Assembly: GCA_016715985.1 (NCBI GenBank)
Contig: JADJXD010000005.1
Coordinates: forward strand, 13,299-77,298
Source of the DNA: Saprospiraceae bacterium
GTDB lineage: Bacteria > Bacteroidota > Bacteroidia > Chitinophagales > Saprospiraceae
Direction of reading: 5' to 3'
DNA length: 64,000 nucleotides
Part shown: in pieces, positions 1 through 64,000 of the stretch
Numbering within the stretch: the first letter of the stretch is position 1
How the letters are laid out: each line of letters starts with the position of its first letter
Program-made: the position numbers and the translations under genes
The notes under the pieces: model-generated
What the model saw: only the letters and a program-made list of their open reading frames with translations
What the model was told of the DNA's origin: nothing
Database searches by the model: none

Positions 1-601
1 ACCCGGTAATAAAATCACCGCCCAGCCATAAAACAAGGTTATCAATTTGGGAGTGATTTCGGTCTATGTTTACAAGTCTTTGACTGTTTTGAATGCACCT
101 TGACCACCTCTTTTGAGCAATTTCTAAATTGTATTCATTCAAATCATTTATTGTCTGAGGATCGACCGTTTCCTCAAAGTGCCAATCGCTTAATAAAATT
201 ACCGGGGTAGCATGGTTTTTATTATCGTTTTCATTTGGTCTTTCAATGCTTGGAATCTCGTCTCCTTCTTTTATTGCCAACAGGAAATCGCATCGCTGTT
301 CCAAAACTTCGTATTCTTTTAAAAGGTGCTTATACTTGGCCTCTGCCTGTCGTGCAATGGCCTTTTCTCGGTTTAGCATCCGATCATTAAAGATCAATTC
401 TGCTGCTGACGCTTCGCGCTTAGGTTGCTCCTGTACATTTGGTGCGCTACCCCTTACGTGGGCATATAGCTTTTTTCTGATGTAATTTCTCGGAGCATTT
501 AATTCATTGGCTACTTTTAAAATAAAGTCGCTTCGGCCTTCTCGTGGTGTGTTTCTAAATGCTTCTATGTAATTAGTGAGGTTATATTTTTGCTCTGCCA
601 T
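1..601 (-). CDS. calcineurin-like metallophosphoesterase, N-terminal ~200 codons only (copy 1; 3' part lies left of the window)
   Basis: Start ATG at 599-601. Colinear with 54461-55061 of the intact 403-aa ORF at a constant offset of 54460, with only scattered substitutions. The LLSDWHF (DxH) and GGDF motifs fall inside the window. Confidence 0.6.
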   Translation of the reverse strand, partial: MAEQKYNLTNYIEAFRNTPREGRSDFILKVANELNAPRNYIRKKLYAHVRGSAPNVQEQPKREASAAELIFNDRMLNREKAIARQAEAKYKHLLKEYEVLEQRCDFLLAIKEGDEIPSIERPNENDNKNHATPVILLSDWHFEETVDPQTINDLNEYNLEIAQKRWSRCIQNSQRLVNIDRNHSQIDNLVLWLGGDFITG

Positions 602-604
602 TAC

Positions 605-1045
605 TTAAATTTTTAACCAAACGAACGCAAACAAATCGGGATGAATGACCGGGTTACGGCCCCTGTTCTCGAATCTGCACATTTCGTTTATTATTAAATA
701 GATTTCCTCTCGCTTCCATCTGATAACCTGTCGTGATCTCATGCCCGTGCCAATTGAAACGGCCTCATAATATGGCTGTAACTCCGTGCCGGGTCGTGCA
801 TATTTATTTATTAACTTCTCTATTGTATTGGCCTTGTCTAAGTGGATGTAATTGCATACCGTTGCCAGCATTGCATGAATGCCATTGTGATAAAAGTCGA
901 ATGACTCATAAGTCTTTTGGCCCGACTTGGTGGTCTTTCCTGTCCATGCCATTTTTGAAATATAGATACCTCCCGGATTATTGAGTTTCATTAGCCGGGT
1001 GGCATTGGGGTAATTTTCAAATGTTATCAATTCGGGCGTGGTCAT
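605..1045 (-). CDS. phage late protein of unknown function (copy 1)
   Basis: 146-aa ORF that overlaps the upstream endolysin gene by 4 nt. Contains an LNNPGGI motif. Near-identical copy at 55065-55505. Confidence 0.5.
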   Translation of the reverse strand: MTTPELITFENYPNATRLMKLNNPGGIYISKMAWTGKTTKSGQKTYESFDFYHNGIHAMLATVCNYIHLDKANTIEKLINKYARPGTELQPYYEAVSIGTGMRSRQVIRWKREEIYLIINEMCRFENRGRNPVIHPDLFAFVWLKI

Positions 1046-1479
1046 AAACTACGATAACCGAGTAGCCTTGATTTTTTGAAATCTGCAATTGAAACACTAT
1101 CCATTGAATTGCCGGATAGCAATTTTACCGTGTCGAGATTTTCGTTTATGTAAAGTCCTATGTGTCCTTTTCCGGGGCCTCTTTCCAAAATGCACAAATC
1201 CCCAAGTTTGGGATGATCTGTTTTTGTTCCAACCTCTAAGAATTTACGAGCGGAAACAATGTGTAATTTATTGCTGGGCCAAATGCCGGACTCGATTAAA
1301 ATATTTGAAACGAAACATCCACACCATGCGAACTGTGAATCGTCTTCCGGGCGCGATATTCTGATGGAATCGCATGAGGCAAACATCCACGCCTTTACTG
1401 TTTCATCCCAGCCAATTGGATTTTCTTTTGTGCCGAGATATTTTATCCCGGTGAGAAATAGCTTTTCAGAATTATTCAT
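1042..1479 (-). CDS. NlpC/P60-like (TIGR02594-like) cell-wall peptidase, endolysin candidate (copy 1)
   Basis: 145 aa with a Cys motif (FAWCGCFVSN) and a His motif (GKGHIGLY), as in papain-fold peptidoglycan peptidases. Sits next to holin-like membrane ORFs. Confidence 0.6.
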   Translation of the reverse strand: MNNSEKLFLTGIKYLGTKENPIGWDETVKAWMFASCDSIRISRPEDDSQFAWCGCFVSNILIESGIWPSNKLHIVSARKFLEVGTKTDHPKLGDLCILERGPGKGHIGLYINENLDTVKLLSGNSMDSVSIADFKKSRLLGYRSL

Positions 1480-1499
1480 ATAGGTCTGTTTTTTGAAGT

Positions 1500-1530
1500 A
1501 AAAAAACAGGGCAAGGCATTACCCCTGCCC
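1500..1530 (-). terminator. rho-independent terminator (copy 1)
   Basis: Minus strand: GGGCAGGG-GUAAUG-CCUUGCCC (8-bp stem with one G.U pair), followed by UG and U7. Confidence 0.6.
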
Positions 1531-1586
1531 CGTGTCATAATTTACTTATTGGGATTTCCTGATAAGTGCGACCTCGCAATCCACTT

Positions 1587-1967
1587 TTAAAGACTGTGTG
1601 GGGAAGTTATCGAAGTAAATCTCAATGCCCCACAGGGCACGTTTCCGGTGATCGCTGCCGGGGTTGTTTGAACTCCGTCAATTGTTACAGTTGACAAAGT
1701 TTTCCAAACATTTCCACCATAGAGCCTGTGTTCAACTTTGAACGTTCCGGTTGTTGTGCCAGAGAGTGAATCCGCAACCACATTGATATGATAGTTGTAA
1801 GGATAAGTCAAATCCAAACAATTATTTACTACTGTGTCCGCATTTGTCAGGGTGTCGAGATATGTTCGTACAGCTGTACTTGCGTTTCCGTCAACCCTTG
1901 TGTTTTGCGCTTCGACCGAAAAGGCGAAGGCCACAAAAGAAATCAAGATTAAAAAATACTTTTTCAT
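1587..1967 (-). CDS. secreted small protein, unknown function (copy 1; 3' end frameshifted relative to copy 2)
   Basis: Signal peptide MKKYFLILISFVAFAFSVEAQ. The C-terminus diverges from copy 2 at GGGG (1600-1603) versus GCCGG. Confidence 0.5.
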   Translation of the reverse strand: MKKYFLILISFVAFAFSVEAQNTRVDGNASTAVRTYLDTLTNADTVVNNCLDLTYPYNYHINVVADSLSGTTTGTFKVEHRLYGGNVWKTLSTVTIDGVQTTPAAITGNVPCGALRFTSITSPHSL

Positions 1968-2063
1968 AGTTCTTAAATATTTAAGGTGAATAAAAAACAG
2001 TTTTAAAAACAGGGCAAATTTGACCTAAGCCGCCTTTGCCCCATTGCTGATATGAAACACAAC

Positions 2064-2342
2064 CTATTTTTTGGCTGTTAAAGGCTTGATACTGGATTCT
2101 CCTTTGGTAATCGTTCTCAATACCACGTTAATAATTGCGAGTAATAATCCTGCAATCGTTGGAATCCAAGTTGAATCACATACCCAAGCCTTGTTGAAAA
2201 GCTGAAATACGAATGTCAGAACTTCGCAAACCCACTGTGAAATACCTGTCCAGTCTTTCGCCTCCATAAAAGTGATAATAACGGCCAGCGTATTTATAAG
2301 AATGGTTCTTGATCCTTCGAGTGCAGCCCAAATCTTACTCAC
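2064..2342 (-). CDS. holin-like multi-TM membrane protein, 5'-truncated in this copy
   Basis: Copy 2 (56524-56916) is 130 aa with at least 3 hydrophobic segments. Here an A5 run (2366-2370) replaces A6 and breaks the frame; the intact frame would start near 2455. Confidence 0.45.
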   Translation of the reverse strand: MSKIWAALEGSRTILINTLAVIITFMEAKDWTGISQWVCEVLTFVFQLFNKAWVCDSTWIPTIAGLLLAIINVVLRTITKGESSIKPLTAKK

Positions 2343-2466
2343 TCCCGGAATAAGTTTAATAGCCCAAAAAGAGGTTGTGGGATTTTTATAATCAAATCCG
2401 CAATTGTTGTAAACAGTTTTAGGATGAACTGCAAAACCGTAATTACTGTGTTCATATAGTTGTTAT

Positions 2467-2691
2467 TTAAAATGGTTTAATGTTGTGAGTGCATGAATCT
2501 TGCATTATTTTTTTCGTCAGGGTGTCTATTCTTTTATTCAGAATTTCCATTTCTTCGAGTAGTTCGTTTTCCGTTACCGATATTTCGAGCCTTTCAAAAT
2601 CTGCCTTTGTGGTTTTTAGTTTTACAGGCTCAAACAAGGCGGCTGCACATAAAGCAGCAAGCCAAAACAAAACGATCTTTGCCTCTGCCAT
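2467..2691 (-). CDS. membrane-anchored coiled-coil protein, lysis-cassette candidate (copy 1)
   Basis: N-terminal TM segment IVLFWLAALCAAALF followed by a charged helix. Its start overlaps the stop of the upstream ORF. Confidence 0.4.
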   Translation of the reverse strand: MAEAKIVLFWLAALCAAALFEPVKLKTTKADFERLEISVTENELLEEMEILNKRIDTLTKKIMQDSCTHNIKPF

Positions 2692-2963
2692 TACTCAATA
2701 ATATTTTCAAGGTTTTCAATTTTAATATTTGCACTCTCAATTTGTGATATCATATATTCTGCAAATTGATCCAGCTTCATTTCACATCTTTTATGCGCTT
2801 CCTTACACTCTTTCAGTTGTTCCATTACAAAAGCATCATTGAGTTTATTTTCTGCCCTCCATTCATTCCAAAGGATGTAGATTATCAAAGTTGATCCCAT
2901 GAAGATTAACCTTGATTTTTCATCCTTGAATGCCTTTAATATGAGGTCTAATATCTTTTGCAT
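2691..2963 (-). CDS. membrane-anchored coiled-coil protein, lysis-cassette candidate (copy 1)
   Basis: TM segment LIFMGSTLIIYILW followed by a Glu/Lys-rich helix. Lies directly downstream of the fibre gene. Confidence 0.4.
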   Translation of the reverse strand: MQKILDLILKAFKDEKSRLIFMGSTLIIYILWNEWRAENKLNDAFVMEQLKECKEAHKRCEMKLDQFAEYMISQIESANIKIENLENIIE

Positions 2964-3106
2964 TGGTTTTCTATTAGGTTGGTTTGCAAAATGATTTTAT
3001 AACTCCAATATTTTTATAAATGCTTTGGCAACTGCATTTGGTAAAGTTTGATTTGTATCAGAATTTGTGATCTCTTTTTTTGTGGCATGGTTTTTTGTTT
3101 TTTTGG

Positions 3107-3856
3107 TTAATTTAATATTGCTCCGTAGCATAGTTTTTGTACATAAATATCCCTTACGTTTGATCCGACTCCTTTAAAGATTCCTGTTCTTGGCCCGATT
3201 GGTAAATTATTAGCAAGTGGACTTGCCATTTTCCCAACATACACACCGTCGATATAAAATCTAATTTCGCTGTTGGCTTTGTTGAGTTCTGTTCTAAGTG
3301 TATAGTTGACATCCACTGCCACAGAAATTCCTAAGTCCAACAACGTTTCAGAACCTACTGAATTTTTTGTGTATCCAACCCAATTACCCCCATAAACTCC
3401 GTGAGAATATCTAATACCATAAGACGAGTTAGGAAGTACAGAAGTTGAAAAAGGAGAATTTGCAACAACCCCTGATACAATTGTGAAAGAGTCTGTACCA
3501 GTTGACAATGTATTCATGGTCAGCATTGATTCCGTATAAAAATGACATTGGTTTGTAAGACCTGGAGATTGAGCCGTTTTTTGCAAATACACAACTGTTG
3601 CCCCTGATGCTGATGTTTGTGTGCCAAGATACCAAGCCGAGAGTGGCGTATTTCCATTTGACGCCTCCTGCGAAGATGACATTCCTGTTGCTGTTGCGAA
3701 AGCGATATTTCCCAAATCTCCTGCCGTTGTCGAGCCGGGAGCGTGGCAATCATCAACCGTTTTAAATCCTGTCGGTCTTTTGTAGCCAATGGGAACCCAA
3801 CGATCCAAAGTACCATCGTAATAAAATCGAATAGAACTTTTCTTCATTAAAATCAA
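3107..3856 (-). CDS. tail-fibre C-terminal beta-rich (lectin/LamG-like?) domain, a separate ORF in this copy
   Basis: In copy 2 the same 249 codons are fused in frame to the fibre. Here a 1-nt difference at 3906 (CCG versus CCGG) separates them. Confidence 0.55.
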   Translation of the reverse strand: MILMKKSSIRFYYDGTLDRWVPIGYKRPTGFKTVDDCHAPGSTTAGDLGNIAFATATGMSSSQEASNGNTPLSAWYLGTQTSASGATVVYLQKTAQSPGLTNQCHFYTESMLTMNTLSTGTDSFTIVSGVVANSPFSTSVLPNSSYGIRYSHGVYGGNWVGYTKNSVGSETLLDLGISVAVDVNYTLRTELNKANSEIRFYIDGVYVGKMASPLANNLPIGPRTGIFKGVGSNVRDIYVQKLCYGAILN

Positions 3857-6800
3857 ATCTTCCGAAAAATGAATGCGATTGGCTGCTGTTCCATCTGTGT
3901 GTTCCGTGCGAAATACAAATTATAATCCCCAACATTTACAATGGTCTTTTCTTCCCCATCTGTTTGTGCCTCCATTGAAGTGATCCCCCAGAATCCATCT
4001 GAAGAAACCCGTACAATATTTGCGTCTCCAAACCCTGTTGGGTTGTAGTTATCTTGTTCGCTTGTTATTTGCGATGGAGTTATTACTGATGGTGTTATTG
4101 TTTGCCAATCTGCATTTGCTCCGTCTGACATGAGGACTTGTCCTGCTGTTCCTTTTGATCCGTTTATGTCAATTCTTAGTGTTTGGGGTTTTAGATTTAT
4201 TACATCAGATAAAACATAAATCGAGTCAGATTCCACATCAATTTTGGAGTTGTCCGTTCCATCGTTTGCGTATAACTGAGCGTAGTTTTCATTAGCATAA
4301 ATCCAGCATTCATCCGTTGTCTTTGTGTTTTTTATTATCCATGACCCGTTCTCTGAATAAATCCTACTAAAAATATTATTCGTAGAGTCATTTGCATACA
4401 GATAAACTTCATCATCAAACCAAAAACCACGATCTGCATTTGTGATGGCTCCTGATGGATAATTCTTAATATATCCCATCATAAAATCAGCTCCGCGATT
4501 AAATGAGATGTAATCATTATCTCCCATTAAACCGTTTTGGACTTCGGTAAAACTGACAGCGTTGTTATCAATTGTCCAAACAGTTCCACTACTTGTAACT
4601 GTAATGTCTCCTTTGTCTCCATCCGAAACGCCTCCGGTAACATCAGAAAGATACGCAATAGTCTCGCGTGTGGCTCCTGTGGTTTTTGTAAAATAAAGTC
4701 TATCCGATAGAAATTCAATAGCTCCAACTTCCGCGCTGGACATAAGAGATCCGGAATTTAATTTTATGGGTGCTGAACTCGCGGCTGTTGACCCGGCCTG
4801 AATATGAAGTTTTGCAGATGGATTTGTGATAGGTGTTCCACCTCCTGAAATCGAAACCATACCATCACCATCAATTCGCATCTTCTCGTTTGCTGTTCCC
4901 GTTCCTTCATTTGCAAATATGATTGGAGCGTTTGACCCTTCGGCAATAAATCTGATACCATCTGTTACGAGTGCGGTTGCGCGTATTACAATAGATTGAT
5001 TGTCGAATAATCCTGATGTGGAGTAAGATGTTCCCAAGTGGTAAATCTCCAATCCGTCTGATCCTAATGTTCCGCCCGGTTCCACAATAGCAGATAGTGA
5101 ATAGTCGGCTGTTGCATTTCCTAAATTATAAACAGCATCCACACCGCCTGATGTTCGAGCAGTTGGCCCGGTTAAATTTCCGTTTGTATATCCGTGAATA
5201 TTACCCCCTGCGTTTAAAATTATTTCACTGCCTGACCCGGCTGAGAATGTTGCAGATGAGTTAAATGTTTTTGCACCGCCAAATGTTTGGGAGCCTGTCG
5301 TTACTACCCCCCTGGCTGATGCCGATGCATCCGGCAAGTTAAAAGTGTGCGTTGTCGAAGATGAGGAAATTGCAAAGTTTGTTCCGGCTGTTCCGACCAC
5401 CATTGTTTGAACGGCTCCCGTTAACCCGTTTATTTCAGTTATTCCGCTTCCTGTTGCGTGCAAACTATCATTTGAAATAGTAAGTCCATTACCAACGACG
5501 AGCTGTTGAGGATCGCCCGTACCGCCAGTGTATCTTCCGACCAGAACGCCTGTGCTGATGTTTTGCATTTTTGCAAACGTTACCGCATCATTGGCAATCG
5601 TTAAGGCTGTGCCCCCTGCTGATTTTGTTACATCTCCTGTAAATGCTGATGTTTGAATATTATTCGATGCGTCAAACTCTATGCCTCCCGTTACTCCGAT
5701 CTCGGTAGCATCTCCGCTACCTGCTGCATCCCGGCCCACGAGTTTATTTGTTGCAATATTTTGGAATTTGGCAAACGTTACAACATCGTTATCAATTGTC
5801 CATGTAAGACCACTTCCCGAAGTTGTCAGATCCCCAAAATCTCTGTCGTTAATTGCGAGTAGTGGCGTACCATCCACATATTGCAGTGAAGCATTTATCA
5901 TGGCTCCGACTGCGTCTTGAGCGTCTTCTGTGGTAAATCCACTCGCTGCATTTATTGTTAGGGCTGTTCCTGTTCTCGAAATTGTAATATTTGATCCCTC
6001 AACAAATGAAATGTCTGAGGCTGTGCCTGACAAATCAAGCGTAAAAGTCGTACCATCGTCTGACCCGGAGAACCCCTGCGAGTCTGTATTATCCAAATAA
6101 GCAGAAAGCGAAACTGAATCCCGGATCACACCGTCGTCATCCAGCGATATTCTTAAATAATTATTTGAAATATCAAGGGTGTCAATGCTTTGGTTATCGG
6201 TGTCAACTTCGGTAATATCTATTGTGTTACCTCCTGATATAGTAATTTCGTCTGTGCCTGAATTATAGCTTAAAGTTTGAGCGTCGGTATTATCTAAATA
6301 AGGAGATAGATCAACTGTTTTAAAAACTTGCGCATCGTCTTCGAGTGATAGTCTTAAAAGATTCGAAGCAATTTCAAAAGTATCAATCGTTTGATTGTCG
6401 GCTCCGGCTGGAATTGTTATGATTTTTCGGTTTTCCCCATCATTTAAAAGAGATAAGAAAATTGTATCATTTGATCTTGTGAATGTGTCAATAGTTTGGA
6501 TTTCATTAGTTGCGGAGCTATCATTTAAAACCACAAATCCACCGCCTAAATCAAGCCTTAAAGTTCCTTTTCCTGCGGTTGCCGTGAGTGCCTGAATTTC
6601 GTTTGAAGTTGACCCGTCAATTTCGTTGGCCTCAATAAATAATTTATTTAACGCCGGGTCATAATCTGTAACAACAATACCGACCCCTTCAAATTTTACT
6701 GTTTGATTTGAAATAACCTCTGTGTCCGCATCATCTGCGTCAATTGTCCACGCTTCGTTTGTTGTCGATCCGTCAACCTCAGTCGCGGTAATAACTAAAG

Positions 6801-9800
6801 TATTGGCCGGGGTTTCGGATAGCGTAATGATTCCGGCTCCTGAAATCGTTACATCGCTGCCCCCTGAAATTGCTATGTCGTAAGTGGGGCCAGCTCCTTC
6901 GATAGTTAAGTTTTGGCCGTCTGTATTGTCAAGGTAAGGTGCTAAGTTTACACTGTCATAAATAACTCCGTCCGAACTTAAAGATGCCTTTAACCAGTTT
7001 GAAGCAATTTCAAAAGTATCAATAGTCTGAATTTCGTTTGTTACAGACCCGTCCACTTCCGAACCGTTGGATGCGCTCGTTATTCTTCCGTCTGCATCGA
7101 CCGTTAAAGTTGCAAGTGTATAAGTCGCCGGTGTTACGGCGGTGCTTATTAATTCACTTGCTCCAACTGAATTGGCTGTGATGTGATCTGCTCCGATTGC
7201 ATTTGAAATAATTTTAACGGCTGTAACCGAGCTATCGGCAAGGTCAACAGTGGCAATAGCTCCATCATTTATTTTGATAGATGTAATTGAGTTTGTATCA
7301 ACTGTCCAAACCGTGCCTGATCCCGTTACGTCAACATCTCCATAATCTCCATCTGCAACACCTCCGGTTATGTCAGACAAATAAGCGATGGTCTCTCTTG
7401 TGGCTCCCGTTGTTTTGGTGAAATATAATCGGTCTGAGTTAAATTCCAATGCTCCGACTTCCGGGCTTGTGTTGAGCGATCCTGATGTAAATTTTATCGG
7501 GGCCGTTCCGGCTGCTGTGCCTTGCGCTGCAATATGAAGTTTGGCCGATGGATTGTCAACAGTTGACCCGTTTCCGGCAAGGCCAACATTTCCGGTTGCA
7601 GAAATATTCATTCTCTCTGTGCCACCGGTGCGAAAACTATGCCGAGGAAAGTTGTATTTTATTTTATTGGAGCCTGAAAGCGTAAGGCTTGTGTCGGATG
7701 TCGTACCTGAATAGGCAATGGATTGGCTTATGTAGTTTGGATTTATCATAGTATATCCAAAGCTTGTTGTGTTGTGTATTAAATAGCCAAATTGAACTCC
7801 ATCATTTGTATTGATGTTTAAACCCTTGTACCCCCCTGCATTATATTCAGATAATTGTACCCCTGTTTCGATTTTTAAAGTATCATTAAATGTTTTCTCT
7901 CCTGCAAATGTTTGGTCTGTTGTGGTCATTGCACCACGATTCGATGCGCTGGCATCGGGAAGATTAAAGGTGTGTACATTTCCACCAGATGAAATATTAA
8001 AATCTGATCCACTTGTTCCGGTTGCAAATGTTTGTGTTGCTCCTGTTTGTGAGTTTAAAGATGTTATTCCTGTATTTGCATTAAAAGTTAGCTCTGTTCC
8101 GCTCCTTGTTATTGTTATGGCTGTTCCCTCTTTAAATGAAATGTCGGAAGCTGTGCCGGAAAGGTCAAGGGTGAAGGTAGTTCCGTCATCGCTTCCTGAG
8201 AATCCCTGACTGTCTGTGTTGTCCAAGTAAGGAGATAAAGAAACGCTGTCAAGTATAACGCCATCACTTTGTAGTGATAGTCTTAAATAGTTGTTGTTAA
8301 TGTCAAATGTATCTACTTGCTGAAATTCATTTGTCGCTGATGAGTCATTTAAAACCACGCTGCCACCATCAACAAGTCTGATCGTTCCGCCGCCTCCGGT
8401 GATCGTTAAGTCTTGGGTGTCCGTGTTATCTAAATATGGAGCAAGTGAAACACTTTTAAAAGCTTCCCCGTCATCTTCGTTTGAGATTCTAAGAATATTT
8501 GCCGCAATCTCGAATGTGTCAATTTTTTGGTTATCGGCAGCTCCGGGAATGACCACATATTTTTCAGCGATGCCATCGTTCAAAAGTGAAATAAATAAAC
8601 TGTCATTTGAAACTCTGAACGTGTCCACGTTTTGAATTTCATTTGTGGTACTTCCGTCAACTTCGGACTGCAAATATCTTCCGTCAAGATCGACTGTGTT
8701 TCCAGCAGGGGTAATTGTCAATTCTCCATTACCTCCATTCCAACTAAGTGTTTGTAGTTCGTTGGTTGCGGAGCTATCATTTAATACAACCGATCCACCA
8801 TCAACCAATCTTATTGTGCCTCCACCGCCCGTAATTGTTAAGTCCTGCGTATCCGTGTTATCTAAATAAGGGGCTAAATTGACTGACTTAAAAGCCTGTG
8901 CATCATCTTCCAAAGAAATTCTAAGGGTGTTTGAACTTATGTCGAAAGTGTCAATAGTCTGGTTATCGGCTCCTGCCGGAATTGTAACATATTTTTGAGC
9001 TTGTCCATCCTGTGAAAGAGACAGGTAAATAGTGTCATTTGACCGGGTGAATGTGTCGATCGTCTGAATTTCGTTCGTTGAACTGCTATCGTTTAGCGTT
9101 ACTGAGCCACCGCCTAAACTTAGATTAATAGTACCTCCACCGCCTCCGGTTATTGATAAAGACTGAATTTCGTTTGATGTACTTCCATCCACTTCAGTTT
9201 GAAGGTAGCGACCGTCAAGATCGACCGTGTTTCCTCCTGAAATAGTTAATTCTCCGTTGCCTCCGTTCCACGTTAAAGTCTGTGCGTCAGTGTTATCAAG
9301 ATATGGAGATAGGTCAACTGTTTTATATAACTCACCATCATTAAATAATGAAAGCCGGAGCGTGTTGCTGCTTATAGTAAATGTGTCAATTGTTTGCAGT
9401 TCGTTGGTTGCCGATGAGTCGTTTAATGTTACACTACCTCCATTGACTAAATTAATAGTTCCCTTGCCGCCCGTGATGCTTAAATCCTGCGTATCTGTAT
9501 CATCCAAAAATCCTGAAAGGTCAACCGTGTGCAATGCTTCCCCGTCATCTTCTAAGGATATTCTTAAAGTTGTTCCGCTTAAATCAAATGTATCTACCTT
9601 TTGATTTCCGCTTGATAGAATTTGTATTTTTTTTGCCGCTTGTCCATCCCCGGAAAGAGATAGCGTTAATGTGTCGTTTGAAAATGTGGCCGTGTCAATT
9701 GTCTGACTATCCGTATTGTCTAAATACCCGGCAAGGCTCACAACTTTTGCAGCCTCCCCGTCATCTTCAACACTTATTTTGAGATCATTTCCGGTTAATG

Positions 9801-10383
9801 AAAATGTATCAATTTTTTGATTATCTGCCCCACCTGAAACCACAACATATTTGGCTGCTTGCCCATCGCTTGAAAGGCTTAATTTAATGGTGTCGGCTGC
9901 ATAGGAAAATGTGTCAATCGTTTGGATTTCATTTATAGAACTCGAATCTCCTAAAGTGATCGAAGGGCTATTTTGTAAATTGATTGTTCCTTTTCCAGCC
10001 GTGATACTTAAATCTTGGGTGTCTCCACCGGATGATGTAAGCAAAACCCATGAGGCTCCGTCATATCTCCAAACTTCATTCGATGCATTTATTACAACCC
10101 AGCTCTGTTTATCTCCGGGTGTGTATGCTGGTGTTCCTGATCCACCAATCAATTGCACACGAAAACCAGCCTTTTCCCAATCTGCTGCATCCCGGTTGTA
10201 TTCGTACCAGTGCCCGGTAGTTGTGTCAATTGCGATTTCTGCGTAATAATCTACATCGACCGCCACGCCAGGCACTCCGTTTGTATAGATGACTCCTGAT
10301 CCTTTTACAATAGCCTGAGCGTTTAGCCCGACTGTTGCAATGGTTAAAAATAATAGTGTAAGAAATAGGGTTATTTGTTTCAT
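3853..10383 (-). CDS. giant modular tail fibre / receptor-binding protein (allele 1, 2176 aa)
   Basis: N-terminal signal-like segment. At least 9 modules ending in YLDNTD. Repeated fibre motifs HTFNLPDASAS.RG....QTF.G.KTF and AKLHI.A...APIK..SGSL...EVGA.EF..DRLYFTKTTGATRETIAYLSD. Confidence 0.75.
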   Translation of the reverse strand: MKQITLFLTLLFLTIATVGLNAQAIVKGSGVIYTNGVPGVAVDVDYYAEIAIDTTTGHWYEYNRDAADWEKAGFRVQLIGGSGTPAYTPGDKQSWVVINASNEVWRYDGASWVLLTSSGGDTQDLSITAGKGTINLQNSPSITLGDSSSINEIQTIDTFSYAADTIKLSLSSDGQAAKYVVVSGGADNQKIDTFSLTGNDLKISVEDDGEAAKVVSLAGYLDNTDSQTIDTATFSNDTLTLSLSGDGQAAKKIQILSSGNQKVDTFDLSGTTLRISLEDDGEALHTVDLSGFLDDTDTQDLSITGGKGTINLVNGGSVTLNDSSATNELQTIDTFTISSNTLRLSLFNDGELYKTVDLSPYLDNTDAQTLTWNGGNGELTISGGNTVDLDGRYLQTEVDGSTSNEIQSLSITGGGGGTINLSLGGGSVTLNDSSSTNEIQTIDTFTRSNDTIYLSLSQDGQAQKYVTIPAGADNQTIDTFDISSNTLRISLEDDAQAFKSVNLAPYLDNTDTQDLTITGGGGTIRLVDGGSVVLNDSSATNELQTLSWNGGNGELTITPAGNTVDLDGRYLQSEVDGSTTNEIQNVDTFRVSNDSLFISLLNDGIAEKYVVIPGAADNQKIDTFEIAANILRISNEDDGEAFKSVSLAPYLDNTDTQDLTITGGGGTIRLVDGGSVVLNDSSATNEFQQVDTFDINNNYLRLSLQSDGVILDSVSLSPYLDNTDSQGFSGSDDGTTFTLDLSGTASDISFKEGTAITITRSGTELTFNANTGITSLNSQTGATQTFATGTSGSDFNISSGGNVHTFNLPDASASNRGAMTTTDQTFAGEKTFNDTLKIETGVQLSEYNAGGYKGLNINTNDGVQFGYLIHNTTSFGYTMINPNYISQSIAYSGTTSDTSLTLSGSNKIKYNFPRHSFRTGGTERMNISATGNVGLAGNGSTVDNPSAKLHIAAQGTAAGTAPIKFTSGSLNTSPEVGALEFNSDRLYFTKTTGATRETIAYLSDITGGVADGDYGDVDVTGSGTVWTVDTNSITSIKINDGAIATVDLADSSVTAVKIISNAIGADHITANSVGASELISTAVTPATYTLATLTVDADGRITSASNGSEVDGSVTNEIQTIDTFEIASNWLKASLSSDGVIYDSVNLAPYLDNTDGQNLTIEGAGPTYDIAISGGSDVTISGAGIITLSETPANTLVITATEVDGSTTNEAWTIDADDADTEVISNQTVKFEGVGIVVTDYDPALNKLFIEANEIDGSTSNEIQALTATAGKGTLRLDLGGGFVVLNDSSATNEIQTIDTFTRSNDTIFLSLLNDGENRKIITIPAGADNQTIDTFEIASNLLRLSLEDDAQVFKTVDLSPYLDNTDAQTLSYNSGTDEITISGGNTIDITEVDTDNQSIDTLDISNNYLRISLDDDGVIRDSVSLSAYLDNTDSQGFSGSDDGTTFTLDLSGTASDISFVEGSNITISRTGTALTINAASGFTTEDAQDAVGAMINASLQYVDGTPLLAINDRDFGDLTTSGSGLTWTIDNDVVTFAKFQNIATNKLVGRDAAGSGDATEIGVTGGIEFDASNNIQTSAFTGDVTKSAGGTALTIANDAVTFAKMQNISTGVLVGRYTGGTGDPQQLVVGNGLTISNDSLHATGSGITEINGLTGAVQTMVVGTAGTNFAISSSSTTHTFNLPDASASARGVVTTGSQTFGGAKTFNSSATFSAGSGSEIILNAGGNIHGYTNGNLTGPTARTSGGVDAVYNLGNATADYSLSAIVEPGGTLGSDGLEIYHLGTSYSTSGLFDNQSIVIRATALVTDGIRFIAEGSNAPIIFANEGTGTANEKMRIDGDGMVSISGGGTPITNPSAKLHIQAGSTAASSAPIKLNSGSLMSSAEVGAIEFLSDRLYFTKTTGATRETIAYLSDVTGGVSDGDKGDITVTSSGTVWTIDNNAVSFTEVQNGLMGDNDYISFNRGADFMMGYIKNYPSGAITNADRGFWFDDEVYLYANDSTNNIFSRIYSENGSWIIKNTKTTDECWIYANENYAQLYANDGTDNSKIDVESDSIYVLSDVINLKPQTLRIDINGSKGTAGQVLMSDGANADWQTITPSVITPSQITSEQDNYNPTGFGDANIVRVSSDGFWGITSMEAQTDGEEKTIVNVGDYNLYFARNTQMEQQPIAFIFRKI

Positions 10384-10387
10384 ATAA

Positions 10388-11182
10388 TTAAGGTTCTACA
10401 ATTTTTTTAATGGCTCCGAGTGGCATTCCGTAAACATTGCCAACAGAACACATATAAAAGTCTCCATAATCCAAGTCAACTTTTGCCAACGTATCACTTG
10501 CATAATAAGGCAGTACATTTTCAGGTGGAATAAATTTGCATCGTGGCGAACGGCCTTTGAATCCGACATTGGTGTCTATGCCTAAAATACCACCATCCAA
10601 ACCCGTTGGGCTGCCGTTGCTTTGTTCGATGAATCCGACATCCTGAATAATCTTTCGAACTATGCCCCATGCATAACCATAAGAATTATCGGCACTCAAT
10701 AAATAGTAATCTCCTTTATTAAACCAGCCCTGATTATGCGCTGCCGTATCGTTTGGAAAAAATAAAAGTGAATCGCAACAATTACACGGGTCTCCACCGC
10801 CACCCGTTGCGCCCTGAACTGCATAGCCTCCGACCAGTCTCCACGCTCCACGTTTCCATGTTAAATGAATTTCAAATGAATCAATCGGAACGCGAACGCC
10901 ATACATCCAAAATGGTGTCGAGCCTGTATTTCTTACTGTAACATCATCTCCCCAGGTTGTATCTGTTGGGGCCGGAAGTGAAAGGGTAATATCCGGTGTG
11001 TTTTGATCTATAATAAATGATGAGTAATGATCGACCGTTTCGTATGCTGTGCCGACCGGGCCACTCACCGTAATGTCTGCAATTTGTAGAGTGATCTTTT
11101 TTAATGCATCGTTTACAATATATTGGCCCGTTGCACAAAACGCAACTGTTGAAAACGCCAATATTTTTATAAATCCCTTCAT
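10388..11182 (-). CDS. secreted / virion-associated protein, unknown function
   Basis: 264 aa with signal peptide MKGFIKILAFSTVAFCATGQ. Lies immediately upstream of the fibre gene. Confidence 0.5.
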   Translation of the reverse strand: MKGFIKILAFSTVAFCATGQYIVNDALKKITLQIADITVSGPVGTAYETVDHYSSFIIDQNTPDITLSLPAPTDTTWGDDVTVRNTGSTPFWMYGVRVPIDSFEIHLTWKRGAWRLVGGYAVQGATGGGGDPCNCCDSLLFFPNDTAAHNQGWFNKGDYYLLSADNSYGYAWGIVRKIIQDVGFIEQSNGSPTGLDGGILGIDTNVGFKGRSPRCKFIPPENVLPYYASDTLAKVDLDYGDFYMCSVGNVYGMPLGAIKKIVEP

Positions 11183-11579
11183 TAATCTTTTTTAAAAACA
11201 GCACATTGATTTCTCGCCGTGCTGTTCCATTATTATGAATAAACCTACTCCAATTTACTTTTGCCCTTTTTTGCCTCCAATAATTCGCCACATCTTTATC
11301 ACTTCCTCCGATGTTTCCTTTCTCATCTCTTATCGGCCACTTACCCATCGGGCAATGTGTATCTTCGTAATGTGGTGGAAGCGAAAAAACATTTACACTT
11401 ACTTTGCTTTGGCTCTTTACTGAAATTACACAGGTGCATATTTTACATACACCATTTTCATTCATCGGGCAAGTGGAACAAACTGCTTTTCTTGCCTCCG
11501 TTAACTTTGGATCATCCAGCCATTCTTTTACAAGTAGCTTTCGACCGATAAATGATTTCGCCTCTGTAACTAAATGCAT
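10944..11579 (-). CDS. Cys-rich small protein; the annotated 3' half is probably an artefact
   Basis: CSTCP..GVCKICTC motifs in the first ~110 aa. The ORF then runs through a terminator hairpin and 240 nt of the next gene. Removing one base from the T6 run at 11267-11272 would give a stop near 11250. Confidence 0.4.
   Translation of the reverse strand: MHLVTEAKSFIGRKLLVKEWLDDPKLTEARKAVCSTCPMNENGVCKICTCVISVKSQSKVSVNVFSLPPHYEDTHCPMGKWPIRDEKGNIGGSDKDVANYWRQKRAKVNWSRFIHNNGTARREINVLFLKKINEGIYKNIGVFNSCVLCNGPIYCKRCIKKDHSTNCRHYGEWPGRHSIRNGRSLLIIYYRSKHTGYYPFTSGPNRYNLGR
11194..11226 (-). terminator. candidate rho-independent terminator
   Basis: Minus strand: AACAGCAC-N14-GUGCUGUU followed by UUU. Lies just upstream of the ATG at 11182. 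Confidence 0.35.
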
Positions 11580-11581
11580 CG

Positions 11582-12265
11582 TTAGTGTTTAAATGCAAAT
11601 CTTCTTCTTTGGCTGCCTTGTACCGTTGTACAATCTCCGCAATCCAAAAAACTAACTTTAGCAGTACGGTAATCATATCCCGTTGCCGGGTTTGAATCGT
11701 ATTTATCCTGCTGCTCTTTTATGTATTCGATCATCTCCTCTGTGATGATATTTATATTTTCTTTTAATGCCCGTAAGGCCATGTCAAGGCTTTTGTAATC
11801 GGCTCCGACTGTATTGGAATTATCTTCTGTTTGAATTACTGCGCCCTTGCCTGTGAATTTTACAGTCTCCTGTGGCACTATCGACCGGATCACTTCATTT
11901 GCGATAATTGGCCGTAAGTAAATTTTCCAAAGGTTATTGTATTCGGCAACTGAAAACTTTGTGGCTGGTTTCCATTTAGTGGCAACCAACGAAGGTTCCT
12001 CTGTATTTGAATTATGAGTACTTTCGTATAAATCATCTTCCCACCAGCGCATATCTCCAATTGAATAACTGCCGGCTGTCCATTGCGCTTTGTTTTCCCA
12101 ATTATTCTTTACACCCTGTAAAACCAAATAAAAATCGTTACCTACACAACTGCGAAAAAATCGCTGCTCGATAATTGGGATCATGCGAGTTGCCTTGTCA
12201 GGGGGAAAACTCCTCTCCGCAAGGCTGTATCTAATTACCTCATTGGTTGTTATTATCGCTGACAT
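11582..12265 (-). CDS. structural-module protein, unknown function
   Basis: 227-aa ORF tightly packed between the portal candidate and the fibre region. Confidence 0.45.
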   Translation of the reverse strand: MSAIITTNEVIRYSLAERSFPPDKATRMIPIIEQRFFRSCVGNDFYLVLQGVKNNWENKAQWTAGSYSIGDMRWWEDDLYESTHNSNTEEPSLVATKWKPATKFSVAEYNNLWKIYLRPIIANEVIRSIVPQETVKFTGKGAVIQTEDNSNTVGADYKSLDMALRALKENINIITEEMIEYIKEQQDKYDSNPATGYDYRTAKVSFLDCGDCTTVQGSQRRRFAFKH

Positions 12266-12316
12266 CTTGCATTGGTGTTTGAGGTTTTTCCAATTTGGTT
12301 TCCTGCGCTGCTTTCA

Positions 12317-13630
12317 TCAGGTGGTCGAATGGATTTTTACTTTCGATTCCTGTCTCCAAAATTCTTGCTTCATGGTCTGTTCTGCCACAAAACGAATTGC
12401 TTTATTTATGACATCGTTGTCAATTATGCTTTGATAATACTCAAGGATGGGTAGTTTCGTTTTTAGCTCGTCTATGAATGCGGATGTGCTTAGTCCTGTG
12501 TTGGCGTCCAGTCCGAGTAGTTTTCTTGAAAGGCCATTTGTAACGATTATATTGTCCGTTGCAATGGTGTCCATGACCTTGTAATAATCATGCTGGGTGT
12601 TTATATTGAACTCATGCACAAATGCAGGGGTGGCAGTCGCTGGTCGTGATGACATTAAAATACTTGTTGGGTCATCTCCCTGATTTGAGAAGTTATTTAT
12701 CCATCTATCATGTGCGCTTCCAAACCCGGCTTTTTTTGCTTCTTCATCATCGGTTGCAGTGTTGCCTCCGAGATCATCTGCAAATTCGATGAGAACCTTT
12801 CCGGTGAAATTATTATGCGCTGCTTTTAACAGATACTCTTTGTTTTTTATTTCCAAAAATGCATCCATTGAACAAGGCCACCAATCGGGCCGACCATAAA
12901 ATTCATTCTCTCCGAGTTTTACATGAATCATTGTACGGGTTGAACCGTCTTTGTCTTTACTGTAAAAAGGAAAAGTCGGAATTAAATCAGGCGCATTTTC
13001 TTTTAAGTATCTTCGATCCCAACTCCGAGAAACAGCAACCTGCTTTGGTTCAAATAAATTTGGAATCTTGTATAAACAATGTTTCGTGGGGTGAAACTTT
13101 AATACTGTTTTATACTGACCCATTGACTGCATAATTCTTACTTCGAGCCATGCGTTACCATTGGATTTTAAACTTCTGAAAAGTGAGTGCTTTAATGAAC
13201 TCCAATCTCTTGACGGAATATCAAAGGTTTTTACCCATTCCAAGAATTTTAGTTTCTCATCCTTTGGAAGTGGTGTTTCTTTTTCGCCTTCCTCCAATAA
13301 ATCAAAATCGGTGTCAACTATTTTTTTGATATTCGACTTACCACCGAAACATAAAAATGTAAGTGAATTTATTACACCTCCGAGGGTCGGAGATAATAAT
13401 GCAAGGTTATCAATAAAACGTAAAACCGTATGCTGACTATCGTGTGAATAACCGGCATACGGAACATAGTCGTTTTTTTCAAAAAATGATTGAAGCTGCT
13501 TAGTGTCCTGACACTCCTCAGCGATCGGATCAATGAGCGTGAAATTCTTTAGCGCAACATTTGTTTTGCTATATGCTTTCCATGCAACATTGCATTTGGG
13601 GCAACCATTTGTACAATAGTTACAGGCCAC
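12317..13630 (-). CDS. portal protein candidate
   Basis: 437 aa. The segment GENEFYGRPDWW...KEYLLKAAHNNFTGKVLIEF resembles the conserved YG.P.w...ff.N core of PBSX/P2-type portals. Recognised by eye only. Confidence 0.5.
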   Translation of the reverse strand: MACNYCTNGCPKCNVAWKAYSKTNVALKNFTLIDPIAEECQDTKQLQSFFEKNDYVPYAGYSHDSQHTVLRFIDNLALLSPTLGGVINSLTFLCFGGKSNIKKIVDTDFDLLEEGEKETPLPKDEKLKFLEWVKTFDIPSRDWSSLKHSLFRSLKSNGNAWLEVRIMQSMGQYKTVLKFHPTKHCLYKIPNLFEPKQVAVSRSWDRRYLKENAPDLIPTFPFYSKDKDGSTRTMIHVKLGENEFYGRPDWWPCSMDAFLEIKNKEYLLKAAHNNFTGKVLIEFADDLGGNTATDDEEAKKAGFGSAHDRWINNFSNQGDDPTSILMSSRPATATPAFVHEFNINTQHDYYKVMDTIATDNIIVTNGLSRKLLGLDANTGLSTSAFIDELKTKLPILEYYQSIIDNDVINKAIRFVAEQTMKQEFWRQESKVKIHSTT

Positions 13631-13633
13631 ATC

Positions 13634-13990
13634 TTAAGGTTTTGAATTTGTGGAAACTGAATCTTTTACACTTTCTTTCGGTTGCTCTCGTTTATTTTGG
13701 TTTTTGTACCACTCGCAATTTTCGGAGAGCGAAGCCCTGACAACCTTTTCTTGGTCAGGGCTTAATTCTCCTATTTTGTTCGTTAACTCTGGACATGATT
13801 GCAGGATCAGTTTAAACTCCTCCTGTGTTGCTGCCGGAACAACTCTTTTACCATCCGGGTAAATTTTTGATTTGTTTACCTTGATATGTATATCCCAAGG
13901 TTTTAAATTCACAGGATAAACATTTCCTCCTGAATCAACAGGAATAACAAACGGTGCGTTGTCGGCCTTACAATTAATCAATCCAATCAT
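13634..13990 (-). CDS. head-module protein, unknown function
   Basis: 118-aa ORF, closely spaced with its neighbours. Confidence 0.4.
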   Translation of the reverse strand: MIGLINCKADNAPFVIPVDSGGNVYPVNLKPWDIHIKVNKSKIYPDGKRVVPAATQEEFKLILQSCPELTNKIGELSPDQEKVVRASLSENCEWYKNQNKREQPKESVKDSVSTNSKP

Positions 13991-14015
13991 AGTGTTGTGT
14001 TTTATCGGTTAATGA

Positions 14016-14609
14016 TTATGAGAAATTCAATGCGTTCAAATAAGTAGCGTGTACTGTGTCGATCTTAGTTGAGTATGCTAACTCTTTAGATTGACCTACA
14101 ATTTCCAGTGAAGCAAATTCATAGTCGTTGTTACCAACGCCGGACTGTGTGCCTGGCTTTGCTCTCAATGGAGTTGTGCATTTACGGAATGCACTTGTAG
14201 TTTTGTCTGTGTACTCAAATCCAAAGGCACGAATGGAGCCGGATTTGTACTCGACAAAAACAATCAAATCACATTCTGCTTTTAAGAGATTCAATGAATG
14301 GATTTTCTCTGCGGAAAGTCCTTCGTATTGAATGCTTATTTGAATGTCCACTGGTGTGCCGGGGTCTCCGGGTGTTTCGTTTACGAATGCAGTTTTGTTA
14401 TCTGAAAATTCGTATTCTGCCAGTCCGTTTGTTGCTGATAATGCAACTGCGGATATTTCATAGCCGGGTGCTGGTGTTCCTGCGAGTGCTGTTAGTGTGG
14501 CTGTGGCGAGTTCGCTGTAACGACCGATCCACAATTTGAGAATACCACCTATCTTATCATCGCATCCACCGGCGGCGGCTTGCGTTAAGTCCATTATTTT
14601 TGTTGACAT
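14016..14609 (-). CDS. head/tail structural protein, unknown function
   Basis: 197-aa ORF just downstream of the capsid candidate. Shares the AACACCC/TAACA leader motif with the capsid and scaffold genes. Confidence 0.45.
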   Translation of the reverse strand: MSTKIMDLTQAAAGGCDDKIGGILKLWIGRYSELATATLTALAGTPAPGYEISAVALSATNGLAEYEFSDNKTAFVNETPGDPGTPVDIQISIQYEGLSAEKIHSLNLLKAECDLIVFVEYKSGSIRAFGFEYTDKTTSAFRKCTTPLRAKPGTQSGVGNNDYEFASLEIVGQSKELAYSTKIDTVHATYLNALNFS

Positions 14610-14641
14610 TGTTAGGGTGTTTTAAGTGTTAAAAAATTGTG

Positions 14642-15895
14642 TTATGGCCTAACTGCGGTGTATGAAGCATTCACCATGTACTTGTCTCTCAAAATAGCGG
14701 TTGCCATTTGGTAATTCGTCTCAAGGAAGTATGCACCTCCATCTGATGGAGTTGGACTCTTTGTGATTGAAAGACCCATGCCAGCAAATTGATCCATTGC
14801 AGGAACATCCAACGCAAGACCAAGATTTTGTGGAACGGTCATCAATATTCTGTGATGATAAAATCCAACGGTACGTGCGATATGATCCCAATCTGATCTT
14901 TTTACAATCAACTTTCCTTTCCAAACAAATGCGTTGTGGGTAACTTTATTTTTTAGTTCGATTCCCAACTCATCCGCCACCATGCCATCCATATTGTAGC
15001 AAAGTGAACTCGCTAATCCTGGATATGCGCCTGTGATCTGTTCGACCAGTTTGTTAAAGATTCCGCTTGTTACAAATACTATGGGATGCTCATGTAATTC
15101 TTTTAGTCCATCCATTGCAACTGAAAATTCAGGATCTGCCAATGTTTCTAAATCATCAATCCACTGCAATGCGTCTCCGATGAATTTATCTCCATCCATT
15201 TCGCCACCGTCGAATGTGTTATTCAACCATGCGTGTGAACCATCTTTAAGAGCATCAATTTGTTTTAAGAATCCATCGCATGACTGCAATGTATCTTCAA
15301 CTCTGTCAAGTACTCCTTGTGATAATGCAAGTGGATTTGCTGCAACTGTCGCTGCAACTATTGGGTGATTTCCATGCCATGCAATTGAAGTGTAATCGTT
15401 TCCGATTGCTGCGATTGTGCGGTTTACGAATTGTTGGAAAATTGCCTCTCCGCCTTCGGTTGCTCGAATTTCGTTGAGATCATTTCCGGCTCCCCAAATG
15501 CTTGACCATGCAGCATCTAATTGAGCAACGATAGAGTCTTTACACAGTTTTAAAAATACATGATTCTTGCAAAGTGTTTTGCTGACCTCCGTCATTTCGT
15601 GATCTGTCAACGCTGTGCGTGAACAGTTTGAAGGTCGGGTCGTAGTTATCCAATTCAAAGAATCGAAAGAAGCCCAACGAGCTTTTCCACCGACTACATT
15701 GTCGGATATGTTGTAAGCTCCAATCATGTTTGCAATCAAGTCCTCCTTGTACACAAGGAATAATGCCAACAACTTGAGAGCCTCTGCGGAAGTAAATTGA
15801 ACTTGACCGCCGTTTGGTGCGCCGTTCGCTGCTCTTGACACGGCAGCGAATACACCATCAAAGTTTATGGGTTTAACCATTGTTGTTTGTGCCAT
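14642..15895 (-). CDS. major capsid protein candidate
   Basis: 417 aa, directly after the protease and coiled-coil scaffold ORFs. Call based on synteny only. Confidence 0.55.
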   Translation of the reverse strand: MAQTTMVKPINFDGVFAAVSRAANGAPNGGQVQFTSAEALKLLALFLVYKEDLIANMIGAYNISDNVVGGKARWASFDSLNWITTTRPSNCSRTALTDHEMTEVSKTLCKNHVFLKLCKDSIVAQLDAAWSSIWGAGNDLNEIRATEGGEAIFQQFVNRTIAAIGNDYTSIAWHGNHPIVAATVAANPLALSQGVLDRVEDTLQSCDGFLKQIDALKDGSHAWLNNTFDGGEMDGDKFIGDALQWIDDLETLADPEFSVAMDGLKELHEHPIVFVTSGIFNKLVEQITGAYPGLASSLCYNMDGMVADELGIELKNKVTHNAFVWKGKLIVKRSDWDHIARTVGFYHHRILMTVPQNLGLALDVPAMDQFAGMGLSITKSPTPSDGGAYFLETNYQMATAILRDKYMVNASYTAVRP

Positions 15896-15921
15896 AGTGT
15901 TAATTATTTAAAGGGTGTTAA

Positions 15922-16302
15922 TTACAATTTGATTTTCCACGTGGACTGAGGCGGTGGTGTCGCTTTCTTCTCTCCTGCTTTCTCAATCACATTTCCATCA
16001 CCGGAAATATTGATTCCTTTTGCTGCTTTGATTTCGTTGAGTTCTTTTCCGAAATCAGCACGGAATGACTCGATCTTTGTGTCGATGTCGGCAGAATTGA
16101 TTTTACTTTCAAGGTCATTCATACGGGATTGTATGATGTCCAATTTTGCATTCAGTTGTTCGATGACTTCTGCGCTTTCTGTTTTCAGTTGTTCTGCGAA
16201 CAGGTCGCTTTTCTTTTGGATTTCGTCTGCTGCAAAATTTGCAATTTGGTTTGCCACGTTGACAACCAAATCAGTTTTTAAATCATCGGATGCCTCCGTC
16301 AT
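15922..16302 (-). CDS. scaffolding protein candidate
   Basis: 126 aa, acidic and helical or coiled-coil, between the protease and capsid genes. Confidence 0.5.
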   Translation of the reverse strand: MTEASDDLKTDLVVNVANQIANFAADEIQKKSDLFAEQLKTESAEVIEQLNAKLDIIQSRMNDLESKINSADIDTKIESFRADFGKELNEIKAAKGINISGDGNVIEKAGEKKATPPPQSTWKIKL

Positions 16303-16413
16303 TTTCTGATGTACTTCGGCCTCTGTGCTTTCGGGATTGAGGCAAAGATTTCTTTTGCCTTACCCACTATTAAATCAAAAATTTCTGTTCTCATAGTGTT
16401 ACTTTAAAGGGTG

Positions 16414-17301
16414 TTATTTTAAATATACTTTTAGTCGTTTGATTGCCACATCTTCGCTGCCGATCATATCTGCAAGGCCACGTTTCTTTGCCTCTATGGC
16501 ATGAAACATTCCACCCCGTAAGGTTTCGTCTCGTTTTTTTATGGGCCTGTTTGATTCTACAAGTGATTGGAAAGCTTCTACACTTTCATTCAGCATTGCT
16601 TTGATTCCTGTTGAATCTCCTGTTTCTATGTAGCTGCGGAAACCAGAATTTTTGTCGCTCGACAAATCAGAATAGATGTCATCGAAGCGGTCTTTATATT
16701 GTTGTAAGAATTTCTTATCCAGCGAAACAAGTGCGCCAATGCTTCCAAGTCTTGACAGCTCACCACTTGCAACTATTTCTTTTACTCCGGCAATTGCCAT
16801 GTATGCAGCCGAGCCAGCATTATGAACATACGCCACAACAGGTTTTTTAAAATCCCTGATGGCATTGAACATTATTTGTCCTGCCATCGCTTCGCCACCA
16901 CCTGAATTTACTTCGAGTATCGCTCCTTCGATGTTTGGATTATCGCGATAAAAAAGTAAGTTGTTTGCAAGTTCCTGAACGCCCATTTGGCAAAGGCCAC
17001 CTTGAACGCTCATGTAATCGTTGAGAAATAATTTTACGATGCTGCCCTTTGGTAGTGATGATAATTTATCATCCTTCATATCATACAGATTTCCCGTTTC
17101 TACAATGCGTGAAAAATTGGGAGTGATATATTCTGATGTGATTGGCTTTATAAAAGCCTGTGAGTTTGTTTCGATTGCATGAGCAAATCGAGAAAGGTAG
17201 CCAAGCCCAAATACCGGGTCAATAGCGAGTTCTTTGCCGATAAGCAAAATGAGAGCCTTTTCTAAGGCGGTGCGGTTTTGGCTTTGTACTACCTCTGACA
17301 T
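16414..17301 (-). CDS. S49/ClpP-family serine peptidase (prohead protease)
   Basis: Motifs EVNSGGGEAMAG and HNAGSAAYMIA are typical of SppA/ClpP-fold peptidases. Head-module position. Confidence 0.7.
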   Translation of the reverse strand: MSEVVQSQNRTALEKALILLIGKELAIDPVFGLGYLSRFAHAIETNSQAFIKPITSEYITPNFSRIVETGNLYDMKDDKLSSLPKGSIVKLFLNDYMSVQGGLCQMGVQELANNLLFYRDNPNIEGAILEVNSGGGEAMAGQIMFNAIRDFKKPVVAYVHNAGSAAYMAIAGVKEIVASGELSRLGSIGALVSLDKKFLQQYKDRFDDIYSDLSSDKNSGFRSYIETGDSTGIKAMLNESVEAFQSLVESNRPIKKRDETLRGGMFHAIEAKKRGLADMIGSEDVAIKRLKVYLK

Positions 17302-17350
17302 TATTGGGATGTTGTCGGAGGTAAAGGTAATATATATAAATATTCCTAAT

Positions 17351-17611
17351 TTATCTACATACCTCTTTAGGTATAAAAATGCTACTCTTTTTCATTCCTA
17401 CTTTTATATTTTTAATGACTTGCCCGTGCAGTTTATATCTATGTGCAAGTATTCCGGTGCTTTCGCCGCGTTCAATGGTTTTTTTGACAAGTGTTTTTAA
17501 AATTTGATTATCCGTTAATGGACTTAAGAAATCAAAATCACACGGGCATGGTTCCATGATTCCGAGCGATTTTAAGAAATCCGTTCTAATCTTTTGGCTG
17601 CTTTCTGTCAT
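17351..17611 (-). CDS. small protein, unknown function
   Basis: 86-aa ORF overlapping the upstream stop by 4 nt. Confidence 0.4.
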   Translation of the reverse strand: MTESSQKIRTDFLKSLGIMEPCPCDFDFLSPLTDNQILKTLVKKTIERGESTGILAHRYKLHGQVIKNIKVGMKKSSIFIPKEVCR

Positions 17612-20600
17612 TCTAAAATTAGTTTTTCGGTTTCAATTGCAAATGTGAACAAATCCCATACTTCGCCCTGTTTACCCGGTGATCCACAACAATAGCGGTA
17701 ATTTGTTAGCTCATATCTGTCGTGGATATAAACCAAATGGCTTAAATCTCTGCCCTGTATGGCCTCTTTTATTCCTTCGTACTCTTTGACCGGTATTCTT
17801 TCTACTCTCATATCGTCAACATTGCCCGTTTTTTCGTAACTGCAAAATCCTACTGATGAGCATTTCGCTATTAAAATTACTTCTGTGTTTGCCTGAATAA
17901 ATACATCTGCGGTACTGACCCGTGAGATGACCGTTCCGCTTTCTGCTTTCTTAACACCTCCATGTAACCATAGCCATGTTGTTGTTCCAGCACACCCGGC
18001 CATTGATCCGGTGAGGCTGTATTTTTTTCCTGTGTCCGTTAATCCGGTGCTTAAGGTGTCCGTCAAAATTGGACTTGAGGCGTTTGCCACCATTTCATTG
18101 AAATTTGAGGCTGCGTCATTTAAGAAATAGTCAACAGTTGACACCCGAAACCGAACTTTGAAACTGGTTCCATAGGGTGAAAAGTTTTCGAGTATCGGGG
18201 CTGATGTGGTTTCGAGTTGAAATTCTTTACCTGTGGCCGCAATGTTTCCCGTGCTTGTTGCCATTACATCGGTTCCAAGATTTGCCCCCAGCCATGTTGC
18301 CGTTGGATTGTGTTTAGCTACAAATCCAATGTTAACCGTTTTTGTCGCGGCCCCCGAAACTGAAACAAATAACAGGTAATCTTCTTCGTTATTAAATCCC
18401 AACACTCCGAGTTCTGAATGAATCTTGCCTTCCAATGCTGCTTTGAGTCCATCGTTTGTATCTCCGACCTGATATTCAATGTCTAAGGTCAAAAGGTGCT
18501 GCGCGCCAATGACAAGGCCGACCGCTTCGCTGACTTCGAGCGTGTCGATTGTGGCTCCTGTGTTCCAAGTATAAACATATTCAGTTCGGAAATTCCACCT
18601 GTACCAAATTACTATTTTCTCTTTGATCTCGACAGGTGCGCCCGGATTTTGTTCTATCCATGTACGAATACTTGGGATGTGGTGAATTGAATTATCAATT
18701 GGTTCTACCTTCCATGTGGCCGATGCAGGAACATCCGGGTTTTCCCATTTCTGCTCATGTGTACAAACTGCATTTGTTGGAGTAATTGCCGGGGTAAGGG
18801 TGTTTACACACGCCCCACAGTCTGACTCGACCACAGGCGAGCAATACGGGGGGCAGCCCTCATCACACCAAACGATTGAGCGTCGGACCTCCCAACATTT
18901 CATTAAAGATATTATCTCGTTATCATACTCCGACCACTCCTGATTTTTTCCTTTTTCTCGATATTGAATCCGGTCATAAACAGCTTTACCGTTAAATTCT
19001 CCGGATCGGTAAAAAAAGTAGGATTGTGGCGTTTTGGTTATTACGACTGTTGGGGGATAAACAAACTGATCCGGGTCTGGACACTCACCCGTTGTTGGCA
19101 ATGTGCTGACCGTAGTAATATCCGACCGTCTGATGTCTCCGGTCGTGTAGGTGACTTCGGCAAAGAAGTACACGTTTTCAACAATGGAAGAAAGGCGGGG
19201 TATATCAATCCCGGTTTCATAAAGTTTCCAGTTGGTTCCATCTTCTGAATAATAAATCTTTGTATCTGAAACTGTCAGCTCGTGGGTTCCATTTTCCTGT
19301 GCCTCAATGATGTTGCCGACCTTCGTAGGGGTAACGGTTGGCTTAAGTTGAACGATGATCTTATAATTTAATGTAATCGGGGGGCAGCCATTTGAAAACG
19401 TTAAAATAAGTTGAACGTCTGTATTTTTAACCGGAACACTTACCACGTTGCCTACTGTCCACGTGTTCACCCCTTCGTACTTATATCTCCATGTCGTTGT
19501 CGCAATTGGACTGGCAATGTTACCAGCATAGGAAAATGTATAAACCTGACCAACTTTTGAATAAGTGATGTATGGGTAATTCTCGCATGATAGTGGAACT
19601 TCAAAGCCGATGCATTCATCTAATACTTGCCTGTCGGCTATGCAAGTGATCTCCGCTATTTCGGTAAACGCATTCCATGAGTTTACTTTTATCAATCTAC
19701 CCATGAGATCACCGTCGTGGATGTTTGGGCTGCTGATTAAAACCCTTTCCCGGAAATGTTCACTCAAATAATCTTCTTCATTCCATTGGCATTTAACTCT
19801 GATCTGTGGGTTATCTCGAATGAATAGGTCATATTTTTTATGGATCAATTCGTACAGATCATCGTCGTGATAACCGTAGGTCAATTTTCGAGTTGGAACG
19901 GACAGGGTAAAGTCTGGGTAGGCTCCTGTTATTTCGGTTCCCATGTTACATTTTTGATACACATGAGGAAGTAGGCTTCGTTTTGTGCCCCACCGCCACA
20001 GGTAAACTTCTGAAATGTCAATTGCTGATCCTGTCGGAGTGGGTTTTCTAAAAAACTGATGTTCGACCCCGGCTGCTATCATTATCCGGGGGCCAATGTC
20101 ATATGATAATTCGCCGTTTAAATTGTCCGTTAAATAGGGAGCCTCTATGATTCCACCGTCAACCTCTGCCCCTGTGTCTGCGCTAAATGAGGCTTCAAAA
20201 TATGGGTTCTCGAATACTTCGTTTTGATCCCTTGACTTGCGATCATATCCGTTATCTACAAATCGTGAATAGGGTTCGTATTCATCCCACCCGTATGACT
20301 TTATTTTTGCGTCTGTGCTTTTTTTGAATGCATAAATCCGATTCTTTGCCAACTTTTCAAGCTGGGTGTATTTCTCGGAGTTGGTTAATTGCTTTGCTTT
20401 GACGTTATTTAAACTTGAATTAAAGTACCCGGAAATTGTATCTCCAAAGAAATCAATATCATAAGGTGTCAAGAAGTAAACTGTGTTAGATGACCAATCT
20501 GTATAGATCATCAATTGGAATAAATGGCAAAGTCCTTTCAGATAATCGAGTGTGGAGTCATGTCTTAGGTTCTCACCAATGTTTACCGTGTCGCCATCGT

Positions 20601-21843
20601 GCAATAATCTTTTACGTGGGGTGTTGAAAAAGACTGATCCGTTGTGTACGTTTAAGACAGAAACCTTTGGGCCAACGCTTGTGTATTCAACATAAACCTT
20701 TTCACCCGGCTTAAGTAATAAATTATCTACTCTGAAATTTACGACATATCCAAATTCGGCAATCTTATTTTTTGTAAATCCTGTTTCGTAAACATCCCTT
20801 ACATCTTTGTACCCATTTGCGTATTCATGCACTAAACGAAATCCAATATTGCTTCCTGATCCAAAAGTTGAAGCTTCTGCTATTAAATAGTCGATGATTA
20901 AATCTGCCTGTATGTCAAAGATTCCGGGCCGTGAAAATATACCCGTTACAGGATCATAATTGCCTCCTGGGTCTTCGATTTCTATATTAAATTTTATTTT
21001 TGTCCAATTCCCTGCTGTCGATGTTAGTCTTGTTGTTAAATAATCAACTCCATAAAATATATTCTTATACCTCGACGATCCCTCTGTGGTAGCCTTAAAC
21101 TTAATTCTTTTTAGGTCATCTTCGGAGCTAAATAACTCTTTCTTAAGTGAATACGTTACTAACCTCCGACCTGTGTCTGTTTCCAAAATAGGGCATGAAA
21201 ATTTCCATCCGGCTTCACAAAATGCAAGTTGCATGGTCTTAAGAGCGTGGATAAGTGGCCGAAAATCTGCCATGCTTAAAACTATCTTTCCGTCTTGTTT
21301 ATTTACATATCGGCCATAAAAACAATGGCCAAAATAATAACCGGGATCTCCGTCAAGATACTTGGGGTTATCCTGCCAGTTTGTTTCCAAATTATCTTCC
21401 GTGTATTCAAATTCTCCGAAATCCAATTCATCTAAAAAGATGTCCTTTAATTTATAGAGCCAGTGGTCATCTGAATTGATTAACTGGATTTCGATTCTGT
21501 CGGATTGCTTATCGTATTCAATGACCCGAAGTTTGTTCTCTATGAGGTTTGCGCTTCCAAGTTCCACATCTACCGCGTGATCGGGGTAGTCGTTGTCTAT
21601 TTGTTCCACATCCATGCTGACCCCTAAAAGAGCAAGATTCTTTTGTGTTGCCGGCAGCGATGTGTCTAAAACTGTTTCGGCTGTGATCTGATTTATGTCC
21701 GTCAGTTTTTGGATTTCTTTGCTCAGGCTCAATCCAAAGTCGGAGTCAGTATCTAAATAGATCAAATTTCCTACCCTCCAATTCGGATTTATCCAAATGT
21801 TACCCGGTGAAGGGTCGCGATATAATAGCCTGATGTCTGCCAT
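17608..21843 (-). CDS. large tail-tip / baseplate protein (Tal or host-specificity position)
   Basis: 1411 aa, second gene after the tape measure, with its start overlapping the upstream stop. Confidence 0.5.
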   Translation of the reverse strand: MADIRLLYRDPSPGNIWINPNWRVGNLIYLDTDSDFGLSLSKEIQKLTDINQITAETVLDTSLPATQKNLALLGVSMDVEQIDNDYPDHAVDVELGSANLIENKLRVIEYDKQSDRIEIQLINSDDHWLYKLKDIFLDELDFGEFEYTEDNLETNWQDNPKYLDGDPGYYFGHCFYGRYVNKQDGKIVLSMADFRPLIHALKTMQLAFCEAGWKFSCPILETDTGRRLVTYSLKKELFSSEDDLKRIKFKATTEGSSRYKNIFYGVDYLTTRLTSTAGNWTKIKFNIEIEDPGGNYDPVTGIFSRPGIFDIQADLIIDYLIAEASTFGSGSNIGFRLVHEYANGYKDVRDVYETGFTKNKIAEFGYVVNFRVDNLLLKPGEKVYVEYTSVGPKVSVLNVHNGSVFFNTPRKRLLHDGDTVNIGENLRHDSTLDYLKGLCHLFQLMIYTDWSSNTVYFLTPYDIDFFGDTISGYFNSSLNNVKAKQLTNSEKYTQLEKLAKNRIYAFKKSTDAKIKSYGWDEYEPYSRFVDNGYDRKSRDQNEVFENPYFEASFSADTGAEVDGGIIEAPYLTDNLNGELSYDIGPRIMIAAGVEHQFFRKPTPTGSAIDISEVYLWRWGTKRSLLPHVYQKCNMGTEITGAYPDFTLSVPTRKLTYGYHDDDLYELIHKKYDLFIRDNPQIRVKCQWNEEDYLSEHFRERVLISSPNIHDGDLMGRLIKVNSWNAFTEIAEITCIADRQVLDECIGFEVPLSCENYPYITYSKVGQVYTFSYAGNIASPIATTTWRYKYEGVNTWTVGNVVSVPVKNTDVQLILTFSNGCPPITLNYKIIVQLKPTVTPTKVGNIIEAQENGTHELTVSDTKIYYSEDGTNWKLYETGIDIPRLSSIVENVYFFAEVTYTTGDIRRSDITTVSTLPTTGECPDPDQFVYPPTVVITKTPQSYFFYRSGEFNGKAVYDRIQYREKGKNQEWSEYDNEIISLMKCWEVRRSIVWCDEGCPPYCSPVVESDCGACVNTLTPAITPTNAVCTHEQKWENPDVPASATWKVEPIDNSIHHIPSIRTWIEQNPGAPVEIKEKIVIWYRWNFRTEYVYTWNTGATIDTLEVSEAVGLVIGAQHLLTLDIEYQVGDTNDGLKAALEGKIHSELGVLGFNNEEDYLLFVSVSGAATKTVNIGFVAKHNPTATWLGANLGTDVMATSTGNIAATGKEFQLETTSAPILENFSPYGTSFKVRFRVSTVDYFLNDAASNFNEMVANASSPILTDTLSTGLTDTGKKYSLTGSMAGCAGTTTWLWLHGGVKKAESGTVISRVSTADVFIQANTEVILIAKCSSVGFCSYEKTGNVDDMRVERIPVKEYEGIKEAIQGRDLSHLVYIHDRYELTNYRYCCGSPGKQGEVWDLFTFAIETEKLILE

Positions 21844-23000
21844 TAAAAGTCTTCGTTTTGTGAATTAATCGTTTCAGATAAATAGCCTGAGAATTGGAAA
21901 TCGAGTAGCTTGTTTTTTTCTGTGATCTTTACGCTTGCAGGGTCGAGTATAAATTTTTCCCACCTCAAATTTGCTCCATAGCCTTTTTGGGCATGATGTC
22001 CGGGGCTGGAACAAAAGTTCTGTAAGTACCGAAGTGTTCCCGGCCATTCATCAAATTGAATATTGAAGGTTAGTTTTCGCGTTCCAATCGGCACAATAAG
22101 ACTTTGCCCTCCCGTTTTGTGTTGGGTTTGGCTTAAGTCCATAGGTTTGTAAATAACCTGTCCTGATCTTTCCAGTTCTTCCGTTAATGGCTTGCCCGTT
22201 GCCATCATTGCACGGCCTCCCATCGGCTCTAAGAATAGAACTCCGATGTAATTGTCTATTTCGGAGCAACAGCAATATTCGATTCTGTATTCTTTGCCTG
22301 GTTCTGCGGTTCCATCGTTTATTAATATAGTTGCATGGGTAGGAGGGTCAGTAATTGAATAGAGGCTGTAATCCAAACAAATGTACTTTACTGTGGTGGC
22401 CCCTGAGAATGTGAAATTTTGTGTTGACCCAGATTGAACTGTTCCGTTCCAAAATTTTAGTACGCCTGTTCCGATGCCTAAATACCACAGGTAGTCTTTG
22501 GAACCATGTAACAGCTTCCATCTGTCGGGTCTTTGGTGCAGTAGCAGTCCTGTTCTCGGTGCTGTAAATCCGGCCGAGTTGCCCCATAGTGCAATTGTGT
22601 CAGAATTTGCATTTGCATTAATGATGTAAAATGTATTCGAGTCGCTGGAAATTGACTTGACGGTGGCGCAAGTTGTTGAGTTAAAACTAACCTCCCCGTA
22701 TTTCATCTTCACATCTTTTATGATGTTGCTATCCGTTTGAACGGTTGCGCTTTCCGTTGGAAATGATGTATAAACCAATTTCCGGGCTATACTTTTAAAA
22801 TTGCGGTGAAAATCAGTATTGATCGCAAAGGGTTTGTACTTCTTATCTTCTTGTAATCGTGTGCCTCCACCTTCGGCCAGATAATAACCAAAATCCAATC
22901 GTGTCGGGGGTGTACCTAAATCCGTCATTTGGATGATAAACGGCACATCGAAATGGGCCGGGGAGTATTTCTTTGCTTGACTTATTAAATTGATTGCCAT
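21843..23000 (-). CDS. distal-tail (Dit-position) protein
   Basis: 385 aa, immediately downstream of the tape measure gene. Call based on synteny only. Confidence 0.45.
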   Translation of the reverse strand: MAINLISQAKKYSPAHFDVPFIIQMTDLGTPPTRLDFGYYLAEGGGTRLQEDKKYKPFAINTDFHRNFKSIARKLVYTSFPTESATVQTDSNIIKDVKMKYGEVSFNSTTCATVKSISSDSNTFYIINANANSDTIALWGNSAGFTAPRTGLLLHQRPDRWKLLHGSKDYLWYLGIGTGVLKFWNGTVQSGSTQNFTFSGATTVKYICLDYSLYSITDPPTHATILINDGTAEPGKEYRIEYCCCSEIDNYIGVLFLEPMGGRAMMATGKPLTEELERSGQVIYKPMDLSQTQHKTGGQSLIVPIGTRKLTFNIQFDEWPGTLRYLQNFCSSPGHHAQKGYGANLRWEKFILDPASVKITEKNKLLDFQFSGYLSETINSQNEDF

Positions 23001-23006
23001 TATTTT

Positions 23007-26000
23007 TTAAATTACTTTTCTCAAATTAGTTCTGCCCTCTCTTAGTGCCTCTTTGGTTGCCTGTTTTATTCCTTCCGATGTTCCGGCTGCTGTTCCCCTT
23101 GTTGCTCCCCTTTCCACTCTTTCTGATATTGCATCTGCCAGCCTTTCGATCTGGTCGTCTGAAAATTCAATCTTGTTGTTTCCGCTCCCTCCAAATGGAA
23201 TAATGATCGGTATCACAGGATCAAATCGTTTTCTTGATGGTGTCTGAATTTCAAATAAAACCCTGCGCCTTTTCTGAATTGTCTTTGCAATTTCAGTTTC
23301 TAAATCGGTAACTGCTCCGGCGTTGGTGCGCTTTCTATCCGAGTCCAAAAGATTAAACAGCCAATCGTTTTTAGTGGTCTGCTTTGCCGGTGCGATGTAT
23401 TCGTTTGCATGGAGTATACCTGTTCCAATTGGTCTTTCCCCTGTTTCATCCGGTGGGGCAACGCTGCCGCCTGTAAAACCGCCCTGCCCTTTACTATTGA
23501 AGTATGCACCCTTTGCGAATGTTTGGGATTTCATTTTCGCTATTTGGATTGCTGTCTGCGCTCCGATAAAAAGAGCTGCAACGGCCCCGGCAATTGGCCC
23601 CAACTCCGCAAATGCTTTAATGATTGCCAATGATGAGTCGATGATCGCTTTTGAAATGGCAGCCTTTTTCCGCTTTTCGCTTTGTTGCCGGTCGATTTCA
23701 TCAATCTTTTGCGCTTTCTCTCTTTCCAATCTCTCTACCTCTGCGCTATTTCCCTGCGCTGCTTTGATTTGATTCTCATAGCTCTTTTCAATCCTTGAGC
23801 GTTGTGCATCGAATACTTTTTCATTGTTGGCCGCTTCGATTTCAAAGAGTGCATCTGAAATAGACTGCGCTAAATTTAACGCCTCCTGTTTTGCGATCCG
23901 GGCAGCATCTTCCAAATCTTTTTTCCTTGCCTCCCTTCGCTTTAAATTTTCCCTTTCTTCCAGCTTTGTTTTGGATAACTCTGCTGCCTCATGAGCTGCC
24001 ACGCCCTTGTCGCTTAAGTCCTGAATGTTCGATTGTAAATCCTGTTCAAGTTTTAATCGGCTTGCGTTGTAATCCTTATCGAGTTGTTCAAGTTCTTTTG
24101 TAGCCTTTTTGTTGGTCTCAAGTTTAAATTGAGTAGCCGTAACTTCATCGACCTTTCCGTCTCTTTGGTCGGAATCTATTTGCAAAAGGTCTAAAGCAAG
24201 TTGGTCTTGTATGTTTTGCTTTCGGGCTGCGAGTGTCTGCGCCATGATCGAAACCTCCGCTTCGTACTGTTTTTGAAGTCCAGCCTTGATTTCATCTTCA
24301 AAATTGGCGCGTAATTCTGCAATCTTGTCCAGTTTTTCCGCTTCGATTTCCTGTGATCGCTTAGAAAATTCCTCCTCTGTGATCGCTCCCTGTGCAAGTG
24401 CAATTTCAAGGTCTTGAACATTTGATGTAAACTGTATCTCAATTTCCCTCTCTGCCTGTTGTAAATCAAACTGTGTTTGAGAAATCTTAATGTCGATTTC
24501 TGTTTTGTTGATCTCGCCTATGATTCTTAAAACTTCCTGTCGTGTATCTTCCAGTTCTTTGGTGGCCTCCTTTAGTGTTTTGGTGCGCTCCTCTTTGATC
24601 TTAGTAACGGCTGCGTCCTCTGTCTTTCTTAATGCAGAAATCAACTCATTGCTTTTCTCAATTTCGATCTGGTCAGCATCCGTTTTAATGGTTTTTAGTT
24701 CGAGAGAGTCAAGGTTTTTTTGTATTTCATCGACCTGTCGCTTGGTGTTCTCTTTTACCTCTTTTATTTTTTTATCAAATTCATTCGGGATAGCTGCAAT
24801 ATCCAAATCAGAAATCTTTTTCTTTAGCTCCTCAATTCTTTTTTGCTGCTCCTGAATTGCTTTGTCTGCATCTTCATTGAGTTTTTTCTCGGCTTCGATT
24901 GATTCTTTAGTTACACTAAGTCTTTTTCCTGATAGTGCCGCCAATTGAGTGAGTCCTGCTGCTGCTTTTTTAATTAGTTCACTTCGTTTGGCTTCACTTA
25001 TATCACCTGTATTTAATTCTTTTTGAACGCCCTTAAATTCTGCATTTAGTTTTAACGCATAGTCTTTGGCTGCTTTACTTGCCTTGTCATCGCTTAATAC
25101 TTTTGCTGTTTCCCCAATGACTGCCTTTATACGGGTGTTTAGTTTTTCTGCATCACTAAAACTTGCATTCGTTACAGGAAGTCCAAGAGCCTTTGCGATG
25201 GTCTTGTCGTACTCCGAAAATGTTTTATCAACATCATTAATTTGGCTTTGGAGTTGTTTTATTTCGGCCTCTTTTTCTTGGGTGAATTTTGCAATGGCCT
25301 GATCCTGTGTTTGCCCGGATAGTCCTTTGACAAAGTTTTGTCCAGTTGTTAATCTACCAGCTTTTAAGTGAGCAATTTCAATGCTTTTATTTATCTGTTC
25401 GGTCAGTAACGCCTCTTTTGTTTGTGCCTTGATCCTTTCTCCAACTTGCTTTAAAACGGTGCTGGTTAACTCCTGTTGAATCTGATTCAGACGCTCTATA
25501 CTTGCATATTCCAAATCATATTGATCTATTAAATCTGGGTACTTTGTAACCAATTCGGTTATGAGCGCATCACGGCCCTCCCGGCTTAATGTTTCGTCTT
25601 TTAGTGCTTCGGTTACGCCCTTAATACTTGAAACCTCCCTGATCGCTGTTTCTTCCAAAGTTTTTAGCCCTCTTTCAAGTGTACGGGTGCTTTCATCGAA
25701 TACGTTTACACCCAAAGCAACATCCGAGAAAAACCTTGTTATCGTGTTTGCTGCGGAAATTAAACCTTTTCCGACTGCCTCTTTGAAGTTATTAAAGTCA
25801 ACGGTTAATTTTCGTAATCCTTGAAGATCAGTGTTATTGACAGCCGTTGCAAGTCCTCCAAATTTGCCCTGTACCTCACCTAAGATTATGGCCTGTGCTT
25901 TATAAATATCATTTTGCTTTAGTGCCTGTTTGATATTTTCCTGAGCGGATGCATCCAATGAAATACCAGCCTTTTGCAAAAGTGTTATTCCTTTGATTGG

Positions 26001-27548
26001 ATTTTCTAAAGCCTTACCAAGTAATTGGGTGGCCCCTTTTAAATCTCCATCTAAAACAGTTGAAAGGTCAAGAGCTGCTTTTTGTGCATCTTGAAATACT
26101 TGCCCCTGAATGTTTCCAAATTTTAACAGGCCGGATGTAATATCATTTAAAATCTGATCTCCATCAATTCCCGTGAGTACTTCCAACTCCTTAGCCATTT
26201 CCTGCAATCCTTCGGCTGTCTGACCTGAATTGTTGTTGGTAACTTTTAGCTGCTGGTTAATTTTTGCCAGTGCCGTTTCGGCCTGTGTAAACTCCGTAAC
26301 AGAACCCTTTGCAAATCCAGTTAATGCCCCCAGCGTGGCAATGATTCCACCGCCAATTAATCCACCTGTTACAATGTCGGATATACTTGCCAATTTACCG
26401 CCCAATCGTGTGAGGCTGTTTCCTGTTTGGTCGAGTGTGCCCCGGACTGATGCTAATTCTCTTACCCGGTCGTCTATTTGCCCCAAAACACTTGCCCTTT
26501 CTCCTGCCCGTGCTATGTCGTTGCCTAATTCTTTGAACTCATCACCAAGTTTTTGAATCTCTGCCCGGAGTGCTTTTTCTCGCGCGATCAAATCCCCCTT
26601 GAAAATATCACCAAGTTCTTTTTGTGCCAAAAGTCCTTCCCGTTGCAACTCCTCCAACTTTGGAAGTAAGCCTTGAATTGCGCTTTGGTAGTTACCTACA
26701 TTGCGCCTGAAATTTCCGATTGACTGCTCCTGTAATGAAACTGTCTCGTGTATGGAATTGATTTTGTTTTTTAACTCCTGCCCTCTTGCTCCCTCCCTTT
26801 CTGCCTGACTTAAAAGATCGTATTCTTTTGCAAGTTTATTGAGTTCAAGTCTTAGACCGACAACACTATCCTTTGGGATGTTTTTAGCCATGCGCTCAAA
26901 TTCGGCATTGACCTCTTTTATGGATGTCTTGACTTCTTTTTTCTTTATGTTTAATTGATCCAGCTCCTCATTTAACCCAGCCAATAAATTAGCCTTTTGG
27001 TCGCTGGTCAGGTCTCCACTTTTCAAAACCTGTACCCGTTGTTTAGATATTTCCTTAATCCTGATTTCGACCTGAGACAATGACTTATACAATTGTTGTA
27101 CACTTTTGTCATCAATATTTTGGATGGATGGCTTTAGTTTGGCTATAGTTTCAACTGCTGTCTTGGCTGCTCCGTTTAATTGTGAGAATGCAACGTTGGT
27201 TTGTTTGACTTGGGTGTCCGATAATCCTTCCGGGGCTTTTACTTTAGAAAGTTGCTCCTCTGTTTGTGATACCTGTGCTTGAAGGTCTTTGAGTTGGTTT
27301 TTTAACTCCTTTATAGTAGCTACAATTTCCGGGCTTAGTTTTGTTTCTTTGACCTTCCCCAACACTTTTAATAGATCGTTTATTCCCTGTGCGTCGAATG
27401 ATGTGTTAAGACTTATTTTGGTAGCTTGAACGCTCTTTATTTGTTTTTGAACATCGACCAATTTTTTCTTAATTAAATCTAATTCATTCACCGTCTTATC
27501 GCTCCCGATAACCGATAGTCTAAAACCGAGCTGTCTTGTTGCTGCCAT
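23007..27548 (-). CDS. tail tape measure protein
   Basis: 1513 aa, Lys/Glu/Gln-rich coiled coil with two Gly-rich hydrophobic segments (GGLIGGGIIATLGALTGFA; LGPIAGAVAALFIGAQTAI). Confidence 0.85.
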   Translation of the reverse strand: MAATRQLGFRLSVIGSDKTVNELDLIKKKLVDVQKQIKSVQATKISLNTSFDAQGINDLLKVLGKVKETKLSPEIVATIKELKNQLKDLQAQVSQTEEQLSKVKAPEGLSDTQVKQTNVAFSQLNGAAKTAVETIAKLKPSIQNIDDKSVQQLYKSLSQVEIRIKEISKQRVQVLKSGDLTSDQKANLLAGLNEELDQLNIKKKEVKTSIKEVNAEFERMAKNIPKDSVVGLRLELNKLAKEYDLLSQAEREGARGQELKNKINSIHETVSLQEQSIGNFRRNVGNYQSAIQGLLPKLEELQREGLLAQKELGDIFKGDLIAREKALRAEIQKLGDEFKELGNDIARAGERASVLGQIDDRVRELASVRGTLDQTGNSLTRLGGKLASISDIVTGGLIGGGIIATLGALTGFAKGSVTEFTQAETALAKINQQLKVTNNNSGQTAEGLQEMAKELEVLTGIDGDQILNDITSGLLKFGNIQGQVFQDAQKAALDLSTVLDGDLKGATQLLGKALENPIKGITLLQKAGISLDASAQENIKQALKQNDIYKAQAIILGEVQGKFGGLATAVNNTDLQGLRKLTVDFNNFKEAVGKGLISAANTITRFFSDVALGVNVFDESTRTLERGLKTLEETAIREVSSIKGVTEALKDETLSREGRDALITELVTKYPDLIDQYDLEYASIERLNQIQQELTSTVLKQVGERIKAQTKEALLTEQINKSIEIAHLKAGRLTTGQNFVKGLSGQTQDQAIAKFTQEKEAEIKQLQSQINDVDKTFSEYDKTIAKALGLPVTNASFSDAEKLNTRIKAVIGETAKVLSDDKASKAAKDYALKLNAEFKGVQKELNTGDISEAKRSELIKKAAAGLTQLAALSGKRLSVTKESIEAEKKLNEDADKAIQEQQKRIEELKKKISDLDIAAIPNEFDKKIKEVKENTKRQVDEIQKNLDSLELKTIKTDADQIEIEKSNELISALRKTEDAAVTKIKEERTKTLKEATKELEDTRQEVLRIIGEINKTEIDIKISQTQFDLQQAEREIEIQFTSNVQDLEIALAQGAITEEEFSKRSQEIEAEKLDKIAELRANFEDEIKAGLQKQYEAEVSIMAQTLAARKQNIQDQLALDLLQIDSDQRDGKVDEVTATQFKLETNKKATKELEQLDKDYNASRLKLEQDLQSNIQDLSDKGVAAHEAAELSKTKLEERENLKRREARKKDLEDAARIAKQEALNLAQSISDALFEIEAANNEKVFDAQRSRIEKSYENQIKAAQGNSAEVERLEREKAQKIDEIDRQQSEKRKKAAISKAIIDSSLAIIKAFAELGPIAGAVAALFIGAQTAIQIAKMKSQTFAKGAYFNSKGQGGFTGGSVAPPDETGERPIGTGILHANEYIAPAKQTTKNDWLFNLLDSDRKRTNAGAVTDLETEIAKTIQKRRRVLFEIQTPSRKRFDPVIPIIIPFGGSGNNKIEFSDDQIERLADAISERVERGATRGTAAGTSEGIKQATKEALREGRTNLRKVI

Positions 27549-27659
27549 TATGCAATTGCTTTTTCAAATTCATCTAAAATCAAATTCCCTTCATCCTCCA
27601 ATGTGTCTTGTATGGTTGTTCCGATCAGCTCTATTTCTTTACTTGCTTTTGTGCTTTCG

Positions 27660-28079
27660 TCAATGAATAATAATCGGCGGCCATTGCCCGAATATTGAAA
27701 ACTTGATCTCGATGGCATTCCCTCCCTCTTGTGAACGTGTGCCGTTGCAAACGCTGCGCTTTTGGCTTCTTTCTCTGATCTTCCCTTTGCTCGAAAAAGC
27801 GATCAATCCTTCAATGTACTTGCTCGTTTTTCTCCCAGTACTTCTGCCACCGAAAGGAATACGTTTTGCCTGAACCCCCTTCTCAATGAATACGTGATAA
27901 TCCAACATCGAAACATCTAAGTTCATGTCGTTTCCATTTTCGGAAACTCCAAATAAAATTGAATTGGATAACTTACCCGTGTTGACGTGGCCTTGTTGTT
28001 TTAGCTCCTCTTTGATTTCATTTGAGATAGAACCGCCAAATCGGAGCAACGTGCTTTTAATTTTATCCCTGAGATTCAT
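27660..28079 (-). CDS. tail-module protein upstream of the tape measure; reading continues in the +1 frame to 27548
   Basis: The +1 frame (..AKSAAFATAHVHKREGMPSRSSFQYSGNGRR..EFEKAIA*) ends in a TAATG overlap with the tape-measure ATG. The likely switch point is the A5 run at 27794-27798. Confidence 0.45.
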   Translation of the reverse strand: MNLRDKIKSTLLRFGGSISNEIKEELKQQGHVNTGKLSNSILFGVSENGNDMNLDVSMLDYHVFIEKGVQAKRIPFGGRSTGRKTSKYIEGLIAFSSKGKIRERSQKRSVCNGTRSQEGGNAIEIKFSIFGQWPPIIIH

Positions 28080-28303
28080 TAGTTTAATTGTGGGTTAAAT
28101 GATAAATCAGGAAATACTATTCTCGTTACCAGCTCCGGGCTTTGTAGGTTCTTATCTTTTTGGATGATGCAAAAAAAGTTAATGTAGAACCCTCCATGTA
28201 GAAATGGCTCTATGTATGTGAAATTAAACCGCTCGTATGTCGATTTAACTTTTTCCATAGACAAATGATTTTCCAGACTGTGTAAAATCAAACGCCACGA
28301 CAT
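28079..28303 (-). CDS. small structural-module protein (probable start ATG at 28258)
   Basis: Its stop overlaps the next ATG (TAATG). Confidence 0.4.
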   Translation of the reverse strand: MSWRLILHSLENHLSMEKVKSTYERFNFTYIEPFLHGGFYINFFCIIQKDKNLQSPELVTRIVFPDLSFNPQLN

Positions 28304-29006
28304 CGCAGTGGTATTCAGTAAATTTTAATTCCATGCTTACCCCAGCATAATTATGACCGCTTTGTGGCGGCACAATGCTTAATTCTGTGGTTTGGCCATC
28401 GGATAGCATATTGACCAAAAACTCATTTAACTGGGTTTCTCTTACCACAAAAGAAGTTATTAAGTTATTGGTGTCCTGATACGTCAAAAGATCGGTATTG
28501 AAATATCCGCTTTCGGTGCTTGCGTCTAAGTGGGTAATGGTGCAATAACGAACGCTGTCGATGTACTTGCAAACCCGTCTTAGAATTGTCCTACAATTGT
28601 TATACACCTCTGCCAGCTCCCGGTCGCTCTTAGTGTTGTTCTGATCCTTGTTGTTTTCCCAGCGATCAAGTAAATACAGTCTGATCCGGTGTTCTATCTT
28701 TTGTGCCTGCCGGTTGTTCTTAAATAAATCCGTAATTGATCCCTGATTTTCTTGAACCAATAAAAGCGGTGGCGCAATTTCAAAAACGCTGGACTTCTTC
28801 TTATCATATCGTTTCGAGTAACAATAATCTGTGTTATGACTTCTGATGTCGTGGTTTAATGTAGCGTGGCTCAATTCATCCACATGGTCAACCCATGCAA
28901 ACGTATTCACTTCGATGGCTCCATTATCCGGGAAATACATAACCGCCTCCCTCAGATGTTGAAAGAAGCGGTTAAGTGTGTACGGTGCTTGGGATGGTTT
29001 TAACAT
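28245..29006 (-). CDS. hypothetical structural-module protein
   Basis: 253-aa ORF. Confidence 0.45.
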   Translation of the reverse strand: MLKPSQAPYTLNRFFQHLREAVMYFPDNGAIEVNTFAWVDHVDELSHATLNHDIRSHNTDYCYSKRYDKKKSSVFEIAPPLLLVQENQGSITDLFKNNRQAQKIEHRIRLYLLDRWENNKDQNNTKSDRELAEVYNNCRTILRRVCKYIDSVRYCTITHLDASTESGYFNTDLLTYQDTNNLITSFVVRETQLNEFLVNMLSDGQTTELSIVPPQSGHNYAGVSMELKFTEYHCDVVAFDFTQSGKSFVYGKS

Positions 29007-29025
29007 TTACTTTTTTAGGTTTAAA

Positions 29026-29340
29026 TTATTCTCGCTTTTGTGGGATGTTCACCATCCAAACTATTGTTGACTCTTTTATCGGGGTTCCATCCCGGTTTAA
29101 GTAGCCTTGTATTTCGACCTTTGGTTTTTCCTTTGTGCCTTTATTTTTGAACACCCCAAAACCAACATCAGTCTGCGGTGAGCATAGGGCACATTGAGAA
29201 AAAAGGAGTACCAGCTGCACTGTGTCCAATTTGGTTGTGTCTTGCGTCAATGGCTCCGGGGTGCTTGGGCCTGATGGTTGTCCGTGTACGGAAATCGCTG
29301 AGAAAAGGATCAATAAAATAAATAGGTTTTTGAAATTCAT
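29026..29340 (-). CDS. small secreted protein
   Basis: Signal peptide MNFKNLFILLILFSAISVHGQ. Confidence 0.45.
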   Translation of the reverse strand: MNFKNLFILLILFSAISVHGQPSGPSTPEPLTQDTTKLDTVQLVLLFSQCALCSPQTDVGFGVFKNKGTKEKPKVEIQGYLNRDGTPIKESTIVWMVNIPQKRE

Positions 29341-29342
29341 AG

Positions 29343-29714
29343 TTAATTGTTTTTGGTTGTGTATAAATTCGGAAAACTCTTTTTGTGTACGCTCATGTAA
29401 ACCGGGATGTCTTTCTCTACATAATTTTGTAATCCCTTCATCCCTTTGTCCATGAAAATATTTTTAATCATTTCCTGATGTTCGACTTGCTCATGCTCCG
29501 TAACCGGATATTCAAACCACGGGATCACCCTTTCATTTTTCCAATACTCAATTCCGAGCGTCAATAGTTCAAATCCGGGAACCTTTAGAATCTTGGTTTT
29601 AAAGATTGGCTTTGGCAGTGCCTTTGCCAGCTCGTTTAAAACGGCCTTATTCTTCTTGTACTCTTTTAGGGAGTACTTTGGTTTCCATCCTTGCGTATTT
29701 ACTGCTGCCTCCAT
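29343..29714 (-). CDS. hypothetical protein
   Basis: 123-aa ORF. An unlisted 52-codon ORF (29699-29857) bridges the gap to the upstream gene. Confidence 0.4.
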   Translation of the reverse strand: MEAAVNTQGWKPKYSLKEYKKNKAVLNELAKALPKPIFKTKILKVPGFELLTLGIEYWKNERVIPWFEYPVTEHEQVEHQEMIKNIFMDKGMKGLQNYVEKDIPVYMSVHKKSFPNLYTTKNN

Positions 29715-29843
29715 ATCTTGTTTGGTAGATTTGCGATGTCGTGAATGAATGCTATGTCTCCATGTGGTTGTTCAAGGTTAATATCCCCATTGGTGAGATT
29801 GATTAACTCTTGTTCTTTTTTGGGGTTCTCGTCTGTGAAATTC

Positions 29844-30869
29844 TTAGGAACGTGCATTGTGGGAAGAAATTAGGTTAACAATTTGGGTAAATTTTGCTCT
29901 CATTATTGATTCCAATTTGTTTTGCCCCTCTTTTTGAAAAGGGTTTAATTCGAGTAATTGAGCCGTTACGGATTTCATGCCTACCCTCTTATAAATCTTC
30001 TTACCCCGTGCCTTTGCCTTTAACTCCGCTTCTCTTTCTTCGGGGCTGCTTGCCTCAAAAGTGGATTCAAAAAAATAGGCGTTCTCAGGTATTGATCTTA
30101 ACTCAGCGATATAACCTTGAAACCAGCGTTCTATCCAGTTGGCAGTTTGCCAGTCCACATCCTGAAATTCCAAAATCTTATTCGATAGCCAAATCTTAAA
30201 CTCATCCTCATCAATTGGAATCTCATCGCAATGAAGCAGTAACACAACTTCGGAGACGTACTTGGTGAACAATAACGCTGCATCCTTATCTGTGCCCTTG
30301 TTGTCCTTGTCGCTTCCAAGCCACGTTTCGTAATTGTTGTTTACCTGTATCGCCTCAATGGCTTGCTTGTACGTTACACTCTTATGGATGACGGCCCCTG
30401 TGATCGGGTGCTTGTCAACTTGTGGCATCGTGTACTCCCTTTCCTTAAACGTGATCTTTTCAGGCATTGGGTTTTGGTCGGCCTGATTAATCACGTTGGT
30501 TAGGTAAATCCAAATGTCAACAAGGCTTTTTTCCAATTGCTTTTGGTTTATGCCCTTGACTTGCTTTCCCAACTGATCCAGTTTGTTGAAGAAATCCGAC
30601 TCCTCCATTTCTAAGAAGTTGACTCCCTTCAAATTTAGGATAGTGCTTAGGTCAATGTCAAATGTTCGGCTCAATGCTTTGGCGATCGTTAAAAGGAAAC
30701 CTGCCCGGCTCTTAAATAAATTATCCTCATGCTTCTTTAAGTATGAGATCACTTCCATTTGTCCGAAATCAAAATCAATCTTTTGACTCAGTTTAAACTC
30801 GGTCGGATTCTCAGGAAGCGAAAATTTTAGGTGTGTTCCATCTGTCCTTTCGAGAGCGACTACCAGCAT
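29844..30869 (-). CDS. hypothetical protein
   Basis: 341-aa ORF abutting the upstream ORF. Confidence 0.45.
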   Translation of the reverse strand: MLVVALERTDGTHLKFSLPENPTEFKLSQKIDFDFGQMEVISYLKKHEDNLFKSRAGFLLTIAKALSRTFDIDLSTILNLKGVNFLEMEESDFFNKLDQLGKQVKGINQKQLEKSLVDIWIYLTNVINQADQNPMPEKITFKEREYTMPQVDKHPITGAVIHKSVTYKQAIEAIQVNNNYETWLGSDKDNKGTDKDAALLFTKYVSEVVLLLHCDEIPIDEDEFKIWLSNKILEFQDVDWQTANWIERWFQGYIAELRSIPENAYFFESTFEASSPEEREAELKAKARGKKIYKRVGMKSVTAQLLELNPFQKEGQNKLESIMRAKFTQIVNLISSHNARS

Positions 30870-31382
30870 TTATTTTAAATTGTTGAAGGCTGCTTTCAAG
30901 TCCTCAAATATCTCCTCATAGGTTTTGCCTTTAGAGTCAATGCCAAGTCCTGCCAGTTTCTTCTTGAACTGTGCCGGGGTTTTAAAGTTGGCTTTGGCTT
31001 TGTCCAGTCCATCGGTTACAAGATCGAGTATCTCGCTTTCGTTGGATGGGGTTTTGATCTCATCCTCTGTCAGTACCATTGGCTCCGGGTCTGCTGCCTT
31101 TGGTTGCTCCTTAACAGGTTCTGCAACCTTCCTCACTGTTTTTTTTTCAAAGTCTTCCTTTGAAAATTCAGCATTCGGGGGCATTGTTTTGCCGGATGGT
31201 GCTGTGGTGTGAATGGTCTTTTTTAATTTAAAAGACTTCTCTCGCTCAAATGAACGGTTGTTTTGTTGCACCAATGCAAAAAGGCCCTGCAAAAGGCCCT
31301 GTGTTTCTCCATTGTATGCTGTTGTGTCGATTAGGTTGTCGATGGCTGTAATGAGTGCAACCTTTGTCTTAATGTCTGACAT
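30870..31382 (-). CDS. hypothetical protein
   Basis: 170-aa ORF downstream of the terminase genes. Confidence 0.45.
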   Translation of the reverse strand: MSDIKTKVALITAIDNLIDTTAYNGETQGLLQGLFALVQQNNRSFEREKSFKLKKTIHTTAPSGKTMPPNAEFSKEDFEKKTVRKVAEPVKEQPKAADPEPMVLTEDEIKTPSNESEILDLVTDGLDKAKANFKTPAQFKKKLAGLGIDSKGKTYEEIFEDLKAAFNNLK

Positions 31383-31462
31383 TGCTAAATCGGTTTTGGT
31401 TACTAAATAAAGACCTGTAAATATAATGTAATTTTCCTAATATGTACCGTATTTTAACATAT

Positions 31463-32722
31463 TTATGCAGTCCAAAATTTCCGCTTTTGGGTTTTAACCT
31501 TCCGTGGGTTCACTCCCTTATTCAAAACAGCATGCCTGTTAAAGTAAGTCATTGCATCTAAAATATGGTTATCCTTATCAATAGGAACGTTTTTATCAAA
31601 TAACCCTGCCCTGTTTTTGTAGATGTAATTTCCCAGCTCATAAATGAAATTCTTTGATCCCTGCACTACCTCTATGCCAAGCTGGTTGTTGAGTTCAATG
31701 CCCTGCTTTACTGATCCGGGTGGCTTGTCTGCCGGAATAATGTTCCAGCCTTTTTTTGCCAGCCAGTCAATAGCGTCAAGGTTTGAGCTATCCGCGATGA
31801 TCGGATCGCTTTTGCCGACTCCAAACTGCGGTAACATTTCATCCAGCGAATAGGCGTTTATCCCGGTTTCGTAAATGAGTTCCTGACCCACAAACTTTAA
31901 ACTTCCTTTCCTGTTGCCACATCGAAGTAACACCAAAGGATCATTTGCAAAACCCCAATCTATTGAATAGCCAAAATTTGACAAGTCCTTGATGTCAGGA
32001 AAACGGTCTATGACTGTCCATTCCTGATACACCATCCCCTCAACTATGCCTGTGAGTCCAAGTCCGTACACCCTCCATTTGTTCTCCCAATAACTTGAAC
32101 CGGTTTGCTTCCATTTATGCCAGTAACCCTTGATCTGTTGCCGGGTTTTTTCCGGACAAAATTCGTTATCCAAAAAAGTGGAAACGAAACCTTTTGCCCG
32201 TTTATCGCTTAAGACTTCCGTATGCACCCAAAATTTTGCTGTTGGGTTATAGTCGATGTATGTGCGCTTTTTTGTCCGTTGTTCAATTTCAAAATAAATC
32301 TCGTAGGGAATGCCGTTTGCCTCGTTAAAGAATGAGTAATCCCGTTTACCGTTCTTGGCATCCTGAGCCGAGTCAAAGGAAACAAACTCAATGAGCGATC
32401 CGTTTTTAAACTCGTATGGCCCTTCCTTAGCCTTTGGGTTGGTTAGAAAGAGTCTGAACGCTGGATTGTTCGCTATTAGATTTCGGAAGTCTCTGAGTGC
32501 CCCACGTTTCAAATTGGGCATATCCTGCCCAACGATGGTAATTTGACTGCCCGGTTCAAAGACCGCTATGCTTCCAAGTTCTTGAAGGATTGAAACTGTC
32601 TTACTGCTTGAAGTGCCGCCCTGTGCGACAATGATTTCGTATTCTCTTAAACTTCTTAAGATGTGGAAAACAGATGTAACTGTTTCCCATAAAACTAACC
32701 TGTCATAATTGGCCCCATTCAC
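31463..32722 (-). CDS. terminase large subunit
   Basis: Walker A-like AQGGTSSSKT, followed by FFNEANG, IDYNPT and DNHILDAMTY, as in PBSX/Terminase_3-type TerL. Confidence 0.8.
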   Translation of the reverse strand: MNGANYDRLVLWETVTSVFHILRSLREYEIIVAQGGTSSSKTVSILQELGSIAVFEPGSQITIVGQDMPNLKRGALRDFRNLIANNPAFRLFLTNPKAKEGPYEFKNGSLIEFVSFDSAQDAKNGKRDYSFFNEANGIPYEIYFEIEQRTKKRTYIDYNPTAKFWVHTEVLSDKRAKGFVSTFLDNEFCPEKTRQQIKGYWHKWKQTGSSYWENKWRVYGLGLTGIVEGMVYQEWTVIDRFPDIKDLSNFGYSIDWGFANDPLVLLRCGNRKGSLKFVGQELIYETGINAYSLDEMLPQFGVGKSDPIIADSSNLDAIDWLAKKGWNIIPADKPPGSVKQGIELNNQLGIEVVQGSKNFIYELGNYIYKNRAGLFDKNVPIDKDNHILDAMTYFNRHAVLNKGVNPRKVKTQKRKFWTA

Positions 32723-33216
32723 TCAATTGGTTTTATGGTTGGGGTGGATGATGGGAGCTGCTTTGTGGCCTCATAGATATTGCCATTCTTAGCCAGCTCT
32801 ATAAGTTCACCAGTTACGTTTATGTTTTGATTGGTTGGGGCGTTCCATCCGAAGAACTCGGCTGCTTGTTTGCCTGCCTGTAACTTATCCCTAAATGATG
32901 GATATTTGCCGTTGGTGTCAGGTTCGCCATCCCAAATTTGCTTTAACCCTGCGATGTAGTCCATTTGGGAAAATAGTTCGGCCATTCTTTCCCTCTCGGC
33001 TGGTCGTGTTTCCTTTCTGAATGCTTGGTCGTGGAGTTTGTCTATTTCAGTCCTAACAGCTTCGTAATGAGTGTCATAAGTCAGTTTGGCTAATTTTATA
33101 CCCTGTTCGGCTAATATCTTTCTTTGTCCTACTTTAGATTGATAGTCAGGGTTTGTTCTGTTATCATAAAGTATTCGGGCTAATTGCTTTATATCTATCT
33201 TGGTAGCGACTGCCAT
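32719..33216 (-). CDS. terminase small subunit candidate
   Basis: 165 aa with a 4-nt overlap with terL. It is the first gene behind a strong promoter-like box. Confidence 0.45.
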   Translation of the reverse strand: MAVATKIDIKQLARILYDNRTNPDYQSKVGQRKILAEQGIKLAKLTYDTHYEAVRTEIDKLHDQAFRKETRPAERERMAELFSQMDYIAGLKQIWDGEPDTNGKYPSFRDKLQAGKQAAEFFGWNAPTNQNINVTGELIELAKNGNIYEATKQLPSSTPTIKPIE

Positions 33217-33223
33217 ATTTTAG

Positions 33224-33252
33224 CAAATATACAATTTATTCTAATATGTTCC
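33224..33252 (-). promoter_or_regulatory. Bacteroidota-type promoter candidate
   Basis: Minus strand: GGAACATATTAGAATAAATTGTATATTTG. The TAnnTTTG -7 box ends 8 nt before the ATG. Confidence 0.5.
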
Positions 33253-33340
33253 ACGTGGAACGGTTATATTATTGGGGTAACTATATACTTATTCATCCTG
33301 AACCATATTTCTTCACTTCAAAGGCGATGTTGTTTTTTTT

Positions 33341-34186
33341 TTAAAACGCCTCACAACTCTCTGCACATCCGTCAATCTTCTCCCTTTTAGCCATCTTAAC
33401 TATCTCGTGTATCGGCATTGATGATAAAATCAAAATGTCTTTTGGTGAAAGATTACCACGGTAAAAGTTAAACGGTGGGTTTAAATCCGTATTTCGAGGA
33501 TTAAAATAACCATATTTATCAGTCATTGATTGCCACCACTCGAAAGATTTAGGGTTCCGTACCATATTCCTACACAATCTTAAAATATCTTTCTTCCAAC
33601 AATTTATGCAATTTCCTTCGTCTCCGTGTATATTTAAATCGAAATCTTGAGCACCCCACCACGAACTGATAAAACTTTTATCAACGGGATTCAAATCAAT
33701 CAAAGGATACAAGATTTTGTCTTTTTTGTGGCTTGCACTTTTCCTGCCCTCTTCGTCTTTTCTAATACCAATTGCAACATGATAACCTGCCCAACCAAGT
33801 TTTCTTGCAAATGCTTTAATTGTTCTTTGTTTCAATATTGTAGAACAGAACGGGGTATTTGTAGAAGGGATACCAACTTTTGAAATCATTTCTTCAAAAG
33901 GTTCCCCTTTCCGTGAAGCGGTGTTATAAGAAACAATTTTTGGGTTAACCCGCCACCCTTTTTCAGAACCAGCTCTATATTCCACCCAAAAAATAGGAAT
34001 GTTCCATTCAAGCGAACACTCATCTATGAAAAGCAAAGTGCCCTCTGCTTCCAATCCCGTATTTGCAAATACAACTTTTATGTCCCACTCTTGTCTTTCT
34101 TCCCACTCATTGAATAACCACCATAGCATATAAGCGGACGTTCTGCCTCCGCTAAATGAAACTAATAATTGTTTCTTTTTACTCAT
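33341..34186 (-). CDS. PP-loop ATP pyrophosphatase / PAPS-reductase-like protein
   Basis: [11 protein letters not shown] (a variant of the SGGxDS PP-loop), CxxC (NCINCW) and a C-terminal GCAESCEAF cysteine cluster. Confidence 0.65.
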
Positions 34187-34206
34187 TTCCCACCTTTTTA
34201 GTACTT

Positions 34207-34214
34207 CAAATATA
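34207..34214 (-). promoter_or_regulatory. -7 box TATATTTG inside the cassette
   Basis: Lies 20 nt upstream of the ATG at 34186. Confidence 0.4.
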
Positions 34215-34249
34215 AGTCATTTTCGCTTTAAAAACAAATATGTTTTGAT

Positions 34250-34981
34250 TTATTTTACCCTATATTTGTTAAATATTTTAACAGGATGAATAAGTATATA
34301 GTTACCATATTTTTTTCTTACATCTGCAATTGCTTTTTGTTCGTCTCCTTCGTGTCGAGCAAGGCAATTCCAATAAAGCTGTCCTGTTTCCCAATCTTCA
34401 ATCATCATATTACTCTCTTTTCCTTGATTGTCGATTATTTTAAACTTGAATTTGTAAGGTAGTTTCTGAACAACCTCAAATTTACCTTCTTGATTAGTTT
34501 CAAATAAATTGAGTTGGTTCAACTTAGCTAATTTGTCTTTGTCCCATTCTCTTTCAACTGGCTCTGCGTAGAAATCCAAAATCTCTGTTGGTTTAAATAC
34601 TGCCAATGATGTGCAAATATTTTTGTCCTTGGCTTCTGCTATCAATTCAGTTAGGTTGTAATAAATTTTCCCTAAGCAGATTTTCTTGCGTTCTTCCCAA
34701 TTACTTTTGGTGTCAATGTGTCCAACTACATTTATCTCTGTGTCAATACTTTTAGGTCGATAACTTTCAGGACGGAAATCGCTTGTGTTTTTTACCAAAT
34801 CAACTTCAATCCAATCATATTTTTTGTATTGTTCGTTATATGACTTTTTTCGGAACGGAACAGGGTAAAGACGTATCCAAGTCCCATCTTCACGAAACCC
34901 TGCTGTGCAAACCAATTCATCATATTTTGCCGAAAGTGTTGGATAAGTCTTTACAGTAATGAGAACTTTTGTTAGTGCCAT
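34250..34981 (-). CDS. uncharacterised 243-aa protein; its last 18 codons lie inside the inverted-repeat cassette
   Basis: Starts with MALTKVLITVKTYPTLSAKYDELVCTAGF. Its ATG lies 2 nt after the stop of the reconstructed DUF488 gene. The right inverted repeat encodes GNYILIHP. Confidence 0.5.
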   Translation of the reverse strand: MALTKVLITVKTYPTLSAKYDELVCTAGFREDGTWIRLYPVPFRKKSYNEQYKKYDWIEVDLVKNTSDFRPESYRPKSIDTEINVVGHIDTKSNWEERKKICLGKIYYNLTELIAEAKDKNICTSLAVFKPTEILDFYAEPVEREWDKDKLAKLNQLNLFETNQEGKFEVVQKLPYKFKFKIIDNQGKESNMMIEDWETGQLYWNCLARHEGDEQKAIADVRKKYGNYILIHPVKIFNKYRVK

Positions 34982-35114
34982 TTTTAAATATGTTTTACTT
35001 CATAGTCAAATGCAGGAAGTTTTTCTATGGCTTCTGCTAAATGTTTACGATGGCACTGGCAAATATTAGCTTCAAAACAAGTTAGGGCAATACGCTTGTG
35101 TTCTTTCAATAAAT

Positions 35115-35867
35115 CTAATATGTGTAATTGTGAATTGGTTGTTTTGGATAGATTGTTTTTACGGTAAATGGAAAAAGTTTATCGTAATCGCTTTGTGTAT
35201 TTAATTCTTGTCTTTGTTCTGATTGTATGCCAACTTCAGGAATATGAACATACTGTATGCCTAAGCTTCCGCAATATTTTTTTAACTGACTTTTGCTAAA
35301 GCCAAATTTCATACTTAATGGATTGTTCCGTACATCAACCAAAACTTTAACATCATTTTTAAGCAAACGAACCAAATATTCTTCCAACGAAATACCTTCA
35401 TAACCAATAGTAAAAAGCACGGTCTTATTTGCTCTTGGTTTGGACTTGTTTACTTTTTCCAACTCCTCTTTTGTTAAGATGTTTTCGGCAGCTTCACTCT
35501 TGATGGCGTAAAAAGGGAAATTCAAGTAAGTGTGTTTCATTAAAGCCGTTGCACTCAATTTGCCATAATGAGTTTTTACTTCCTGCAATAGTTTCAAGTC
35601 GGCAGGTTTTAGTTGTTTCAGGTAATCGGTTGAGTCTTTTTTTGTAAAGGACTTTTCATCTTCTGTTAAAAATCCTCTTGTTACCATTGCGGTCATATCT
35701 GCATTTGCAGAATAAGAGTAACAACCGAAGCGATAGGGAATAAAATCGTATTCACTTTTTACCTGTCTTTGGGTAAAAAAGAAAAGTAGTTTCTGTAAAC
35801 GAATTTTATCTAATTGTCCGTCAAACAGTTGCAGTATTGCGAGTATTATTTTTCTTCGGTAAAACAC
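35115..35867 (-). CDS. winged-helix (YwgA/Panacea-like) N-domain fused to a DUF488 domain; 3' end frameshifted
   Basis: DUF488-like TIGYEG.SLEEY...DVRNNP.S.KFGFSK. The conserved C-terminus (RIALTCFEANICQCHRKHLAEAI..) reads in another frame down to the stop at 34984-34986. The switch is at the A5 run at 35172-35176. Confidence 0.55.
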   Translation of the reverse strand: MFYRRKIILAILQLFDGQLDKIRLQKLLFFFTQRQVKSEYDFIPYRFGCYSYSANADMTAMVTRGFLTEDEKSFTKKDSTDYLKQLKPADLKLLQEVKTHYGKLSATALMKHTYLNFPFYAIKSEAAENILTKEELEKVNKSKPRANKTVLFTIGYEGISLEEYLVRLLKNDVKVLVDVRNNPLSMKFGFSKSQLKKYCGSLGIQYVHIPEVGIQSEQRQELNTQSDYDKLFPFTVKTIYPKQPIHNYTY

Positions 35868-35961
35868 TGTGCAAAGTTAAGAATATTAAATTATTGATTG
35901 TATTTAATTGAGCTTTTTCCTTTAACCTAAAATTGTTAATAGCGGACTTGTTTATTTTCCT

Positions 35962-36792
35962 TTAAACATTTCGCTTATTAAATATCCAATTAGTAAACGC
36001 CCCTACTGCCAAAGCGGCATTAACAATTTCATCTGTATTCGATTTATTTCCGTTGGCTAAATACTCATTATACTGATTTTGAGAAATTTTTCCATTTCTG
36101 TATAAGATAAGCATATACTCGTCTTTTTCTTGCTTTGTGGCAAGTCCTGCTCTAAGTCTGTCACCTAAGTAGGAAAGTCTTTGAAAGTCTAATAGGTTCT
36201 TTTGTGAAAAGTATGTTGGTCGTGGCTCTGCAGCAATGGCTAAATCTTCTTGTTTTACTTCAATTGTTTTTGGCTGCAATGCTTCTTTTAATGCCGTTTG
36301 GTAAAGCAAGGTTGTATATTCCTGATTGACTTTTACGCTTGTTTCCAATTCATCACACAAATTCATTAATTCCTCTATTTTGGAAACTATGCGTTTTTGT
36401 TCTGATAATGGTGGAAATGCAATGAAAAATTCGACTAAATCTCTTTGATATAAATGGGGTGTTGTTGCCCCCATAATTCTAGAATTAACTATTTTCTGAA
36501 AATGCTCGCTTAATAAATAATAATAAAGGAATTTTAATTGAACTTGCTTTGATGGTCGAATTAGAAGTAAAGATGAGTTTATTGTAGCGGGCTCCTGCAA
36601 ATCTTTAATTATTCCAAGTTTTCCTATACCCGCACCATCCTTACATATCAAAATATCACCATTTCTAAGCATTATCTCAGGACTCTCGTCATATCTCTCT
36701 TTTGAAATATGATAAGCCTGTGAATAATCAACGTAATCTCCATAGTTAAGTGAATAAACGGATAAAAAAGTGGGCCATTTTTTTGTATTCAC
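35962..36792 (-). CDS. hsdS: Type I R-M specificity subunit HsdS, C-terminal fragment
   Basis: Conserved region LSEQKRIVSKIEELMNLCDELE. Joins the upstream fragment if the T7 run (36778-36784) is shortened by one base. Confidence 0.8.
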   Translation of the reverse strand: MNTKKWPTFLSVYSLNYGDYVDYSQAYHISKERYDESPEIMLRNGDILICKDGAGIGKLGIIKDLQEPATINSSLLLIRPSKQVQLKFLYYYLLSEHFQKIVNSRIMGATTPHLYQRDLVEFFIAFPPLSEQKRIVSKIEELMNLCDELETSVKVNQEYTTLLYQTALKEALQPKTIEVKQEDLAIAAEPRPTYFSQKNLLDFQRLSYLGDRLRAGLATKQEKDEYMLILYRNGKISQNQYNEYLANGNKSNTDEIVNAALAVGAFTNWIFNKRNV

Positions 36793-37474
36793 TTGCTGTC
36801 AGTCCTTTCCAACCAATTCTACCATTCAATTCTGCAATTTCTCCAAGTCTGCACCAAGACCAGTTTGAAGGAGTTTTAAATGGAACATCAGCCAAATTTA
36901 TTTTGGGTAATGCTTTCTCTTTTTTGCCTGATTTTGCCTTCTCTACTTTTATCTTTTCAAGAAGTTTTGATGCTGGTTCGTCTTTTGGGTTTTGGGGAAC
37001 TAATTTACCTTGCATTGCATCTTTCAAAATCTGCTGTCGCAGTTTTTTGATTAACTCTAACTGGTGTGATTGTTCATTTATTAATTCATCCTTATATGAA
37101 TTACCCACTATGAACTTTGATTTAACTTCAAGTTGTTGTTTAATGTCAAAATATGGCAGACGATAATTTCCAAAAGACTTTAATCCAATTGCTTCTTTTG
37201 ATGTTCCTGCTTTAGTGTTTCTTACAATATCATCTTTCAAAACATTGAAAATAATATGATAAAATTGCAAGTCAATTGGATATTTCTCTTCATTCTTTGG
37301 GGTAAGAATAAAGCACAAATCGCTTGATATAAACTTGCCATTTACATAATGCGTTCTGCCTAATGAACCTGATGCAGCAGCAGCAAAAATTAATGCTTCA
37401 CAGTCATATACATATTCATTATGAGTTTTCCATTCAGAAGAAGCTGTAATGAAAGTGTATTTCCTGGTATGCAC
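36746..37474 (-). CDS. hsdS: Type I R-M specificity subunit HsdS, N-terminal and central fragment
   Basis: FITASSEWKTHNEY..ASGSLGRTHYVNGKFISSDLCFIL is a known TRD type. The true ATG at 37535 overlaps the hsdM stop and is out of frame by 1 nt near 37460-37462. Confidence 0.8.
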   Translation of the reverse strand: MHTRKYTFITASSEWKTHNEYVYDCEALIFAAAASGSLGRTHYVNGKFISSDLCFILTPKNEEKYPIDLQFYHIIFNVLKDDIVRNTKAGTSKEAIGLKSFGNYRLPYFDIKQQLEVKSKFIVGNSYKDELINEQSHQLELIKKLRQQILKDAMQGKLVPQNPKDEPASKLLEKIKVEKAKSGKKEKALPKINLADVPFKTPSNWSWCRLGEIAELNGRIGWKGLTASEYKKMAHFFIRLFT

Positions 37475-37532
37475 TTAGAACTTTGTAAAGTCCCTTTTTC
37501 AAACTGAAATAAATCTGATATTGGAACCAAAC

Positions 37533-38054
37533 TCATTTAACCGCCTGTTTTAATTGGTTCAACAAGTTATTGCTTTTAGCAAAACTCTTATCTAAAAGTT
37601 GCATCAATTCCTGTGTGTTGTTTTCGTGTTCTTCCTCTTGTTTGGTGGGGTTCTTAATATCCAAATCATAATTACGCTCAATAATGGTTTTGATATTTAC
37701 TTTCCAAGCTACCTCACTTTCTTTGCGTTTGTTCCACCATTTTTTAATCGGTTCAAGCTCTTTTATTTGAATTGGTTTAGTTTTGCTATATGCCTTTTGT
37801 CCTACAGGTAAACGATGTTCATAATACCAAATGTCTTTAGTAGATTTTCCTTTTTCAAAAAACAATAAGTTGGTTGCAACCGTTGCATAAGGTTGAAAAA
37901 CTGAATTTGGCAACCTAATAATCGTGTGTAGATTGCAATCTTTTAATAATTTCTCCCTAATTCTTTGTTTTACACCTTCACCTGTTAAACTCCCATCAGG
38001 TAAAACAATTCCTGCTCGTCCTTCATTTTTCAAAAGATGAATCATCAAAATCAA
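37533..38054 (-). CDS. hsdM: Type I R-M methyltransferase HsdM, C-terminal fragment
   Basis: LKNEGRAGIVLPDGSL.GEGV...IREKLL..CNLHTIIRLP. In frame with the upstream fragment if one base is added to the A4 run at 38053-38056. Confidence 0.85.
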   Translation of the reverse strand: MILMIHLLKNEGRAGIVLPDGSLTGEGVKQRIREKLLKDCNLHTIIRLPNSVFQPYATVATNLLFFEKGKSTKDIWYYEHRLPVGQKAYSKTKPIQIKELEPIKKWWNKRKESEVAWKVNIKTIIERNYDLDIKNPTKQEEEHENNTQELMQLLDKSFAKSNNLLNQLKQAVK

Positions 38055-38956
38055 AAGAGGTCTGCACTTTCTTTAGTTCGGAAGCTTTGAGGAAAATTGT
38101 TTTCGTTGTTATTGGCTACTATTCCCCCAAATGGCGGATTTGCCAATATTACATTTACACGGTGCTTCTCAGTAAAGTTGCTCAAAGGTTGGTCTAAAGC
38201 ATCACCAAATCGAATATTCGGCACTTCAATATCGTGCAAAATCAAATTGGTAGTTGCCAACAAATAGGGAAGTGGTTTATACTCCCAACCAATAATATTT
38301 TCTTCAATGGATTTTCTTTCTTTAACTGAATTAGCTTGCTTCTTCAAGTGTTCAATGGCACAAGTCAAGTAGCCACCCGTGCCGCAGGCAGGGTCCAATA
38401 TTTTCTCGCCAATTTGGGGGTTGATAATATCGGTAATGAATTGTGTAATGGCTCGTGGCGTGTAGAACTCTCCACTTTTACCTGCACTTTGCAATTCTTT
38501 TAATATATTTTCGTAAAGCTCACCAAAAGAATGGCGGTCTTTGGCAACATTAAAATCTAGCTCATTTAACTTGTTCAATACCTTTCGGATATTGATTCCG
38601 CTTTTCATATAGTTGTGATTGCCCTCAAAAACCTCACGAACAATTAAAGCCCTTCGGTTTCCCGTGCTTACATCCACATTTCTCAATGCAGGAAACAGTT
38701 CTCGGTCAACGAACTCTAACAATTCATCACCTGTCATTCCTTCATCATCACCTGCCCAAGCATCCCAATGAAATTTTGAAGGAATCGGAGATTTGTATTT
38801 GTCATCTAAGATTTCAAGTTCCTTGTCTTTGTCTGAAAATATTTTTAAAAATAGCATCCACCCCAATTGTTCAATGCGTTGTGCATCACCGTTCAATCCG
38901 GTGTCCTGCCACATTATTTTTCTTATGCTATCTATTATGCCTGATATATTTCCCAT
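38051..38956 (-). CDS. hsdM: Type I R-M methyltransferase HsdM, N-terminal fragment
   Basis: GEFYTPR, DPACGTGGYL and NPPFGG motifs. Confidence 0.9.
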   Translation of the reverse strand: MGNISGIIDSIRKIMWQDTGLNGDAQRIEQLGWMLFLKIFSDKDKELEILDDKYKSPIPSKFHWDAWAGDDEGMTGDELLEFVDRELFPALRNVDVSTGNRRALIVREVFEGNHNYMKSGINIRKVLNKLNELDFNVAKDRHSFGELYENILKELQSAGKSGEFYTPRAITQFITDIINPQIGEKILDPACGTGGYLTCAIEHLKKQANSVKERKSIEENIIGWEYKPLPYLLATTNLILHDIEVPNIRFGDALDQPLSNFTEKHRVNVILANPPFGGIVANNNENNFPQSFRTKESADLF

Positions 38957-38963
38957 TTATCTG

Positions 38964-39329
38964 TTACGCTATTTTATACAGTTCTTTTTCTAATTCTTTC
39001 ACGGCTTCAAGGTATTTTTCCTTGCTGCCAAACTCATTGATAATTTCGATCGGTGAACCGAAATCAGTAAGCGGCTTTACTTTTAAAACTTCAATGCTTT
39101 CAATGTTTGTAATGCCTTCGTCTGCATACTTGTCAAGTAGGGTTTCTAAAACTTTTACACCGGGAAAGCATTTCTTAACCCGTTGGATGTGGTTGTATCT
39201 GTCCTCGGGTTCCCCGCAAATTAAAACTCTGTCAATTTGTGGATGTCCTTTTACTTCACATGGGATGCACTCGGTTTTATGGCATCCGAAAGCGGAGAGG
39301 ATTAAAAAACAAATCAATAGCTTTTTCAT
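38964..39329 (-). CDS. chimeric ORF: lipoprotein-like signal peptide fused to an HsdR C-terminal-domain remnant
   Basis: N-terminus MKKLLICFLILSAFGC. The C-terminus VLETLLDKYADEGI..IE..VLKVKP...FGSP.EII.EFGSKEKYLEAVKELEKELY resembles the EcoEI-type HsdR C-terminal domain. No helicase or nuclease part is present. Confidence 0.5.
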   Translation of the reverse strand: MKKLLICFLILSAFGCHKTECIPCEVKGHPQIDRVLICGEPEDRYNHIQRVKKCFPGVKVLETLLDKYADEGITNIESIEVLKVKPLTDFGSPIEIINEFGSKEKYLEAVKELEKELYKIA

Positions 39330-39339
39330 GTTTTACTTT

Positions 39340-39669
39340 TTAAAAAGGCATTTCATCATCATGGGTTACTTTGATTGGTTGCATTTGGTTTTGACCTTGT
39401 GTTTTTTTGTAGTTCGGATCAGGAACAAAATCATCCACCTTTACCGAGTGGGTTCTGTATTCCGTTTGGTTTTCCGGTTTAAGTGGAAAAATTACAAGGT
39501 CAATGCTTTTGTGTTCGTTTCCGTTTTTGTCCTTCCATGTTTTGATCTTGTCCTTTGCCTGTCCTTTGGTAAACTCCCAAAGAGCTGTTAAGTCAATTTG
39601 CAATTTGATTCCGTTGTTTCCAATTGTTCGGCCATTGCCGACATACATTTCTTTTTTTTCAGTACTCAT
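39340..39669 (-). CDS. single-stranded DNA-binding protein candidate
   Basis: 109 aa ending in the acidic tip HDDEMPF (SSB consensus DDD.PF). Adjacent to the replication module. Confidence 0.5.
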   Translation of the reverse strand: MSTEKKEMYVGNGRTIGNNGIKLQIDLTALWEFTKGQAKDKIKTWKDKNGNEHKSIDLVIFPLKPENQTEYRTHSVKVDDFVPDPNYKKTQGQNQMQPIKVTHDDEMPF

Positions 39670-39670
39670 T

Positions 39671-39793
39671 TTATTGAATTAGTTTAGTGATTGCGTTTGT
39701 TACCATAATTGAAAATCCAATTACCACGATGTACAAAATGATCCCTTGAATTTTTCCGGGTTGTGAATCGTCGTGTTCGTATCTATTTTTCAT
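39671..39793 (-). CDS. 40-aa single-TM peptide (not in the ORF track)
   Basis: ATG at 39793 and stop 1 nt before the SSB ATG. Hydrophobic core IILYIVVIGFSIMV. Confidence 0.3.
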   Translation of the reverse strand: MKNRYEHDDSQPGKIQGIILYIVVIGFSIMVTNAITKLIQ

Positions 39794-39872
39794 TGCTTTT
39801 AAAATTGTGGGGCAGCCTCAAACCGCCCCGAAGTTTTGGTTATTAATTTGCTTTTGCCATTTTTTACTTTTC

Positions 39873-39908
39873 AAAAACCAGCCGGGCAAATGAATAAATC
39901 CCGGCTGG
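39873..39908 (-). terminator. rho-independent terminator downstream of the tRNA
   Basis: Minus strand: CCAGCCGGG-N13-CCCGGCUGG (9-bp stem) followed by U5. Confidence 0.7.
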
Positions 39909-39935
39909 AACTCATCAAAATTCAAAACAAATGTG

Positions 39936-40008
39936 TGGCAGGGGCAGGACTCGAACCTGCGCACATCCGGTTATGAGCCGGACAATCTACCAACTGATAT
40001 ACCCTGCT
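39936..40008 (-). tRNA. tRNA with CAU anticodon (Met, or Ile2 if lysidine-modified)
   Basis: The cloverleaf folds by hand. It has U8, A14, G18G19, A21, an anticodon stem UCCGG/CCGGA with loop CUCAUAA, and a T arm GCAGG-UUCGAGU-CCUGC. There is an A1.C72 mismatch and no encoded CCA. Confidence 0.8.
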
Positions 40009-40067
40009 ATAAAACTCCCTACTTTAAGGGAGTGAAACACTTACTAAAACCTGAGCTTATGCATATA

Positions 40068-40096
40068 CAAATATAATTTAATTTTTCTAATTTGTT
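40068..40096 (-). promoter_or_regulatory. promoter candidate driving the tRNA
   Basis: Minus strand: AACAAATTAGAAAAATTAAATTATATTTG, with the -7 box about 60 nt upstream of the tRNA 5' end. Confidence 0.45.
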
Positions 40097-40110
40097 TCTG
40101 CCAAAAAGTG

Positions 40111-40326
40111 TTAAATGCTGCACTTTTTTTCAACACATTCAATCTTTATGCTTCCTATCCGCTTGGCCATTAAGTTGATCCCGGCCTTGATATACATCTT
40201 GGTTTCAGGACTCATTTCCCTTTCGACTTCAATTTCTAAACAAAGTTCCTTTCTTAGTTCTTCTATTTGATTTTCCATTTGGTTCAATTTATTTGCTTGT
40301 TTATTCTTGTTTTTGCTTGCATTCAA
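40111..40326 (-). CDS. small coiled-coil protein, unknown function
   Basis: 71-aa ORF flanked by a 14-bp direct repeat (40045-40058 and 40331-40344). Confidence 0.4.
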   Translation of the reverse strand: MNASKNKNKQANKLNQMENQIEELRKELCLEIEVEREMSPETKMYIKAGINLMAKRIGSIKIECVEKKCSI

Positions 40327-40397
40327 CTTTTAAAACCTGAGCTTTCCCATCGTTATGGGAGTAATTCAGGTAATTCTGATGTAAGGCTTAAAATACC

Positions 40398-41213
40398 CTA
40401 CACATACGTGTTTCTTTTGCTCTTTCCATAAATTTCAACAACGTGGAACATTTCTTTGAATCGGTCAATACTCCGGCCATCCATGTATGAAAACAGGGTC
40501 AATGGTTTAGATTCATCATCCAGCACAATGTTTGAACTTATGAACGTGAACAACCCTTTTGATTTCCATAGTTCGTATCGGTTTTGGATGATCTCATTCA
40601 TTGAGTATTTATAGTCTCCATAATGCGAGACTTGGTTTATCTTCTCGGTCATGTCATCCAAAAACAAATGACTTTCATTGGCATAAGTTAGGTCAACTTC
40701 GTGGCCGTTGATCTTCTTTGAAATGTCCCTTGTCATGGATGACCACAGGACTATGCCGGGGTTTTTGATAACGTTAAACGAAATGTGCGCTGATTGAATC
40801 GCTGCCCGTAAAAGCGTTGTTTTACCTATTCCGGGGCTTGACCAAAAATAAAGGCCGCCTTTGCCATTTAATGTTTCGTTGGGTAGGTCAAAAATGAAGT
40901 CGATAATTAGTTTACAAGCATCCGCATAGGATTGATCCTGTTTGATTTGCTCGGCTATCTCTGCCCCTGATTTCCCGATAACCGAAACTAAGTACTTCCA
41001 AAAAACTTGTTTTGCCTCGCTTTCCATGTACATTTTTTTGACTGGATGATCCGGCATTGAATTTACCTTTTCCCAATATTCTTTGGATTTTTCGGTTACC
41101 GGAAGCGGTGCGAATTGCTCCTCGGTGCGCTTTCTCCACTTAGCATTGTAGGCATCAATTTGAGCCTGGGTTACTTGGGCGGAGACTTGTACGGTCGTTT
41201 GGTCGGTTGTCAT
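40398..41213 (-). CDS. AAA+ ATPase, DnaC/IstB-like helicase loader candidate
   Basis: Walker A SSPGIGKTT and Walker B HLFLDDMTE. Overlaps the upstream replication-associated ORF. Confidence 0.55.
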   Translation of the reverse strand: MTTDQTTVQVSAQVTQAQIDAYNAKWRKRTEEQFAPLPVTEKSKEYWEKVNSMPDHPVKKMYMESEAKQVFWKYLVSVIGKSGAEIAEQIKQDQSYADACKLIIDFIFDLPNETLNGKGGLYFWSSPGIGKTTLLRAAIQSAHISFNVIKNPGIVLWSSMTRDISKKINGHEVDLTYANESHLFLDDMTEKINQVSHYGDYKYSMNEIIQNRYELWKSKGLFTFISSNIVLDDESKPLTLFSYMDGRSIDRFKEMFHVVEIYGKSKRNTYV

Positions 41214-41464
41214 GCCTGTGCTGTTTTTGGGATCATTCCTAATCTTTCCATTCCTTTGCGGTTATGTTCGTCTGCGATATCCAAGACCCCGGAGTTAATT
41301 CGTAAGTGGTCTTGGCTGGTTCCGTTTTGGAACTTGCCTGTTTTTTTGTCGGTAAGGTTTCGCATAATCCAGCCACGTGCTGATGCTTTCCAATCCTTCA
41401 TTTTGTTTTTGCCGACTTTCCATCCGTTGGATTCGTAGAAAGCGAAAAATCTTCCAGCTTCCAT
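41210..41464 (-). CDS. C-terminal part of a replisome-organiser/DnaD-like protein
   Basis: The motif FYESNGWKVGKNKMKDWKASARGW is common at the C-terminus of phage replication organisers. The frame stays open upstream to about 41550 (..KPTENETIKFFKNQNSTE) with no ATG. Confidence 0.45.
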   Translation of the reverse strand: MEAGRFFAFYESNGWKVGKNKMKDWKASARGWIMRNLTDKKTGKFQNGTSQDHLRINSGVLDIADEHNRKGMERLGMIPKTAQA

Positions 41465-41570
41465 TTCGGTCGAGTTTTGATTTTTGAAAAATTTAATGGT
41501 TTCGTTTTCCGTTGGTTTTTGAAAATTTTTTCCTCTCTTAATTCTTTTATCATTTTCATATTCAATTACA

Positions 41571-41596
41571 TTTTCTTATCTTTTCTTATCCTTATC
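41571..41596. repeat. short tandem repeat TTTTCTTATC x2.6 (iteron-like)
   Basis: Read directly from the sequence. Lies in the ORF-poor 41465-42213 region next to the replication genes. Confidence 0.5.
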
Positions 41597-42173
41597 TTAG
41601 TGTTTGCTCCATCTTCTTTTTGAGTGTTTGTTTGAGCCAAATTGTTATAAATGTTGTTTATTTTATAGCATTTTTCAAGCCTTTTTTCGTTTTCGCCTAA
41701 ATTTTCAAAATTACAATGCACTTATCATTCTTTTGCAAAAGTTCATCCGCATGGAATGCAAATAACACCCTCGGCAAAAACCAATTTCGATGATTCTAGG
41801 GTAAACATCCACTGGCATATTCTTGCACTTTAAATTAAAATTTTAATTGGTTGCCTTTTGTGGTCATTTGCTTTACAAATTGAGGTAAACATGACCTGGT
41901 TTATGCCTCAAAATTAAGTCTGATTGCATTTAGCTATTGCGAACATTCAAGCAATTTTTTCGTTTGGCATGTCAAAAAATCCTTCGGCCAAATTTCGGCG
42001 TATGGATAAACCTCTTAGCCATTGTTAATAAAAAAAGCCACCCACAAGGACATCGAGGAAGCCTGCAAAACAGAGGCATCATGCGGCCTTTTGTTTCCGA
42101 TTGAATGGCCTCAGAATGGCTTTATTTAAAAAATTCGTTTGTTCTATTATCACAGTGATGTATTTTGGCACTA

Positions 42174-42203
42174 CAAATATATATTTATTTCTAATATATT
42201 CAC
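42174..42203 (-). promoter_or_regulatory. promoter candidate firing into the ORF-poor region
   Basis: Minus strand: GTGAATATATTAGAAATAAATATATATTTG, with a TAnnTTTG -7 box. Confidence 0.45.
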
Positions 42204-42213
42204 CTTTTATGTT

Positions 42214-42450
42214 TTAAAAAGTTTTTAACATTTTTTTTCGACTATTTTCGAGCCTTGCCCGGCCTCTGGACAGCACCCAGTCTGACATCTTTATGCACTT
42301 TGTGGGGCAGTATTTCTTCCGGCCTTTGGGATGATCTGAGCGCAAACCGAATTGATCTGCATACTTTTTAAAGGTGTTTATTGACACCCCCACCAAGTTG
42401 GATGCATCGGCCAATGTCAAAGGTTCGGTTAATAGTTTTGCAAGGGTCAT
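42214..42450 (-). CDS. small HTH-like DNA-binding protein
   Basis: 78 aa. The segment LTLADASNLVGVSINTFKKYADQFGL resembles a helix-turn-helix. Confidence 0.4.
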   Translation of the reverse strand: MTLAKLLTEPLTLADASNLVGVSINTFKKYADQFGLRSDHPKGRKKYCPTKCIKMSDWVLSRGRARLENSRKKMLKTF

Positions 42451-42875
42451 TTAGCTTTTATTATTCTGAGTTCTGCGCCCGGATCAATTTCGTTAATAAG
42501 TGCGGTTAATAGCTTCCATTTTATTTGCCATAACGGCAATTCTAAGCCCTTGACTTCGATATAAATTCGCTGTCCGTGTTTGTCGGTTGCGATAAAATCA
42601 ATGTAGTAATTGGCAATAAATACGCCATTGACCCTCAAAGGAATTTTAACTTGCCTTTCCCATTTTAATATATCTCCTGACTTAATTTGCCAGTCTAAAT
42701 CTTGAGCGACTTTTGCTTCAAGTTTGGAATCGTATTTCTTCTCTCCATATTCAGTTGAAACATTTTTATACTTCGATTTTGTTCTAAATGCTTTTAATCC
42801 CATTTGTCTATAAGATGATGCCGGAACCTTTGTAGCTCCTTCAATTGGTTTTAGCTTTGGGTCTGGTTTAAACAT
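42447..42875 (-). CDS. DUF1064-like PD-(D/E)XK nuclease (phage resolvase-like)
   Basis: YDSKLEAKVAQDL...YYIDFIATDKHGQRIYIEVKG matches the DUF1064 pattern (YDSK.E, D..EVKG). Confidence 0.55.
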   Translation of the reverse strand: MFKPDPKLKPIEGATKVPASSYRQMGLKAFRTKSKYKNVSTEYGEKKYDSKLEAKVAQDLDWQIKSGDILKWERQVKIPLRVNGVFIANYYIDFIATDKHGQRIYIEVKGLELPLWQIKWKLLTALINEIDPGAELRIIKAK

Positions 42876-43011
42876 TCGTTATTGTTTTATAAAATATTGC
42901 GTATGTTTTTATCGCTAATTAAATCCATTTGGTGGGATAAACGATAGTTTGTAGCGTGTATAAATGAGTTATAGGCAATAGGGCAGACGTTCTTCGTTTC
43001 AACATTTGTGG

Positions 43012-43031
43012 AAGAAAAAAAAGAAAAAAAG
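43012..43031. repeat. left arm of a 20-bp perfect inverted repeat (AAGA8GA7G) flanking the methyltransferase gene
   Basis: Reverse complement of 43903-43922. A further inverted pair lies at 42968-42983 and 43953-43968 (15/16 matches). Confidence 0.7.
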
Positions 43032-43043
43032 CCCACCGCACTT

Positions 43044-43898
43044 TTAAAATAATTCATTTTTATTCTGTTTACTTACCCAAATATCATTTAGCCTTTTTAC
43101 TGCTATATCATAAATCGGTTTATCTTTTTCAATTCCTATGCAATATCTATCAGTATTTATACAAGCTGCCGCAGTTGTTCCGCTTCCTATGCAATTATCT
43201 AATACCAATTCGCCCTTATTGGTATAAGTTTTTATTAGAGTTTCTATTAATAATATTGGTTTTTGTGTTGGATGTCCTAAATACTCTCTTGATATTGGTC
43301 TAATGGAATTGCATTTAATTACAGAAGATGGATTTTTTTCATCAGGAGAATACCTTTGTGCTTCAATATCTTTATAAGCAACGGATTGTTGATTCCCCGA
43401 CATTGTATTAGAAACATTAAACTTGCCACCATTTTTTATCATACTACTTACTGTTTTATCTGTTCTTGGTATCATTTGTTTATTATATGTTGGCTGTGAT
43501 TTATAAAAAACGATAATGTTTTCGTGATACTTCATTGGTCTTTTATTTGATTGCCCCATTCCTGTCGGGTTTGATTTCTCCCATATTAATTCGTACTTAA
43601 ACAAATTGATGTTACTCATAATTAAAGCACTTGTAAAAGGCTGTGAACCAAATAAAACTATTGCGCCATTTTGTTTAATTAACTTGTCGTATCGTTCCCA
43701 TAGTTTCTCAAAAGGAATTATAGTGTCCCATTTACAAGCGGTAGTCCCGTATGGTAAATCGCAAAGTATCATATCTACTTTTGTATTATCTTCAATCATC
43801 AAGTCCATTACTTCTAAGCAATCACCGTGATATAGTTGCAACTTTTCGCCACAGTAAACTGAATAGTCCAACCAAGTTTTATTATTAAAATTTTCCAT
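43044..43898 (-). CDS. DNA methyltransferase (beta-class N6-adenine / N4-cytosine)
   Basis: Motif IV CDLPYG near the N-terminus and motif I LDNCIGSGTT near the C-terminus. Confidence 0.8.
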   Translation of the reverse strand: MENFNNKTWLDYSVYCGEKLQLYHGDCLEVMDLMIEDNTKVDMILCDLPYGTTACKWDTIIPFEKLWERYDKLIKQNGAIVLFGSQPFTSALIMSNINLFKYELIWEKSNPTGMGQSNKRPMKYHENIIVFYKSQPTYNKQMIPRTDKTVSSMIKNGGKFNVSNTMSGNQQSVAYKDIEAQRYSPDEKNPSSVIKCNSIRPISREYLGHPTQKPILLIETLIKTYTNKGELVLDNCIGSGTTAAACINTDRYCIGIEKDKPIYDIAVKRLNDIWVSKQNKNELF

Positions 43899-43902
43899 CC
43901 CT

Positions 43903-43922
43903 CTTTTTTTCTTTTTTTTCTT
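43903..43922. repeat. right arm of the 20-bp perfect inverted repeat (CT7CT8CTT)
   Basis: Reverse complement of 43012-43031. On the mRNA it forms the A-rich leader directly before the ATG. Confidence 0.7.
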
Positions 43923-43950
43923 TAGTGCTTCGATTAAACATTCTGCTAAA
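43921..43950 (-). promoter_or_regulatory. conserved upstream box TTTAGCAGAATGTTTAATCGAAGCACTAAAG
   Basis: The same box, with one mismatch, occurs at 44749-44779 upstream of the second methyltransferase. Partial copies lie at 42992-43010, 44080-44097 and 45587-45600. Confidence 0.5.
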
Positions 43951-44068
43951 AATCCCTACTGCCTATAACAGCGGTTTTGTGCTATTTGCCCCATCAACAT
44001 TTGTGGTAAATTGAAGCCTTGTGCAAGGGGCAAACAGACACAAAGCCGCAAAACGTTAGCTGCAAGCA

Positions 44069-44734
44069 CTACTGACCTGCTTCGATTAAACATTGTGAAT
44101 GAAAAGTTTTTAAAATTTCCCCAGCCCGCTTTTGTTTTTTCAAAACAATAAAGTATGAATGAAACTTCCTTGCGTGGTGTTGGTTGCTGTGGTTGTGTCC
44201 AATTATCCTGTTTTTAGCAAGCAAGATGAAAAGGTCTTTGTTGTAAAAACCAATCCTTTCAGCCTCATTCATAATGTATATATGTGAAAACCATTGTTTT
44301 CCACTACTTACAGTATCTTGGCATTTAATTATCAGCGTTCCATTTGGCTCAAGTATTCTATAAAACTCTTCCAAACATTCTGAATACCATTTCCAAAGGT
44401 CTTGTATATACCTAAATCCGTGAAACCTTTCGCCAATAATGCCAGAAGGCTTTTGTTTTGTATGTCCTACCACGAATGGCGGGTCAAACATTATTGATGA
44501 AATGCTATTGTCCAAGTGTGGTAAATCATTTGCGTTTGCCTGTAAAGTATCGTCTGTTTGCGGAAACAAATCAAACTTTTCTAAAGGCTCATCAATGCCA
44601 GCTTTGTTGTAAAAATTACCCTTAGAATATGTCGGGTCTAATTCAATGCCTTGTGGGCAATGAAGTTTTACTATGTCACGTATAATTTCGTGTTGGTCAT
44701 AGTTTATTGTTGATATTACTTTTCCTTCGCTCAT
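44069..44734 (-). CDS. DNA methyltransferase (DPPF motif)
   Basis: The SIMFDPPF catalytic motif and ELDPTYSKG. 221 aa. Confidence 0.65.
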   Translation of the reverse strand: MSEGKVISTINYDQHEIIRDIVKLHCPQGIELDPTYSKGNFYNKAGIDEPLEKFDLFPQTDDTLQANANDLPHLDNSISSIMFDPPFVVGHTKQKPSGIIGERFHGFRYIQDLWKWYSECLEEFYRILEPNGTLIIKCQDTVSSGKQWFSHIYIMNEAERIGFYNKDLFILLAKNRIIGHNHSNQHHARKFHSYFIVLKKQKRAGEILKTFHSQCLIEAGQ

Positions 44735-44748
44735 TTTAAAAACTTTTC

Positions 44749-44779
44749 TTTAGTGCTTCGATTCAACATTCTGCTAAAT
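44749..44779 (-). promoter_or_regulatory. second copy of the conserved upstream box
   Basis: Minus strand: TTTAGCAGAATGTTGAATCGAAGCACTAAAG, 14 nt before the ATG at 44734. Confidence 0.5.
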
Positions 44780-44865
44780 TTACCGTGCCAGCAGCTAACA
44801 CGGGCTAAAACGGCATTAAAACGACCGTTTAGCCCCATCCGTTATATGCTATGCTGTGCGACACC

Positions 44866-45189
44866 CTAAAATGGCAAGTCATCAGACATAGGATTTTTTG
44901 GTTTAAAATACATTCTTACTTTGTATGGAAATTGATACCTTACATAACGCCAAAAAACATTACGACACCAGTATATTCTCCATATAAGCCATATTTGACA
45001 TTTAGCGTACCATTTATACTCAAATTCTGATATTTTACAGCAGAATATACTACTTGATAAACTACCTTCAATTACTTTTACCTCAAAAGCATTTTTATAC
45101 ATAAAGAAAACAGGATTTAAAACGACATCCCATTTCATTAATTTGTGTTTTGCTTTTATTCTTATTGGTAATCTTAAACTACTTTTCAT
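44866..45189 (-). CDS. hypothetical aromatic/basic-rich protein ending in an SSB-tip-like SDDLPF
   Basis: 107-aa ORF and the only long ORF in this interval. The C-terminus reads PKNPMSDDLPF*. Confidence 0.35.
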   Translation of the reverse strand: MKSSLRLPIRIKAKHKLMKWDVVLNPVFFMYKNAFEVKVIEGSLSSSIFCCKISEFEYKWYAKCQIWLIWRIYWCRNVFWRYVRYQFPYKVRMYFKPKNPMSDDLPF

Positions 45190-45586
45190 TACTTGGAATA
45201 TTTAATTGTTCGTGCCTTAAACCCATAGTGTATGACTTGTAATTAATGTGCTGTGGTTTTTCATTAAACATATTAAAATCTACATCAGAACTTTGCCAAT
45301 CCAAAATGTTCCCTTTGGGTTGTTTAGTGTTTAAATCCAAAATAATATCAGACAAATTGAAAAAATATTGGCAAGCAAAAGAAGCTATGCCTCCAATTTC
45401 ATCGCCTACCCAACCATCAAAATCAATTTGTTGCTTATTACAAAATTTTTGAATCCATTCATTACAGACAAATTCATATTGTCTATTAAGTTCTTGTAAT
45501 TTGACTGTCTTTGCCATAATTTTATATTTTACACCCCTTAAAAAAGCACAGCTTATAACACGGGTTTGGCAAAAGTGGGCAGACAC
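45179..45586 (-). CDS. hypothetical protein (probable start MAKTVK at 45516)
   Basis: The first ~23 codons of the listed ORF overlap an intergenic repeat copy. Confidence 0.4.
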   Translation of the reverse strand: MSAHFCQTRVISCAFLRGVKYKIMAKTVKLQELNRQYEFVCNEWIQKFCNKQQIDFDGWVGDEIGGIASFACQYFFNLSDIILDLNTKQPKGNILDWQSSDVDFNMFNEKPQHINYKSYTMGLRHEQLNIPSNEK

Positions 45587-45639
45587 ATTCTGCTAAAATT
45601 GAGCATCCTACAAGCCCACCTTCGCCAAGCCCGATAACG

Positions 45640-46026
45640 TTACCAGCAAGCACTACTGTCAGTCTTCGTATCAACTATTTCGCAATTTATGAGTTCAAAA
45701 AATGGTTCGCTTCCAAACATTATTTCGTGTTCAATAACCTCCAAAAATCCTTCGCTATCAAATACTCTTTCGCCTTGTGCCTCACCTGTTCCTTTGCACA
45801 TATGGCAATCTACAATATCGCCTCCTTGCTCAATCTGTGTAAAGCCACCGCATCTACTACACACCGCTTCTTCGTTATCATCGGGCTTATCCTTCCAATG
45901 CTGTGAGTATTTCATATCAATTTTCGCAAGTAGCTTTTTTGCCTTTGCTATAAATTCATCCTTCGTCATTTTTGGAGGTTGGCTATCCGTTTCCAAATCA
46001 ATGTTTGTGCTAAATATATCGTCCAT
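45640..46026 (-). CDS. small protein with a DnaJ-type zinc finger
   Basis: CSRCGG...CHMCKGTG (CxxCxG / CxxCxGxG). Confidence 0.45.
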   Translation of the reverse strand: MDDIFSTNIDLETDSQPPKMTKDEFIAKAKKLLAKIDMKYSQHWKDKPDDNEEAVCSRCGGFTQIEQGGDIVDCHMCKGTGEAQGERVFDSEGFLEVIEHEIMFGSEPFFELINCEIVDTKTDSSACW

Positions 46027-46163
46027 TTTTTTAGTTTTTCAATTTAAGTTTCTGCTCAATAATCCGTGCCAGCGGGTAACATACGGTTTGAAGAAATAAA
46101 TTTTTTGTCTTGTCTATTTTTAATTGTAAAAAATTTACATTCTCAAACCGTCCACCGTTGTCA

Positions 46164-46556
46164 TCAATTCTCAAACAATCCACCACCCAAATGCTTAGAT
46201 TTATAATCTTCCAATCCTTTAGCGGCGTGGAGCATTGCGTCGGCTCTTTGCTTTAAAGAATTTATTTGGCTACCAACATCGCTTAAATCAGTTGAACAAT
46301 AATAGCCTGATGAAGTCGCAATTAACGGGAGTATGCCATGACTTCTGATATGGTTTACTAATTTCCTCAATCGTGGTTCGCTGAGTTTTTTTGTTAGGCC
46401 ATATTTTGCATAGTCCTGATTTATGAATCTCACCACTTCAGGGGTTTTGATCGGATTATCTTTTGTCCGATTTCTGAAACCACGTACTAAAACATTTACA
46501 AGTCGCTGTTCTTCGTCAGTAAGTGGCTTGGTTATTTGCTCGAATGTTTCGATCAT
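46164..46556 (-). CDS. hypothetical protein
   Basis: 130-aa ORF with a 4-nt overlap with the upstream gene. Confidence 0.4.
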   Translation of the reverse strand: MIETFEQITKPLTDEEQRLVNVLVRGFRNRTKDNPIKTPEVVRFINQDYAKYGLTKKLSEPRLRKLVNHIRSHGILPLIATSSGYYCSTDLSDVGSQINSLKQRADAMLHAAKGLEDYKSKHLGGGLFEN

Positions 46557-47122
46557 ATAATTGTCTCTTGAAGTTGTTTGCAGATTAAAATGTACTGATG
46601 GTATTCTTTTATCTGCGCCGGTGTGTAATTGTTTTCTTCACCTGTTTTCTGAAATTCATTTTCCCATTCTGCAATTGATTTTTTAATACATCCAATTTGA
46701 ATTTCATTAGTTGCATACCAGTTTACAGAATGTCGAGAACCAATTAGAAATAGTGTTTTAAAAATCGATGCCCCGTTTCCAATCGATGCCCTGTTTCCAA
46801 TCGATGCCCTGTTTCCAATCGATGCCCCGTCTCCAATCGATGCCCCGTCTCCAATCGATGCCCTGTTTCCAATCGATGCCCCGTCTCCAATCGATGCCCT
46901 GTTTCCAATCGATGCCCCGTCTCCAATCGATGCCCCGTCTCCAATCGATGCCCTGTTTCCAATCGATGCCCCGTCTCCAATCGATGCCCCGTCTCCAATC
47001 GATGCCCCGTCTCCAATCGAAATGAGTCTTTTTTCTAATTCAGATTTTAAATCGCTCAAATTTTCGTATTCAAAATTAATTTTGTTGTAGTTTTCATCGA
47101 GTAGGTAAATTGCTTTTTTCAT
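46553..47122 (-). CDS. hexapeptide-repeat (left-handed beta-helix-like) protein
   Basis: 14 consecutive IG[DN][GR]AS hexapeptides, encoded by a perfect 18-bp tandem array. Confidence 0.55.
   Translation of the reverse strand: MKKAIYLLDENYNKINFEYENLSDLKSELEKRLISIGDGASIGDGASIGDGASIGNRASIGDGASIGDGASIGNRASIGDGASIGNRASIGDGASIGDGASIGNRASIGNRASIGNGASIFKTLFLIGSRHSVNWYATNEIQIGCIKKSIAEWENEFQKTGEENNYTPAQIKEYHQYILICKQLQETII
46764..47022. repeat. 18-bp tandem repeat x14.4 (ATCGATGCCC[CT]GT[CT]TCCA)
   Basis: 14 complete units of three sequence types (8 A, 5 B, 1 C hybrid). Open in all frames on both strands. Confidence 0.95.
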
Positions 47123-47138
47123 TTCTTTGTTTTAGTTA

Positions 47139-47693
47139 TTATAAAATTTCCATTTGCATTTCAACAATTTGTTTTGAGTTCTTGCCCTCTTCAAAATGGA
47201 GTCTAAACTCCTCCCGTGATAGAAATTCTATCCCGTATTGATTGGCATAGGTCGAAATAATCTCCTCCTCATATCGGTTTATAAAATCTCCATCGCTCAT
47301 TTTGGTTGTGGTCATTGGAACCACAATAAATTCAGGCACGTTGCCCCGTGCATCTTTTTTCTGTAATACGTTTTTTATTAATGCAGGGTTAAAGATTTGC
47401 TTGTGATACTCGTGCAAAGTATCTACATCAATCGGCGTGAGTTCTCCTGTCGTTGGGTCAATGAGTTGGTTAATCTCATTTCGATTCATGTACTCGACAA
47501 TCATCGGGAGTACGTGGCCAAAGTGAAAGCGATATTTCCAGCCTCCGACTCTTTTTACTTCCTGAATAAAAACCTTATACATTCCCTCACCCATTTCATC
47601 AAAGGTTTTCTTTAATGCGTACCGGGATTGATCGGCTAACTTTATTTCGCTGCCGCTTTTTACTTTGGAAATGTATAAGGTTGTGGGTTGCAT
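47139..47693 (-). CDS. hypothetical early protein
   Basis: 184-aa ORF. Confidence 0.4.
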   Translation of the reverse strand: MQPTTLYISKVKSGSEIKLADQSRYALKKTFDEMGEGMYKVFIQEVKRVGGWKYRFHFGHVLPMIVEYMNRNEINQLIDPTTGELTPIDVDTLHEYHKQIFNPALIKNVLQKKDARGNVPEFIVVPMTTTKMSDGDFINRYEEEIISTYANQYGIEFLSREEFRLHFEEGKNSKQIVEMQMEIL

Positions 47694-47696
47694 TGT

Positions 47697-48263
47697 TTAT
47701 AATAAATTGATTTGTGAGTTAGCCCAAACAATAAATGCATCAAACTTTTTTTCAATTTCTTCTTTAACCGCTCCGGCCTCTTCTTTTGTTTGGATTTCGA
47801 TAGTTGACTTTGAGAATCCAGTTAGCCACTTTTTTAGCTTCTCTTTATCACCTGCTTTTGCAAGTTTCTTTTCCGCATCTAATTTGGCCTTTAATTCTGC
47901 TGCTGCTTTGTCCTCTGCATCTTTTTTGGCCTTAGCTTCTGCCTGTTGTTTTGCTTTTAATTCGGCCTCTAATTTGGCGTTCTCCTCTATTTTATCCTTG
48001 AGCTTTGCGTCTACAATTGCTTTTTCTTTTGCTGCTTCAGCCCTTTCTTTTTCGAGTTCCTTTTCCCTCGCCTCCATTTTAGCCTTGAGCGTTGCGTTAT
48101 CGTCTTTAATTCTTTGCCTCTCCGCTTCTTCTGCTTTTTCTTTTGCGATGCGCTCCGCTTCCGCTTTCTTTTCAGCTTCAATTTTATCATTGTACTGCTT
48201 TTCAATTCCTGACAAGTAGGTAGTAAAACCTTGATCGCTCATGTTTTCAAATTCTGATCTCAT
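47697..48263 (-). CDS. Lys/Glu/Ala-rich coiled-coil protein, C-terminal fragment of a larger frameshifted gene
   Basis: Joins 48247-48630 if one base is removed from the T6 run at 48308-48313. Confidence 0.45.
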   Translation of the reverse strand: MRSEFENMSDQGFTTYLSGIEKQYNDKIEAEKKAEAERIAKEKAEEAERQRIKDDNATLKAKMEAREKELEKERAEAAKEKAIVDAKLKDKIEENAKLEAELKAKQQAEAKAKKDAEDKAAAELKAKLDAEKKLAKAGDKEKLKKWLTGFSKSTIEIQTKEEAGAVKEEIEKKFDAFIVWANSQINLL

Positions 48264-48630
48264 TACAACGTCTGTAAATTTTGATACCTGTAAAATTCTT
48301 TGTTGAATTTTTTAACTCCTTTTGTTCGGCTTCAAAACGCTCTCTTGTTTCTTCCTTCCATCGTGCATTTTCTTCAATCTCTTTTGTGAGGAGTTGCATG
48401 GTTTGTTTGGATTTTAACCATAGCTGATCTTCTGTTTTAAAACTTAACATTTGGGCCTGAACTTCGGAACGCTTTGCATCAAACGTCTTTTCTGCTTCCA
48501 GCCTTACTTGTCGAACTCCTAATCTTATGGTGTTGGCAAGCTTCATGTTTACCTTGTCGTTTTCGTCTTTTACGACAATGGAATCTAATTGATCTCTCAT
48601 TTTTGCCACTCCATTAAAAACATGATTCAA
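48247..48630 (-). CDS. central fragment of the same coiled-coil gene
   Basis: An upstream ATG at 48744 (MTTQTQPMQSNEIAIILPQEVEQIAKSVSAEK..) joins this frame if one base is added to the T7 run at 48649-48655. Confidence 0.45.
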   Translation of the reverse strand: MNHVFNGVAKMRDQLDSIVVKDENDKVNMKLANTIRLGVRQVRLEAEKTFDAKRSEVQAQMLSFKTEDQLWLKSKQTMQLLTKEIEENARWKEETRERFEAEQKELKNSTKNFTGIKIYRRCNEIRI

Positions 48631-48751
48631 AACAGATTGAACCTCTGATTTTTTTCTGCTGATACTGATTTAGCTATTTGTTCAACTTCCTGTGGAAGGA
48701 TAATAGCGATTTCATTTGATTGCATTGGTTGTGTTTGTGTTGTCATTTTTT

Positions 48752-49435
48752 TTAAAGATTTATATTGTTTAAATATTCCCGGCACCCGTCAATTCTGCAA
48801 TACAGTTTTTTGATTTGTTCGGGTTCAAATTCATAGTGCTTTTCGTAAATTCTTTTTTCAAGTGGCACATTAGAAAAGTGATAATTTGAAATCATTTGAG
48901 CGGTGAACTCTTTAAATGTTTCGTTATCATCGCTTAGTCCGCTTTGATAATACGCCTTTTTAATTTCCCTTTGTATGATTGAATCGGGAGTGTCAACTAA
49001 ACAATAAACTAAGGTGGCTTTTTTCTTACCAGTCAAGGCCATGTAGCTTTGAAGCTGCCACCAATAAAGTTTATTTTCTTCCCGAATTGATTTTGCGAAC
49101 GTAAAAAAATCCCAACTGCTTTTGATGTCGATGACTTCATCCTCTGTAACAATGTCAGGAGTTCCGATCAGATAATCATTTTGGAATCGTTCTGCATTTT
49201 TAAAGTACAATTCATTTTTAAAATCCGTGTACAAAGTGATAGAATCTTCTTCGACCGCTAAACCTTTTTCAAGGAATTTTGAAACAAGGTCTTTGGACTT
49301 ATTGTATGTGACTTTTATGTAGCACTCATCCAAATATTTCTTGACAGTTTCGCCAAGTGGCTGCGATTTATCCCGACCATTGGTCATCAATATACCAACT
49401 TGGGAAGGTCTGAATTTATAATTGTCAAAATTCAT
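48752..49435 (-). CDS. PD-(D/E)XK exonuclease (YqaJ/lambda-Exo-like) candidate
   Basis: GTPDIV...EVIDIKSS (D...[DE]xK). Translationally coupled to the annealase candidate. Confidence 0.5.
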   Translation of the reverse strand: MNFDNYKFRPSQVGILMTNGRDKSQPLGETVKKYLDECYIKVTYNKSKDLVSKFLEKGLAVEEDSITLYTDFKNELYFKNAERFQNDYLIGTPDIVTEDEVIDIKSSWDFFTFAKSIREENKLYWWQLQSYMALTGKKKATLVYCLVDTPDSIIQREIKKAYYQSGLSDDNETFKEFTAQMISNYHFSNVPLEKRIYEKHYEFEPEQIKKLYCRIDGCREYLNNINL

Positions 49436-50088
49436 TTTACTTCTGCCAGTTTGGTGTCAAATAATTCCTGAACATCTTTATTCAGGTGTGGTCTTAGTTT
49501 TTCCAGCTCGGTTTTGCTTGTGGCCTTGCTGATTAAAAGCATGATTCTTTGAGTAGCCGGATCTTCTTTAATTTCCTGAAACCTTCCGACCAATGAGTCA
49601 TAAGCCATGAGATCTTTGCGGTTTAAGTCTTTTCCAAAGATCCTTCCGATTTTTTCGGCTGCGTCTTTGATTGCATACGTTTCGGCTGCTGGGAGTGCCA
49701 TTTGTACGGCTGCATTTTTTATGTGGTTAAAATCCACAGCTCCTGCTCCCTTGTCTGTTTGCATTGGGGCAGCTCCGACTCCATCTTGAAATAATGTTTC
49801 ACCTGTGATTGGATCGACGTAATAAAGGCGAACATGAACAGCGCATGAGTTTGCAACGACCTTGAAGTCTTTTACCTCGACCCACCATTTTATAAATAGT
49901 GCCGTAAGTAAGTATTCCACTTTGTCAATTGGCAAATACTTTGACTTGTTTGCAAGATCATTTGTTTTAACCCATTTAGCTGGGGGCTCTTGGTTCAGGC
50001 GAACTTGTAAGTCATTCAGTTTGCCTTTGGTTTCATCCATCGAAACCAGCTCATCGTATGTAGGGATTTTTTTAATTGCGGTTGTCAT
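49432..50088 (-). CDS. Rad52/Sak-like single-strand annealing protein candidate
   Basis: YLPIDKVEYLLTALF..WWVEV followed by AAETYAIKDAAEKIGRIFGKDL resembles the Rad52-family core. Recognised by eye only. Confidence 0.5.
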   Translation of the reverse strand: MTTAIKKIPTYDELVSMDETKGKLNDLQVRLNQEPPAKWVKTNDLANKSKYLPIDKVEYLLTALFIKWWVEVKDFKVVANSCAVHVRLYYVDPITGETLFQDGVGAAPMQTDKGAGAVDFNHIKNAAVQMALPAAETYAIKDAAEKIGRIFGKDLNRKDLMAYDSLVGRFQEIKEDPATQRIMLLISKATSKTELEKLRPHLNKDVQELFDTKLAEVK

Positions 50089-50109
50089 TTCATTTAAATT
50101 TGATGATGA

Positions 50110-50319
50110 TTAATTCTGTGTAATTTGTTCAATTGCCCGTTCAACTTTTGAGGCGAGTTCGGGGTGCTTGGGCTGGATGATTGGGATAAGATCATTGAAA
50201 ATTGATTTCATCCTTACCGGGTTCATTGTTTGAAAGTGGGGCAATCCGTTGCCACCTTTGGAAAGGTAAAATGATGCGAGTTTTGCATTCTTGTTACCAT
50301 CAGTTTTGTTCAGATTCAT
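50110..50319 (-). CDS. hypothetical protein
   Basis: 69-aa ORF. Confidence 0.35.
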   Translation of the reverse strand: MNLNKTDGNKNAKLASFYLSKGGNGLPHFQTMNPVRMKSIFNDLIPIIQPKHPELASKVERAIEQITQN

Positions 50320-50418
50320 TTTCAGTAGTTTTTAAAGATTCGATAATTCCGAAATAAATTATTGCGGCTGTGATTGAATAAAAAAGTGCTTGGGTAATTA
50401 TTAGTAAAATCATTTTGG

Positions 50419-50736
50419 TTAATTGTATGATCCGGTTTGTTTTCTTAAAAAGACTCGGCCTGTGCCGATTCCTATTTTTGTTTCAAATAAAAAGGAGTCG
50501 ATTTCTGCGATCTCCCCTCTTATGGTCAATTCAAACATTGAGTTGTAAATCGTGGTTTCGCTTCTGATTTTTCCAAACTGGTTTAACTTTTCAACCATCA
50601 TTTTGGCCTCGCATTGCATTTCTAATTCTTTGAGTCTTAGCCGGGGTATCTTAACTCCGGCCTCATGTTTGCATCCAGGCTGCTGCTCGTTTTTTCGGTT
50701 TTTGTTTTCCATATTCATGAGATTTAGATTTTTCAT
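50419..50736 (-). CDS. hypothetical protein
   Basis: 105-aa ORF. Confidence 0.35.
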   Translation of the reverse strand: MKNLNLMNMENKNRKNEQQPGCKHEAGVKIPRLRLKELEMQCEAKMMVEKLNQFGKIRSETTIYNSMFELTIRGEIAEIDSFLFETKIGIGTGRVFLRKQTGSYN

Positions 50737-50739
50737 TCT

Positions 50740-51210
50740 TTAATTTCCTTTTTCGTGGTCGTGGCGGTAATCGTTGTCGCTATGGTCGAAGTCTGAAATG
50801 TCCTCAGCTAATTGACCTGATCTGCGATAGTGAACATCACAAATCAAGTACAATGTGTCGTGTAAATGCTTTTCGATTCTTTCGAGTGGCACATATTCGC
50901 CTGTGATGTCATCGACTGGGGAGGCTGCTACCTCAATGATTTTTAGCTCGTAATCGGGTGATTCAAAATCCGGGTTAATGATTTGGGCAGTAAACCTGAT
51001 GTCATATAAAACCCCTTCGATGGTGCGCTCTATTTGATGCGCTGAATTTCTTTCTTCCATTGTGATGGGTGGGAAATAAACAAGGTGGTTTTGCGCGATG
51101 GATTTTCTTACACTTAACATTGTATCAAGTGCGCTCTTTGCTTCCTTAATTGCAACGTCAAGGTGGTTTAGCGTTTCGATCGTGTGATGGTCAAGATTTA
51201 ACGTACTCAT
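50740..51210 (-). CDS. hypothetical early protein
   Basis: 156-aa ORF, the first gene after a terminator. Confidence 0.4.
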   Translation of the reverse strand: MSTLNLDHHTIETLNHLDVAIKEAKSALDTMLSVRKSIAQNHLVYFPPITMEERNSAHQIERTIEGVLYDIRFTAQIINPDFESPDYELKIIEVAASPVDDITGEYVPLERIEKHLHDTLYLICDVHYRRSGQLAEDISDFDHSDNDYRHDHEKGN

Positions 51211-51231
51211 TTTGTTTTGTTTTGCATTTTT

Positions 51232-51262
51232 AAAAACCGGGCAGCTATGCGCAACCGCCCGG
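51232..51262 (-). terminator. rho-independent terminator
   Basis: Minus strand: CCGGGC-N14-GCCCGG followed by U5. Confidence 0.5.
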
Positions 51263-51367
51263 CTGGTTCCAAAATTCCATTCTTGGGATGGTTCCGATTG
51301 GTCGGATTTTATGAACGAAGCATCTTTGATATTTTAAATTCCTATCTATATAGAAATTCCTAATATG

Positions 51368-51625
51368 TTAATTTTCAACGGATTGCATCAAATTCCGCTT
51401 GGCTTGTTGTAATTTTGCCAAATAACCGAGCAAGTCATGCACAGCGTAATACTTTGACCTTCCAAGATTAATGGAAGGGATTTGCCGGGAAATCAACTTG
51501 AAGGCTTGTGGCCCCATTCCTAAGTATTGAGCCGCTTCTTCATAATTTTTTAACCCTGCTTCGATCGCTGCCTGTGGTTTCGTCTTGGTTGTCATTGTGT
51601 AATTGTTTATTAAATTGTAGTACAA
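51368..51625 (-). CDS. excisionase/MerR-like HTH DNA-binding protein (probable start at 51595)
   Basis: YEEAAQYLGMGPQAFKLISRQIPSINLGRSKYYAVHDLLGYL fits the excisionase-family HTH pattern. The -7 box lies inside the first codons of the listed ORF. Confidence 0.5.
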   Translation of the reverse strand: MYYNLINNYTMTTKTKPQAAIEAGLKNYEEAAQYLGMGPQAFKLISRQIPSINLGRSKYYAVHDLLGYLAKLQQAKRNLMQSVEN

Positions 51626-51654
51626 ATATACTATTGTCTTTACGTATTTGTCAA
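51623..51654 (-). promoter_or_regulatory. early promoter candidate
   Basis: Minus strand: TTGACA-N18-TATATTTG. Confidence 0.5.
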
Positions 51655-51714
51655 GTTTTTGGGTAATTATTTTACACTTTTGTTTATAATTTTTAAATAA
51701 TAATATATAACGTT

Positions 51715-51840
51715 TTGACAGGCAAAGACTTAGAAAATATTATAAAATTATTGAGGTTCACCAATACGGAGGCAGCAAACATTCTTGGGGTTACTCGCCA
51801 AACCCTGTACACATGGATAGGCCGAGCAAAATGCCGTTAA
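51715..51840 (+). CDS. 41-aa Cro-like HTH protein (TTG start; not in the ORF track)
   Basis: ..RFTNTEAANILGVTRQTLYTWIG... This is the only convincing plus-strand gene. It is divergent from the 51368-51625 operon. Confidence 0.4.
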   Translation: MTGKDLENIIKLLRFTNTEAANILGVTRQTLYTWIGRAKCR

Positions 51841-51867
51841 GGTGTTTGGGATTTTGAATGATAGGAA

Positions 51868-52092
51868 TTAATCAAGGTCTTTAATTTGGAGCGAAATATC
51901 TACCCCGACAAATTCAGCTATTTTCAAAAATACATCCACCGAAGGGCAAAATTTCCCGTTTAGCATTTTGCTTAAATTCGCCTGATCTATCCCGGTTTTG
52001 GCCTCAATGTCCTTTTGGGTTATGCCTTTGTCGTATGCTGCCTGAAAGACATATTTTAAAAGCAGTAACCGGGATTCTTTTATTTTGGTCAT
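51868..52092 (-). CDS. XRE-family HTH regulator (repressor or antitoxin-like)
   Basis: GITQKDIEAKTGIDQANLSKMLNG is a classic XRE helix-turn-helix. Confidence 0.65.
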   Translation of the reverse strand: MTKIKESRLLLLKYVFQAAYDKGITQKDIEAKTGIDQANLSKMLNGKFCPSVDVFLKIAEFVGVDISLQIKDLD

Positions 52093-52337
52093 GGTTTTAT
52101 TGTTTGAGTGATTAGTGCTTTATGGCACTCCATAGATCGGTCTTCATGGCAAACTTCAAAATCCATAATTATGTAATCTTTTGAATAATATATCTTTCTC
52201 GCCACAATAAACCGTAGCTGAATATCACTACAAAGTTCTTGGATTGCTTTTCCAAGTTTGCCTTTTGGCACAAAACTCTTGGGCCACAAAATATCAAACA
52301 GGTTTAACGATTTGGCAAGTTCAAAGTCCAATACCAT
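52089..52337 (-). CDS. small protein translationally coupled to the XRE regulator (toxin-like position)
   Basis: ATGA overlap with the downstream HTH gene. I found no recognisable motif. Confidence 0.3.
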   Translation of the reverse strand: MVLDFELAKSLNLFDILWPKSFVPKGKLGKAIQELCSDIQLRFIVARKIYYSKDYIIMDFEVCHEDRSMECHKALITQTIKP

Positions 52338-52433
52338 TGTGTCTACTTAGTAAATCAAATTCCTTTTTTTCAGAAGAACTATCGCTCATTCTATTAAGGC
52401 CTTTTAGTAGTTGATTTTCAAAACAATCCGCAT

Positions 52434-53046
52434 TAAAAAGAGGTAACTATATACTTATTGGGACTAAATTCATTCCTCCGAAAGTCCAAAATCTCATTTT
52501 TTAGACTTTCTTCTTTACAGGCGTATAATCCGGTTTTGGTTCTTTAACCAACGCCTTGATTACCTGATCAAATGTACCGTGTATCTTTAACGGCTTATCG
52601 TATTTTGAAGCCCGAACTTTTGGTTCTTTTGGGGCTTTGTCAGGAATGCAAAGATCTTAATGATGCCGGAAAATAGTCCCTGTCTGACAATGGAGACGAA
52701 ATTCTAATTCATTAAATGGTTTATCCCAATTGTTACCAATTGAAATTCCATCGGTAACATCTGAATAAACGGTTGTCTTTCTATATACTCGCTTTGCGTC
52801 CGATACATTCAGGTTATGCATTGCACACAATTCGTATGCCCGTATCAAATCAAATTCATCACCAAAAAACCTAACAGTTGGAACATCAAAACAATGCCCC
52901 CTTCCTCCCTGACAAGATTCAAATGTTTCAAATCCGTATTTATTTAGTAATGCAACTGCTTCTCGGATGCCAAAATCAAGACCCTCTATTTGATCAACAT
53001 CAAATTTTTTATTTAGTCCCATTAGCTATATAGTTACCTAAAAAGA
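52434..53046. mobile_element. 597-bp transposon-like element: 28-bp terminal inverted repeats plus an 8-bp target-site duplication
   Basis: Inverted repeats at 52442-52469 and 53011-53038 (25/28 matches). TAAAAAGA lies directly outside both ends (52434-52441 and 53039-53046). Confidence 0.65.
52657..53022 (-). CDS. cargo ORF of the inverted-repeat element, unknown function
   Basis: 121 aa with its ATG inside the right inverted repeat. 51 further sense codons follow the TAA in frame, to 52501. Confidence 0.4.
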   Translation of the reverse strand: MGLNKKFDVDQIEGLDFGIREAVALLNKYGFETFESCQGGRGHCFDVPTVRFFGDEFDLIRAYELCAMHNLNVSDAKRVYRKTTVYSDVTDGISIGNNWDKPFNELEFRLHCQTGTIFRHH

Positions 53047-53582
53047 TATTTCCCGTTGTCGCTTGACCAGCAAAAAAATTCAGTGTGTTTCATATAATTT
53101 TACTTTACACGTATTTCAATAGCCTGATCCCAATTACTTTGTTAAAATCTCTTTAATCAAAGAGATATTACTGATGCTTATTGCCCTAATGCAATCGGAA
53201 GGAGTTAATCCTTTATAGCCTGTTTTGGCAGCAATCATCCCACCAATTGCATATAAATCATTTTGAGTGAAATGATTCAGGAACTTCAACTCGTAAGGAG
53301 TAAGACAGTTTTGGTTTTCGCTTACACTTTATTATCTTCTTCCCAAAAGGGAAAGGGGGCAACGTTTAAAAACCCCGGTTTTTTTTTCCCCCGGAGGTTA
53401 TTATGTTCTTGGTCTTTTCAAAGAAGTTCTGTTTGATGTGTTTTTTGGAACCCAGAGATAAATTGTTTTCATTTTAATTTGTTTTGTTGTTAATTAATGA
53501 TACAAAGATATGGCCTATTTGCCATATTCCTATACCCTAAAAGGCTATTTTTAATATATTTATTATTGTAATATGTTTGCTG

Positions 53583-53597
53583 GTTACAACTTGTAAC
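53583..53597. promoter_or_regulatory. 15-bp palindrome GTTACAA-C-TTGTAAC (operator-like)
   Basis: Read directly from the sequence. Lies in the ORF-poor end region. Confidence 0.35.
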
Positions 53598-53608
53598 GGT
53601 TTGCTTGT

Positions 53609-53643
53609 GGGGTAAGTTGGGGGGTATCTTAGGGGGTAATCTT
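53609..53643. repeat. three G-rich direct repeats (GGGGTAAGTT / GGGGGGTATCTT / AGGGGGTAATCTT)
   Basis: Read directly from the sequence. This composition is unique in the window. Confidence 0.5.
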
Positions 53644-53849
53644 TTGCGCAAAGTACCAAAAGTCGTTGCTTATTGCACAAAATTTCTAAATGTCCACGCT
53701 CCGTGAACACTTCGCCAAAATGAACGATAATGCGGAAATTCGCCTTTATGTGCGATCGGGTATAAAAATGGTTTATTCGGGCAAATTATATCTAAATAGG
53801 TATAATTTATAGCAACCTTGTCAGGCTTAAGCTGACACAATGAATATGA

Positions 53850-55061
53850 TTAATAACAAAAGATCGGGGCCTTTATGGTCATGCCTTTTTTTGAGTCAAT
53901 CAACGAATAACTCTGCATCGGATTTTCAGGACTTGCTCCAATACTTTGAGCATACACGTTAAACCCTATCCCGGAGCCGTTTACAATGCAGTCCTTTGTT
54001 GCTTGGAATAATTGATGATAATGCCCCATGAAATTATAATTAGCCTGTATCTGTTGGTTATAGCGGTGAATTGCTTTAATTAAAGGCACGGTTAGTCCTC
54101 CAATACCGCCCTGATAGCTTACTGTATCTCCATGCCAAAAGCGGCAAGTGTAGTCGTAAATGTCGCAATAAGAAAATAGGCCGTTTGGTATTTTAAACTC
54201 CACCCGTGTTTCGCCTTTCTGATTGAAGTAATCCGCTATATCATTGTACATCATCCACTCGTAAGAATTGCGGTAAGATGTTGCTATTTGCTTTTGCTTT
54301 GTTACCCGGCCATGATTTCCGTAACTACAAACAGCAATAATCTTCTTGTATTTTCCATGCTCCAAATAAAATTCAATGGCTGCAATAATGTTCTTTTTTG
54401 CAAAACGCACTGCCATTGTTGGGCTTAAGGAGTTCACTTGTTGCATTTCTTCGTGGATGTACCCGGTAATAAAATCACCGCCCAGCCATAAAACAAGGTT
54501 ATCAATTTGGGAGTGATTTCGGTCTATGTTTACAAGTCTTTGACTGTTTTGAATGCACCTTGACCACCTCTTTTGAGCAATCTCTAAATTGTATTCATTC
54601 AAATCATTTATTGTCTGAGGATCGACCGTTTCTTCGAAGTGCCAATCACTTAATAAAATTACCGGGGTAGCATGGTTTTTATTGTCGTTTTCCTTTGGTC
54701 TTTCAATGCTTGGAATCTCGTCTCCTTCTTTTATTGCCAACAGGAAATCGCATCGCTGTTCCAAAACTTCGTACTCTTTTAATAGGTGCTTGTACTTGGC
54801 CTCTGCCTGTCGTGCAATTGCCTTTTCTCGGTTTAACATCCGATCATTAAAGATCAATTCTGCTGCTGACGCTTCGCGCTTAGGTTGCTCCTGTACATTT
54901 GGTGCGCTACCCCTTACGTGGTCATATAGCTTTTTTCTGATGTAATTTCTCGGAGCATTTAATTCATTGGCTACTTTTAAAATAAAGTCGCTTCGACCTT
55001 CTCGTGGTGTGTTTCTAAATGCTTCTATGTAATTAGTGAGGTTATATTTTTGCTCTGCCAT
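53850..55061 (-). CDS. calcineurin-like metallophosphoesterase with an N-terminal HTH/coiled-coil extension (copy 2, complete)
   Basis: LLSDWHF (DxH), GGDF, YGNHGR, WHGD and GHYHQ motifs in canonical order. Confidence 0.7.
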   Translation of the reverse strand: MAEQKYNLTNYIEAFRNTPREGRSDFILKVANELNAPRNYIRKKLYDHVRGSAPNVQEQPKREASAAELIFNDRMLNREKAIARQAEAKYKHLLKEYEVLEQRCDFLLAIKEGDEIPSIERPKENDNKNHATPVILLSDWHFEETVDPQTINDLNEYNLEIAQKRWSRCIQNSQRLVNIDRNHSQIDNLVLWLGGDFITGYIHEEMQQVNSLSPTMAVRFAKKNIIAAIEFYLEHGKYKKIIAVCSYGNHGRVTKQKQIATSYRNSYEWMMYNDIADYFNQKGETRVEFKIPNGLFSYCDIYDYTCRFWHGDTVSYQGGIGGLTVPLIKAIHRYNQQIQANYNFMGHYHQLFQATKDCIVNGSGIGFNVYAQSIGASPENPMQSYSLIDSKKGMTIKAPIFCY

Positions 55062-55064
55062 TAC

Positions 55065-55505
55065 TTAAATTTTTAACCAAACGAACGCAAACAAATCGGG
55101 ATGAATGACCGGGTTACGGCCCCTGTTCTCGAATCTGCACATTTCGTTTATTATTAAATAGATTTCCTCTCGCTTCCATCTGATAACCTGTCGTGATCTC
55201 ATGCCCGTGCCAATTGAAACGGCCTCATAATATGGCTGTAACTCCGTGCCGGGTCGTGCATATTTATTTATTAACTTCTCTATTGTATTGGCCTTGTCTA
55301 AGTGGATGTAATTGCATACCGTTGCCAGCATTGCATGAATGCCGTTATGGTAAAAGTCGAATGACTCATAAACCTTTTGGCCCGACTTTGTGGTCTTTCC
55401 TGTCCATGCCATTTTTGAAATATAGATACCTCCCGGATTATTGAGTTTCATTAGCCGGGTGGCATTGGGGTAATTTTCAAATGTTATCAATTCGGGTGTG
55501 GTCAT
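55065..55505 (-). CDS. phage late protein of unknown function (copy 2)
   Basis: 146 aa, differing at 1 residue from 605-1045. Confidence 0.5.
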   Translation of the reverse strand: MTTPELITFENYPNATRLMKLNNPGGIYISKMAWTGKTTKSGQKVYESFDFYHNGIHAMLATVCNYIHLDKANTIEKLINKYARPGTELQPYYEAVSIGTGMRSRQVIRWKREEIYLIINEMCRFENRGRNPVIHPDLFAFVWLKI

Positions 55506-55939
55506 AAAGTCCTGTAACCGAGTAGCCTTGATTTTTTGAAATCTGCAATTGAAACACTATCCATTGAATTGCCGGATAGCAATTTTACCGTGTCGAGATT
55601 TTCGTTTATGTAAAGTCCTATGTGTCCTTTTCCGGGGCCTCTTTCCAAAATGCACAAATCCCCAAGTTTGGGATGATCTGTTTTAGTTCCGACCTCTAAG
55701 AATTTACGAGCTGCAACAATATGTAATTTATTGCTGGGCCAAATGCCGGACTCGATTAAAATATTTGAAACGAAACATCCACACCATGCGAACTGTGAAT
55801 CGTCTTCCGGGCGTGAAATTTTGAGGGAATCGCATGAGGCGAATATCCACGCCTTTACTGTTTCATCCCAGCCAATTGGATTTTCTTTTGTGCCGAGATA
55901 TTTTATCCCGGTGAGAAATAGCTTTTCAGAATTATTCAT
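55502..55939 (-). CDS. NlpC/P60-like (TIGR02594-like) cell-wall peptidase, endolysin candidate (copy 2)
   Basis: Same motifs as copy 1, with a few substitutions. Confidence 0.6.
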   Translation of the reverse strand: MNNSEKLFLTGIKYLGTKENPIGWDETVKAWIFASCDSLKISRPEDDSQFAWCGCFVSNILIESGIWPSNKLHIVAARKFLEVGTKTDHPKLGDLCILERGPGKGHIGLYINENLDTVKLLSGNSMDSVSIADFKKSRLLGYRTL

Positions 55940-55959
55940 ATAGGTCTGTTTTTTGAAGT

Positions 55960-55990
55960 AAAAAAACAGGGCAAGGCGTTACCCCTGCCC
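55960..55990 (-). terminator. rho-independent terminator (copy 2)
   Basis: Same stem and U7 tract as at 1500-1530, with one loop substitution. Confidence 0.6.
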
Positions 55991-56005
55991 CGTGTCATAA
56001 TTTAC

Positions 56006-56407
56006 TTATTGGGATTTCCTGATAAGTGCGACCTCGCAATCCACTTTTAAAGACTGTGTGCCGGAAGTTATCGAAGTAAATCTCAATGCCCCACAGGGCA
56101 CGTTTCCGGTGATCGCTGCCGGGGTTGTTTGAACTCCGTCAATTGTTACAGTTGACAAAGTTTTCCAAACGTTTCCACCATAGAGCCTGTGTTCAACTTT
56201 GAACGTTCCGGTTGTTGTGCCAGAGAGTGAATCCGCAACCACATTGATATGATAGTTGTAAGGATAAGTCAAATCCAAACAAGTATTTACTACTGTGTCC
56301 GCATTTGTCAGGGTGTCGAGATATGTTCGTACTGCTGTACTTGCGTTTCCGTCAACCCTTGTGTTTTGCGCTTCGACCGAAAAGGCGAAGGCCACAAAAG
56401 AAATCAA
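56006..56407 (-). CDS. secreted small protein (copy 2; 5' end frameshifted, signal-peptide start lost)
   Basis: A5 here versus A6 in copy 1 just after the ATG. The C-terminus is 14 aa longer than in copy 1. Confidence 0.5.
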   Translation of the reverse strand: MISFVAFAFSVEAQNTRVDGNASTAVRTYLDTLTNADTVVNTCLDLTYPYNYHINVVADSLSGTTTGTFKVEHRLYGGNVWKTLSTVTIDGVQTTPAAITGNVPCGALRFTSITSGTQSLKVDCEVALIRKSQ

Positions 56408-56523
56408 GATTAAAAATACTTTTTCATAGTTCTTAAATATTTAAGGTGAATAAAAAACAGTTTTAAAAACAGGGCAAATTTGACCTAAGCCGCCTTTGCC
56501 CCATTGCTGATATGAAACACAAC

Positions 56524-56916
56524 CTATTTTTTGGCTGTTAAAGGCTTGATACTGGATTCTCCTTTGGTAATCGTTCTCAATACCACGTTAATAATTGCGA
56601 GTAATAATCCTGCAATCGTTGGAATCCAAGTTGAATCACATACCCAAGCCTTGTTGAAAAGCTGAAATACGAATGTCAGAACTTCGCAAACCCATTGTGA
56701 AATACCTGTCCAGTCTTTCGCCTCCATAAAAGTGATAATAACGGCCAGCGTATTTATCAGAATGGTTCGTGATCCTTCGAGTGCAGCCCAAATCTTACTC
56801 ACTCCCGGAATAAGTTTAATGGCCCAAAAAAGAGGTTGTGGGATTTTTATAATCAAATCCGCAATTGTTGTAAACAGTTTTAGGATGAACTGCAAAACCG
56901 TAATTACTGTGTTCAT
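56524..56916 (-). CDS. holin-like multi-TM membrane protein (copy 2, intact)
   Basis: 130 aa with several hydrophobic segments and a basic C-terminus. Lies next to the endolysin candidate. Confidence 0.5.
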   Translation of the reverse strand: MNTVITVLQFILKLFTTIADLIIKIPQPLFWAIKLIPGVSKIWAALEGSRTILINTLAVIITFMEAKDWTGISQWVCEVLTFVFQLFNKAWVCDSTWIPTIAGLLLAIINVVLRTITKGESSIKPLTAKK

Positions 56917-56927
56917 ATAGTTGTTAT

Positions 56928-57152
56928 TTAAAATGGTTTAATGTTGTGAGTGCATGAATCTTGCATTATTTTTTCCGTCAGGGTGTCTATTCTTTTATTC
57001 AGAATTTCCATTTCTTCGAGTAGTTCGTTTTCCGTTACCGATATTTCGAGCCTTTCAAAATCTGCCTTTGTGGTTTTTAGTTTTACAGGCTCAAACAAGG
57101 CGGCTGCACATAAAGCAGCAAGCCAAAACAAAACGATCTTTGCCTCTGCCAT
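56928..57152 (-). CDS. membrane-anchored coiled-coil protein (copy 2)
   Basis: Differs at 1 aa from 2467-2691. Confidence 0.4.
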   Translation of the reverse strand: MAEAKIVLFWLAALCAAALFEPVKLKTTKADFERLEISVTENELLEEMEILNKRIDTLTEKIMQDSCTHNIKPF

Positions 57153-57424
57153 TACTCAATAATATTTTCAAGGTTTTCAATTTTAATATTTGCACTCTCA
57201 ATTTGTGATATCATATATTCTGCAAATTGATCCAGCTTCATTTCACATCTTTTATGCGCTTCCTTACACTCTTTCAGTTGTTCCATTACAAAAGCATCAT
57301 TGAGTTTATTTTCTGCCCTCCATTCATTCCAAAGGATGTAGATTATCAAAGTTGATCCCATGAAGATTAACCTTGATTTTTCATCCTTGAATGCCTTTAA
57401 TATGAGGTCTAATATCTTTTGCAT
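57152..57424 (-). CDS. membrane-anchored coiled-coil protein (copy 2)
   Basis: Translation identical to 2691-2963. Confidence 0.4.
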   Translation of the reverse strand: MQKILDLILKAFKDEKSRLIFMGSTLIIYILWNEWRAENKLNDAFVMEQLKECKEAHKRCEMKLDQFAEYMISQIESANIKIENLENIIE

Positions 57425-57567
57425 TGGTTTTCTATTAGGTTGGTTTGCAAAATGATTTTATAACTCCAATATTTTTATAAATGCTTTGGCAACTGCATTT
57501 GGTAAAGTTTGATTTGTATCAGAATTTGTGATCTCTTTTTTTGTGGCATGGTTTTTTGTTTTTTTGG

Positions 57568-60500
57568 TTAATTTAATATTGCTCCGTAGCATAGTTTTTG
57601 TACATAAATATCCCTTGCGTTTGATCCGACTCCTTTAAAGATTCCTGTTCTTGGCCCGATTGGTAAATTATTAGCAAGTGGACTTGCCATTTTGCCAACA
57701 TACACACCGTCGATATAAAATCTAATTTCGCTGTTGGCTTTGTTGAGTTCTGTTCTAAGTGTATAGTTGACATCCACTGCCACAGCAATTCCTAAGTCCA
57801 ACAACGTTTCAGAACCTCCTGAATTTTTTGTGTATCCAACCCAATTACCCCCATAAACTCCGTGAGAATATCTAATGCCATAAGACGAGTTAGGAAGTTT
57901 AGAAGTTGAAAAAGGAGAACTTGCAACAACCCCTGATACAATTGTGAAAGAGTCTGTACCAGTTGACAATGTATTCATGGTCAGCATTGATTCCGTATAA
58001 AAATGACATTGGCTTGTAAGACCTGGAGATTCAGCCGTTTTTTGCAAATACACAACTGTTGCCCCTGATGCTGATGTTTGTGTGCCAAGATACCAAGCCG
58101 AGAGTGGCGTATTTCCATTTGACGCCTCCTGCGAATATGACAATCCTGATGCTGTTGCGAAAGCGATATTTCCCAAATCTCCTGCCGTTGTCGAGCCGGG
58201 AGCGTGGCAATCATCAACCGTTTTAAATCCTGTCGGTCTTTTGTAGCCAATGGGAACCCAACGATCCAAAGTACCATCGTAATAAAATCGAATAGAACTT
58301 TTCTTCATTAAAATCAAATCTTCCGAAAAATGAATGCGATTGGCTGCTGTTCCATCTGTGTGTTCCGGTGCGAAATACAAATTATAATCCCCAACATTTA
58401 CAATGGTCTTTTCTTCCCCATCTGTTTGTGCCTCCATTGAAGTGATCCCCCAGAATCCATCTGAAGAAACCCGTACAATATTTGCATCTCCAAACCCTGT
58501 TGGATTATAGTTGTCTTGTTCGCTTGTTATTTGCGATGGAGTTATTACTGATGGTGTTATTGTTTGCCAGTTGGCATTTGCTCCGTCTGACATGAGGACT
58601 TGTCCTGCTGTTCCTTTTGATCCGTTTATGTCAATTCTTAGTGTTTGGGGTTTTAGATTTATTACATCGGACCTAACATAAATGGAGTCAGAATCCACAT
58701 CAATTTTGGAGTTGTCCGTTCCATCGTTTGCGTATAACTGAGCGTAGTTTTCATTAGCATAAATCCAGCATTCATCTGTTGTCTTGGTGTTCTTAATAAT
58801 CCATGATCCATTTTCCGAATAAATCCGACTAAAAATATTATTCGTGGAATCATTTGCATACATATAAATCTCATCATCAAACCAAAAACCCCTATCTGCA
58901 TTTGTGATGGCTCCTGATGGATAATTCTTAATATATCCCATCATAAAATCAGCTCCGCGATTAAATGAGATGTAATCATTGTCTCCCATTAAACCGTTTT
59001 GGACTTCGGTAAAACTGACAGCGTTGTTATCGACTGACCAAACACCCCCCGAAACAGTTATATCTCCATAATCTGCATCACTTACCCCACCAGTTGCGGT
59101 TAAGTCATATTCAGTACCAGCGTCATTTTTGAAATATAACTTTCCATCCGTTTTCGCATAAGTATATCCAAAACCACTTGCCGGAGTTGAAGGGGCCGCT
59201 ATCTCTGCTGTTTTTAATTGTTTATCGAATTGAGTTTCGCCTGAAAATAAATTCAAAGTATTTGCCCCTGATTGATAAATTCCATAAGTAGATGCATTGG
59301 AATAAGGAATATTTACACCTCTGTAAGTTGCACTTGCTAAACTGGTTAAAGTTGGGTTTATGTTTAATCCTATTTGTGCGCCGCTTCCAGTTGAAGTAAT
59401 GTTATAAACGTTTGCAATTTCTATGGCTGTCATTGTTCCACTTCCCGAAGCTTTGACATATTCATCGCGAAATTTCATAATGTCCTTGTCTAAGCCAGGT
59501 GCAGTAAAATCGCTTATGGCATCGCCTATGAAAATACTTGATGTGTCGTTTTGTACATTAATACTTATACCATCGAGATTATCATTTATGATTGAAATTC
59601 CTTGATCTGATGTGATCTCATAGTCTAATTGAGGAAAGACCCCAGCGTTGTTTATAACAACATTATCCCCGGTTCCAACTGTTAACTGATCGGAAATTCT
59701 TACTGTTGGAGTTTCGATTTCAACTGAATCAACTTCAACTCTTATCGTGGTTGTGGTTCCATTTGTTGCATAAATAGCAAAATAATCCTTCCATTGGTCT
59801 ATTTCTGTGTATTGTGTGTTTGCGGTGTTTGTTGCCCTAATTGCAAGTTGATCGTCCATTCTTATATAAGAGTAGGCAGCATTTACGCTATCTGCTCCCA
59901 TTAAATAGACCTTGCCGCTTGATCCCTCAAAAAATAGCCCTCTGTTTCTTGGTGTGGTTCCCAAAGTTGGGAAATTATAAAAATACCCAAGTCCAAAATC
60001 ATCAGGGTTTGCGATGCTTGTCGCTGTTTGTGCGTAAGTACCATCTGATACTGTGCCATCGCCTCCATAAATACCACCACCAGAAGAAATCAATGTTGTT
60101 CCTGACATTGATAACCCGGAGCCCAATGTAATAGCTGCAATATTTCCAGTTGATCCCCTGCCAAGTAATTGAGAAGCAGATAAAGCTACTTCTGCCACAT
60201 TAGCTGACCCTGCTGTATTATTTGCAAGAACTGAATTTGCGGCAACGTTTTGAAGTTTTGCATAGGTAACTTGATCGTCTCCAATGTCTGCTGTGGCAAT
60301 TGCTCCGTCGTTTATTTCAGTTGTAGTAATTGTTGAAGCGTCGATGTTCCAAACAGTTCCACTACTTGAAACCGTTATATCTCCTTTGTCTCCATCTGAA
60401 ACGCCTGTTACATCTGATAAGTAGGCAATCGTTTCACGGGTGGCCCCTGTGGTTTTGGTAAAGTAAAGTCTATCTGTTAAAAACTCAATTGCCCCAACTT

Positions 60501-63500
60501 CTTCCGTTGTTAAAAGTGAGCCTGAATTTAATTTGATCGGTGCGGTATTAGCAGAAGTTGACCCGGCTTGAATATGAAGTTTTGCCGTTGGATTGGTGAT
60601 TGCGGTTCCCCCTCCTGAAATTGAAACCATGCCATCGGGATCAATCCTCATTCTTTCATTGGCCGAGGCAAGGCCCCCGGTTGCAAAAACGATTTCGTCG
60701 GCTCCTTCTGTGATTAATCTTAAACCTGCGCTTGTGCTTGTATTAGTTTTAATTACTGCTGAACTTGCAGCAAACAATCCGCTTGTTGAATAAGATGCTC
60801 CGAGGTGATAAATTTCAAGGCCCTGTGTTCCAAGTGTGCCGCCCGGCTCCAAAATTTCGACAAGTGAATAATCCGACGTAGAATTTGAAAGCCCAAAGAC
60901 ACCATCTGCCCCGGCTGTGTTTCTTAGAATTATTCCTGTTAAATTTCCGTTTGTGTACCCGTGTATTTTACCCCCGGTGTTTGAAATTATTTCACTACCT
61001 GATCCTGCTGCAAATGTTGCAGAAGAATTAAAGGTTTTGGCTCCTCCAAATGTTTGTGTTCCCGTTGTTACGGCTCCACGATTTGAGGCACTTGCATCAG
61101 GCAAATTAAAAGTGTGAGTACTTCCTGAACTTGAAATATTAAAGTTAGTTCCCGATGTTCCAACGACCATTGTTTGAGCCACATCTGTAAGCCCATTTAT
61201 AGAAGTTATGCCTCCGCCTCCGCTTACTTTTATTGAGTCGTTTGAAATAGTTAAACCATTTCCTATAACCAACTCTTGAACGTCTCCTGTACCTCCGGTA
61301 TATCTTCCTAAAACCTTACCTGTTGCCATGTTTTGTATTTTGGCGTAGGTTACAGCGTCGTTATCTATGGTCATAGTTAACCCACTTCCCGAAGTTGTCA
61401 GGTCTCCAAAATCTCGGTCATTAATTGCAAGTAATGGAGTGCCGTCAACATATTGAAGTGAGGTGTTTATCATCGCTCCAACTGCATCCTGAGCGTCCTC
61501 AGTTGTGAATCCTCCTGATGAATTAATTGTGAGAGCGGTTCCAGTTCTTGAGATCGTTATTCCTGTGCCCTCAACAAAAGAAATATCTGAGGCCGTGCCT
61601 GACAAGTCCAGTGTAAAAGTCGTACCATCGTCTGACCCGGAAAATCCTTGAGCGTCTGTGTTATCCAAGTAAGCAGCCAACGAAACTGAATCTCGAATTA
61701 CACCGTCATCATCGAGTGAAATTCTTAGAAAATTATTCGTTATGTCGAGCGTGTCAATGCTTTGGTTATCGGTGTCAACTTCTGTAATGTCGATCGTGTT
61801 GCCTCCTGAAATTGTGATTTCGTCTGTGCCTGAATTGTAGCTTAATGTTTGAGCGTCTGTGTTATCAAGATAAGGGGCAAGGTTTACAGTTTTAAAAACC
61901 TGTGCATCATCTTCGAGTGATAATCTTAAAAGATTTGAGGCAATTTCAAAAGTGTCTATCGTTTGATTGTCGGCACCGGCTGGAATTGTTATGATTTTTC
62001 GGTTTTCCCCATCATTTAAAAGAGATAAGAAAATTGTATCATTTGATCTTGTGAATGTGTCAATAGTTTGGATTTCATTAGTTGCGGAGCTATCATTTAA
62101 AACCACAAATCCACCGCCTAAATCAAGCCTTAAAGTTCCTTTTCCTGCGGTTGCCGTGAGTGCCTGAATTTCGTTTGAAGTTGACCCGTCAATTTCTGTG
62201 GCATCAATTGTCAAAGTGTTGGCCGCAGGGTTGTAATCCGTTGTTACAATTCCTGATCCTTCAAAAGTTACTGTTTGATTTGAAATTACTTCGGTGTCTG
62301 CATCATCTCCATCAATTGTCCACGCTTCATTTGTTACAGAGCCGTCCACTTCCGAGCCATTGGACGCTGATGTTATCCTTCCGTCTGCATCAACTGTTAA
62401 TGTTGCGAGTGTGTAAGTGGCTGGTGTAACGGCTGTGCTTATTAATTCACTTGCTCCAACTGAATTAGCGGTTATGTGATCGACTCCCACCGCATTTGAA
62501 ATGATTTTAACGGCTGTAACCGAGCTATCGGCAAGGTCAACGGTGGCAACTCCTCCGGTGGCTATTTCTGTGCTTCCAATTACTCCTGCGTCTATTTCCC
62601 AAACCGAGCCGCCTGAAACAGTAATGTCTCCTTTGTCTCCATCGCTTATTCCTCCGGTGGCCGTTAAATCAAACTCTGTTCCTGCATCGTTTTTAAAATA
62701 AATAAGTCCGTCGGTTTTTTCATACAATCTTCCATAACCACTTGCCGGGGTGCTTGGTGCTGAAATCTCTGCCGTCTCAATGTAGTTTCCAAATATCGTT
62801 ACTCCGGTGAATAAGTTTCTTGTATTAGCTCCATTTTGATAAATGCCATAACTTGTTGCATCATCGTAATTCATGTACACCCCACGAACGCCCCCATTTG
62901 TGGCCGTGATCGTTGGATTAATATAAATTGGAGCATACCATCCAGCCGCCCCTCCTGTTTGGTTTATTGTTTTACCAAAATAAAAATCCGCTAAATCTCC
63001 CGTGCCACTTGTTGGTTGAAATGTATTTTCAAACGCCCATTCTTTCTTAAGTCCTGCCGTGTGAGTTCTTCCATTTGATGCTAAGTGCCCGTAAACAGAA
63101 GTTGCGCCACCTTGAATATCAAAATACATAGCGGCTCCTGATGTGGCTGTGCTTTGAATTGTAAGTGTATTGTTATTTGCACGTATAGAATAATTTTGAG
63201 CTGCTGAAATGGAGCTCGCCCCAATGCTTACAGCATTTGATGTTCCGACGCTTAGAATTGAGGATGTAGATATACTGGCCCTCTTTGTGCCGTTGGTTTC
63301 AAAATTCAAAGCAAAATTATCGTTGGTTCCTATGGTGATTTCTGCCCCGTTTGTATTCCCATTTTGAATTATAAAATCTGTGGTGGCATCCGTTGGGGTA
63401 ATTGTGCCATCAGTAATTTTGGCAGATGTTACAGCGTTGTCGGCCAGTTTCCCGGTCGTTACTGCTAAATCATTTATCTTGCCTGTGGTAACAGCTAAGT

Positions 63501-64000
63501 CATTTATCTTAGCAGTTGTTACGGCTGCATCATTTATTTTTATCGTTGTGATAGCGTTTGTGTCAACTGTCCAAACTGTGCCCGTAGATGTAACGTCTAT
63601 GTCTCCATAATCTCCATCGGCAATGCCTCCGGTGATGTCAGATAAATAAGCAATTGTTTCCCTTGTTGCTCCTGTTGTTTTAGTGAAATAAAGACGATCA
63701 GAATTAAATTCCAACGCCCCAACTTCGGGGGTTGTATTTAGTGATCCTGATGTGAATTTTATTGGCGCTGTTCCGGCTGCTGTGCTTTGTGCTGCAATAT
63801 GTAGTTTAGCGGTTGGATTATCAACTGCCGACCCATTAGCAGCAAGTCCTACGTTTCCACTTAAGGAAACATTTAATCTTTTTGTTCCGTTAGTCCATAA
63901 CGAAAGATCATTATTTGCTTTATAGTAAGAGTGTTTTAAATTGCCTATTGCTGATATGGTAAATGAAGAATCGGCTCTTGCAACAACTCTTGAAGACGAG
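57568..64000 (-). CDS. giant modular tail fibre (allele 2; 5' end beyond the window; C-terminal domain fused)
   Basis: The frame is open from 57568 to the window edge; the listed start at 63714 is only the first TTG. Shares blocks with allele 1 but has different modules and an insertion of roughly 400 codons. Confidence 0.75.
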   Translation of the reverse strand, partial: SSSRVVARADSSFTISAIGNLKHSYYKANNDLSLWTNGTKRLNVSLSGNVGLAANGSAVDNPTAKLHIAAQSTAAGTAPIKFTSGSLNTTPEVGALEFNSDRLYFTKTTGATRETIAYLSDITGGIADGDYGDIDVTSTGTVWTVDTNAITTIKINDAAVTTAKINDLAVTTGKINDLAVTTGKLADNAVTSAKITDGTITPTDATTDFIIQNGNTNGAEITIGTNDNFALNFETNGTKRASISTSSILSVGTSNAVSIGASSISAAQNYSIRANNNTLTIQSTATSGAAMYFDIQGGATSVYGHLASNGRTHTAGLKKEWAFENTFQPTSGTGDLADFYFGKTINQTGGAAGWYAPIYINPTITATNGGVRGVYMNYDDATSYGIYQNGANTRNLFTGVTIFGNYIETAEISAPSTPASGYGRLYEKTDGLIYFKNDAGTEFDLTATGGISDGDKGDITVSGGSVWEIDAGVIGSTEIATGGVATVDLADSSVTAVKIISNAVGVDHITANSVGASELISTAVTPATYTLATLTVDADGRITSASNGSEVDGSVTNEAWTIDGDDADTEVISNQTVTFEGSGIVTTDYNPAANTLTIDATEIDGSTSNEIQALTATAGKGTLRLDLGGGFVVLNDSSATNEIQTIDTFTRSNDTIFLSLLNDGENRKIITIPAGADNQTIDTFEIASNLLRLSLEDDAQVFKTVNLAPYLDNTDAQTLSYNSGTDEITISGGNTIDITEVDTDNQSIDTLDITNNFLRISLDDDGVIRDSVSLAAYLDNTDAQGFSGSDDGTTFTLDLSGTASDISFVEGTGITISRTGTALTINSSGGFTTEDAQDAVGAMINTSLQYVDGTPLLAINDRDFGDLTTSGSGLTMTIDNDAVTYAKIQNMATGKVLGRYTGGTGDVQELVIGNGLTISNDSIKVSGGGGITSINGLTDVAQTMVVGTSGTNFNISSSGSTHTFNLPDASASNRGAVTTGTQTFGGAKTFNSSATFAAGSGSEIISNTGGKIHGYTNGNLTGIILRNTAGADGVFGLSNSTSDYSLVEILEPGGTLGTQGLEIYHLGASYSTSGLFAASSAVIKTNTSTSAGLRLITEGADEIVFATGGLASANERMRIDPDGMVSISGGGTAITNPTAKLHIQAGSTSANTAPIKLNSGSLLTTEEVGAIEFLTDRLYFTKTTGATRETIAYLSDVTGVSDGDKGDITVSSSGTVWNIDASTITTTEINDGAIATADIGDDQVTYAKLQNVAANSVLANNTAGSANVAEVALSASQLLGRGSTGNIAAITLGSGLSMSGTTLISSGGGIYGGDGTVSDGTYAQTATSIANPDDFGLGYFYNFPTLGTTPRNRGLFFEGSSGKVYLMGADSVNAAYSYIRMDDQLAIRATNTANTQYTEIDQWKDYFAIYATNGTTTTIRVEVDSVEIETPTVRISDQLTVGTGDNVVINNAGVFPQLDYEITSDQGISIINDNLDGISINVQNDTSSIFIGDAISDFTAPGLDKDIMKFRDEYVKASGSGTMTAIEIANVYNITSTGSGAQIGLNINPTLTSLASATYRGVNIPYSNASTYGIYQSGANTLNLFSGETQFDKQLKTAEIAAPSTPASGFGYTYAKTDGKLYFKNDAGTEYDLTATGGVSDADYGDITVSGGVWSVDNNAVSFTEVQNGLMGDNDYISFNRGADFMMGYIKNYPSGAITNADRGFWFDDEIYMYANDSTNNIFSRIYSENGSWIIKNTKTTDECWIYANENYAQLYANDGTDNSKIDVDSDSIYVRSDVINLKPQTLRIDINGSKGTAGQVLMSDGANANWQTITPSVITPSQITSEQDNYNPTGFGDANIVRVSSDGFWGITSMEAQTDGEEKTIVNVGDYNLYFAPEHTDGTAANRIHFSEDLILMKKSSIRFYYDGTLDRWVPIGYKRPTGFKTVDDCHAPGSTTAGDLGNIAFATASGLSYSQEASNGNTPLSAWYLGTQTSASGATVVYLQKTAESPGLTSQCHFYTESMLTMNTLSTGTDSFTIVSGVVASSPFSTSKLPNSSYGIRYSHGVYGGNWVGYTKNSGGSETLLDLGIAVAVDVNYTLRTELNKANSEIRFYIDGVYVGKMASPLANNLPIGPRTGIFKGVGSNARDIYVQKLCYGAILN

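Follow-up and report, generated by a model that had tools for sequence, protein, structure and literature searches.

The 1031-bp segment W1 is very probably a non-autonomous mobile insertion cassette of an IS1595-family lineage, and not an invertible switch. It lies in a 64-kb stretch of DNA (the window), which was analysed as a whole. This assignment rests on the membership of the ends of W1 in a family of inverted repeats (TIRs), on the transposition of sibling elements with the same ends, on the disruption of a target gene and on the lack of a transposase in the window. The phage represented by the window is apparently a virulent-type Bacteroidota phage; the window itself is probably a long-read MAG assembly, and small frameshifts nearby may therefore be sequencing errors. 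The features discussed below are listed in Table 1.

Table 1. Positions of W1, W2 and associated features in the window
Feature	Position	Strand	Remarks
W1, complete transposase-less IS1595-family cassette (mobile insertion cassette), very probable assignment	33276..34306	-	1031 bp, perfect 25-bp TIRs
Left TIR of W1, on the 3' side of the cargo	33276..33300	+	Fits family consensus GGTAACTATATACTTATTYACCCT; sharp conservation limit at position 1
Right TIR of W1, on the 5' side of the cargo	34282..34306	-	Its sequence also forms codons 226-233 (GNYILIHP) of the target ORF as truncated
Cargo gene of W1, 281-aa PP-loop/PAPS-reductase-like protein	33341..34186	-	Family matches, homologues, predicted fold
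Leader and predicted promoter of W1	34187..34281	-	-33 TTTG at 34235-34238; -7 TATATTTG at 34207-34214; 20-nt spacer
Target gene, phrog_25907/273-aa-type ORF truncated after residue 225	34250..34981	-	243 aa as read
Left junction of W1, judged secondary	33217..33275		terS upstream region, palindrome GTTCCACGTGGAAC (33248-33261)
W2, second transposase-less cassette of the same family	52442..53038	-	597 bp; TIRs 52442-52469 and 53011-53038
W2 8-bp target-site duplication TAAAAAGA, left copy	52434..52441		Read in sequence
W2 8-bp target-site duplication TAAAAAGA, right copy	53039..53046		Read in sequence
W2 cargo, 121-aa ORF of unknown function	52657..53022	-	ATG inside TIR

Ends, target gene and left junction of W1

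The perfect 25-bp inverted repeat described in the initial annotation was confirmed, the left copy (GGTAACTATATACTTATTCATCCTG) being the exact reverse complement of the right copy. The four copies of its 18-nt core in the window were likewise recovered, at 33276 (+), 34289 (-), 52442 (+) and 53021 (-), the last with three mismatches; no further core copy was found in the window by a relaxed 12-mer scan. In shuffled sequence only 0.09 core matches are expected, and none of 100 shuffles reached four. The two TIRs of W1 are identical to each other and both represent the rare CATCCTG variant. Comparison of loci revealed that ends of the same family enclose transposase-encoding elements elsewhere.

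The interval holds, as had been reported, one long ORF on the minus strand; it is intact and makes up 82 % of W1. No transposase or site-specific recombinase domain was detected among the 63 ORFs of the window (Pfam, E ≤ 0.001), and tblastn searches of the 64 kb with three transposases of the family gave nothing better than E = 5, so that mobility of W1 would depend on an unseen helper. The lack of a target-site duplication around W1 was also borne out, with ATTATTGG on the left and ATATTTTT on the right matching at 4 of 8 positions; its own insertion is therefore inferred rather than seen. W1 had not been recognised as a transposon derivative in the initial annotation.

The right TIR begins on a codon boundary of the 243-aa ORF, and the final 18 codons and stop of this ORF (34250-34306) are element sequence. 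When W1 was removed and 34307 was joined to 33275, the ORF read ..KKY-PII*, as had been predicted. Three homologues (L023-L025) match residues 1-225 only, exactly up to the repeat, and the phrog_25907 profile likewise ends at residue 225; the two homologues whose ORFs were read (L024 and L025) are 273 aa long, with 48 further unrelated residues. A natural ending in GNYILIHPVKIFNKYRVK, which had been set against the proposal of a later insertion into the 3' end of this ORF, was not seen in its homologues, and the proposal agrees with the point at which homology breaks off, at the repeat. Judging from these homologues, W1 evidently interrupts a 273-aa-type gene exactly after residue 225.

At the left junction neither a duplication copy nor a remnant of the last 48 codons of the target gene was found, for which reason this junction is judged to be secondary; the absent duplication of W1 is read as a secondary rearrangement. 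The flank of this junction carries GG at positions -1/-2, which is rare among family flanks, and the junction is not the same in haplotype L196. A search with a 21-mer taken across this junction gave a single further locus (L056), in which the palindrome lies between unrelated tail genes and the TIR-like stretch is coding sequence.

L196 was the sole other haplotype found. In it, 4.9 kb have been replaced from a point inside W1 onward, and a copy of W2 lies at the breakpoint; in this one haplotype the cargo gene of W1 is present and is oriented relative to terS as in the window. W1 and W2 thus mark breakpoints of structural variation in L196. A conserved terS-promoter element was considered and rejected, as L196 keeps the terS promoter and the palindrome and differs from the TIR tip outward. 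No allele of the phage with an empty W1 site, the comparison proposed in the initial annotation, was found, L196 retaining the cargo gene. Relatives of terS were only 40 % identical and the locus was missing from them, terL was at most 37 % identical to the terminases of Bacteroidota phages, and positions 31400-36000 gave no blastn match to GenBank phages; searches of GenBank phages yielded no cultured relative for comparison.

The second cassette and the TIR family

W2, the duplication of which is intact, represents a simple insertion of a second member of the family. This perfect 8-bp duplication was absent from the initial annotation. The W2 cargo has homologues in 64 clusters, of about 105-135 aa, and gave no Pfam, PHROG or NCBIfam match. 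An identical protein is encoded by the first gene of L197, a 3113-bp autonomous element in which this gene is accompanied by a transposase and by a restriction-modification pair made up of a BglII-like nuclease and an MT-A70 methylase; the first 405 bp of W2 are 100 % identical to L197 and the last 184 bp are 75 % identical, and W2 is on this alignment a deletion derivative of an L197-type 3.1-kb element.

Loci of the family were collected by exact match to the 18-mer TIR core, which was present in 22 stretches from IMG/VR, in 28 from GTDB genomes, most of them of Bacteroidota, and in at least 120 from metagenomes; that positions 1-18 are conserved is therefore in part a product of this selection. 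Positions 20-24 (ACCCT), which lie outside the search pattern, are also conserved, and conservation stops sharply at position 1. Among the matches listed, the ends almost always form inward-facing pairs 0.25-6.4 kb apart, adjacent core copies being oriented +/- in 63 cases and otherwise in 14. Also among the matches listed, 31 of the 60 unique pairs are flanked by a perfect 8-bp AT-rich target duplication and four more by a duplication matching at 7/8 positions, a good duplication being missing in 25; 14 pairs enclose a protein of the IS1595 transposase cluster. Of these 14, 13 had the Pfam domain DDE_Tnp_IS1595 and 11 the IS1595 zinc ribbon, and three of the transposases scored 200-208 bits against NCBIfam transpos_IS1595 (cutoff 75). 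The motif was also found in bacterial chromosomes, around IS1595 transposase genes, and the GenBank phages contained the family transposase only as 40-43 % identical fragments in unannotated fecal phage records.

The remaining pairs enclose single genes, namely DNA methylases, PP-loop enzymes, TnpB and small unknown ORFs, and the passengers of autonomous copies include methylases, restriction-modification pairs, PAPS-reductase-like genes and RhuM; family cargo consists mostly of DNA methylases and other nucleic-acid-modifying enzymes. One pair of only 255 bp (L046) contains no ORF of ≥70 aa and has a perfect duplication. A transposase-less 604-bp methylase cassette was found at two sites (L022 and L167); the copies are 98.8 % identical, homology does not reach beyond the TIRs into the flanking DNA, which is unrelated, and each copy has a different duplication. 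An all-against-all search among the fetched loci also revealed a filled site, with a transposase-less 732-bp cassette and the duplication TAAATAAA (L150), and a 90 % identical locus (L083) that has the site once and no element; exact reconstructed empty sites for L017a and L006 gave no IMG/VR match. Chimeric copies that lack a duplication were represented by L091 and by the W2 copy in L196. The duplications, the cassette present at two sites and the filled and empty site pair all point to transposition of the TIR family.

IS1595-family elements produce an 8-bp AT-rich target duplication (PMC12561309), and the family includes members with passenger genes (Siguier, Gagnevin and Chandler 2009, as cited in PMC12561309). 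The siblings of W1 agree with this description in their short TIRs, in their 8-bp AT-rich duplications, in the passenger genes of autonomous copies and in a transposase with an IS1595 zinc ribbon and an ISXO2-like DDE domain, whereas a transposase is missing from both W1 and W2, a duplication is missing from W1, and many copies of the lineage are found in predicted phage genomes. The lineage is placed in the family through these sibling transposases rather than through ISfinder entries, and may already be named. A mobile insertion cassette (MIC) has been defined as two IS-type inverted repeats that enclose at least one passenger CDS and no transposase, in about 0.7-3 kb (PMC6199540), and W1 agrees with this definition in its length, its perfect TIRs, its one 281-aa CDS and its lack of a transposase. 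For MIC231 of Bacillus cereus, trans-mobilisation was shown by experiment (Chen et al. 1999 and De Palmenaer et al. 2004, as cited in PMC6199540). W1 and its autonomous relative resemble MIC231 and IS231 in sharing a conserved region beside one inverted repeat; they differ in that MIC231 belongs to IS4/IS231 and to Bacillus chromosomes or plasmids, whereas W1 belongs to IS1595 and to Bacteroidota phages, for which trans-mobilisation is suggested indirectly, by identical cassettes at different sites and by the filled and empty site pair of the 732-bp sibling. MITEs are likewise non-autonomous derivatives that are bounded by the TIRs of an IS and need a transposase in trans, and the family includes the 255-bp pair described above, but W1 and W2 each hold a complete gene and are therefore classed as cassettes and not as non-coding MITEs. 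A composite transposon was rejected, since only 25-bp ends, and no complete IS copies, flank the cargo. A search of the literature for IS1595 cassettes in phages found none, which does not prove novelty.

Cargo gene, leader and autonomous relative

The identification of the W1 cargo as a PP-loop/PAPS-reductase-like gene was upheld by a weak PAPS_reduct/PP-loop match in Pfam and by a match to phrog_424 ('PAPS reductase') at 3.6e-44; in NCBIfam, PP-loop matches were below threshold only. At least 1909 homologues of the protein were identified, and Cys114, 193, 196, 274 and 278 were invariant in the homologue alignment. The AF2 model (pLDDT 91) had its best Foldseek matches to APS/PAPS reductase, LarE and TtuA, with TM values of 0.4-0.5 that indicate similarity at the superfamily level only. 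No sequence match was found in the PDB, and exact-protein look-ups for the cargo and for terS returned no record.

The closest relatives of the cargo (59-72 % identity) are without TIRs and lie in operons or replication modules; in L177 and L182 the gene follows a DnaB-like helicase-sized ORF (read by eye) in a replication module and is not beside terS. By its genomic contexts, this gene type is normally a resident phage gene. The question raised in the initial annotation of whether the PP-loop gene occurs elsewhere with the same ends was answered by L017b, which carries between such ends a gene 52 % identical to the W1 cargo and has a perfect duplication, ATACAAAA; the two cargo genes were not grouped together in a quick NJ tree, and they may go back to a single capture or to separate ones. 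Since sibling cassettes carry methylases, it may be guessed by analogy that the W1 cargo modifies nucleic acid for counter-restriction; a literature search on phage PAPS reductase function gave no decisive answer as to its role.

The promoter box proposed in the initial annotation was located as caaatata, which corresponds to TATATTTG on the coding strand, and the claim that the gene has its own promoter can be put more sharply, in that the -33 and -7 boxes belong to a leader that can be aligned with the one before the transposase gene in an autonomous element with such ends. Beyond the TIR, the leader is 67 % identical to the stretch between the TIR and the transposase ATG in L145, a value reached by none of 300 shuffles. 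The boxes are read tentatively as a Bacteroidota-type promoter, which is predicted to be active. L145 overlaps with L100, and together they form one 2924-bp autonomous element with the duplication ATAATTTA and the order TIR, leader/promoter, transposase, 85-aa accessory ORF, passengers and TIR, in which the transposase is a 339-aa IS1595 protein. The ends of W1 are identical to the L145 end at 25/25 positions and to the L100 end at 24/25, and W1 thus appears to have its cognate autonomous relative in L145/L100. As the W1 leader is element sequence homologous to L145, the cargo gene is joined to the element and not merely flanked by it.

Proposed origin and movement, and implications

The initial annotation had left room for an invertible segment, in which a site-specific recombinase would flip the 1-kb interval and switch either cargo expression or the C-terminus of the 243-aa ORF. 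Such a segment would be in keeping with the missing target duplication and with two perfectly matching 25-bp repeats that face each other at a distance of about 1 kb, one of them within a coding region, and the invertible promoters and shufflons of Bacteroides and enterobacteria also have inverted repeats of 20-30 bp around a short segment. The repeats of W1, however, are transposon ends whose family bears the marks of DDE transposition: elsewhere they are found with 8-bp duplications, with IS1595 transposases inside and at filled and empty sites. The orientation of the cargo relative to terS is unchanged in L196, and inversion would merely put the gene antisense. Because no integrase, resolvase/invertase, other recombinase or transposase is present among the 63 ORFs, the invertible segment was rejected and is considered very unlikely. 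An equally slight chance is given to the view that the 24-nt sequence, rather than being a transposon end, serves phages as a conserved regulatory element (a promoter, operator or terminator module) and recurs around genes as promoter/stem-loop cassettes (PeSLs) do in T4-type phages. PeSLs have reportedly been described as mobile regulatory cassettes by Arbiol et al. in 2010. They are repeated in direct orientation and work through homologous recombination. Both PeSLs and the ends of W1 are short conserved sequences that flank single accessory genes in variable phage regions and promote gene shuffling. A regulatory role would also suit the position of the right copy in W1, which precedes the cargo gene, and of that in W2, which overlaps an ORF start, and the conservation of the motif across many phage contigs. 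In contrast to PeSLs, the ends of the W1 family stand in inverted orientation, have a DDE transposase associated with them and give rise to 8-bp duplications. They are arranged as inward-facing pairs (the 63 to 14 excess among the matches listed) rather than by gene orientation, and homology between copies ends exactly at the outer base of the motif. The direct duplications flank pairs in otherwise unrelated DNA, and the motif surrounds IS1595 transposase genes in bacterial chromosomes; a regulatory repeat was rejected because of these duplications and the associated transposase.

Assembly in place is improbable too, if a little less so. Here two separate insertions of family members would have left their ends on either side of a PP-loop gene already resident upstream of terS, internal deletions would have followed, and W1 would never have moved as a unit. 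The missing duplication, the resident, TIR-less phage genes related to the cargo and the existence of chimeric copies without duplications (L091, and W2 in L196) are what such a history would leave. Against it, the relatives in L177 and L182 place the gene in the replication module, the leader of the cargo is homologous to L145, both TIRs are the same rare variant and mutually identical, and the same gene type has moved as a unit, with a perfect duplication, in L017b.

W1 as a mobile insertion cassette would have originated from an autonomous element like L145/L100, the interior of which is now the PP-loop/PAPS-reductase-like gene behind what appear to be the element's own leader and promoter. 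Movement would have been effected in trans by an IS1595 DDE transposase from an autonomous copy in a Bacteroidota host or in a co-infecting phage. Insertion would have occurred into AT-rich DNA at the 3' end of the 273-aa-type accessory gene (target AAAAATAT), cutting off the last 48 codons and fusing 18 element-encoded codons. A later event at the left end may have removed the other copy of the duplication together with the 3' remnant of the gene and brought the left TIR beside the terS promoter; an adjacent deletion is favoured for this event, the alternative being an exchange between two element copies.

For annotation, the 243-aa ORF is a truncated gene with a transposon-encoded tail, and the predicted promoter of the cargo gene would be the transposon's own. 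The recurrent capture of PAPS-reductase-like genes beside methylases argues against filing such genes, untested, as auxiliary genes of sulfur metabolism. According to published reports, phage genomes contain few insertion sequences, and phages are deemed poor IS carriers (PMC3429520). The window contains two cassettes of one IS1595 lineage, which recurs in dozens of predicted viral contigs, and related cassettes appear, from sequence comparison, to move DNA-methylase genes between Bacteroidota phages.

A broader reading, put forward tentatively and with rather more doubt than conviction, is that the TIR family constitutes a phage-adapted system of cassette exchange, in which IS1595 transposases, supplied by Bacteroidota chromosomes or by autonomous phage-borne copies, mobilise in trans, from one phage to another unrelated one, cassettes that each hold a single gene for DNA modification or counter-defence. 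Among such genes would be N6 and C5 methylases, PP-loop/PAPS-reductase-like enzymes and an Acb2/Tad1-like ORF, and the cassettes would have arisen when elements with restriction-modification genes lost their transposase and nuclease genes. If this were true, phage counter-defence would have in this family a transposon-based equivalent of integron cassettes, and the recurrently captured PAPS-reductase-like gene would be a DNA-modifying anti-restriction enzyme. If the predominance of methylases among the cargo holds, transposition would be one route by which phages acquire and swap counter-restriction genes.

Terminal repeats and their transposon family

The 1031-bp cassette W1 was bounded by an exact 25-bp inverted repeat and enclosed a single long ORF of 281 aa (see table). 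All four copies of the 18-nt core reported in the initial annotation were recovered, the one at 53021 with three mismatches; 0.09 matches per shuffle were expected by chance, and four were reached in none of 100 shuffles. The earlier description of W1 was accurate in all details, including the in-frame encoding of GNYILIHP by the right repeat within the 243-aa ORF, the end ..KKY-PII* left by removal of the interval, and the lack of a target-site duplication, the flanks ATTATTGG and ATATTTTT being different.

The exact 18-mer was found in 22 viral-contig stretches of IMG/VR (‘viral’ being an IMG/VR prediction), in 28 GTDB genome stretches, mainly of Bacteroidota (Kordia, Tenacibaculum, Brumimicrobium and Chitinophagales MAGs), and in at least 120 metagenome stretches. 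With up to four mismatches permitted in the partner end, copies paired facing inwards at spacings of 0.25–6.4 kb, and neighbouring copies were oriented +/- in 63 cases, -/+ in eight, -/- in four and +/+ in two. The consensus of 114 distinct ends was GGTAACTATATACTTATTYACCCT. Since loci were gathered with the exact 18-mer, family diversity was undersampled and the conservation of positions 1–18 is partly circular, yet positions 20–24, outside the search pattern, were 58–90 % conserved. Conservation stopped sharply at position 1, the flanks being merely AT-rich.

Fourteen terminal inverted repeat (TIR) pairs enclosed a transposase-cluster protein of 197–356 aa, which matched the Pfam families DDE_Tnp_IS1595 in 13 (best E-value 1e-47) and Zn_ribbon_IS1595 in 11; three representatives scored 200–208 bits with the NCBIfam model transpos_IS1595 (cutoff 75). 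The other pairs lacked a transposase and mostly held one gene each. The ends of W1 and of the second cassette, W2, are those of IS1595-type transposons.

The 8-bp flanks were identical in 31 of 60 unique TIR pairs and matched at seven of eight positions in four more, an 8-bp AT-rich duplication having been reported for the IS1595 family (PMC12561309). A 604-bp methylase-like cassette was 98.8 % identical in L022 and L167, two loci with unrelated flanks and dissimilar duplications (ATTATTTT and TATTTTTT), and the homology stopped at the TIR tips. A 732-bp C5-methylase cassette (L150) was flanked by two copies of TAAATAAA, whereas a 90 % identical phage region (L083) held TAGATAAA once and no element; these loci therefore represent a filled and an empty site. 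The TIR family transposes.

A conserved 74–85-aa ORF, whose sole family match was a weak one to DUF5053, adjoined or overlapped the transposase gene end in eight of the 14 autonomous elements, and may encode a DNA-binding accessory protein of this lineage of insertion sequences. A 255-bp TIR pair on a Candidatus Peribacteria MAG contig, with a perfect duplication (TAAGAAAT) and without an ORF of 70 aa or more, is a MITE-sized family member.

Coordinates of features in the window and in related loci
Feature	Location	Coordinates (strand)	Details
W1 TIRs	Window	33276-33300; 34282-34306	GGTAACTATATACTTATTCATCCTG and its precise reverse complement
18-nt core	Window	33276 (+); 34289 (-); 52442 (+); 53021 (-)
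W1 ORF	Window	33341-34186 (-)	281 aa
243-aa ORF	Window	34250-34981 (-)
W1 leader	Window	34187-34281	95 nt
TTTG box	Window	34235-34238
Putative -7 box	Window	34207-34214	TATATTTG, cargo coding strand
W2 duplication	Window	52434-52441; 53039-53046	TAAAAAGA, both copies perfect
Palindrome	Window	33248-33261	GTTCCACGTGGAAC, perfect, 14 bp
Palindrome	L196	~11500	Retained
Palindrome	L056	6029-6049	With ~10 flanking nt
DUF488 and phrog_25907 genes	Window	34250-35867
Region replaced in L196	Window	34239-39146
Split accessory genes	Window	34984-38956
Split DUF488	Window		250 aa + 41-aa ORF; intact 294 aa in L025
Split HsdS-like	Window	35962-36792; 36746-37474	Two overlapping ORFs
Split HsdM	Window	38054-38956; 37536-38054	Two ORFs
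Polypurine/polypyrimidine inverted repeat	Window	43012-43031; 43903-43922	AAGAAAAAAAAGAAAAAAAG, perfect, 20 nt
N6_N4 methylase gene	Window	43047-43898	284 aa
Tandem 18-bp units	Window	46709-47068	~20 units within ORF 46553-47122
End repeats	Window	1-4582 and 54461-59044; 3853-10383 and 57568-63714	54.46-kb period
74–85-aa ORF	L002	1577-1813
74–85-aa ORF	L145	1759-2013
74–85-aa ORF	Six further autonomous copies
MITE-sized pair	L046	304-558
Nuclease and methylase	L061	7573-9979	PD-(D/E)XK nuclease, N6 methylase
Nuclease and methylase	L197	1-3113	BglII-like endonuclease, MT-A70
TnpB	L084	1189-2444	Full-length, sole gene between TIRs
TnpB	L164	277-1549
TnpB	L169	5053-6381

Origin and insertion site of W1

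The W1 TIRs belong to a rare variant ending CATCCTG, found among the fetched loci elsewhere only in L145, L100 and L059. The first two overlapped with 99.96 % identity across 2261 bp, and one 2924-bp autonomous element (duplication ATAATTTA) was reconstructed from them, with TIRs identical to those of W1 at 25/25 and 24/25 positions and genes for a 339-aa IS1595 transposase, an 85-aa accessory ORF, a 250-aa ORF and a 186-aa methylase-like ORF. The W1 leader between right TIR and cargo ATG aligned with the TIR-to-transposase leader of L145 (67 % identity outside the TIR, equalled by none of 300 shuffles), and the alignment spanned both boxes, 20 nt apart. What was credited to the cassette as a promoter of its own is thus the leader of the element's transposase gene, whose place is taken by the PP-loop gene. 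The -33/-7 promoter consensus of Bacteroidota is known, and the two boxes would act as such a promoter.

Three homologues of the 243-aa ORF (50–65 % identity) matched residues 1–225 only, and its PHROG profile match likewise stopped at residue 225, indicating that the right TIR is a true insertion junction. The homologues in L024 and L025 were 273 aa long, with 48 further residues (FDDFAKTKDLYLFLGTTRVHH... in L025) encoded nowhere in the window. The right-junction target was AT-rich (AAAAATAT, coding strand). At the left junction there was no duplication copy, GG occupied positions -1/-2 (seen in just five and four of 114 family flanks), and terS started 59 bp beyond with no remnant of an interrupted gene between. 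From these three features it was concluded that a second event occurred at this end; it would have deleted no less than about 150 bp together with the left copy of the duplication, by adjacent deletion or by exchange between two element copies. Products of both kinds were seen elsewhere: L091 and L121 were 99.9 % alike over element and right flank, but L091 lacked a duplication and differed in its left end and left flank, and in L196 a W2 copy without duplication lay at a deletion/replacement breakpoint inside W1.

Immediately upstream of terS lay a palindrome that also occurred, between tape-measure-like and tail genes, in L056, an unrelated phage contig; it may be a regulator-binding site. 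The window, L024 and L025, the last two being otherwise unrelated viral contigs, all had the DUF488 gene next to the phrog_25907 (273-aa) gene in one and the same order; the pair looks like a two-gene accessory module moving as a unit.

That W1 might be an invertible switch, an option left by the initial annotation, is unsupported, as no recombinase domain was detected in the window and the repeat family behaves like transposon ends. Viewing the TIR as a regulatory repeat leaves the inward-facing pairs, duplications and transposases unaccounted for. Assembly of W1 in place around a resident gene is argued against by the derivation of the cargo leader from the element, by the two TIRs being identical copies of a rare variant and by a locus unlike the gene's site in relatives.

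W1, as a transposon-derived cassette, fits the published description of mobile insertion cassettes, which are 0.7–3 kb long, lie between two inverted repeats, carry one or more CDSs but no transposase, and share the region adjoining one inverted repeat (PMC6199540). It is of the IS1595 family rather than IS231, differs from an autonomous IS1595 member in having no transposase, and lacks the family's duplication.

Cargo genes

The W1 protein carried the PP-loop SFSGGRTS, with a weak match to Pfam PAPS_reduct and a strong one to phrog_424. Its homologues numbered at least 1909, almost none of them named, and Cys114, 193, 196, 274 and 278 were invariant in 45 aligned sequences. Its structure model, a confident one (pLDDT 91), resembled APS/PAPS reductase, LarE and TtuA at the superfamily level only (TM 0.4–0.5). 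The closest relatives (59–72 % identity) lacked TIRs and lay in tight operons or directly 3' of a large ORF, by eye a putative DnaB-like helicase; W1 thus carries a captured resident phage gene. L017b held a gene of this type (52 % identity), bounded by the same ends and flanked by a perfect duplication, and more distant PAPS-reductase-like genes were cargo in L012, L002 and L108.

Pfam matches among the family cargo included C5 (six), N6_N4 (five) and D12 (three) methylases. MT-A70 and Dam were likewise present, as were small DPPY/NPPY proteins in two clusters. Other cargo comprised TnpB (three), RadC, RhuM, one Acb2/Tad1-hairpin match and many small unknown ORFs. From its association with methylase-type cargo, we propose that the PP-loop protein would modify nucleic acid to the benefit of the phage. 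Nuclease-plus-methylase pairs in the autonomous L197 and L061 suggest that methylase-only phage cassettes derive from transposons carrying restriction–modification genes.

TnpB cargo scored 411 bits with IS200_TnpB, below the curated cutoff of 425, but reached 346 bits with the guided_TnpB subfamily model, whose cutoff is 100. The L084 cassette had a perfect duplication (TTAATGAA); here a predicted RNA-guided nuclease gene is the cargo of a DDE-transposon cassette.

Variation within the phage

The 121-aa ORF of W2, which has no known function, was intact and had 64 homologous clusters of similar length. A 3113-bp contig ending exactly at TIRs on both sides (L197) encoded an identical protein first, followed by a 305-aa IS1595 transposase, the endonuclease and the methylase; the first 405 bp of W2 were 100 % identical to it and the last 184 bp 75 %.

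L196 (GCA_016715905.1, JADJXI010000010.1), an 11.8-kb NCBI MAG contig aligned against window positions 32967-44844 with 92–97 % identity, is a second haplotype of the phage. In it, the segment holding the right TIR of W1, the 243-aa ORF, the DUF488 gene and HsdS/HsdM pieces was swapped for 360 bp of unrelated sequence and a 690-bp W2 copy, and the left TIR tip of W1 with ~14 adjoining nt was substituted. The W2 of the window was the 690-bp version minus 93 bp between two copies of GACAAAGC. W1 and W2 are thus markers of structural variation in a single phage population.

The apparently split accessory genes (DUF488, HsdS-like and HsdM) reflect either decay of an accessory island or homopolymer errors; as the window seemingly comes from a long-read MAG assembly, they may be sequencing errors. 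The window ends repeated each other at 97.9 % identity, falling to 66–87 % inside two giant tail-fibre-like ORFs (2176 and 2048 aa). This pattern suggests either that two variants of a phage genome of ~54.5 kb were assembled in concatemer-like fashion or that the fibre module is genuinely in tandem or duplicated. The inverted repeat bracketing the N6_N4 methylase gene may, being of low complexity, be due to chance or terminator-like. One window ORF matched the hexapeptide-repeat (LbH) transferase family; from the 6-codon period of its tandem units, this is probably ORF 46553-47122.

IS1595 cassettes in phages were not found described in a literature search, and the TIR lineage may already have been named. 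The mechanism of W1 itself is conventional; given the reported rarity of insertion sequences in phages (PMC3429520), it is noteworthy that a single phage carries two cassettes and that their lineage recurs in viral contigs.

Follow-up and report, generated by a model that had tools for sequence, protein, structure and literature searches.

The closest described systems are the Type IB restriction-modification enzymes of the EcoAI/EcoEI family and the orphan DNA methyltransferases that phages carry against host restriction (reviewed in PMC12707154). Most of the known phage orphan methyltransferases are single-subunit, Type II-like enzymes, whereas the locus described here would encode two subunits and recognize a bipartite site. 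It resembles them in being a nuclease-less methylase found beside other orphan methylases, and in its presumed role, the pre-methylation of exported DNA. With the EcoAI/EcoEI family it shares the gene order of its donor, hsdR-hsdM-hsdS, the domains and motifs of HsdM, and an HsdS with two target-recognition domains.

The locus lies in a stretch of 64,000 nucleotides (the window) of a contig assigned to a Saprospiraceae bacterium. The contig is comprised of about 1.8 tandem units of a phage, and the overlap of the units is 97.9% identical. On the minus strand, 4.85 kb of the window (39156-34307) is 93-97% identical in nucleotide sequence to bacterial contigs. Judged from this homology, the block is a piece of a Bacteroidota chromosomal defence island, and its origin and borders are established. 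It is ordinary stolen methylase cargo in a tailed phage; whether the cargo still works depends on six deletions of 1-2 nt, which are possibly assembly errors.

Organization and origin of the captured block

The block and its flanks contain the following features.

39340..39669, minus strand: SSB-like gene, the upstream flank (109 aa, ending in DDEMPF; the label "SSB" is putative)
39157..39329, minus strand: 5' part of a chimeric 121-aa ORF (57 codons, 173 nt, lipoprotein-signal-like start MKKLLICFLILSAFGC...)
38964..39156, minus strand: hsdR 3' remnant, the left border of the block (63 codons, corresponding to residues 737-799 of the 799 in an EcoAI-family HsdR)
37533..38956, minus strand: hsdM (474 codons after restoring one T at the run 38056-38053)
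36192..37536, minus strand: hsdS core (two target-recognition domains and two conserved regions; three 1-nt deletions)
35962..36191, minus strand: o84-derived tail, fused in frame to hsdS (alignment to L011 12797/13662)
34984..35867, minus strand: PDC-M19A (N-terminal domain and DUF488, 294 codons, a 1-nt frameshift)
34307..34981, minus strand: PDC-M19B (residues 1-225 of about 270), with the right border of the block at 34307
33276..34306, minus strand: PP-loop cassette, a separate phage segment outside the captured block
34186-33341, minus strand: PP-loop/PAPS-reductase-like gene, the only gene inside the cassette (phrog_424, E 3.6e-44)
31463..33216, minus strand: terminase flank, downstream (terS-like gene 33216-32719 and large terminase 32722-31463)

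In the donor-type bacterial contigs, an intact operon of the EcoAI family (Type IB), hsdR-hsdM-hsdS-o82-o84, precedes PDC-M19A/B. Two intact loci of this type, L011 and L012, are 93.2% identical to the window in nucleotide sequence over the hsdR tail and hsdM, and 97.2% identical from o84 to M19B; homology to the donor loci stops sharply at 39156 on the left and at 34307 on the right. Five GTDB genomes repeat the order hsdR-hsdM-hsdS-M19A-M19B, whole or for the most part. A sequence-only reading of this DNA had raised the possibility of captured host DNA and proposed a search for a donor locus with an intact hsdR. Such loci were found, and they strongly support the capture: the donor hsdR is intact (799 aa; 1183 bits on the NCBIfam model NF046051, EcoAI/FtnUII) and lies directly upstream of the same hsdM, with PDC-M19 downstream. 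The block in the phage retains the last 63 codons of hsdR, hsdM, the hsdS with its two target-recognition domains, M19A and a C-terminally truncated M19B, all oriented as the phage genes are. A second copy of the island in a phage context was looked for, and none was found.

The ORF 39329-38964, previously taken as a whole for an HsdR C-terminal remnant, does end in EcoEI_R_C (Pfam, E 9.5e-12; PADLOC REase_I, positions 738-803 of 807), but only its residues 59-121 (window 39155-38967) are derived from HsdR, with 98.4% identity to donor residues 737-799 in tblastn. The first 57 codons are unrelated: the segment 39157..39329 has no homology to the donor loci, no Pfam match and no tblastn match among 50,697 phage records, and it is possibly a remnant of a gene of the recipient phage. 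No further HsdR was found in the window by tblastn, which matched residues 737-799 only, and the other large ORFs of the window contain no helicase, ResIII, DEAD or HSDR_N domain. A phage unit is about 54.46 kb long and the window is longer, so that this search covers more than one full unit. With 63 of 799 codons present, HsdR has neither its nuclease domain nor its SF2 helicase motor, and the methylase has no cognate nuclease within the window. The module is therefore without restriction, in agreement with the earlier claims that no helicase or nuclease part of HsdR is present and that the module cannot restrict.

The island is also the most AT-rich stretch of the window, as had been suspected from a few sampled lines. 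Its GC content is 34.5%, compared with 39.9% in the rest of the window and 41.4% in the structural genes, and the 4.85-kb windows of lowest GC are those that overlap it. The early region is AT-rich as well (37.0% GC).

The methyltransferase genes

Both hsdM and hsdS had been located correctly, at 37533-38956 and 35962-37535, but each is frame-broken, and the last third of the supposed hsdS ORF, from 36191 to 35962, is the small gene o84. As assembled, hsdM is two ORFs of 301 and 173 aa. The Pfam domains HsdM_N and N6_Mtase extend over both pieces, and the AdoMet and catalytic NPPF motifs are seen in the translation as DPACGTGG and NPPFGG. Compared with L011, hsdM is 93.2% identical in nucleotide sequence, and the sole indel is a run of four T residues where L011 has five. 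The repaired HsdM is 100% identical, with no differences over 474 aa, to an independently assembled intact protein (P0001).

Methylase_S and PADLOC Specificity_I match both pieces of hsdS. With one base added to each of three runs, the gene has no in-frame stops, shows two target-recognition domains parted by conserved regions, and is colinear with intact HsdS proteins of 430 aa (69% identity over 428 aa). The fusion of hsdS to o84 is due to an 865-bp microhomology deletion with its junction at 36191-36185 (TAGACTT), which took out the C-terminal extension of the donor HsdS, o82 and the start of o84. In the o84 tail, the last 14 codons differ because of a 2-nt deletion near 35998, and the C-terminus of o84 lies in another frame.

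The PDC-M19 genes

The wHTH-DUF488 gene and the 243-aa ORF of the sequence-only reading are both present, and they are identified as the PADLOC candidate pair PDC-M19A/B. M19A matches Pfam DUF488 and PADLOC PDLC04505 (E 1.2e-103 over residues 1-240; the 64-aa tail, in another frame, gives E 2e-22) and is 97% identical to L011 in nucleotide sequence. M19B matches PDLC04508 (E 9e-111, positions 1-228 of 269) and is 99.6% identical in amino acid sequence to residues 1-225 of M19B from L011. Its homology stops at residue 225, and a further 18 unrelated codons carry the ORF to 34250; of 80 genomic matches, 77 break off at residue 225-227. The conserved C-terminal block FLGTT...NPF.IIG, absent from the phage protein, forms the last two strands of a high-confidence structure model of M19B.

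M19A (DUF488) lies directly upstream of M19B in the window. The two are adjacent in 80 of 80 genomes, a strict two-gene pair, A then B, and M19B is predicted to consist of tandem OB folds. A literature search for PDC-M19 found no paper. The window genes match the candidate models and have the same order, but the pair is not intact: M19A is frameshifted and M19B lacks the conserved C-terminal strands.

The phage and its cargo slot

The genes around the block are those of a phage: the large terminase (phrog_2, E 2.4e-19), tape measure, head protease and portal. The closest syntenic phage contig, L027 (JRYJ01000123.1), shares the backbone (TerL 68% identical, capsid-region genes 33-59%). The SSB-like protein has no sequence match in Pfam, NCBIfam or PDB; its homologue in L027 is 62.5% identical and occupies the same position. 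The terS-like gene matches an L027 ORF bearing Pfam Terminase_2. In L027 the slot between these two genes holds three methylases (one C5, two N6/N4) and a truncated MvaI/BcnI restriction enzyme of 127 aa, which matches positions 4-90 of the 227 in its profile. L027 differs in that its methylases are Type II-like, in its IS1595 transposase, and in having no Type I genes, M19 or PP-loop gene. The present phage has two more orphan methyltransferases besides the captured hsdM; together with the slot contents of L027, they lend indirect support to a possible role in self-protection.

The stretch 33341-39329 had been described as one island that included the PP-loop gene. It is divided instead into the host fragment, a 173-nt piece and part of a separate phage cassette beyond the border at 34307, to which the PP-loop gene belongs. 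The cassette (33276-34306) has a perfect 25-nt inverted repeat at its two ends (34306-34282 and 33276-33300). The repeat occurs in two copies in the window where none is expected, and the cassette thus has the terminal inverted repeats of a transposon-like element. It contains no transposase, and no flanking target-site duplication is visible. The outer end of one repeat arm (34306) adjoins the host fragment (34307) to the base. No further copies of the cassette were found in IMG/VR or in 116 fetched loci. The best homologues of the PP-loop gene are 72% identical; many are on phage-sized contigs and not beside Type I genes. The gene in its cassette is a side result that, with the PDC-M19 pair and its OB folds, may outlast the main finding.

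The small deletions

Six deletions of 1-2 nt interrupt the assembled reading frames of hsdM, hsdS, the o84 tail and M19A. Besides the 2-nt deletion in the o84 tail, these are:

38056-38053, minus strand: hsdM deletion, 1 nt (T4 here, T5 in intact relatives)
37462-37460 (A-run), 36784-36778 (A7) and 36769-36764 (T6), minus strand: hsdS deletions, 1 nt each
35176-35172, minus strand: M19A deletion, 1 nt in a T-run (T5 here, T6 in L011)

All six lesions are deletions and five lie purely within homopolymer runs; the four in hsdM (one) and hsdS (three) are single-base losses amid otherwise perfectly conserved coding sequence. Substitutions in the captured genes show strong purifying selection, with dN/dS against L011 of 0.033 for hsdM, 0.02 for o84, 0.13 for M19A and 0.02 for M19B; in M19A and M19B the window-derived changes are 12 synonymous and 4 nonsynonymous. 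Because of this selection, and because the repaired HsdM is identical to P0001, the breaks are probably assembly artefacts or very recent private mutations.

The deletions are clustered. Six fall in the 4.85-kb island, and none was found in four long ORFs, which together span about 21 kb and contain 414 homopolymer runs of at least 4 nt, or in the backbone genes that align colinearly with L027 or with profile models. This clustering excludes a uniform sequencing-error rate. The two 98%-identical phage copies in the contig also differ by single-base indels, at least two of which break or truncate an ORF of the shorter copy, including a tail-fibre gene. Since the frames are broken as assembled, methylase activity, which the sequence-only reading had claimed for the module, turns on whether the four frameshifts in hsdM and hsdS are real. 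Frameshifts that decide between "functional" and "decaying" are not to be trusted without read-level evidence.

Possible origins and functions of the block

A joint reading with, in our estimate, an even chance of being correct is that of a captured 4.85-kb host fragment with a methyltransferase as its payload and small deletions that are artefacts or very recent. Illegitimate recombination would have placed the fragment in a variable cargo slot of a tailed phage of about 54.5 kb, with the SSB-like gene on one side and the PP-loop and terminase genes on the other. The cuts lie 63 codons from the end of hsdR and 45 codons from that of M19B, so that only hsdM and hsdS were transferred whole, and the 865-bp deletion would later have trimmed the C-terminal extension of HsdS. 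The selected payload would be an HsdM2-HsdS1 methyltransferase, which may methylate the DNA of progeny phages at the bipartite site that HsdS specifies and so let the phage survive entry into hosts with the cognate Type I enzyme. On this reading, the hsdR stub and the M19 remnants would be debris, and the six deletions either consensus errors in a locally ill-supported part of a presumed long-read assembly or very recent mutations.

Four observations count against this explanation. As assembled, hsdM, hsdS and M19A cannot be translated in full; random fragment ends and a dead M19B are expected of accidental capture; clustered deletions are the pattern that relaxed selection on dispensable cargo would leave; and the search for another phage-borne copy of the island gave none. 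It is quite possible, if on balance doubtful, that the block is dead cargo in decay, captured by accident and of no benefit, in which real homopolymer slippage and larger deletions have ended both methylation and restriction. The confinement of the six frameshifting deletions to the island fits relaxed selection, as none occurs in the 21 kb of long structural ORFs or in those early and structural genes whose match to L027 or to profiles covers their whole length. The truncations of hsdR and M19B and the 865-bp deletion are certainly real, and three hits in hsdS exceed what inactivation needs, as with neutral accumulation. The substitutions, however, show no decay (dN/dS 0.02-0.13, only 4 window-derived nonsynonymous changes in M19A and M19B), HsdM differs from P0001 at none of 474 residues, and there are no in-frame stops once the frames are restored. 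Bacterial pseudogenes have an indel-to-substitution ratio of about 0.1-0.2. Six indels with so few substitutions would require a ratio well above it, and the lesions are deletions without exception.

A broader version of the methyltransferase explanation appears rather unlikely. In it, the slot that separates the SSB-like gene from terS in this phage lineage would be a recurrent capture site at which host restriction-modification loci lose their nuclease, the block would encode a working two-subunit Type IB methyltransferase with a host-derived HsdS, the frameshifts would be assembly errors, and the end of the 25-bp repeat would mediate capture or trimming. If so, the host-derived HsdS would give strain-matched epigenetic camouflage.

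That host DNA was misjoined into the contig of a phage without the island is very improbable. The contig is odd, with its 1.8 tandem units and an overlap only 97.9% identical, and public metagenomes hold host loci 93-97% identical to the island. Both junctions, however, lie inside genes, and no repeat is common to the phage and host sequences. The fragment is unlike every host locus seen, with its 865-bp deletion, different target-recognition domains and an HsdS-o84 fusion found in this contig only. It has the orientation of all the phage genes, in a slot that holds variable cargo in L027 too.

The C-terminal region of HsdR is involved in docking onto the methylase core, and the stub, which preserves the conserved last 63 residues (98% identity) in an uninterrupted 121-aa ORF that starts at an ATG of its own, might therefore bind host Type I subunits, as might the phage HsdM or HsdS, and block nuclease assembly independently of methylation; this is extremely improbable, since the stub is joined to a signal sequence of the lipoprotein type that would export it, shows no sign of selection separate from hsdM, and is most simply read as the arbitrary end of a captured piece.

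Comparison with known systems

The locus is a clean and datable example of the capture of part of a host defence island by a phage, in which both cut points, the gene order of the donor and the internal trimming deletion are all visible. It differs from the EcoAI/EcoEI family in retaining 63 of 799 HsdR codons and in its place in a phage genome. Its HsdS is without the donor's C-terminal extension of about 190 aa and is joined to a small downstream ORF, and its hsdM and hsdS are interrupted as assembled.

Two other phages carry Type I genes as cargo. Mycoplasma prophage MW353166 has hsdM and hsdS, and the stretch that was examined contains no annotated R. Lachnospiraceae phage PV036455 has the same R-M-S order and EcoEI_R_C in its HsdR, but retains the full HsdR. 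Neither has PDC-M19 remnants, and their HsdM identity is only 28-46%, so that their Type I genes are independent acquisitions. HsdM-like genes occur in 51 of 50,697 phage records (about 0.1%). If hsdM and hsdS of the present phage are active, they would be among the few phage-borne Type I methylases and a natural case of a phage copying its host's own specificity subunit.

Gene content and origin of the island

The sequence-only reading had described an island of Type I restriction-modification genes, and its assignment of ORFs and domains is largely supported by domain searches. The minus strand carries these genes and every other long ORF of the window.

Genes at the island
39329-38964, minus strand: HsdR C-terminal stub, with EcoEI_R_C at its end
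38956-38051 and 38054-37533, minus strand: hsdM, with HsdM_N and N6_Mtase
37474-36746 and 36792-35962, minus strand: hsdS, with Type I specificity domains
35867-35115, minus strand: M19A, with DUF488
34186-33341, minus strand: PP-loop gene, PAPS-reductase/PP-loop-like

The same reading had found no HsdR helicase or nuclease in the window, and this holds: a donor HsdR used as tblastn query matches the window only at 39155-38967, through its residues 737-799, and the other large ORFs lack helicase and nuclease domains. Because the host fragment is devoid of any HsdR motor or nuclease, the island cannot restrict. It had also been judged more AT-rich than the structural genes, correctly so. The GC content is 34.5% in the island, 41.4% in the structural genes, 37.0% in the early region and 39.9% in the window outside the island, and the 4.85-kb windows overlapping the island have the lowest values.

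The 301-aa HsdM piece, used as a query, retrieved many intact 474-aa proteins of 96-100% identity. The contigs that encode them (L011-L020 and L024-L026) are bacterial. These donor-type contigs contain hsdR (799 aa), hsdM (474 aa) and hsdS (661-666 aa), mostly with two small ORFs, o82 and o84, 3' of hsdS. Downstream of these, L011 and L012 continue with genes of 294 aa (DUF488) and 270 aa, and with Mrr and further defence genes. The donor HsdR belongs to the EcoAI/FtnUII family (Type IB), scoring 1183 bits on NCBIfam NF046051. L011 is 93.2% identical to window 39156-37530, with one indel, and 97.2% identical to 36191-34307, where two indel sites account for three bases. The homology ends abruptly at 39156 and at 34307. 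Donor-type loci with an intact hsdR, the nucleotide identity of 93.2-97.2% and the sharp borders establish that the island is host DNA captured by the phage, as had been proposed.

The fragment is internally rearranged. Relative to L011, 865 bp are absent between two copies of TAGACTT. Across the deletion, hsdS reads in frame into o84 from codon 8 of the latter onwards; the HsdS C-terminal extension, the entire o82 and the beginning of o84 are lost. The target-recognition domains of the window HsdS differ from those of L011 and instead resemble other intact HsdS proteins of 430 aa (69% identity).

The 5' part of the stub ORF (39157-39329) lies outside the host fragment and encodes a lipoprotein-type signal (MKKLLICFLILSAFGC) and a Cys-rich 57-aa stretch. 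No homologue of this N-terminus of about 57-58 aa of the chimeric ORF was found in phages. The segment may be the leftover of the phage gene that received the host fragment. The gene upstream of this ORF (39340-39669) had been labelled a phage SSB gene, a label left unsupported by Pfam, PHROGs, NCBIfam and PDB sequences, none of which gives a match. Its product has an acidic C-terminal tip, DDEMPF.

The PDC-M19 pair

PADLOC assigns the DUF488 gene and the next ORF, of 243 aa, to its candidate system PDC-M19, as M19A (E 1.2e-103) and M19B (E 9e-111). All 80 species-level genomes examined (loci L035-L114), most of them from Bacteroidota, have M19A immediately upstream of M19B; an HsdM-like gene is found within 10 kb of the pair in only 8. 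PDC-M19 thus forms a pair of its own, which is at times found beside this Type I operon. The order hsdR-hsdM-(hsdS)-M19A-M19B occurs in 5 of the 80 genomes, with hsdS undetected in one of them (L105). No papers naming PDC-M19 were found, and the DUF488 literature yielded nothing bearing on defence.

The M19B family comprises 1,934 clusters at E < 0.001. The predicted structure of one member, P0363 (mean pLDDT 93), has its best structural matches among the tandem OB-fold DNA binders RPA, CST, Teb1 and HIN-200, with Foldseek E-values down to 7e-7 and low TM-scores. M19B is thus predicted, with high confidence, to consist of tandem OB folds, and could be a DNA-binding sensor partnered with the DUF488 protein. 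The window M19B ends at residue 225 and is devoid of the conserved FLGTT...NPF.IIG strands. This truncation is a structural lesion that cannot be a base-calling error, and the M19 pair of the phage is dead.

The donor HsdS is unusually long (661-666 aa). It has a C-terminal extension of about 190 aa (L011 12832-13407) with weak similarity to the C-terminal part of the antitoxin DarG (NCBIfam, E 9e-7). The N-terminus of M19A (window 35867-35600) gives a weak match to the same region of DarG (PADLOC, E 6e-4) and to SocA_Panacea (E 0.24). The extension and the M19A N-terminal domain may share a domain.

The PP-loop cassette

The sequence-only reading had included the PP-loop gene in the island. 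The homology borders at 39156 and 34307 leave 34186-33341 outside and exclude this gene as a piece of the host fragment. A perfect 25-nt inverted repeat (GGTAACTATATACTTATTCATCCTG) at 33276-33300 and 34282-34306 encloses the PP-loop gene only, forming a 1,031-bp cassette. On its outer side, one arm ends exactly where the host fragment begins (34307), with no base between them. Two copies of the repeat are present in the window, against 0 expected by chance; no further copies were found in IMG/VR. Neither a transposase nor a target duplication was found at the cassette.

The PP-loop gene matches phrog_424, and its closest homologues are at most 72% identical. Many of the homologues come from contigs of phage size (about 50-63 kb). 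In the two contexts examined, they are placed among early phage genes, away from Type I genes. One homologue contig, L021, has a weaker 19-nt inverted repeat (5483-5501 and 6505-6523) at similar spacing. The synteny of L021-L023 with the window is too low to reveal an empty site.

The frameshifts

Six small lesions, all of them deletions, interrupt the reading frames of the island.

Small deletions in the island
38056-38053: hsdM, T5 to T4
37462-37460: hsdS, A-run
36784-36778: hsdS, A7
36769-36764: hsdS, T6
About 35998: o84 tail, loss of 2 nt near the end of the tail
35176-35172: M19A, T6 to T5

Several observations count for an artefact or a very recent origin. The dN/dS values relative to L011 are low (hsdM 0.033, o84 0.02, M19A 0.13, M19B 0.02); 12 synonymous and 4 nonsynonymous changes in M19A and M19B fall on the window lineage. 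Once repaired, HsdM is identical at all 474 residues to P0001, an HsdM from an independent assembly, and the repaired HsdS is free of stops. Furthermore, the two phage copies in the contig differ by single-base indels at 1600, 1951, 2365 and 3905 (56061, 56411, 56826 and 58367 in copy 2), at least two of which leave the shorter copy with a broken or truncated ORF. The indel at 3905 splits the tail-fibre gene of copy 1 into ORFs of 2176 and 249 aa, and copy 2 reads through. These indels point to a defective copy or to local errors in the consensus.

True decay is favoured by the clustering of the lesions: all six fall in 4.85 kb (141 homopolymer runs of at least 4 nt), and the long ORFs, about 21 kb with 414 such runs, are free of them. 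No small lesions were found in genes that are colinear with the related phage contig L027 or with profile models, and this counts for decay as well. The clustering statistics rule out a uniform rate of sequencing error, so an artefact requires locally poor read support, which could arise if only a minority of the phage population carried the island. On balance, the frameshifts are rather likely to be artefacts or very recent; true decay is quite possible, though not the favoured reading. Phase variation or programmed frameshifting is implausible, given six separate sites in four genes and runs of just 3-7 nt.

The phage and its cargo slot

The phage genes include those for the large terminase, the tape-measure protein, the head-maturation protease, the portal, a DnaC-like loader, a Holliday-junction resolvase and an exonuclease; one tRNA-Met is present. 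Window 1-4582 is 97.9% identical to 54461-59044, with 92 mismatches and 4 single-base indels. The phage unit is thus about 54.46 kb, which the window slightly exceeds; in the 97,444-nt source contig, two copies that are not identical follow each other head to tail. Past 4582/59044 the large tail-fibre-like gene is strongly divergent (85% identity in patches; 2176 aa versus at least 2048 aa).

The lineage is probably one of phages of Bacteroidota. It is poorly sampled, since the nearest TerL among isolated phages, in those of Parabacteroides and Phocaeicola, is just 37% identical. Window 30000-43000 had no megablast match among 50,697 phage records, and no close relative was found in IMG/VR (best TerL identity 38%).

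Short ORFs and the DnaC-like gene are preceded by a 492-nt stretch (41722-42213) that lacks ORFs of at least 45 aa on the minus strand and contains only weak, short repeats. This stretch is a possible regulatory region or origin. A scan for sigma-70 promoters and terminators was at chance level, with models that do not cover Bacteroidota promoters.

L027 is the only syntenic relative found (TerL 68%, SSB-like protein 62.5%). Its slot (465-7912), flanked by the same two genes as the island, contains in order a C5 methylase, an IS1595-family transposase, an N6/N4 methylase, a truncated MvaI/BcnI restriction enzyme (127 aa) and a second N6/N4 methylase. The slot holds variable cargo with the same outcome twice, a methylase kept and a nuclease truncated; at two phages, this is an anecdote. 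An assembly chimera is an unlikely explanation of the island, which occupies this shared slot; an independent phage copy of it was not found, and the HsdS-o84 fusion is confined to the window's own contig.

Possible function and comparison with known systems

The only part of the island that might work is, we infer, HsdM2-HsdS1. Type IB methylases are comparatively good at methylating unmodified DNA, and for this reason the complex could pre-methylate progeny DNA, protecting it as it enters hosts with the cognate enzyme. Two further orphan DNA methyltransferases in the early region, at 44069-44734 (phrog_24333, E 5e-56) and 43044-43898 (phrog_67 and PADLOC MTase_II, E about 1e-71 to 1e-76), fit a strategy of self-protection; no nuclease gene was recognised beside them. 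The main rival to pre-methylation is that the island is inert, decaying cargo. The dead M19 pair and the lesion clustering agree with this explanation, and the low dN/dS of hsdM with the stop-free repaired HsdS does not. Interference of the HsdR stub, a remnant of 63 residues, with subunits is unlikely.

Orphan methylases of phages are a well-known anti-restriction device (reviewed in PMC12707154). Few are of Type I origin: of 50,697 phage records, 51 have an HsdM-like match, and 11 of the matches cover at least 80% of the query. In the Lachnospiraceae phage PV036455.1 (L115), hsdR (EcoEI_R_C), hsdM and hsdS at 3467-11320 are preceded by a gene for a 760-aa AAA_13 ATPase, and all four are annotated merely as hypothetical proteins. 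This phage carries the complete R-M-S set in the same architecture, whereas a Mycoplasma prophage carries M and S only. Type I-derived methylase cargo in a phage has precedents in both and is of a known kind.

Follow-up and report, generated by a model that had tools for sequence, protein, structure and literature searches.

The DNA analyzed here is a stretch of 64,000 nucleotides, referred to below as the window, which holds the genome of a tailed phage with a large terminase (identified with Pfam), an exonuclease (phrog_284), giant tail-like ORFs, and one tRNA-Met. Nearly all of the genes in the window are carried by the minus strand. An intergenic element of 597 bp, the parts of which are listed in Table 1, occupies positions 52442 to 53038. 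It lies upstream of an 82-aa ORF and an HTH_3 gene, at a distance of about 100 bp. The element is bounded by inverted repeats that agree at 25 of 28 positions; a repeat finder lengthened the arms by one base, to 29 nt with 26/29 matches (90%). The same octamer abuts both arms on the outside and in the same orientation. Between the repeats is an intact gene for a 121-aa protein, which we call p121. This gene makes up 61% of the length of the element, its start codon is 16 nt from the terminus, and the proximal repeat codes for its first four codons, M-G-L-N. An earlier note on this DNA, made from the sequence alone, had reported the 28-bp inverted repeats, the perfect 8-bp direct duplication, and a 121-aa ORF starting within the right repeat, and all three proved to be as described.

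When the window was searched with a degenerate 28-mer, allowing up to three mismatches, two sites were found in the 64 kb, and these were the two arms of the element; no site was found in 100 dinucleotide-preserving shuffles. From the base composition (~35% GC), we estimated the probability of a random 8/8 match between the flanks to be approximately 3e-5. The pre-insertion junction falls in no credible ORF, and we therefore conclude that no gene was disrupted by the element. A scan of the locus for promoters and terminators gave signals at the level of shuffled sequence, with a sigma-70 promoter model that is ill-suited to Bacteroidota. Because p121 is co-oriented with the adjacent phage genes and has 16 nt of element sequence upstream of it, its expression is most likely due to read-through from phage transcription.

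Table 1 Coordinates of the features of the 597-bp element and of a second cassette in the window
Feature	Position	Strand	Sequence or basis
Target-site duplication, copy 1	52434–52441		TAAAAAGA, same as 53039–53046
Target-site duplication, copy 2	53039–53046		TAAAAAGA
Terminal inverted repeat, p121-distal end	52442–52469	+	GGTAACTATATACTTATTGGGACTAAAT; same as the corresponding ends of L001 and L027; 26/28 vs. the right end of L002
Terminal inverted repeat, p121-proximal end	53011–53038	−	GGTAACTATATAGCTAATGGGACTAAAT (reverse complement); 28/28 vs. the left ends of L001, L002, and L027
p121 cargo gene, intact, 121 aa	52657–53022	−	ATG within the terminal repeat; motif S-C-x-G-G-x-x-H invariant
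Headless remnant of a small basic ORF, 46 codons plus stop, no ATG	52501–52641	−	Translation; intact homologues in relatives
Internal deletion junction, 8-bp microhomology GACAAAGC	52634–52641	−	Alignment with L001 and L002
Sister cassette (element B), 1,031 bp	33276–34306		Perfect 25-bp terminal repeats GGTAACTATATACTTATTCATCCTG; PAPS-reductase-like gene

The phage that carries the element is a Sphingobacteriaceae phage; the annotated protein that matches p121 at 100% is from a Sphingobacteriaceae MAG. Positions 1 to 4582 of the window are 97.9% identical to positions 54461 to 59044, a period of 54,460 bp. With a genome unit of ~54.5 kb, the window covers more than one unit, and it contains the locus with the 597-bp element once. 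Past the 97.9% repeat, the giant tail-fibre-like ORFs at 3853–10383 and 57568–63714 drop to 70–85% identity. Because the ends are 97.9% identical and the tail-fibre-like ORFs have diverged, the window contains two non-identical genome units end to end; possible explanations are a tandem prophage, a concatemer, and an assembly made from two strain variants. At 46763–47020 an 18-bp unit, AATCGATGCCCCGTCTCC, is repeated 14.3 times in tandem with 93% matches. This array lies inside a 189-aa ORF (46553–47122, minus strand) and is a hexapeptide repeat at the protein level.

A relative with the same ends and an IS1595 transposase

The earlier note had interpreted the element as an ORF-carrying, non-autonomous product of DDE-type transposition, and had proposed a search for autonomous copies with the same ends and a transposase. 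Such a copy is present in L002, a Logan metagenomic contig of 3,113 bp whose first and last bases are exactly the element termini. Its left end corresponds to the 53038 end of the window element and its right end to the 52442 end, with the matches given in Table 1. The first 405 bp of L002 have 100% identity to the window. Since the last ~180 bp, at the 3′ end, are only 75% identical, L002, although closely related to the window element, is not its direct parent. In order, L002 contains the left repeat, a p121 gene whose 121-aa product is identical to that of the window, a convergent 56-aa Cys-rich ORF, the transposase gene, a restriction-modification pair (a BglII-like endonuclease, 1.5e-47, and an MT-A70 methyltransferase, 5e-32), and, beside the right repeat, a 50-aa basic ORF.

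The L002 transposase has 305 aa (ORF 656–1573) and matches NF033547, ‘IS1595 family transposase’, with 199.5 bits (cut-off 75). It also matches PF12762 over the full profile (1–153 of 153; 147 bits, 4.6e-43) and, at its N terminus, the Zn-ribbon PF12760 (47 bits, 2.4e-12). An alignment with the transposases of two other metagenomic elements, L019 and L004 (described below), and of Bacteroides faecis showed that the catalytic D, D, and E(x6)K residues are kept, in DETF, TDEW, and NSIEGFWSLLK; E242 and K249 are invariant. Elements of the IS1595 family have one transposase, with Zn-ribbon and DDE domains, and usually make 8-bp target duplications (PMC8101967). The termini, for which no IS family had been named in the earlier note, can thus be assigned, and the family is IS1595. 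We presume that the ends, GGTAACTAT, resemble the consensus of the ISNwi1 group of this family.

The best annotated relative of the L002 transposase is the B. faecis protein, which is encoded on a plasmid and has 48.5% identity; one GGTAATTATATA end was seen around its gene, and the partner end was not found. Searches of species-representative genomes gave no close relative of the transposase and no match (0) to the element termini, and no relative was confirmed in IMG/VR by an exact-peptide-word search, which reaches close relatives only. In the window itself no transposase was detected, either within 52442–53038, as the earlier note had stated for the element, or elsewhere; tblastn with the L002 IS1595 transposase gave a best E of 1.4.

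Other elements with these ends

The window contains a second cassette, element B, whose repeats share their outer 18 nt with the 52442 terminus. It has no transposase. Its cargo is a 281-aa PAPS-reductase-like gene (33341–34186, minus strand) that matches phrog_424, ‘PAPS reductase’ (3.6e-44), and PF01507 (22.3 bits), with a weak match to SspD in PADLOC. The flanks of element B, ATTATTGG and ATATTTTT, show no clean 8-bp duplication; they agree at 7/8 positions when two extra G residues are allowed. A 243-aa ORF upstream (34250–34981, minus strand) enters element B by 56 nt. Its match to a PHROG profile of 279 positions is confined to positions 11–235, and the insertion of element B may have replaced the 3′ end of this ORF. 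In total, the window has four GGTAACTATATA ends, compared with 0.6 expected by chance.

A 690-bp copy with the same ends was found in L001 (MAG GCA_016715905.1, JADJXI010000010.1, 5985–6674). It carries p121 and an intact 52-aa ORF, and is located at a different locus of a phage that is 92–97% identical to the window phage. The flanks of this copy have no 8-bp duplication. In L001 the p121 cassette abuts the interior of the PAPS-reductase cassette, at the equivalent of window position 34238, and ~4.9 kb (window 34239–39146) are missing. This arrangement has the appearance of a deletion associated with the elements or of recombination between copies, and such a rearrangement beside the copy would account for the mismatched flanks.

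The L027 and L028 contigs have an element of 2,342 bp with both ends identical to those of the window element and no 8-bp duplication. It contains a p121 homologue, p128, which is 69% identical and likewise starts M-G-L-N within the repeat, and a 76-aa transposase stump that is 96% identical to the C terminus of the L002 transposase. Its further content is an NPPF-motif methyltransferase-like ORF, a 174-aa ORF, and a small basic ORF. In L008, a 33-kb phage contig, there is a 1,672-bp cassette with the same ends, a perfect 8-bp duplication (TTCTTTTA), and neither a transposase nor p121. The L008 cargo consists of a divergent small basic ORF and two larger proteins, one of 198 aa that is weakly PIN-like and one of 217 aa that is a coiled-coil protein; L005 and L011 share this insertion. 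Single ends were present in five more metagenomic contigs, and in one contig, L009, the context is chromosomal.

A more distant full-length relative of 2,925 bp was found in L019 and L020. Its repeats are perfect over 27 bp (GGTAATTACATACTTGACAGACCCAAA, beginning GGTAATTACATA), and its 8-bp duplication, AATAAACT, is also perfect. Besides an IS1595 transposase, it encodes a p121 homologue with 53% identity (p124), a 55-aa ORF homologous to the Cys-rich one, an RHH protein, and two unknown ORFs. L004 contains two nested IS1595-type elements, an outer one at 5956–12338 and an inner one at 6565–11787, neither with a clean duplication. The outer element is transposase-less and has a p121 homologue at its start; besides its IS1595 transposase, the inner element, of 5.2 kb, encodes a trypsin-like protease and a 646-aa HATPase_c_3 protein.

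Comparison of 20 ends showed that G1, G2, A4, A5, T7, A8, and A10 are common to all. A clean 8-bp duplication was present in three of the eight complete family members (window, L008, and L019) and absent from L001, L027, element B, and both L004 elements; a cause is evident in L001 only. These elements bear on a statement in the earlier note that the repeats could be coincidental or regulatory if no other copy of the termini were found: the ends recur at unrelated sites and with different internal content.

Two GC-richer phage contigs of other lineages in IMG/VR, L051 (199–2865) and L096 (1360–4528), have an IS1595 transposase and a p121-family gene within one repeat pair. The inverted repeats of these units are 23–24 bp long and have different sequences. 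The association of p121 with IS1595 recurs across lineages.

Internal deletion and the small ORFs

In L001 the octamer GACAAAGC occurs twice, 93 bp apart; the window has one copy, and the intervening DNA is absent. The first copy is at the same place after p121 in L002, where it marks the point at which identity to the window ends. As a result of the deletion, the window copy has no Cys-rich ORF, and its small basic ORF lacks the first codons. The deletion also explains a 173-aa read-through form of the cargo that was mentioned in the earlier note. The deletion left 46 codons that are by chance in frame after the TAA of p121, and this produced the apparent read-through. We rejected the 173-aa form as a gene product, because its in-frame tail is the 5′-truncated remnant of a separate 52-aa ORF; every copy retains the TAA stop, and the usual length of homologues is ~100–135 aa. 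The read-through is an artefact.

Intact versions of this small lysine-rich ORF, 50–52 aa in length, were found in L001 (6457–6615, 52 aa), L002 (2902–3054, 50 aa), L009 (2389–2541, 50 aa), and L027 (2349–2504, 51 aa). The small basic ORF of L008 is a divergent form, and the window has the remnant. The lysine-rich ORF (..KVRASKYDKPLKIHGTFDQ.IKALV..) always adjoins one element terminus. Its product may have an accessory or regulatory role in the transposon; alternatively, the ORF may be a coding overlap with subterminal DNA to which the transposase binds. The Cys/His-rich ORF of 55–56 aa (HHNN..C...PLC..C..LN) is found at 363–533 in L002, 5350–5517 in L019, and ~6340–6500 in L003, in each case on the minus strand. 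It is convergent with p121, overlaps the p121 3′ end, and has no Pfam match. The 55-aa L019 ORF and its 56-aa L002 homologue have 52% identity (E 1e-17). By reading of the sequence, the L003 version seems to have an in-frame stop.

Origin of the 597-bp form

We consider it very probable that the DNA at 52442–53038 is a non-autonomous, internally deleted derivative of a passenger-carrying IS1595-family transposon, that is, a mobile insertion cassette. To judge from the sequences, the parent type is represented by L002, whose ends and IS1595 DDE transposase support the earlier description of the element as a DDE-type, non-autonomous derivative. An IS1595-type DDE transposase would bind the 28-bp ends, in which the blocks GGTAACTATATA and TGGGACTAAAT are conserved, and would insert the element into an AT-rich target by staggered cuts 8 bp apart, and repair of the stagger would give the TAAAAAGA duplication. 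Deletion between two GACAAAGC octamers would then have removed the transposase and the other cargo, leaving p121 whole and the small basic ORF headless. Because the window has no transposase, any further movement would require that one be supplied in trans, presumably by a full-length copy in the host or a co-resident element.

We lean slightly toward the proposal that the 597-bp form moved as an already short element. It is possible, though rather doubtful, that the shortening took place in situ. By that account an autonomous IS1595 transposon of ~2.3–3.1 kb inserted at this locus and then underwent a microhomology deletion in the phage, and the 597-bp form is a dead relic that never transposed. 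The junction at GACAAAGC is what such decay would leave, and the graded derivatives of 3,113, 2,342 (with the transposase stump), 690, and 597 bp can be read in the same way. Phage packaging limits would favor the loss of 2.5 kb. In addition, the L001 junction falls within the 93 bp by which L001 and the window differ, so that descent of one short form from the other cannot be demonstrated. However, the 690-bp and 597-bp forms occupy two loci in phages that are 92–97% identical, and their 5′ and 3′ parts are essentially identical; movement of a shortened element is the simpler explanation for this. Other transposase-less phage cassettes with the same ends also exist, namely L008, with its intact 8-bp duplication, and element B. 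Because shortened forms are present at two loci in sister phages and other cassettes of this kind occur in phages, we regard mobilization in trans as somewhat more likely.

The p121 family

A search with p121 gave 64 homologues at E ≤ 0.001, with 46–100% identity, and the family includes at least 1,129 cluster representatives (50%-identity clusters) at E ≤ 1e-3. Residues S36, C37, G39, G40, H43, R61, R78, W99, and N104 are invariant in the family, and the proteins of the window, L001, and L002 are 100% identical. No match to p121 was found in Pfam, NCBIfam, PADLOC, or PHROGs, and longer members of the family have no fused Pfam domain. The structure prediction suggested in the earlier note was performed with AlphaFold2 and yielded a confident fold (mean pLDDT 88.6); it led to no significant match in the PDB. 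A sequence profile search of the PDB gave none, and the best fold match, to ribosomal protein chains (E 0.018, TM 0.38), was not meaningful. A fold search of BFVD gave one match, to an uncharacterized phage protein.

Relatives of p121 are present in 74 IMG/VR contigs, and IS1595 transposase sequence was found within 4 kb in three of them, as two full-length transposases and as fragments in L080. In both of the full-length cases, the transposase and the p121-like gene are inside one inverted-repeat pair. We conclude that p121 belongs mainly among the ordinary accessory genes of phages and has been acquired by several IS1595 lineages; a role as an accessory of the element is less probable.

We considered as very unlikely the proposal that p121 is a mobility or accessory protein, like the small ORF of mycobacteriophage mobile elements, and that the cassette is semi-autonomous. 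Such a role would fit the finding that p121 is intact in every derivative with these exact ends (window, L001, L002, and L027), and that the terminal repeat contains its start codon. It would also fit the finding that L019, L051, and L096 each have a p121-family gene and an IS1595 transposase in one repeat-bounded unit, that the p121-family gene of L027 shares its unit with a transposase stump, and that the one in L004 belongs to a transposase-less outer unit enclosing a nested IS1595 element. However, L008 and element B share the outer terminus and have no p121, and the duplication of L008 is clean. In 71 of the 74 viral loci with p121 relatives, no IS1595 transposase was found within 4 kb. 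The predicted fold has no similarity to a nuclease, recombinase, or HTH protein, and comparison of p121 with GenBank phages, MPME-bearing mycobacteriophages included, revealed no detectable similarity.

Search for an empty site

The earlier note had also proposed a search for empty sites containing a single TAAAAAGA. No exact empty-site allele was found. The reconstructed empty site has the sequence ...AATCCGCATTAAAAAGATATTTCCCGTTG..., with a single TAAAAAGA, and an exact 30-mer from it had no match in IMG/VR. Neither blastn of positions 51800–53700 against GenBank phages nor exact-protein look-ups of both flanking genes gave a match. The 82-aa neighbor has one homologue (57% identity), and the contig with this homologue stops short of the site; the exonuclease relatives in IMG/VR have at most 58% identity and no synteny. 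In the nearest relatives, L022 to L024, which have a 99% identical exonuclease, unrelated DNA of 378 bp is present instead of the 2.1 kb at 51743–53818. These contigs were rejected as empty sites because the whole 2.1-kb module is absent, and not the element alone.

The 2.1-kb stretch extends from the exonuclease gene to the early genes and holds the element, the 82-aa ORF, and the HTH_3 gene. Its 378-bp replacement in L022 and L023 (9244–9621 in L022) contains a 79-aa ORF. Positions 51743–53818 are a hypervariable accessory module.

The location of the repeats in an early or regulatory region, beside the HTH_3 gene, and the failure to find an empty site would suit the proposal that they are coincidental, or an operator or terminator structure of the phage with no mobile element, but zero matches were expected by chance and identical ends occur in unrelated contexts with differing cargo, once with a transposase, and this proposal is in effect refuted by the independent copies.

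Relation to known elements

IS1595-family elements with passenger genes have been called ‘transporter IS’ (Siguier, Gagnevin and Chandler 2009, cited in PMC3129680 and PMC8101967). L002 and L019 resemble them in having a single transposase with Zn-ribbon and DDE_Tnp_IS1595 domains, repeats starting with GG, and non-transposition genes inside; an 8-bp duplication is present in L019, as it is in the window and L008. There are two differences: the L002 transposase is <50% identical to its best annotated match, and the window element is without its own transposase and is not autonomous. Since no transposase is present in the window, the window element is an IS1595 derivative and not an IS.

The accepted terms for IS derivatives are MICs, MITEs, and ‘transporter IS’, a MIC having IS-type repeats around non-transposase genes (PMC3129680). 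An example is MIC231 of Bacillus cereus (De Palmenaer et al. 2004, cited in PMC3129680). The window element agrees with the MICs in that IS-type repeats flank a non-transposase gene, there is no transposase, and the target is duplicated. It differs from MIC231, which is of the IS231/IS4 type, in being of the IS1595 type, in its location in a phage genome, and in that its mobilization in trans is deduced. IS elements and MITEs have been reported to be rare in phages, which has been read as a result of strong purifying selection (Nadal-Molero et al. 2024, PMC11602168). Like the MITEs of prokaryotic viruses, the window element is short, non-autonomous, bounded by repeats, and located in a phage; however, MITEs are non-coding by definition, whereas the window element has an intact 121-aa gene that belongs to a conserved family, and for this reason we did not classify it as a MITE. 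The earlier note had called the location of the element unusual, and this is borne out: elements of this type were already known but are uncommon in phages.

Mobile elements MPME1/2 of mycobacteriophages are ~440 bp long and have a small ORF of ~120 aa and short terminal repeats. The window element is likewise an ultra-small phage element with short terminal repeats and one ORF of ~120 aa. It differs in that a cognate DDE transposase family was identified, in its 8-bp duplication, and in the dissimilarity of p121 to the proteins of GenBank phages. MPME1/2 are mentioned in PMC5356059.

Significance

Both MICs and passenger-carrying IS1595 elements have already been described, and current concepts are unchanged by these results. 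Their importance lies in the finding that one phage has two different transposase-less cassettes with IS1595-type ends, despite the reported rarity of IS elements in phages, and that the same ends elsewhere carry restriction-modification systems and other accessory genes. Among the cassettes, the cargo seen included two different restriction-modification pairs, a PAPS-reductase-like gene, and a PIN-like pair.

A broader proposal, which we put forward as speculative and consider unlikely, is that p121, often together with the 55–56-aa Cys-rich ORF, is a conserved accessory module of a clade of IS1595 transposons, and that the GGTAACTATATA-ended cassettes are a general vehicle that moves defense and counter-defense genes and ‘moron’ genes between Bacteroidota hosts and phages. 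If p121 were such a module, it would be a new family of IS-associated proteins that might, for example, regulate transposition, select targets, or counter host defense. Apart from that proposal, the p121 family deserves attention as an uncharacterized family with a confidently predicted, novel-looking fold and no Pfam entry, which repeatedly travels with IS1595 transposases. The elements provide a practical marker for linking phages to hosts. Transposition of mini-cassettes in trans would be a testable route by which single accessory genes enter phage and host genomes and move between them.
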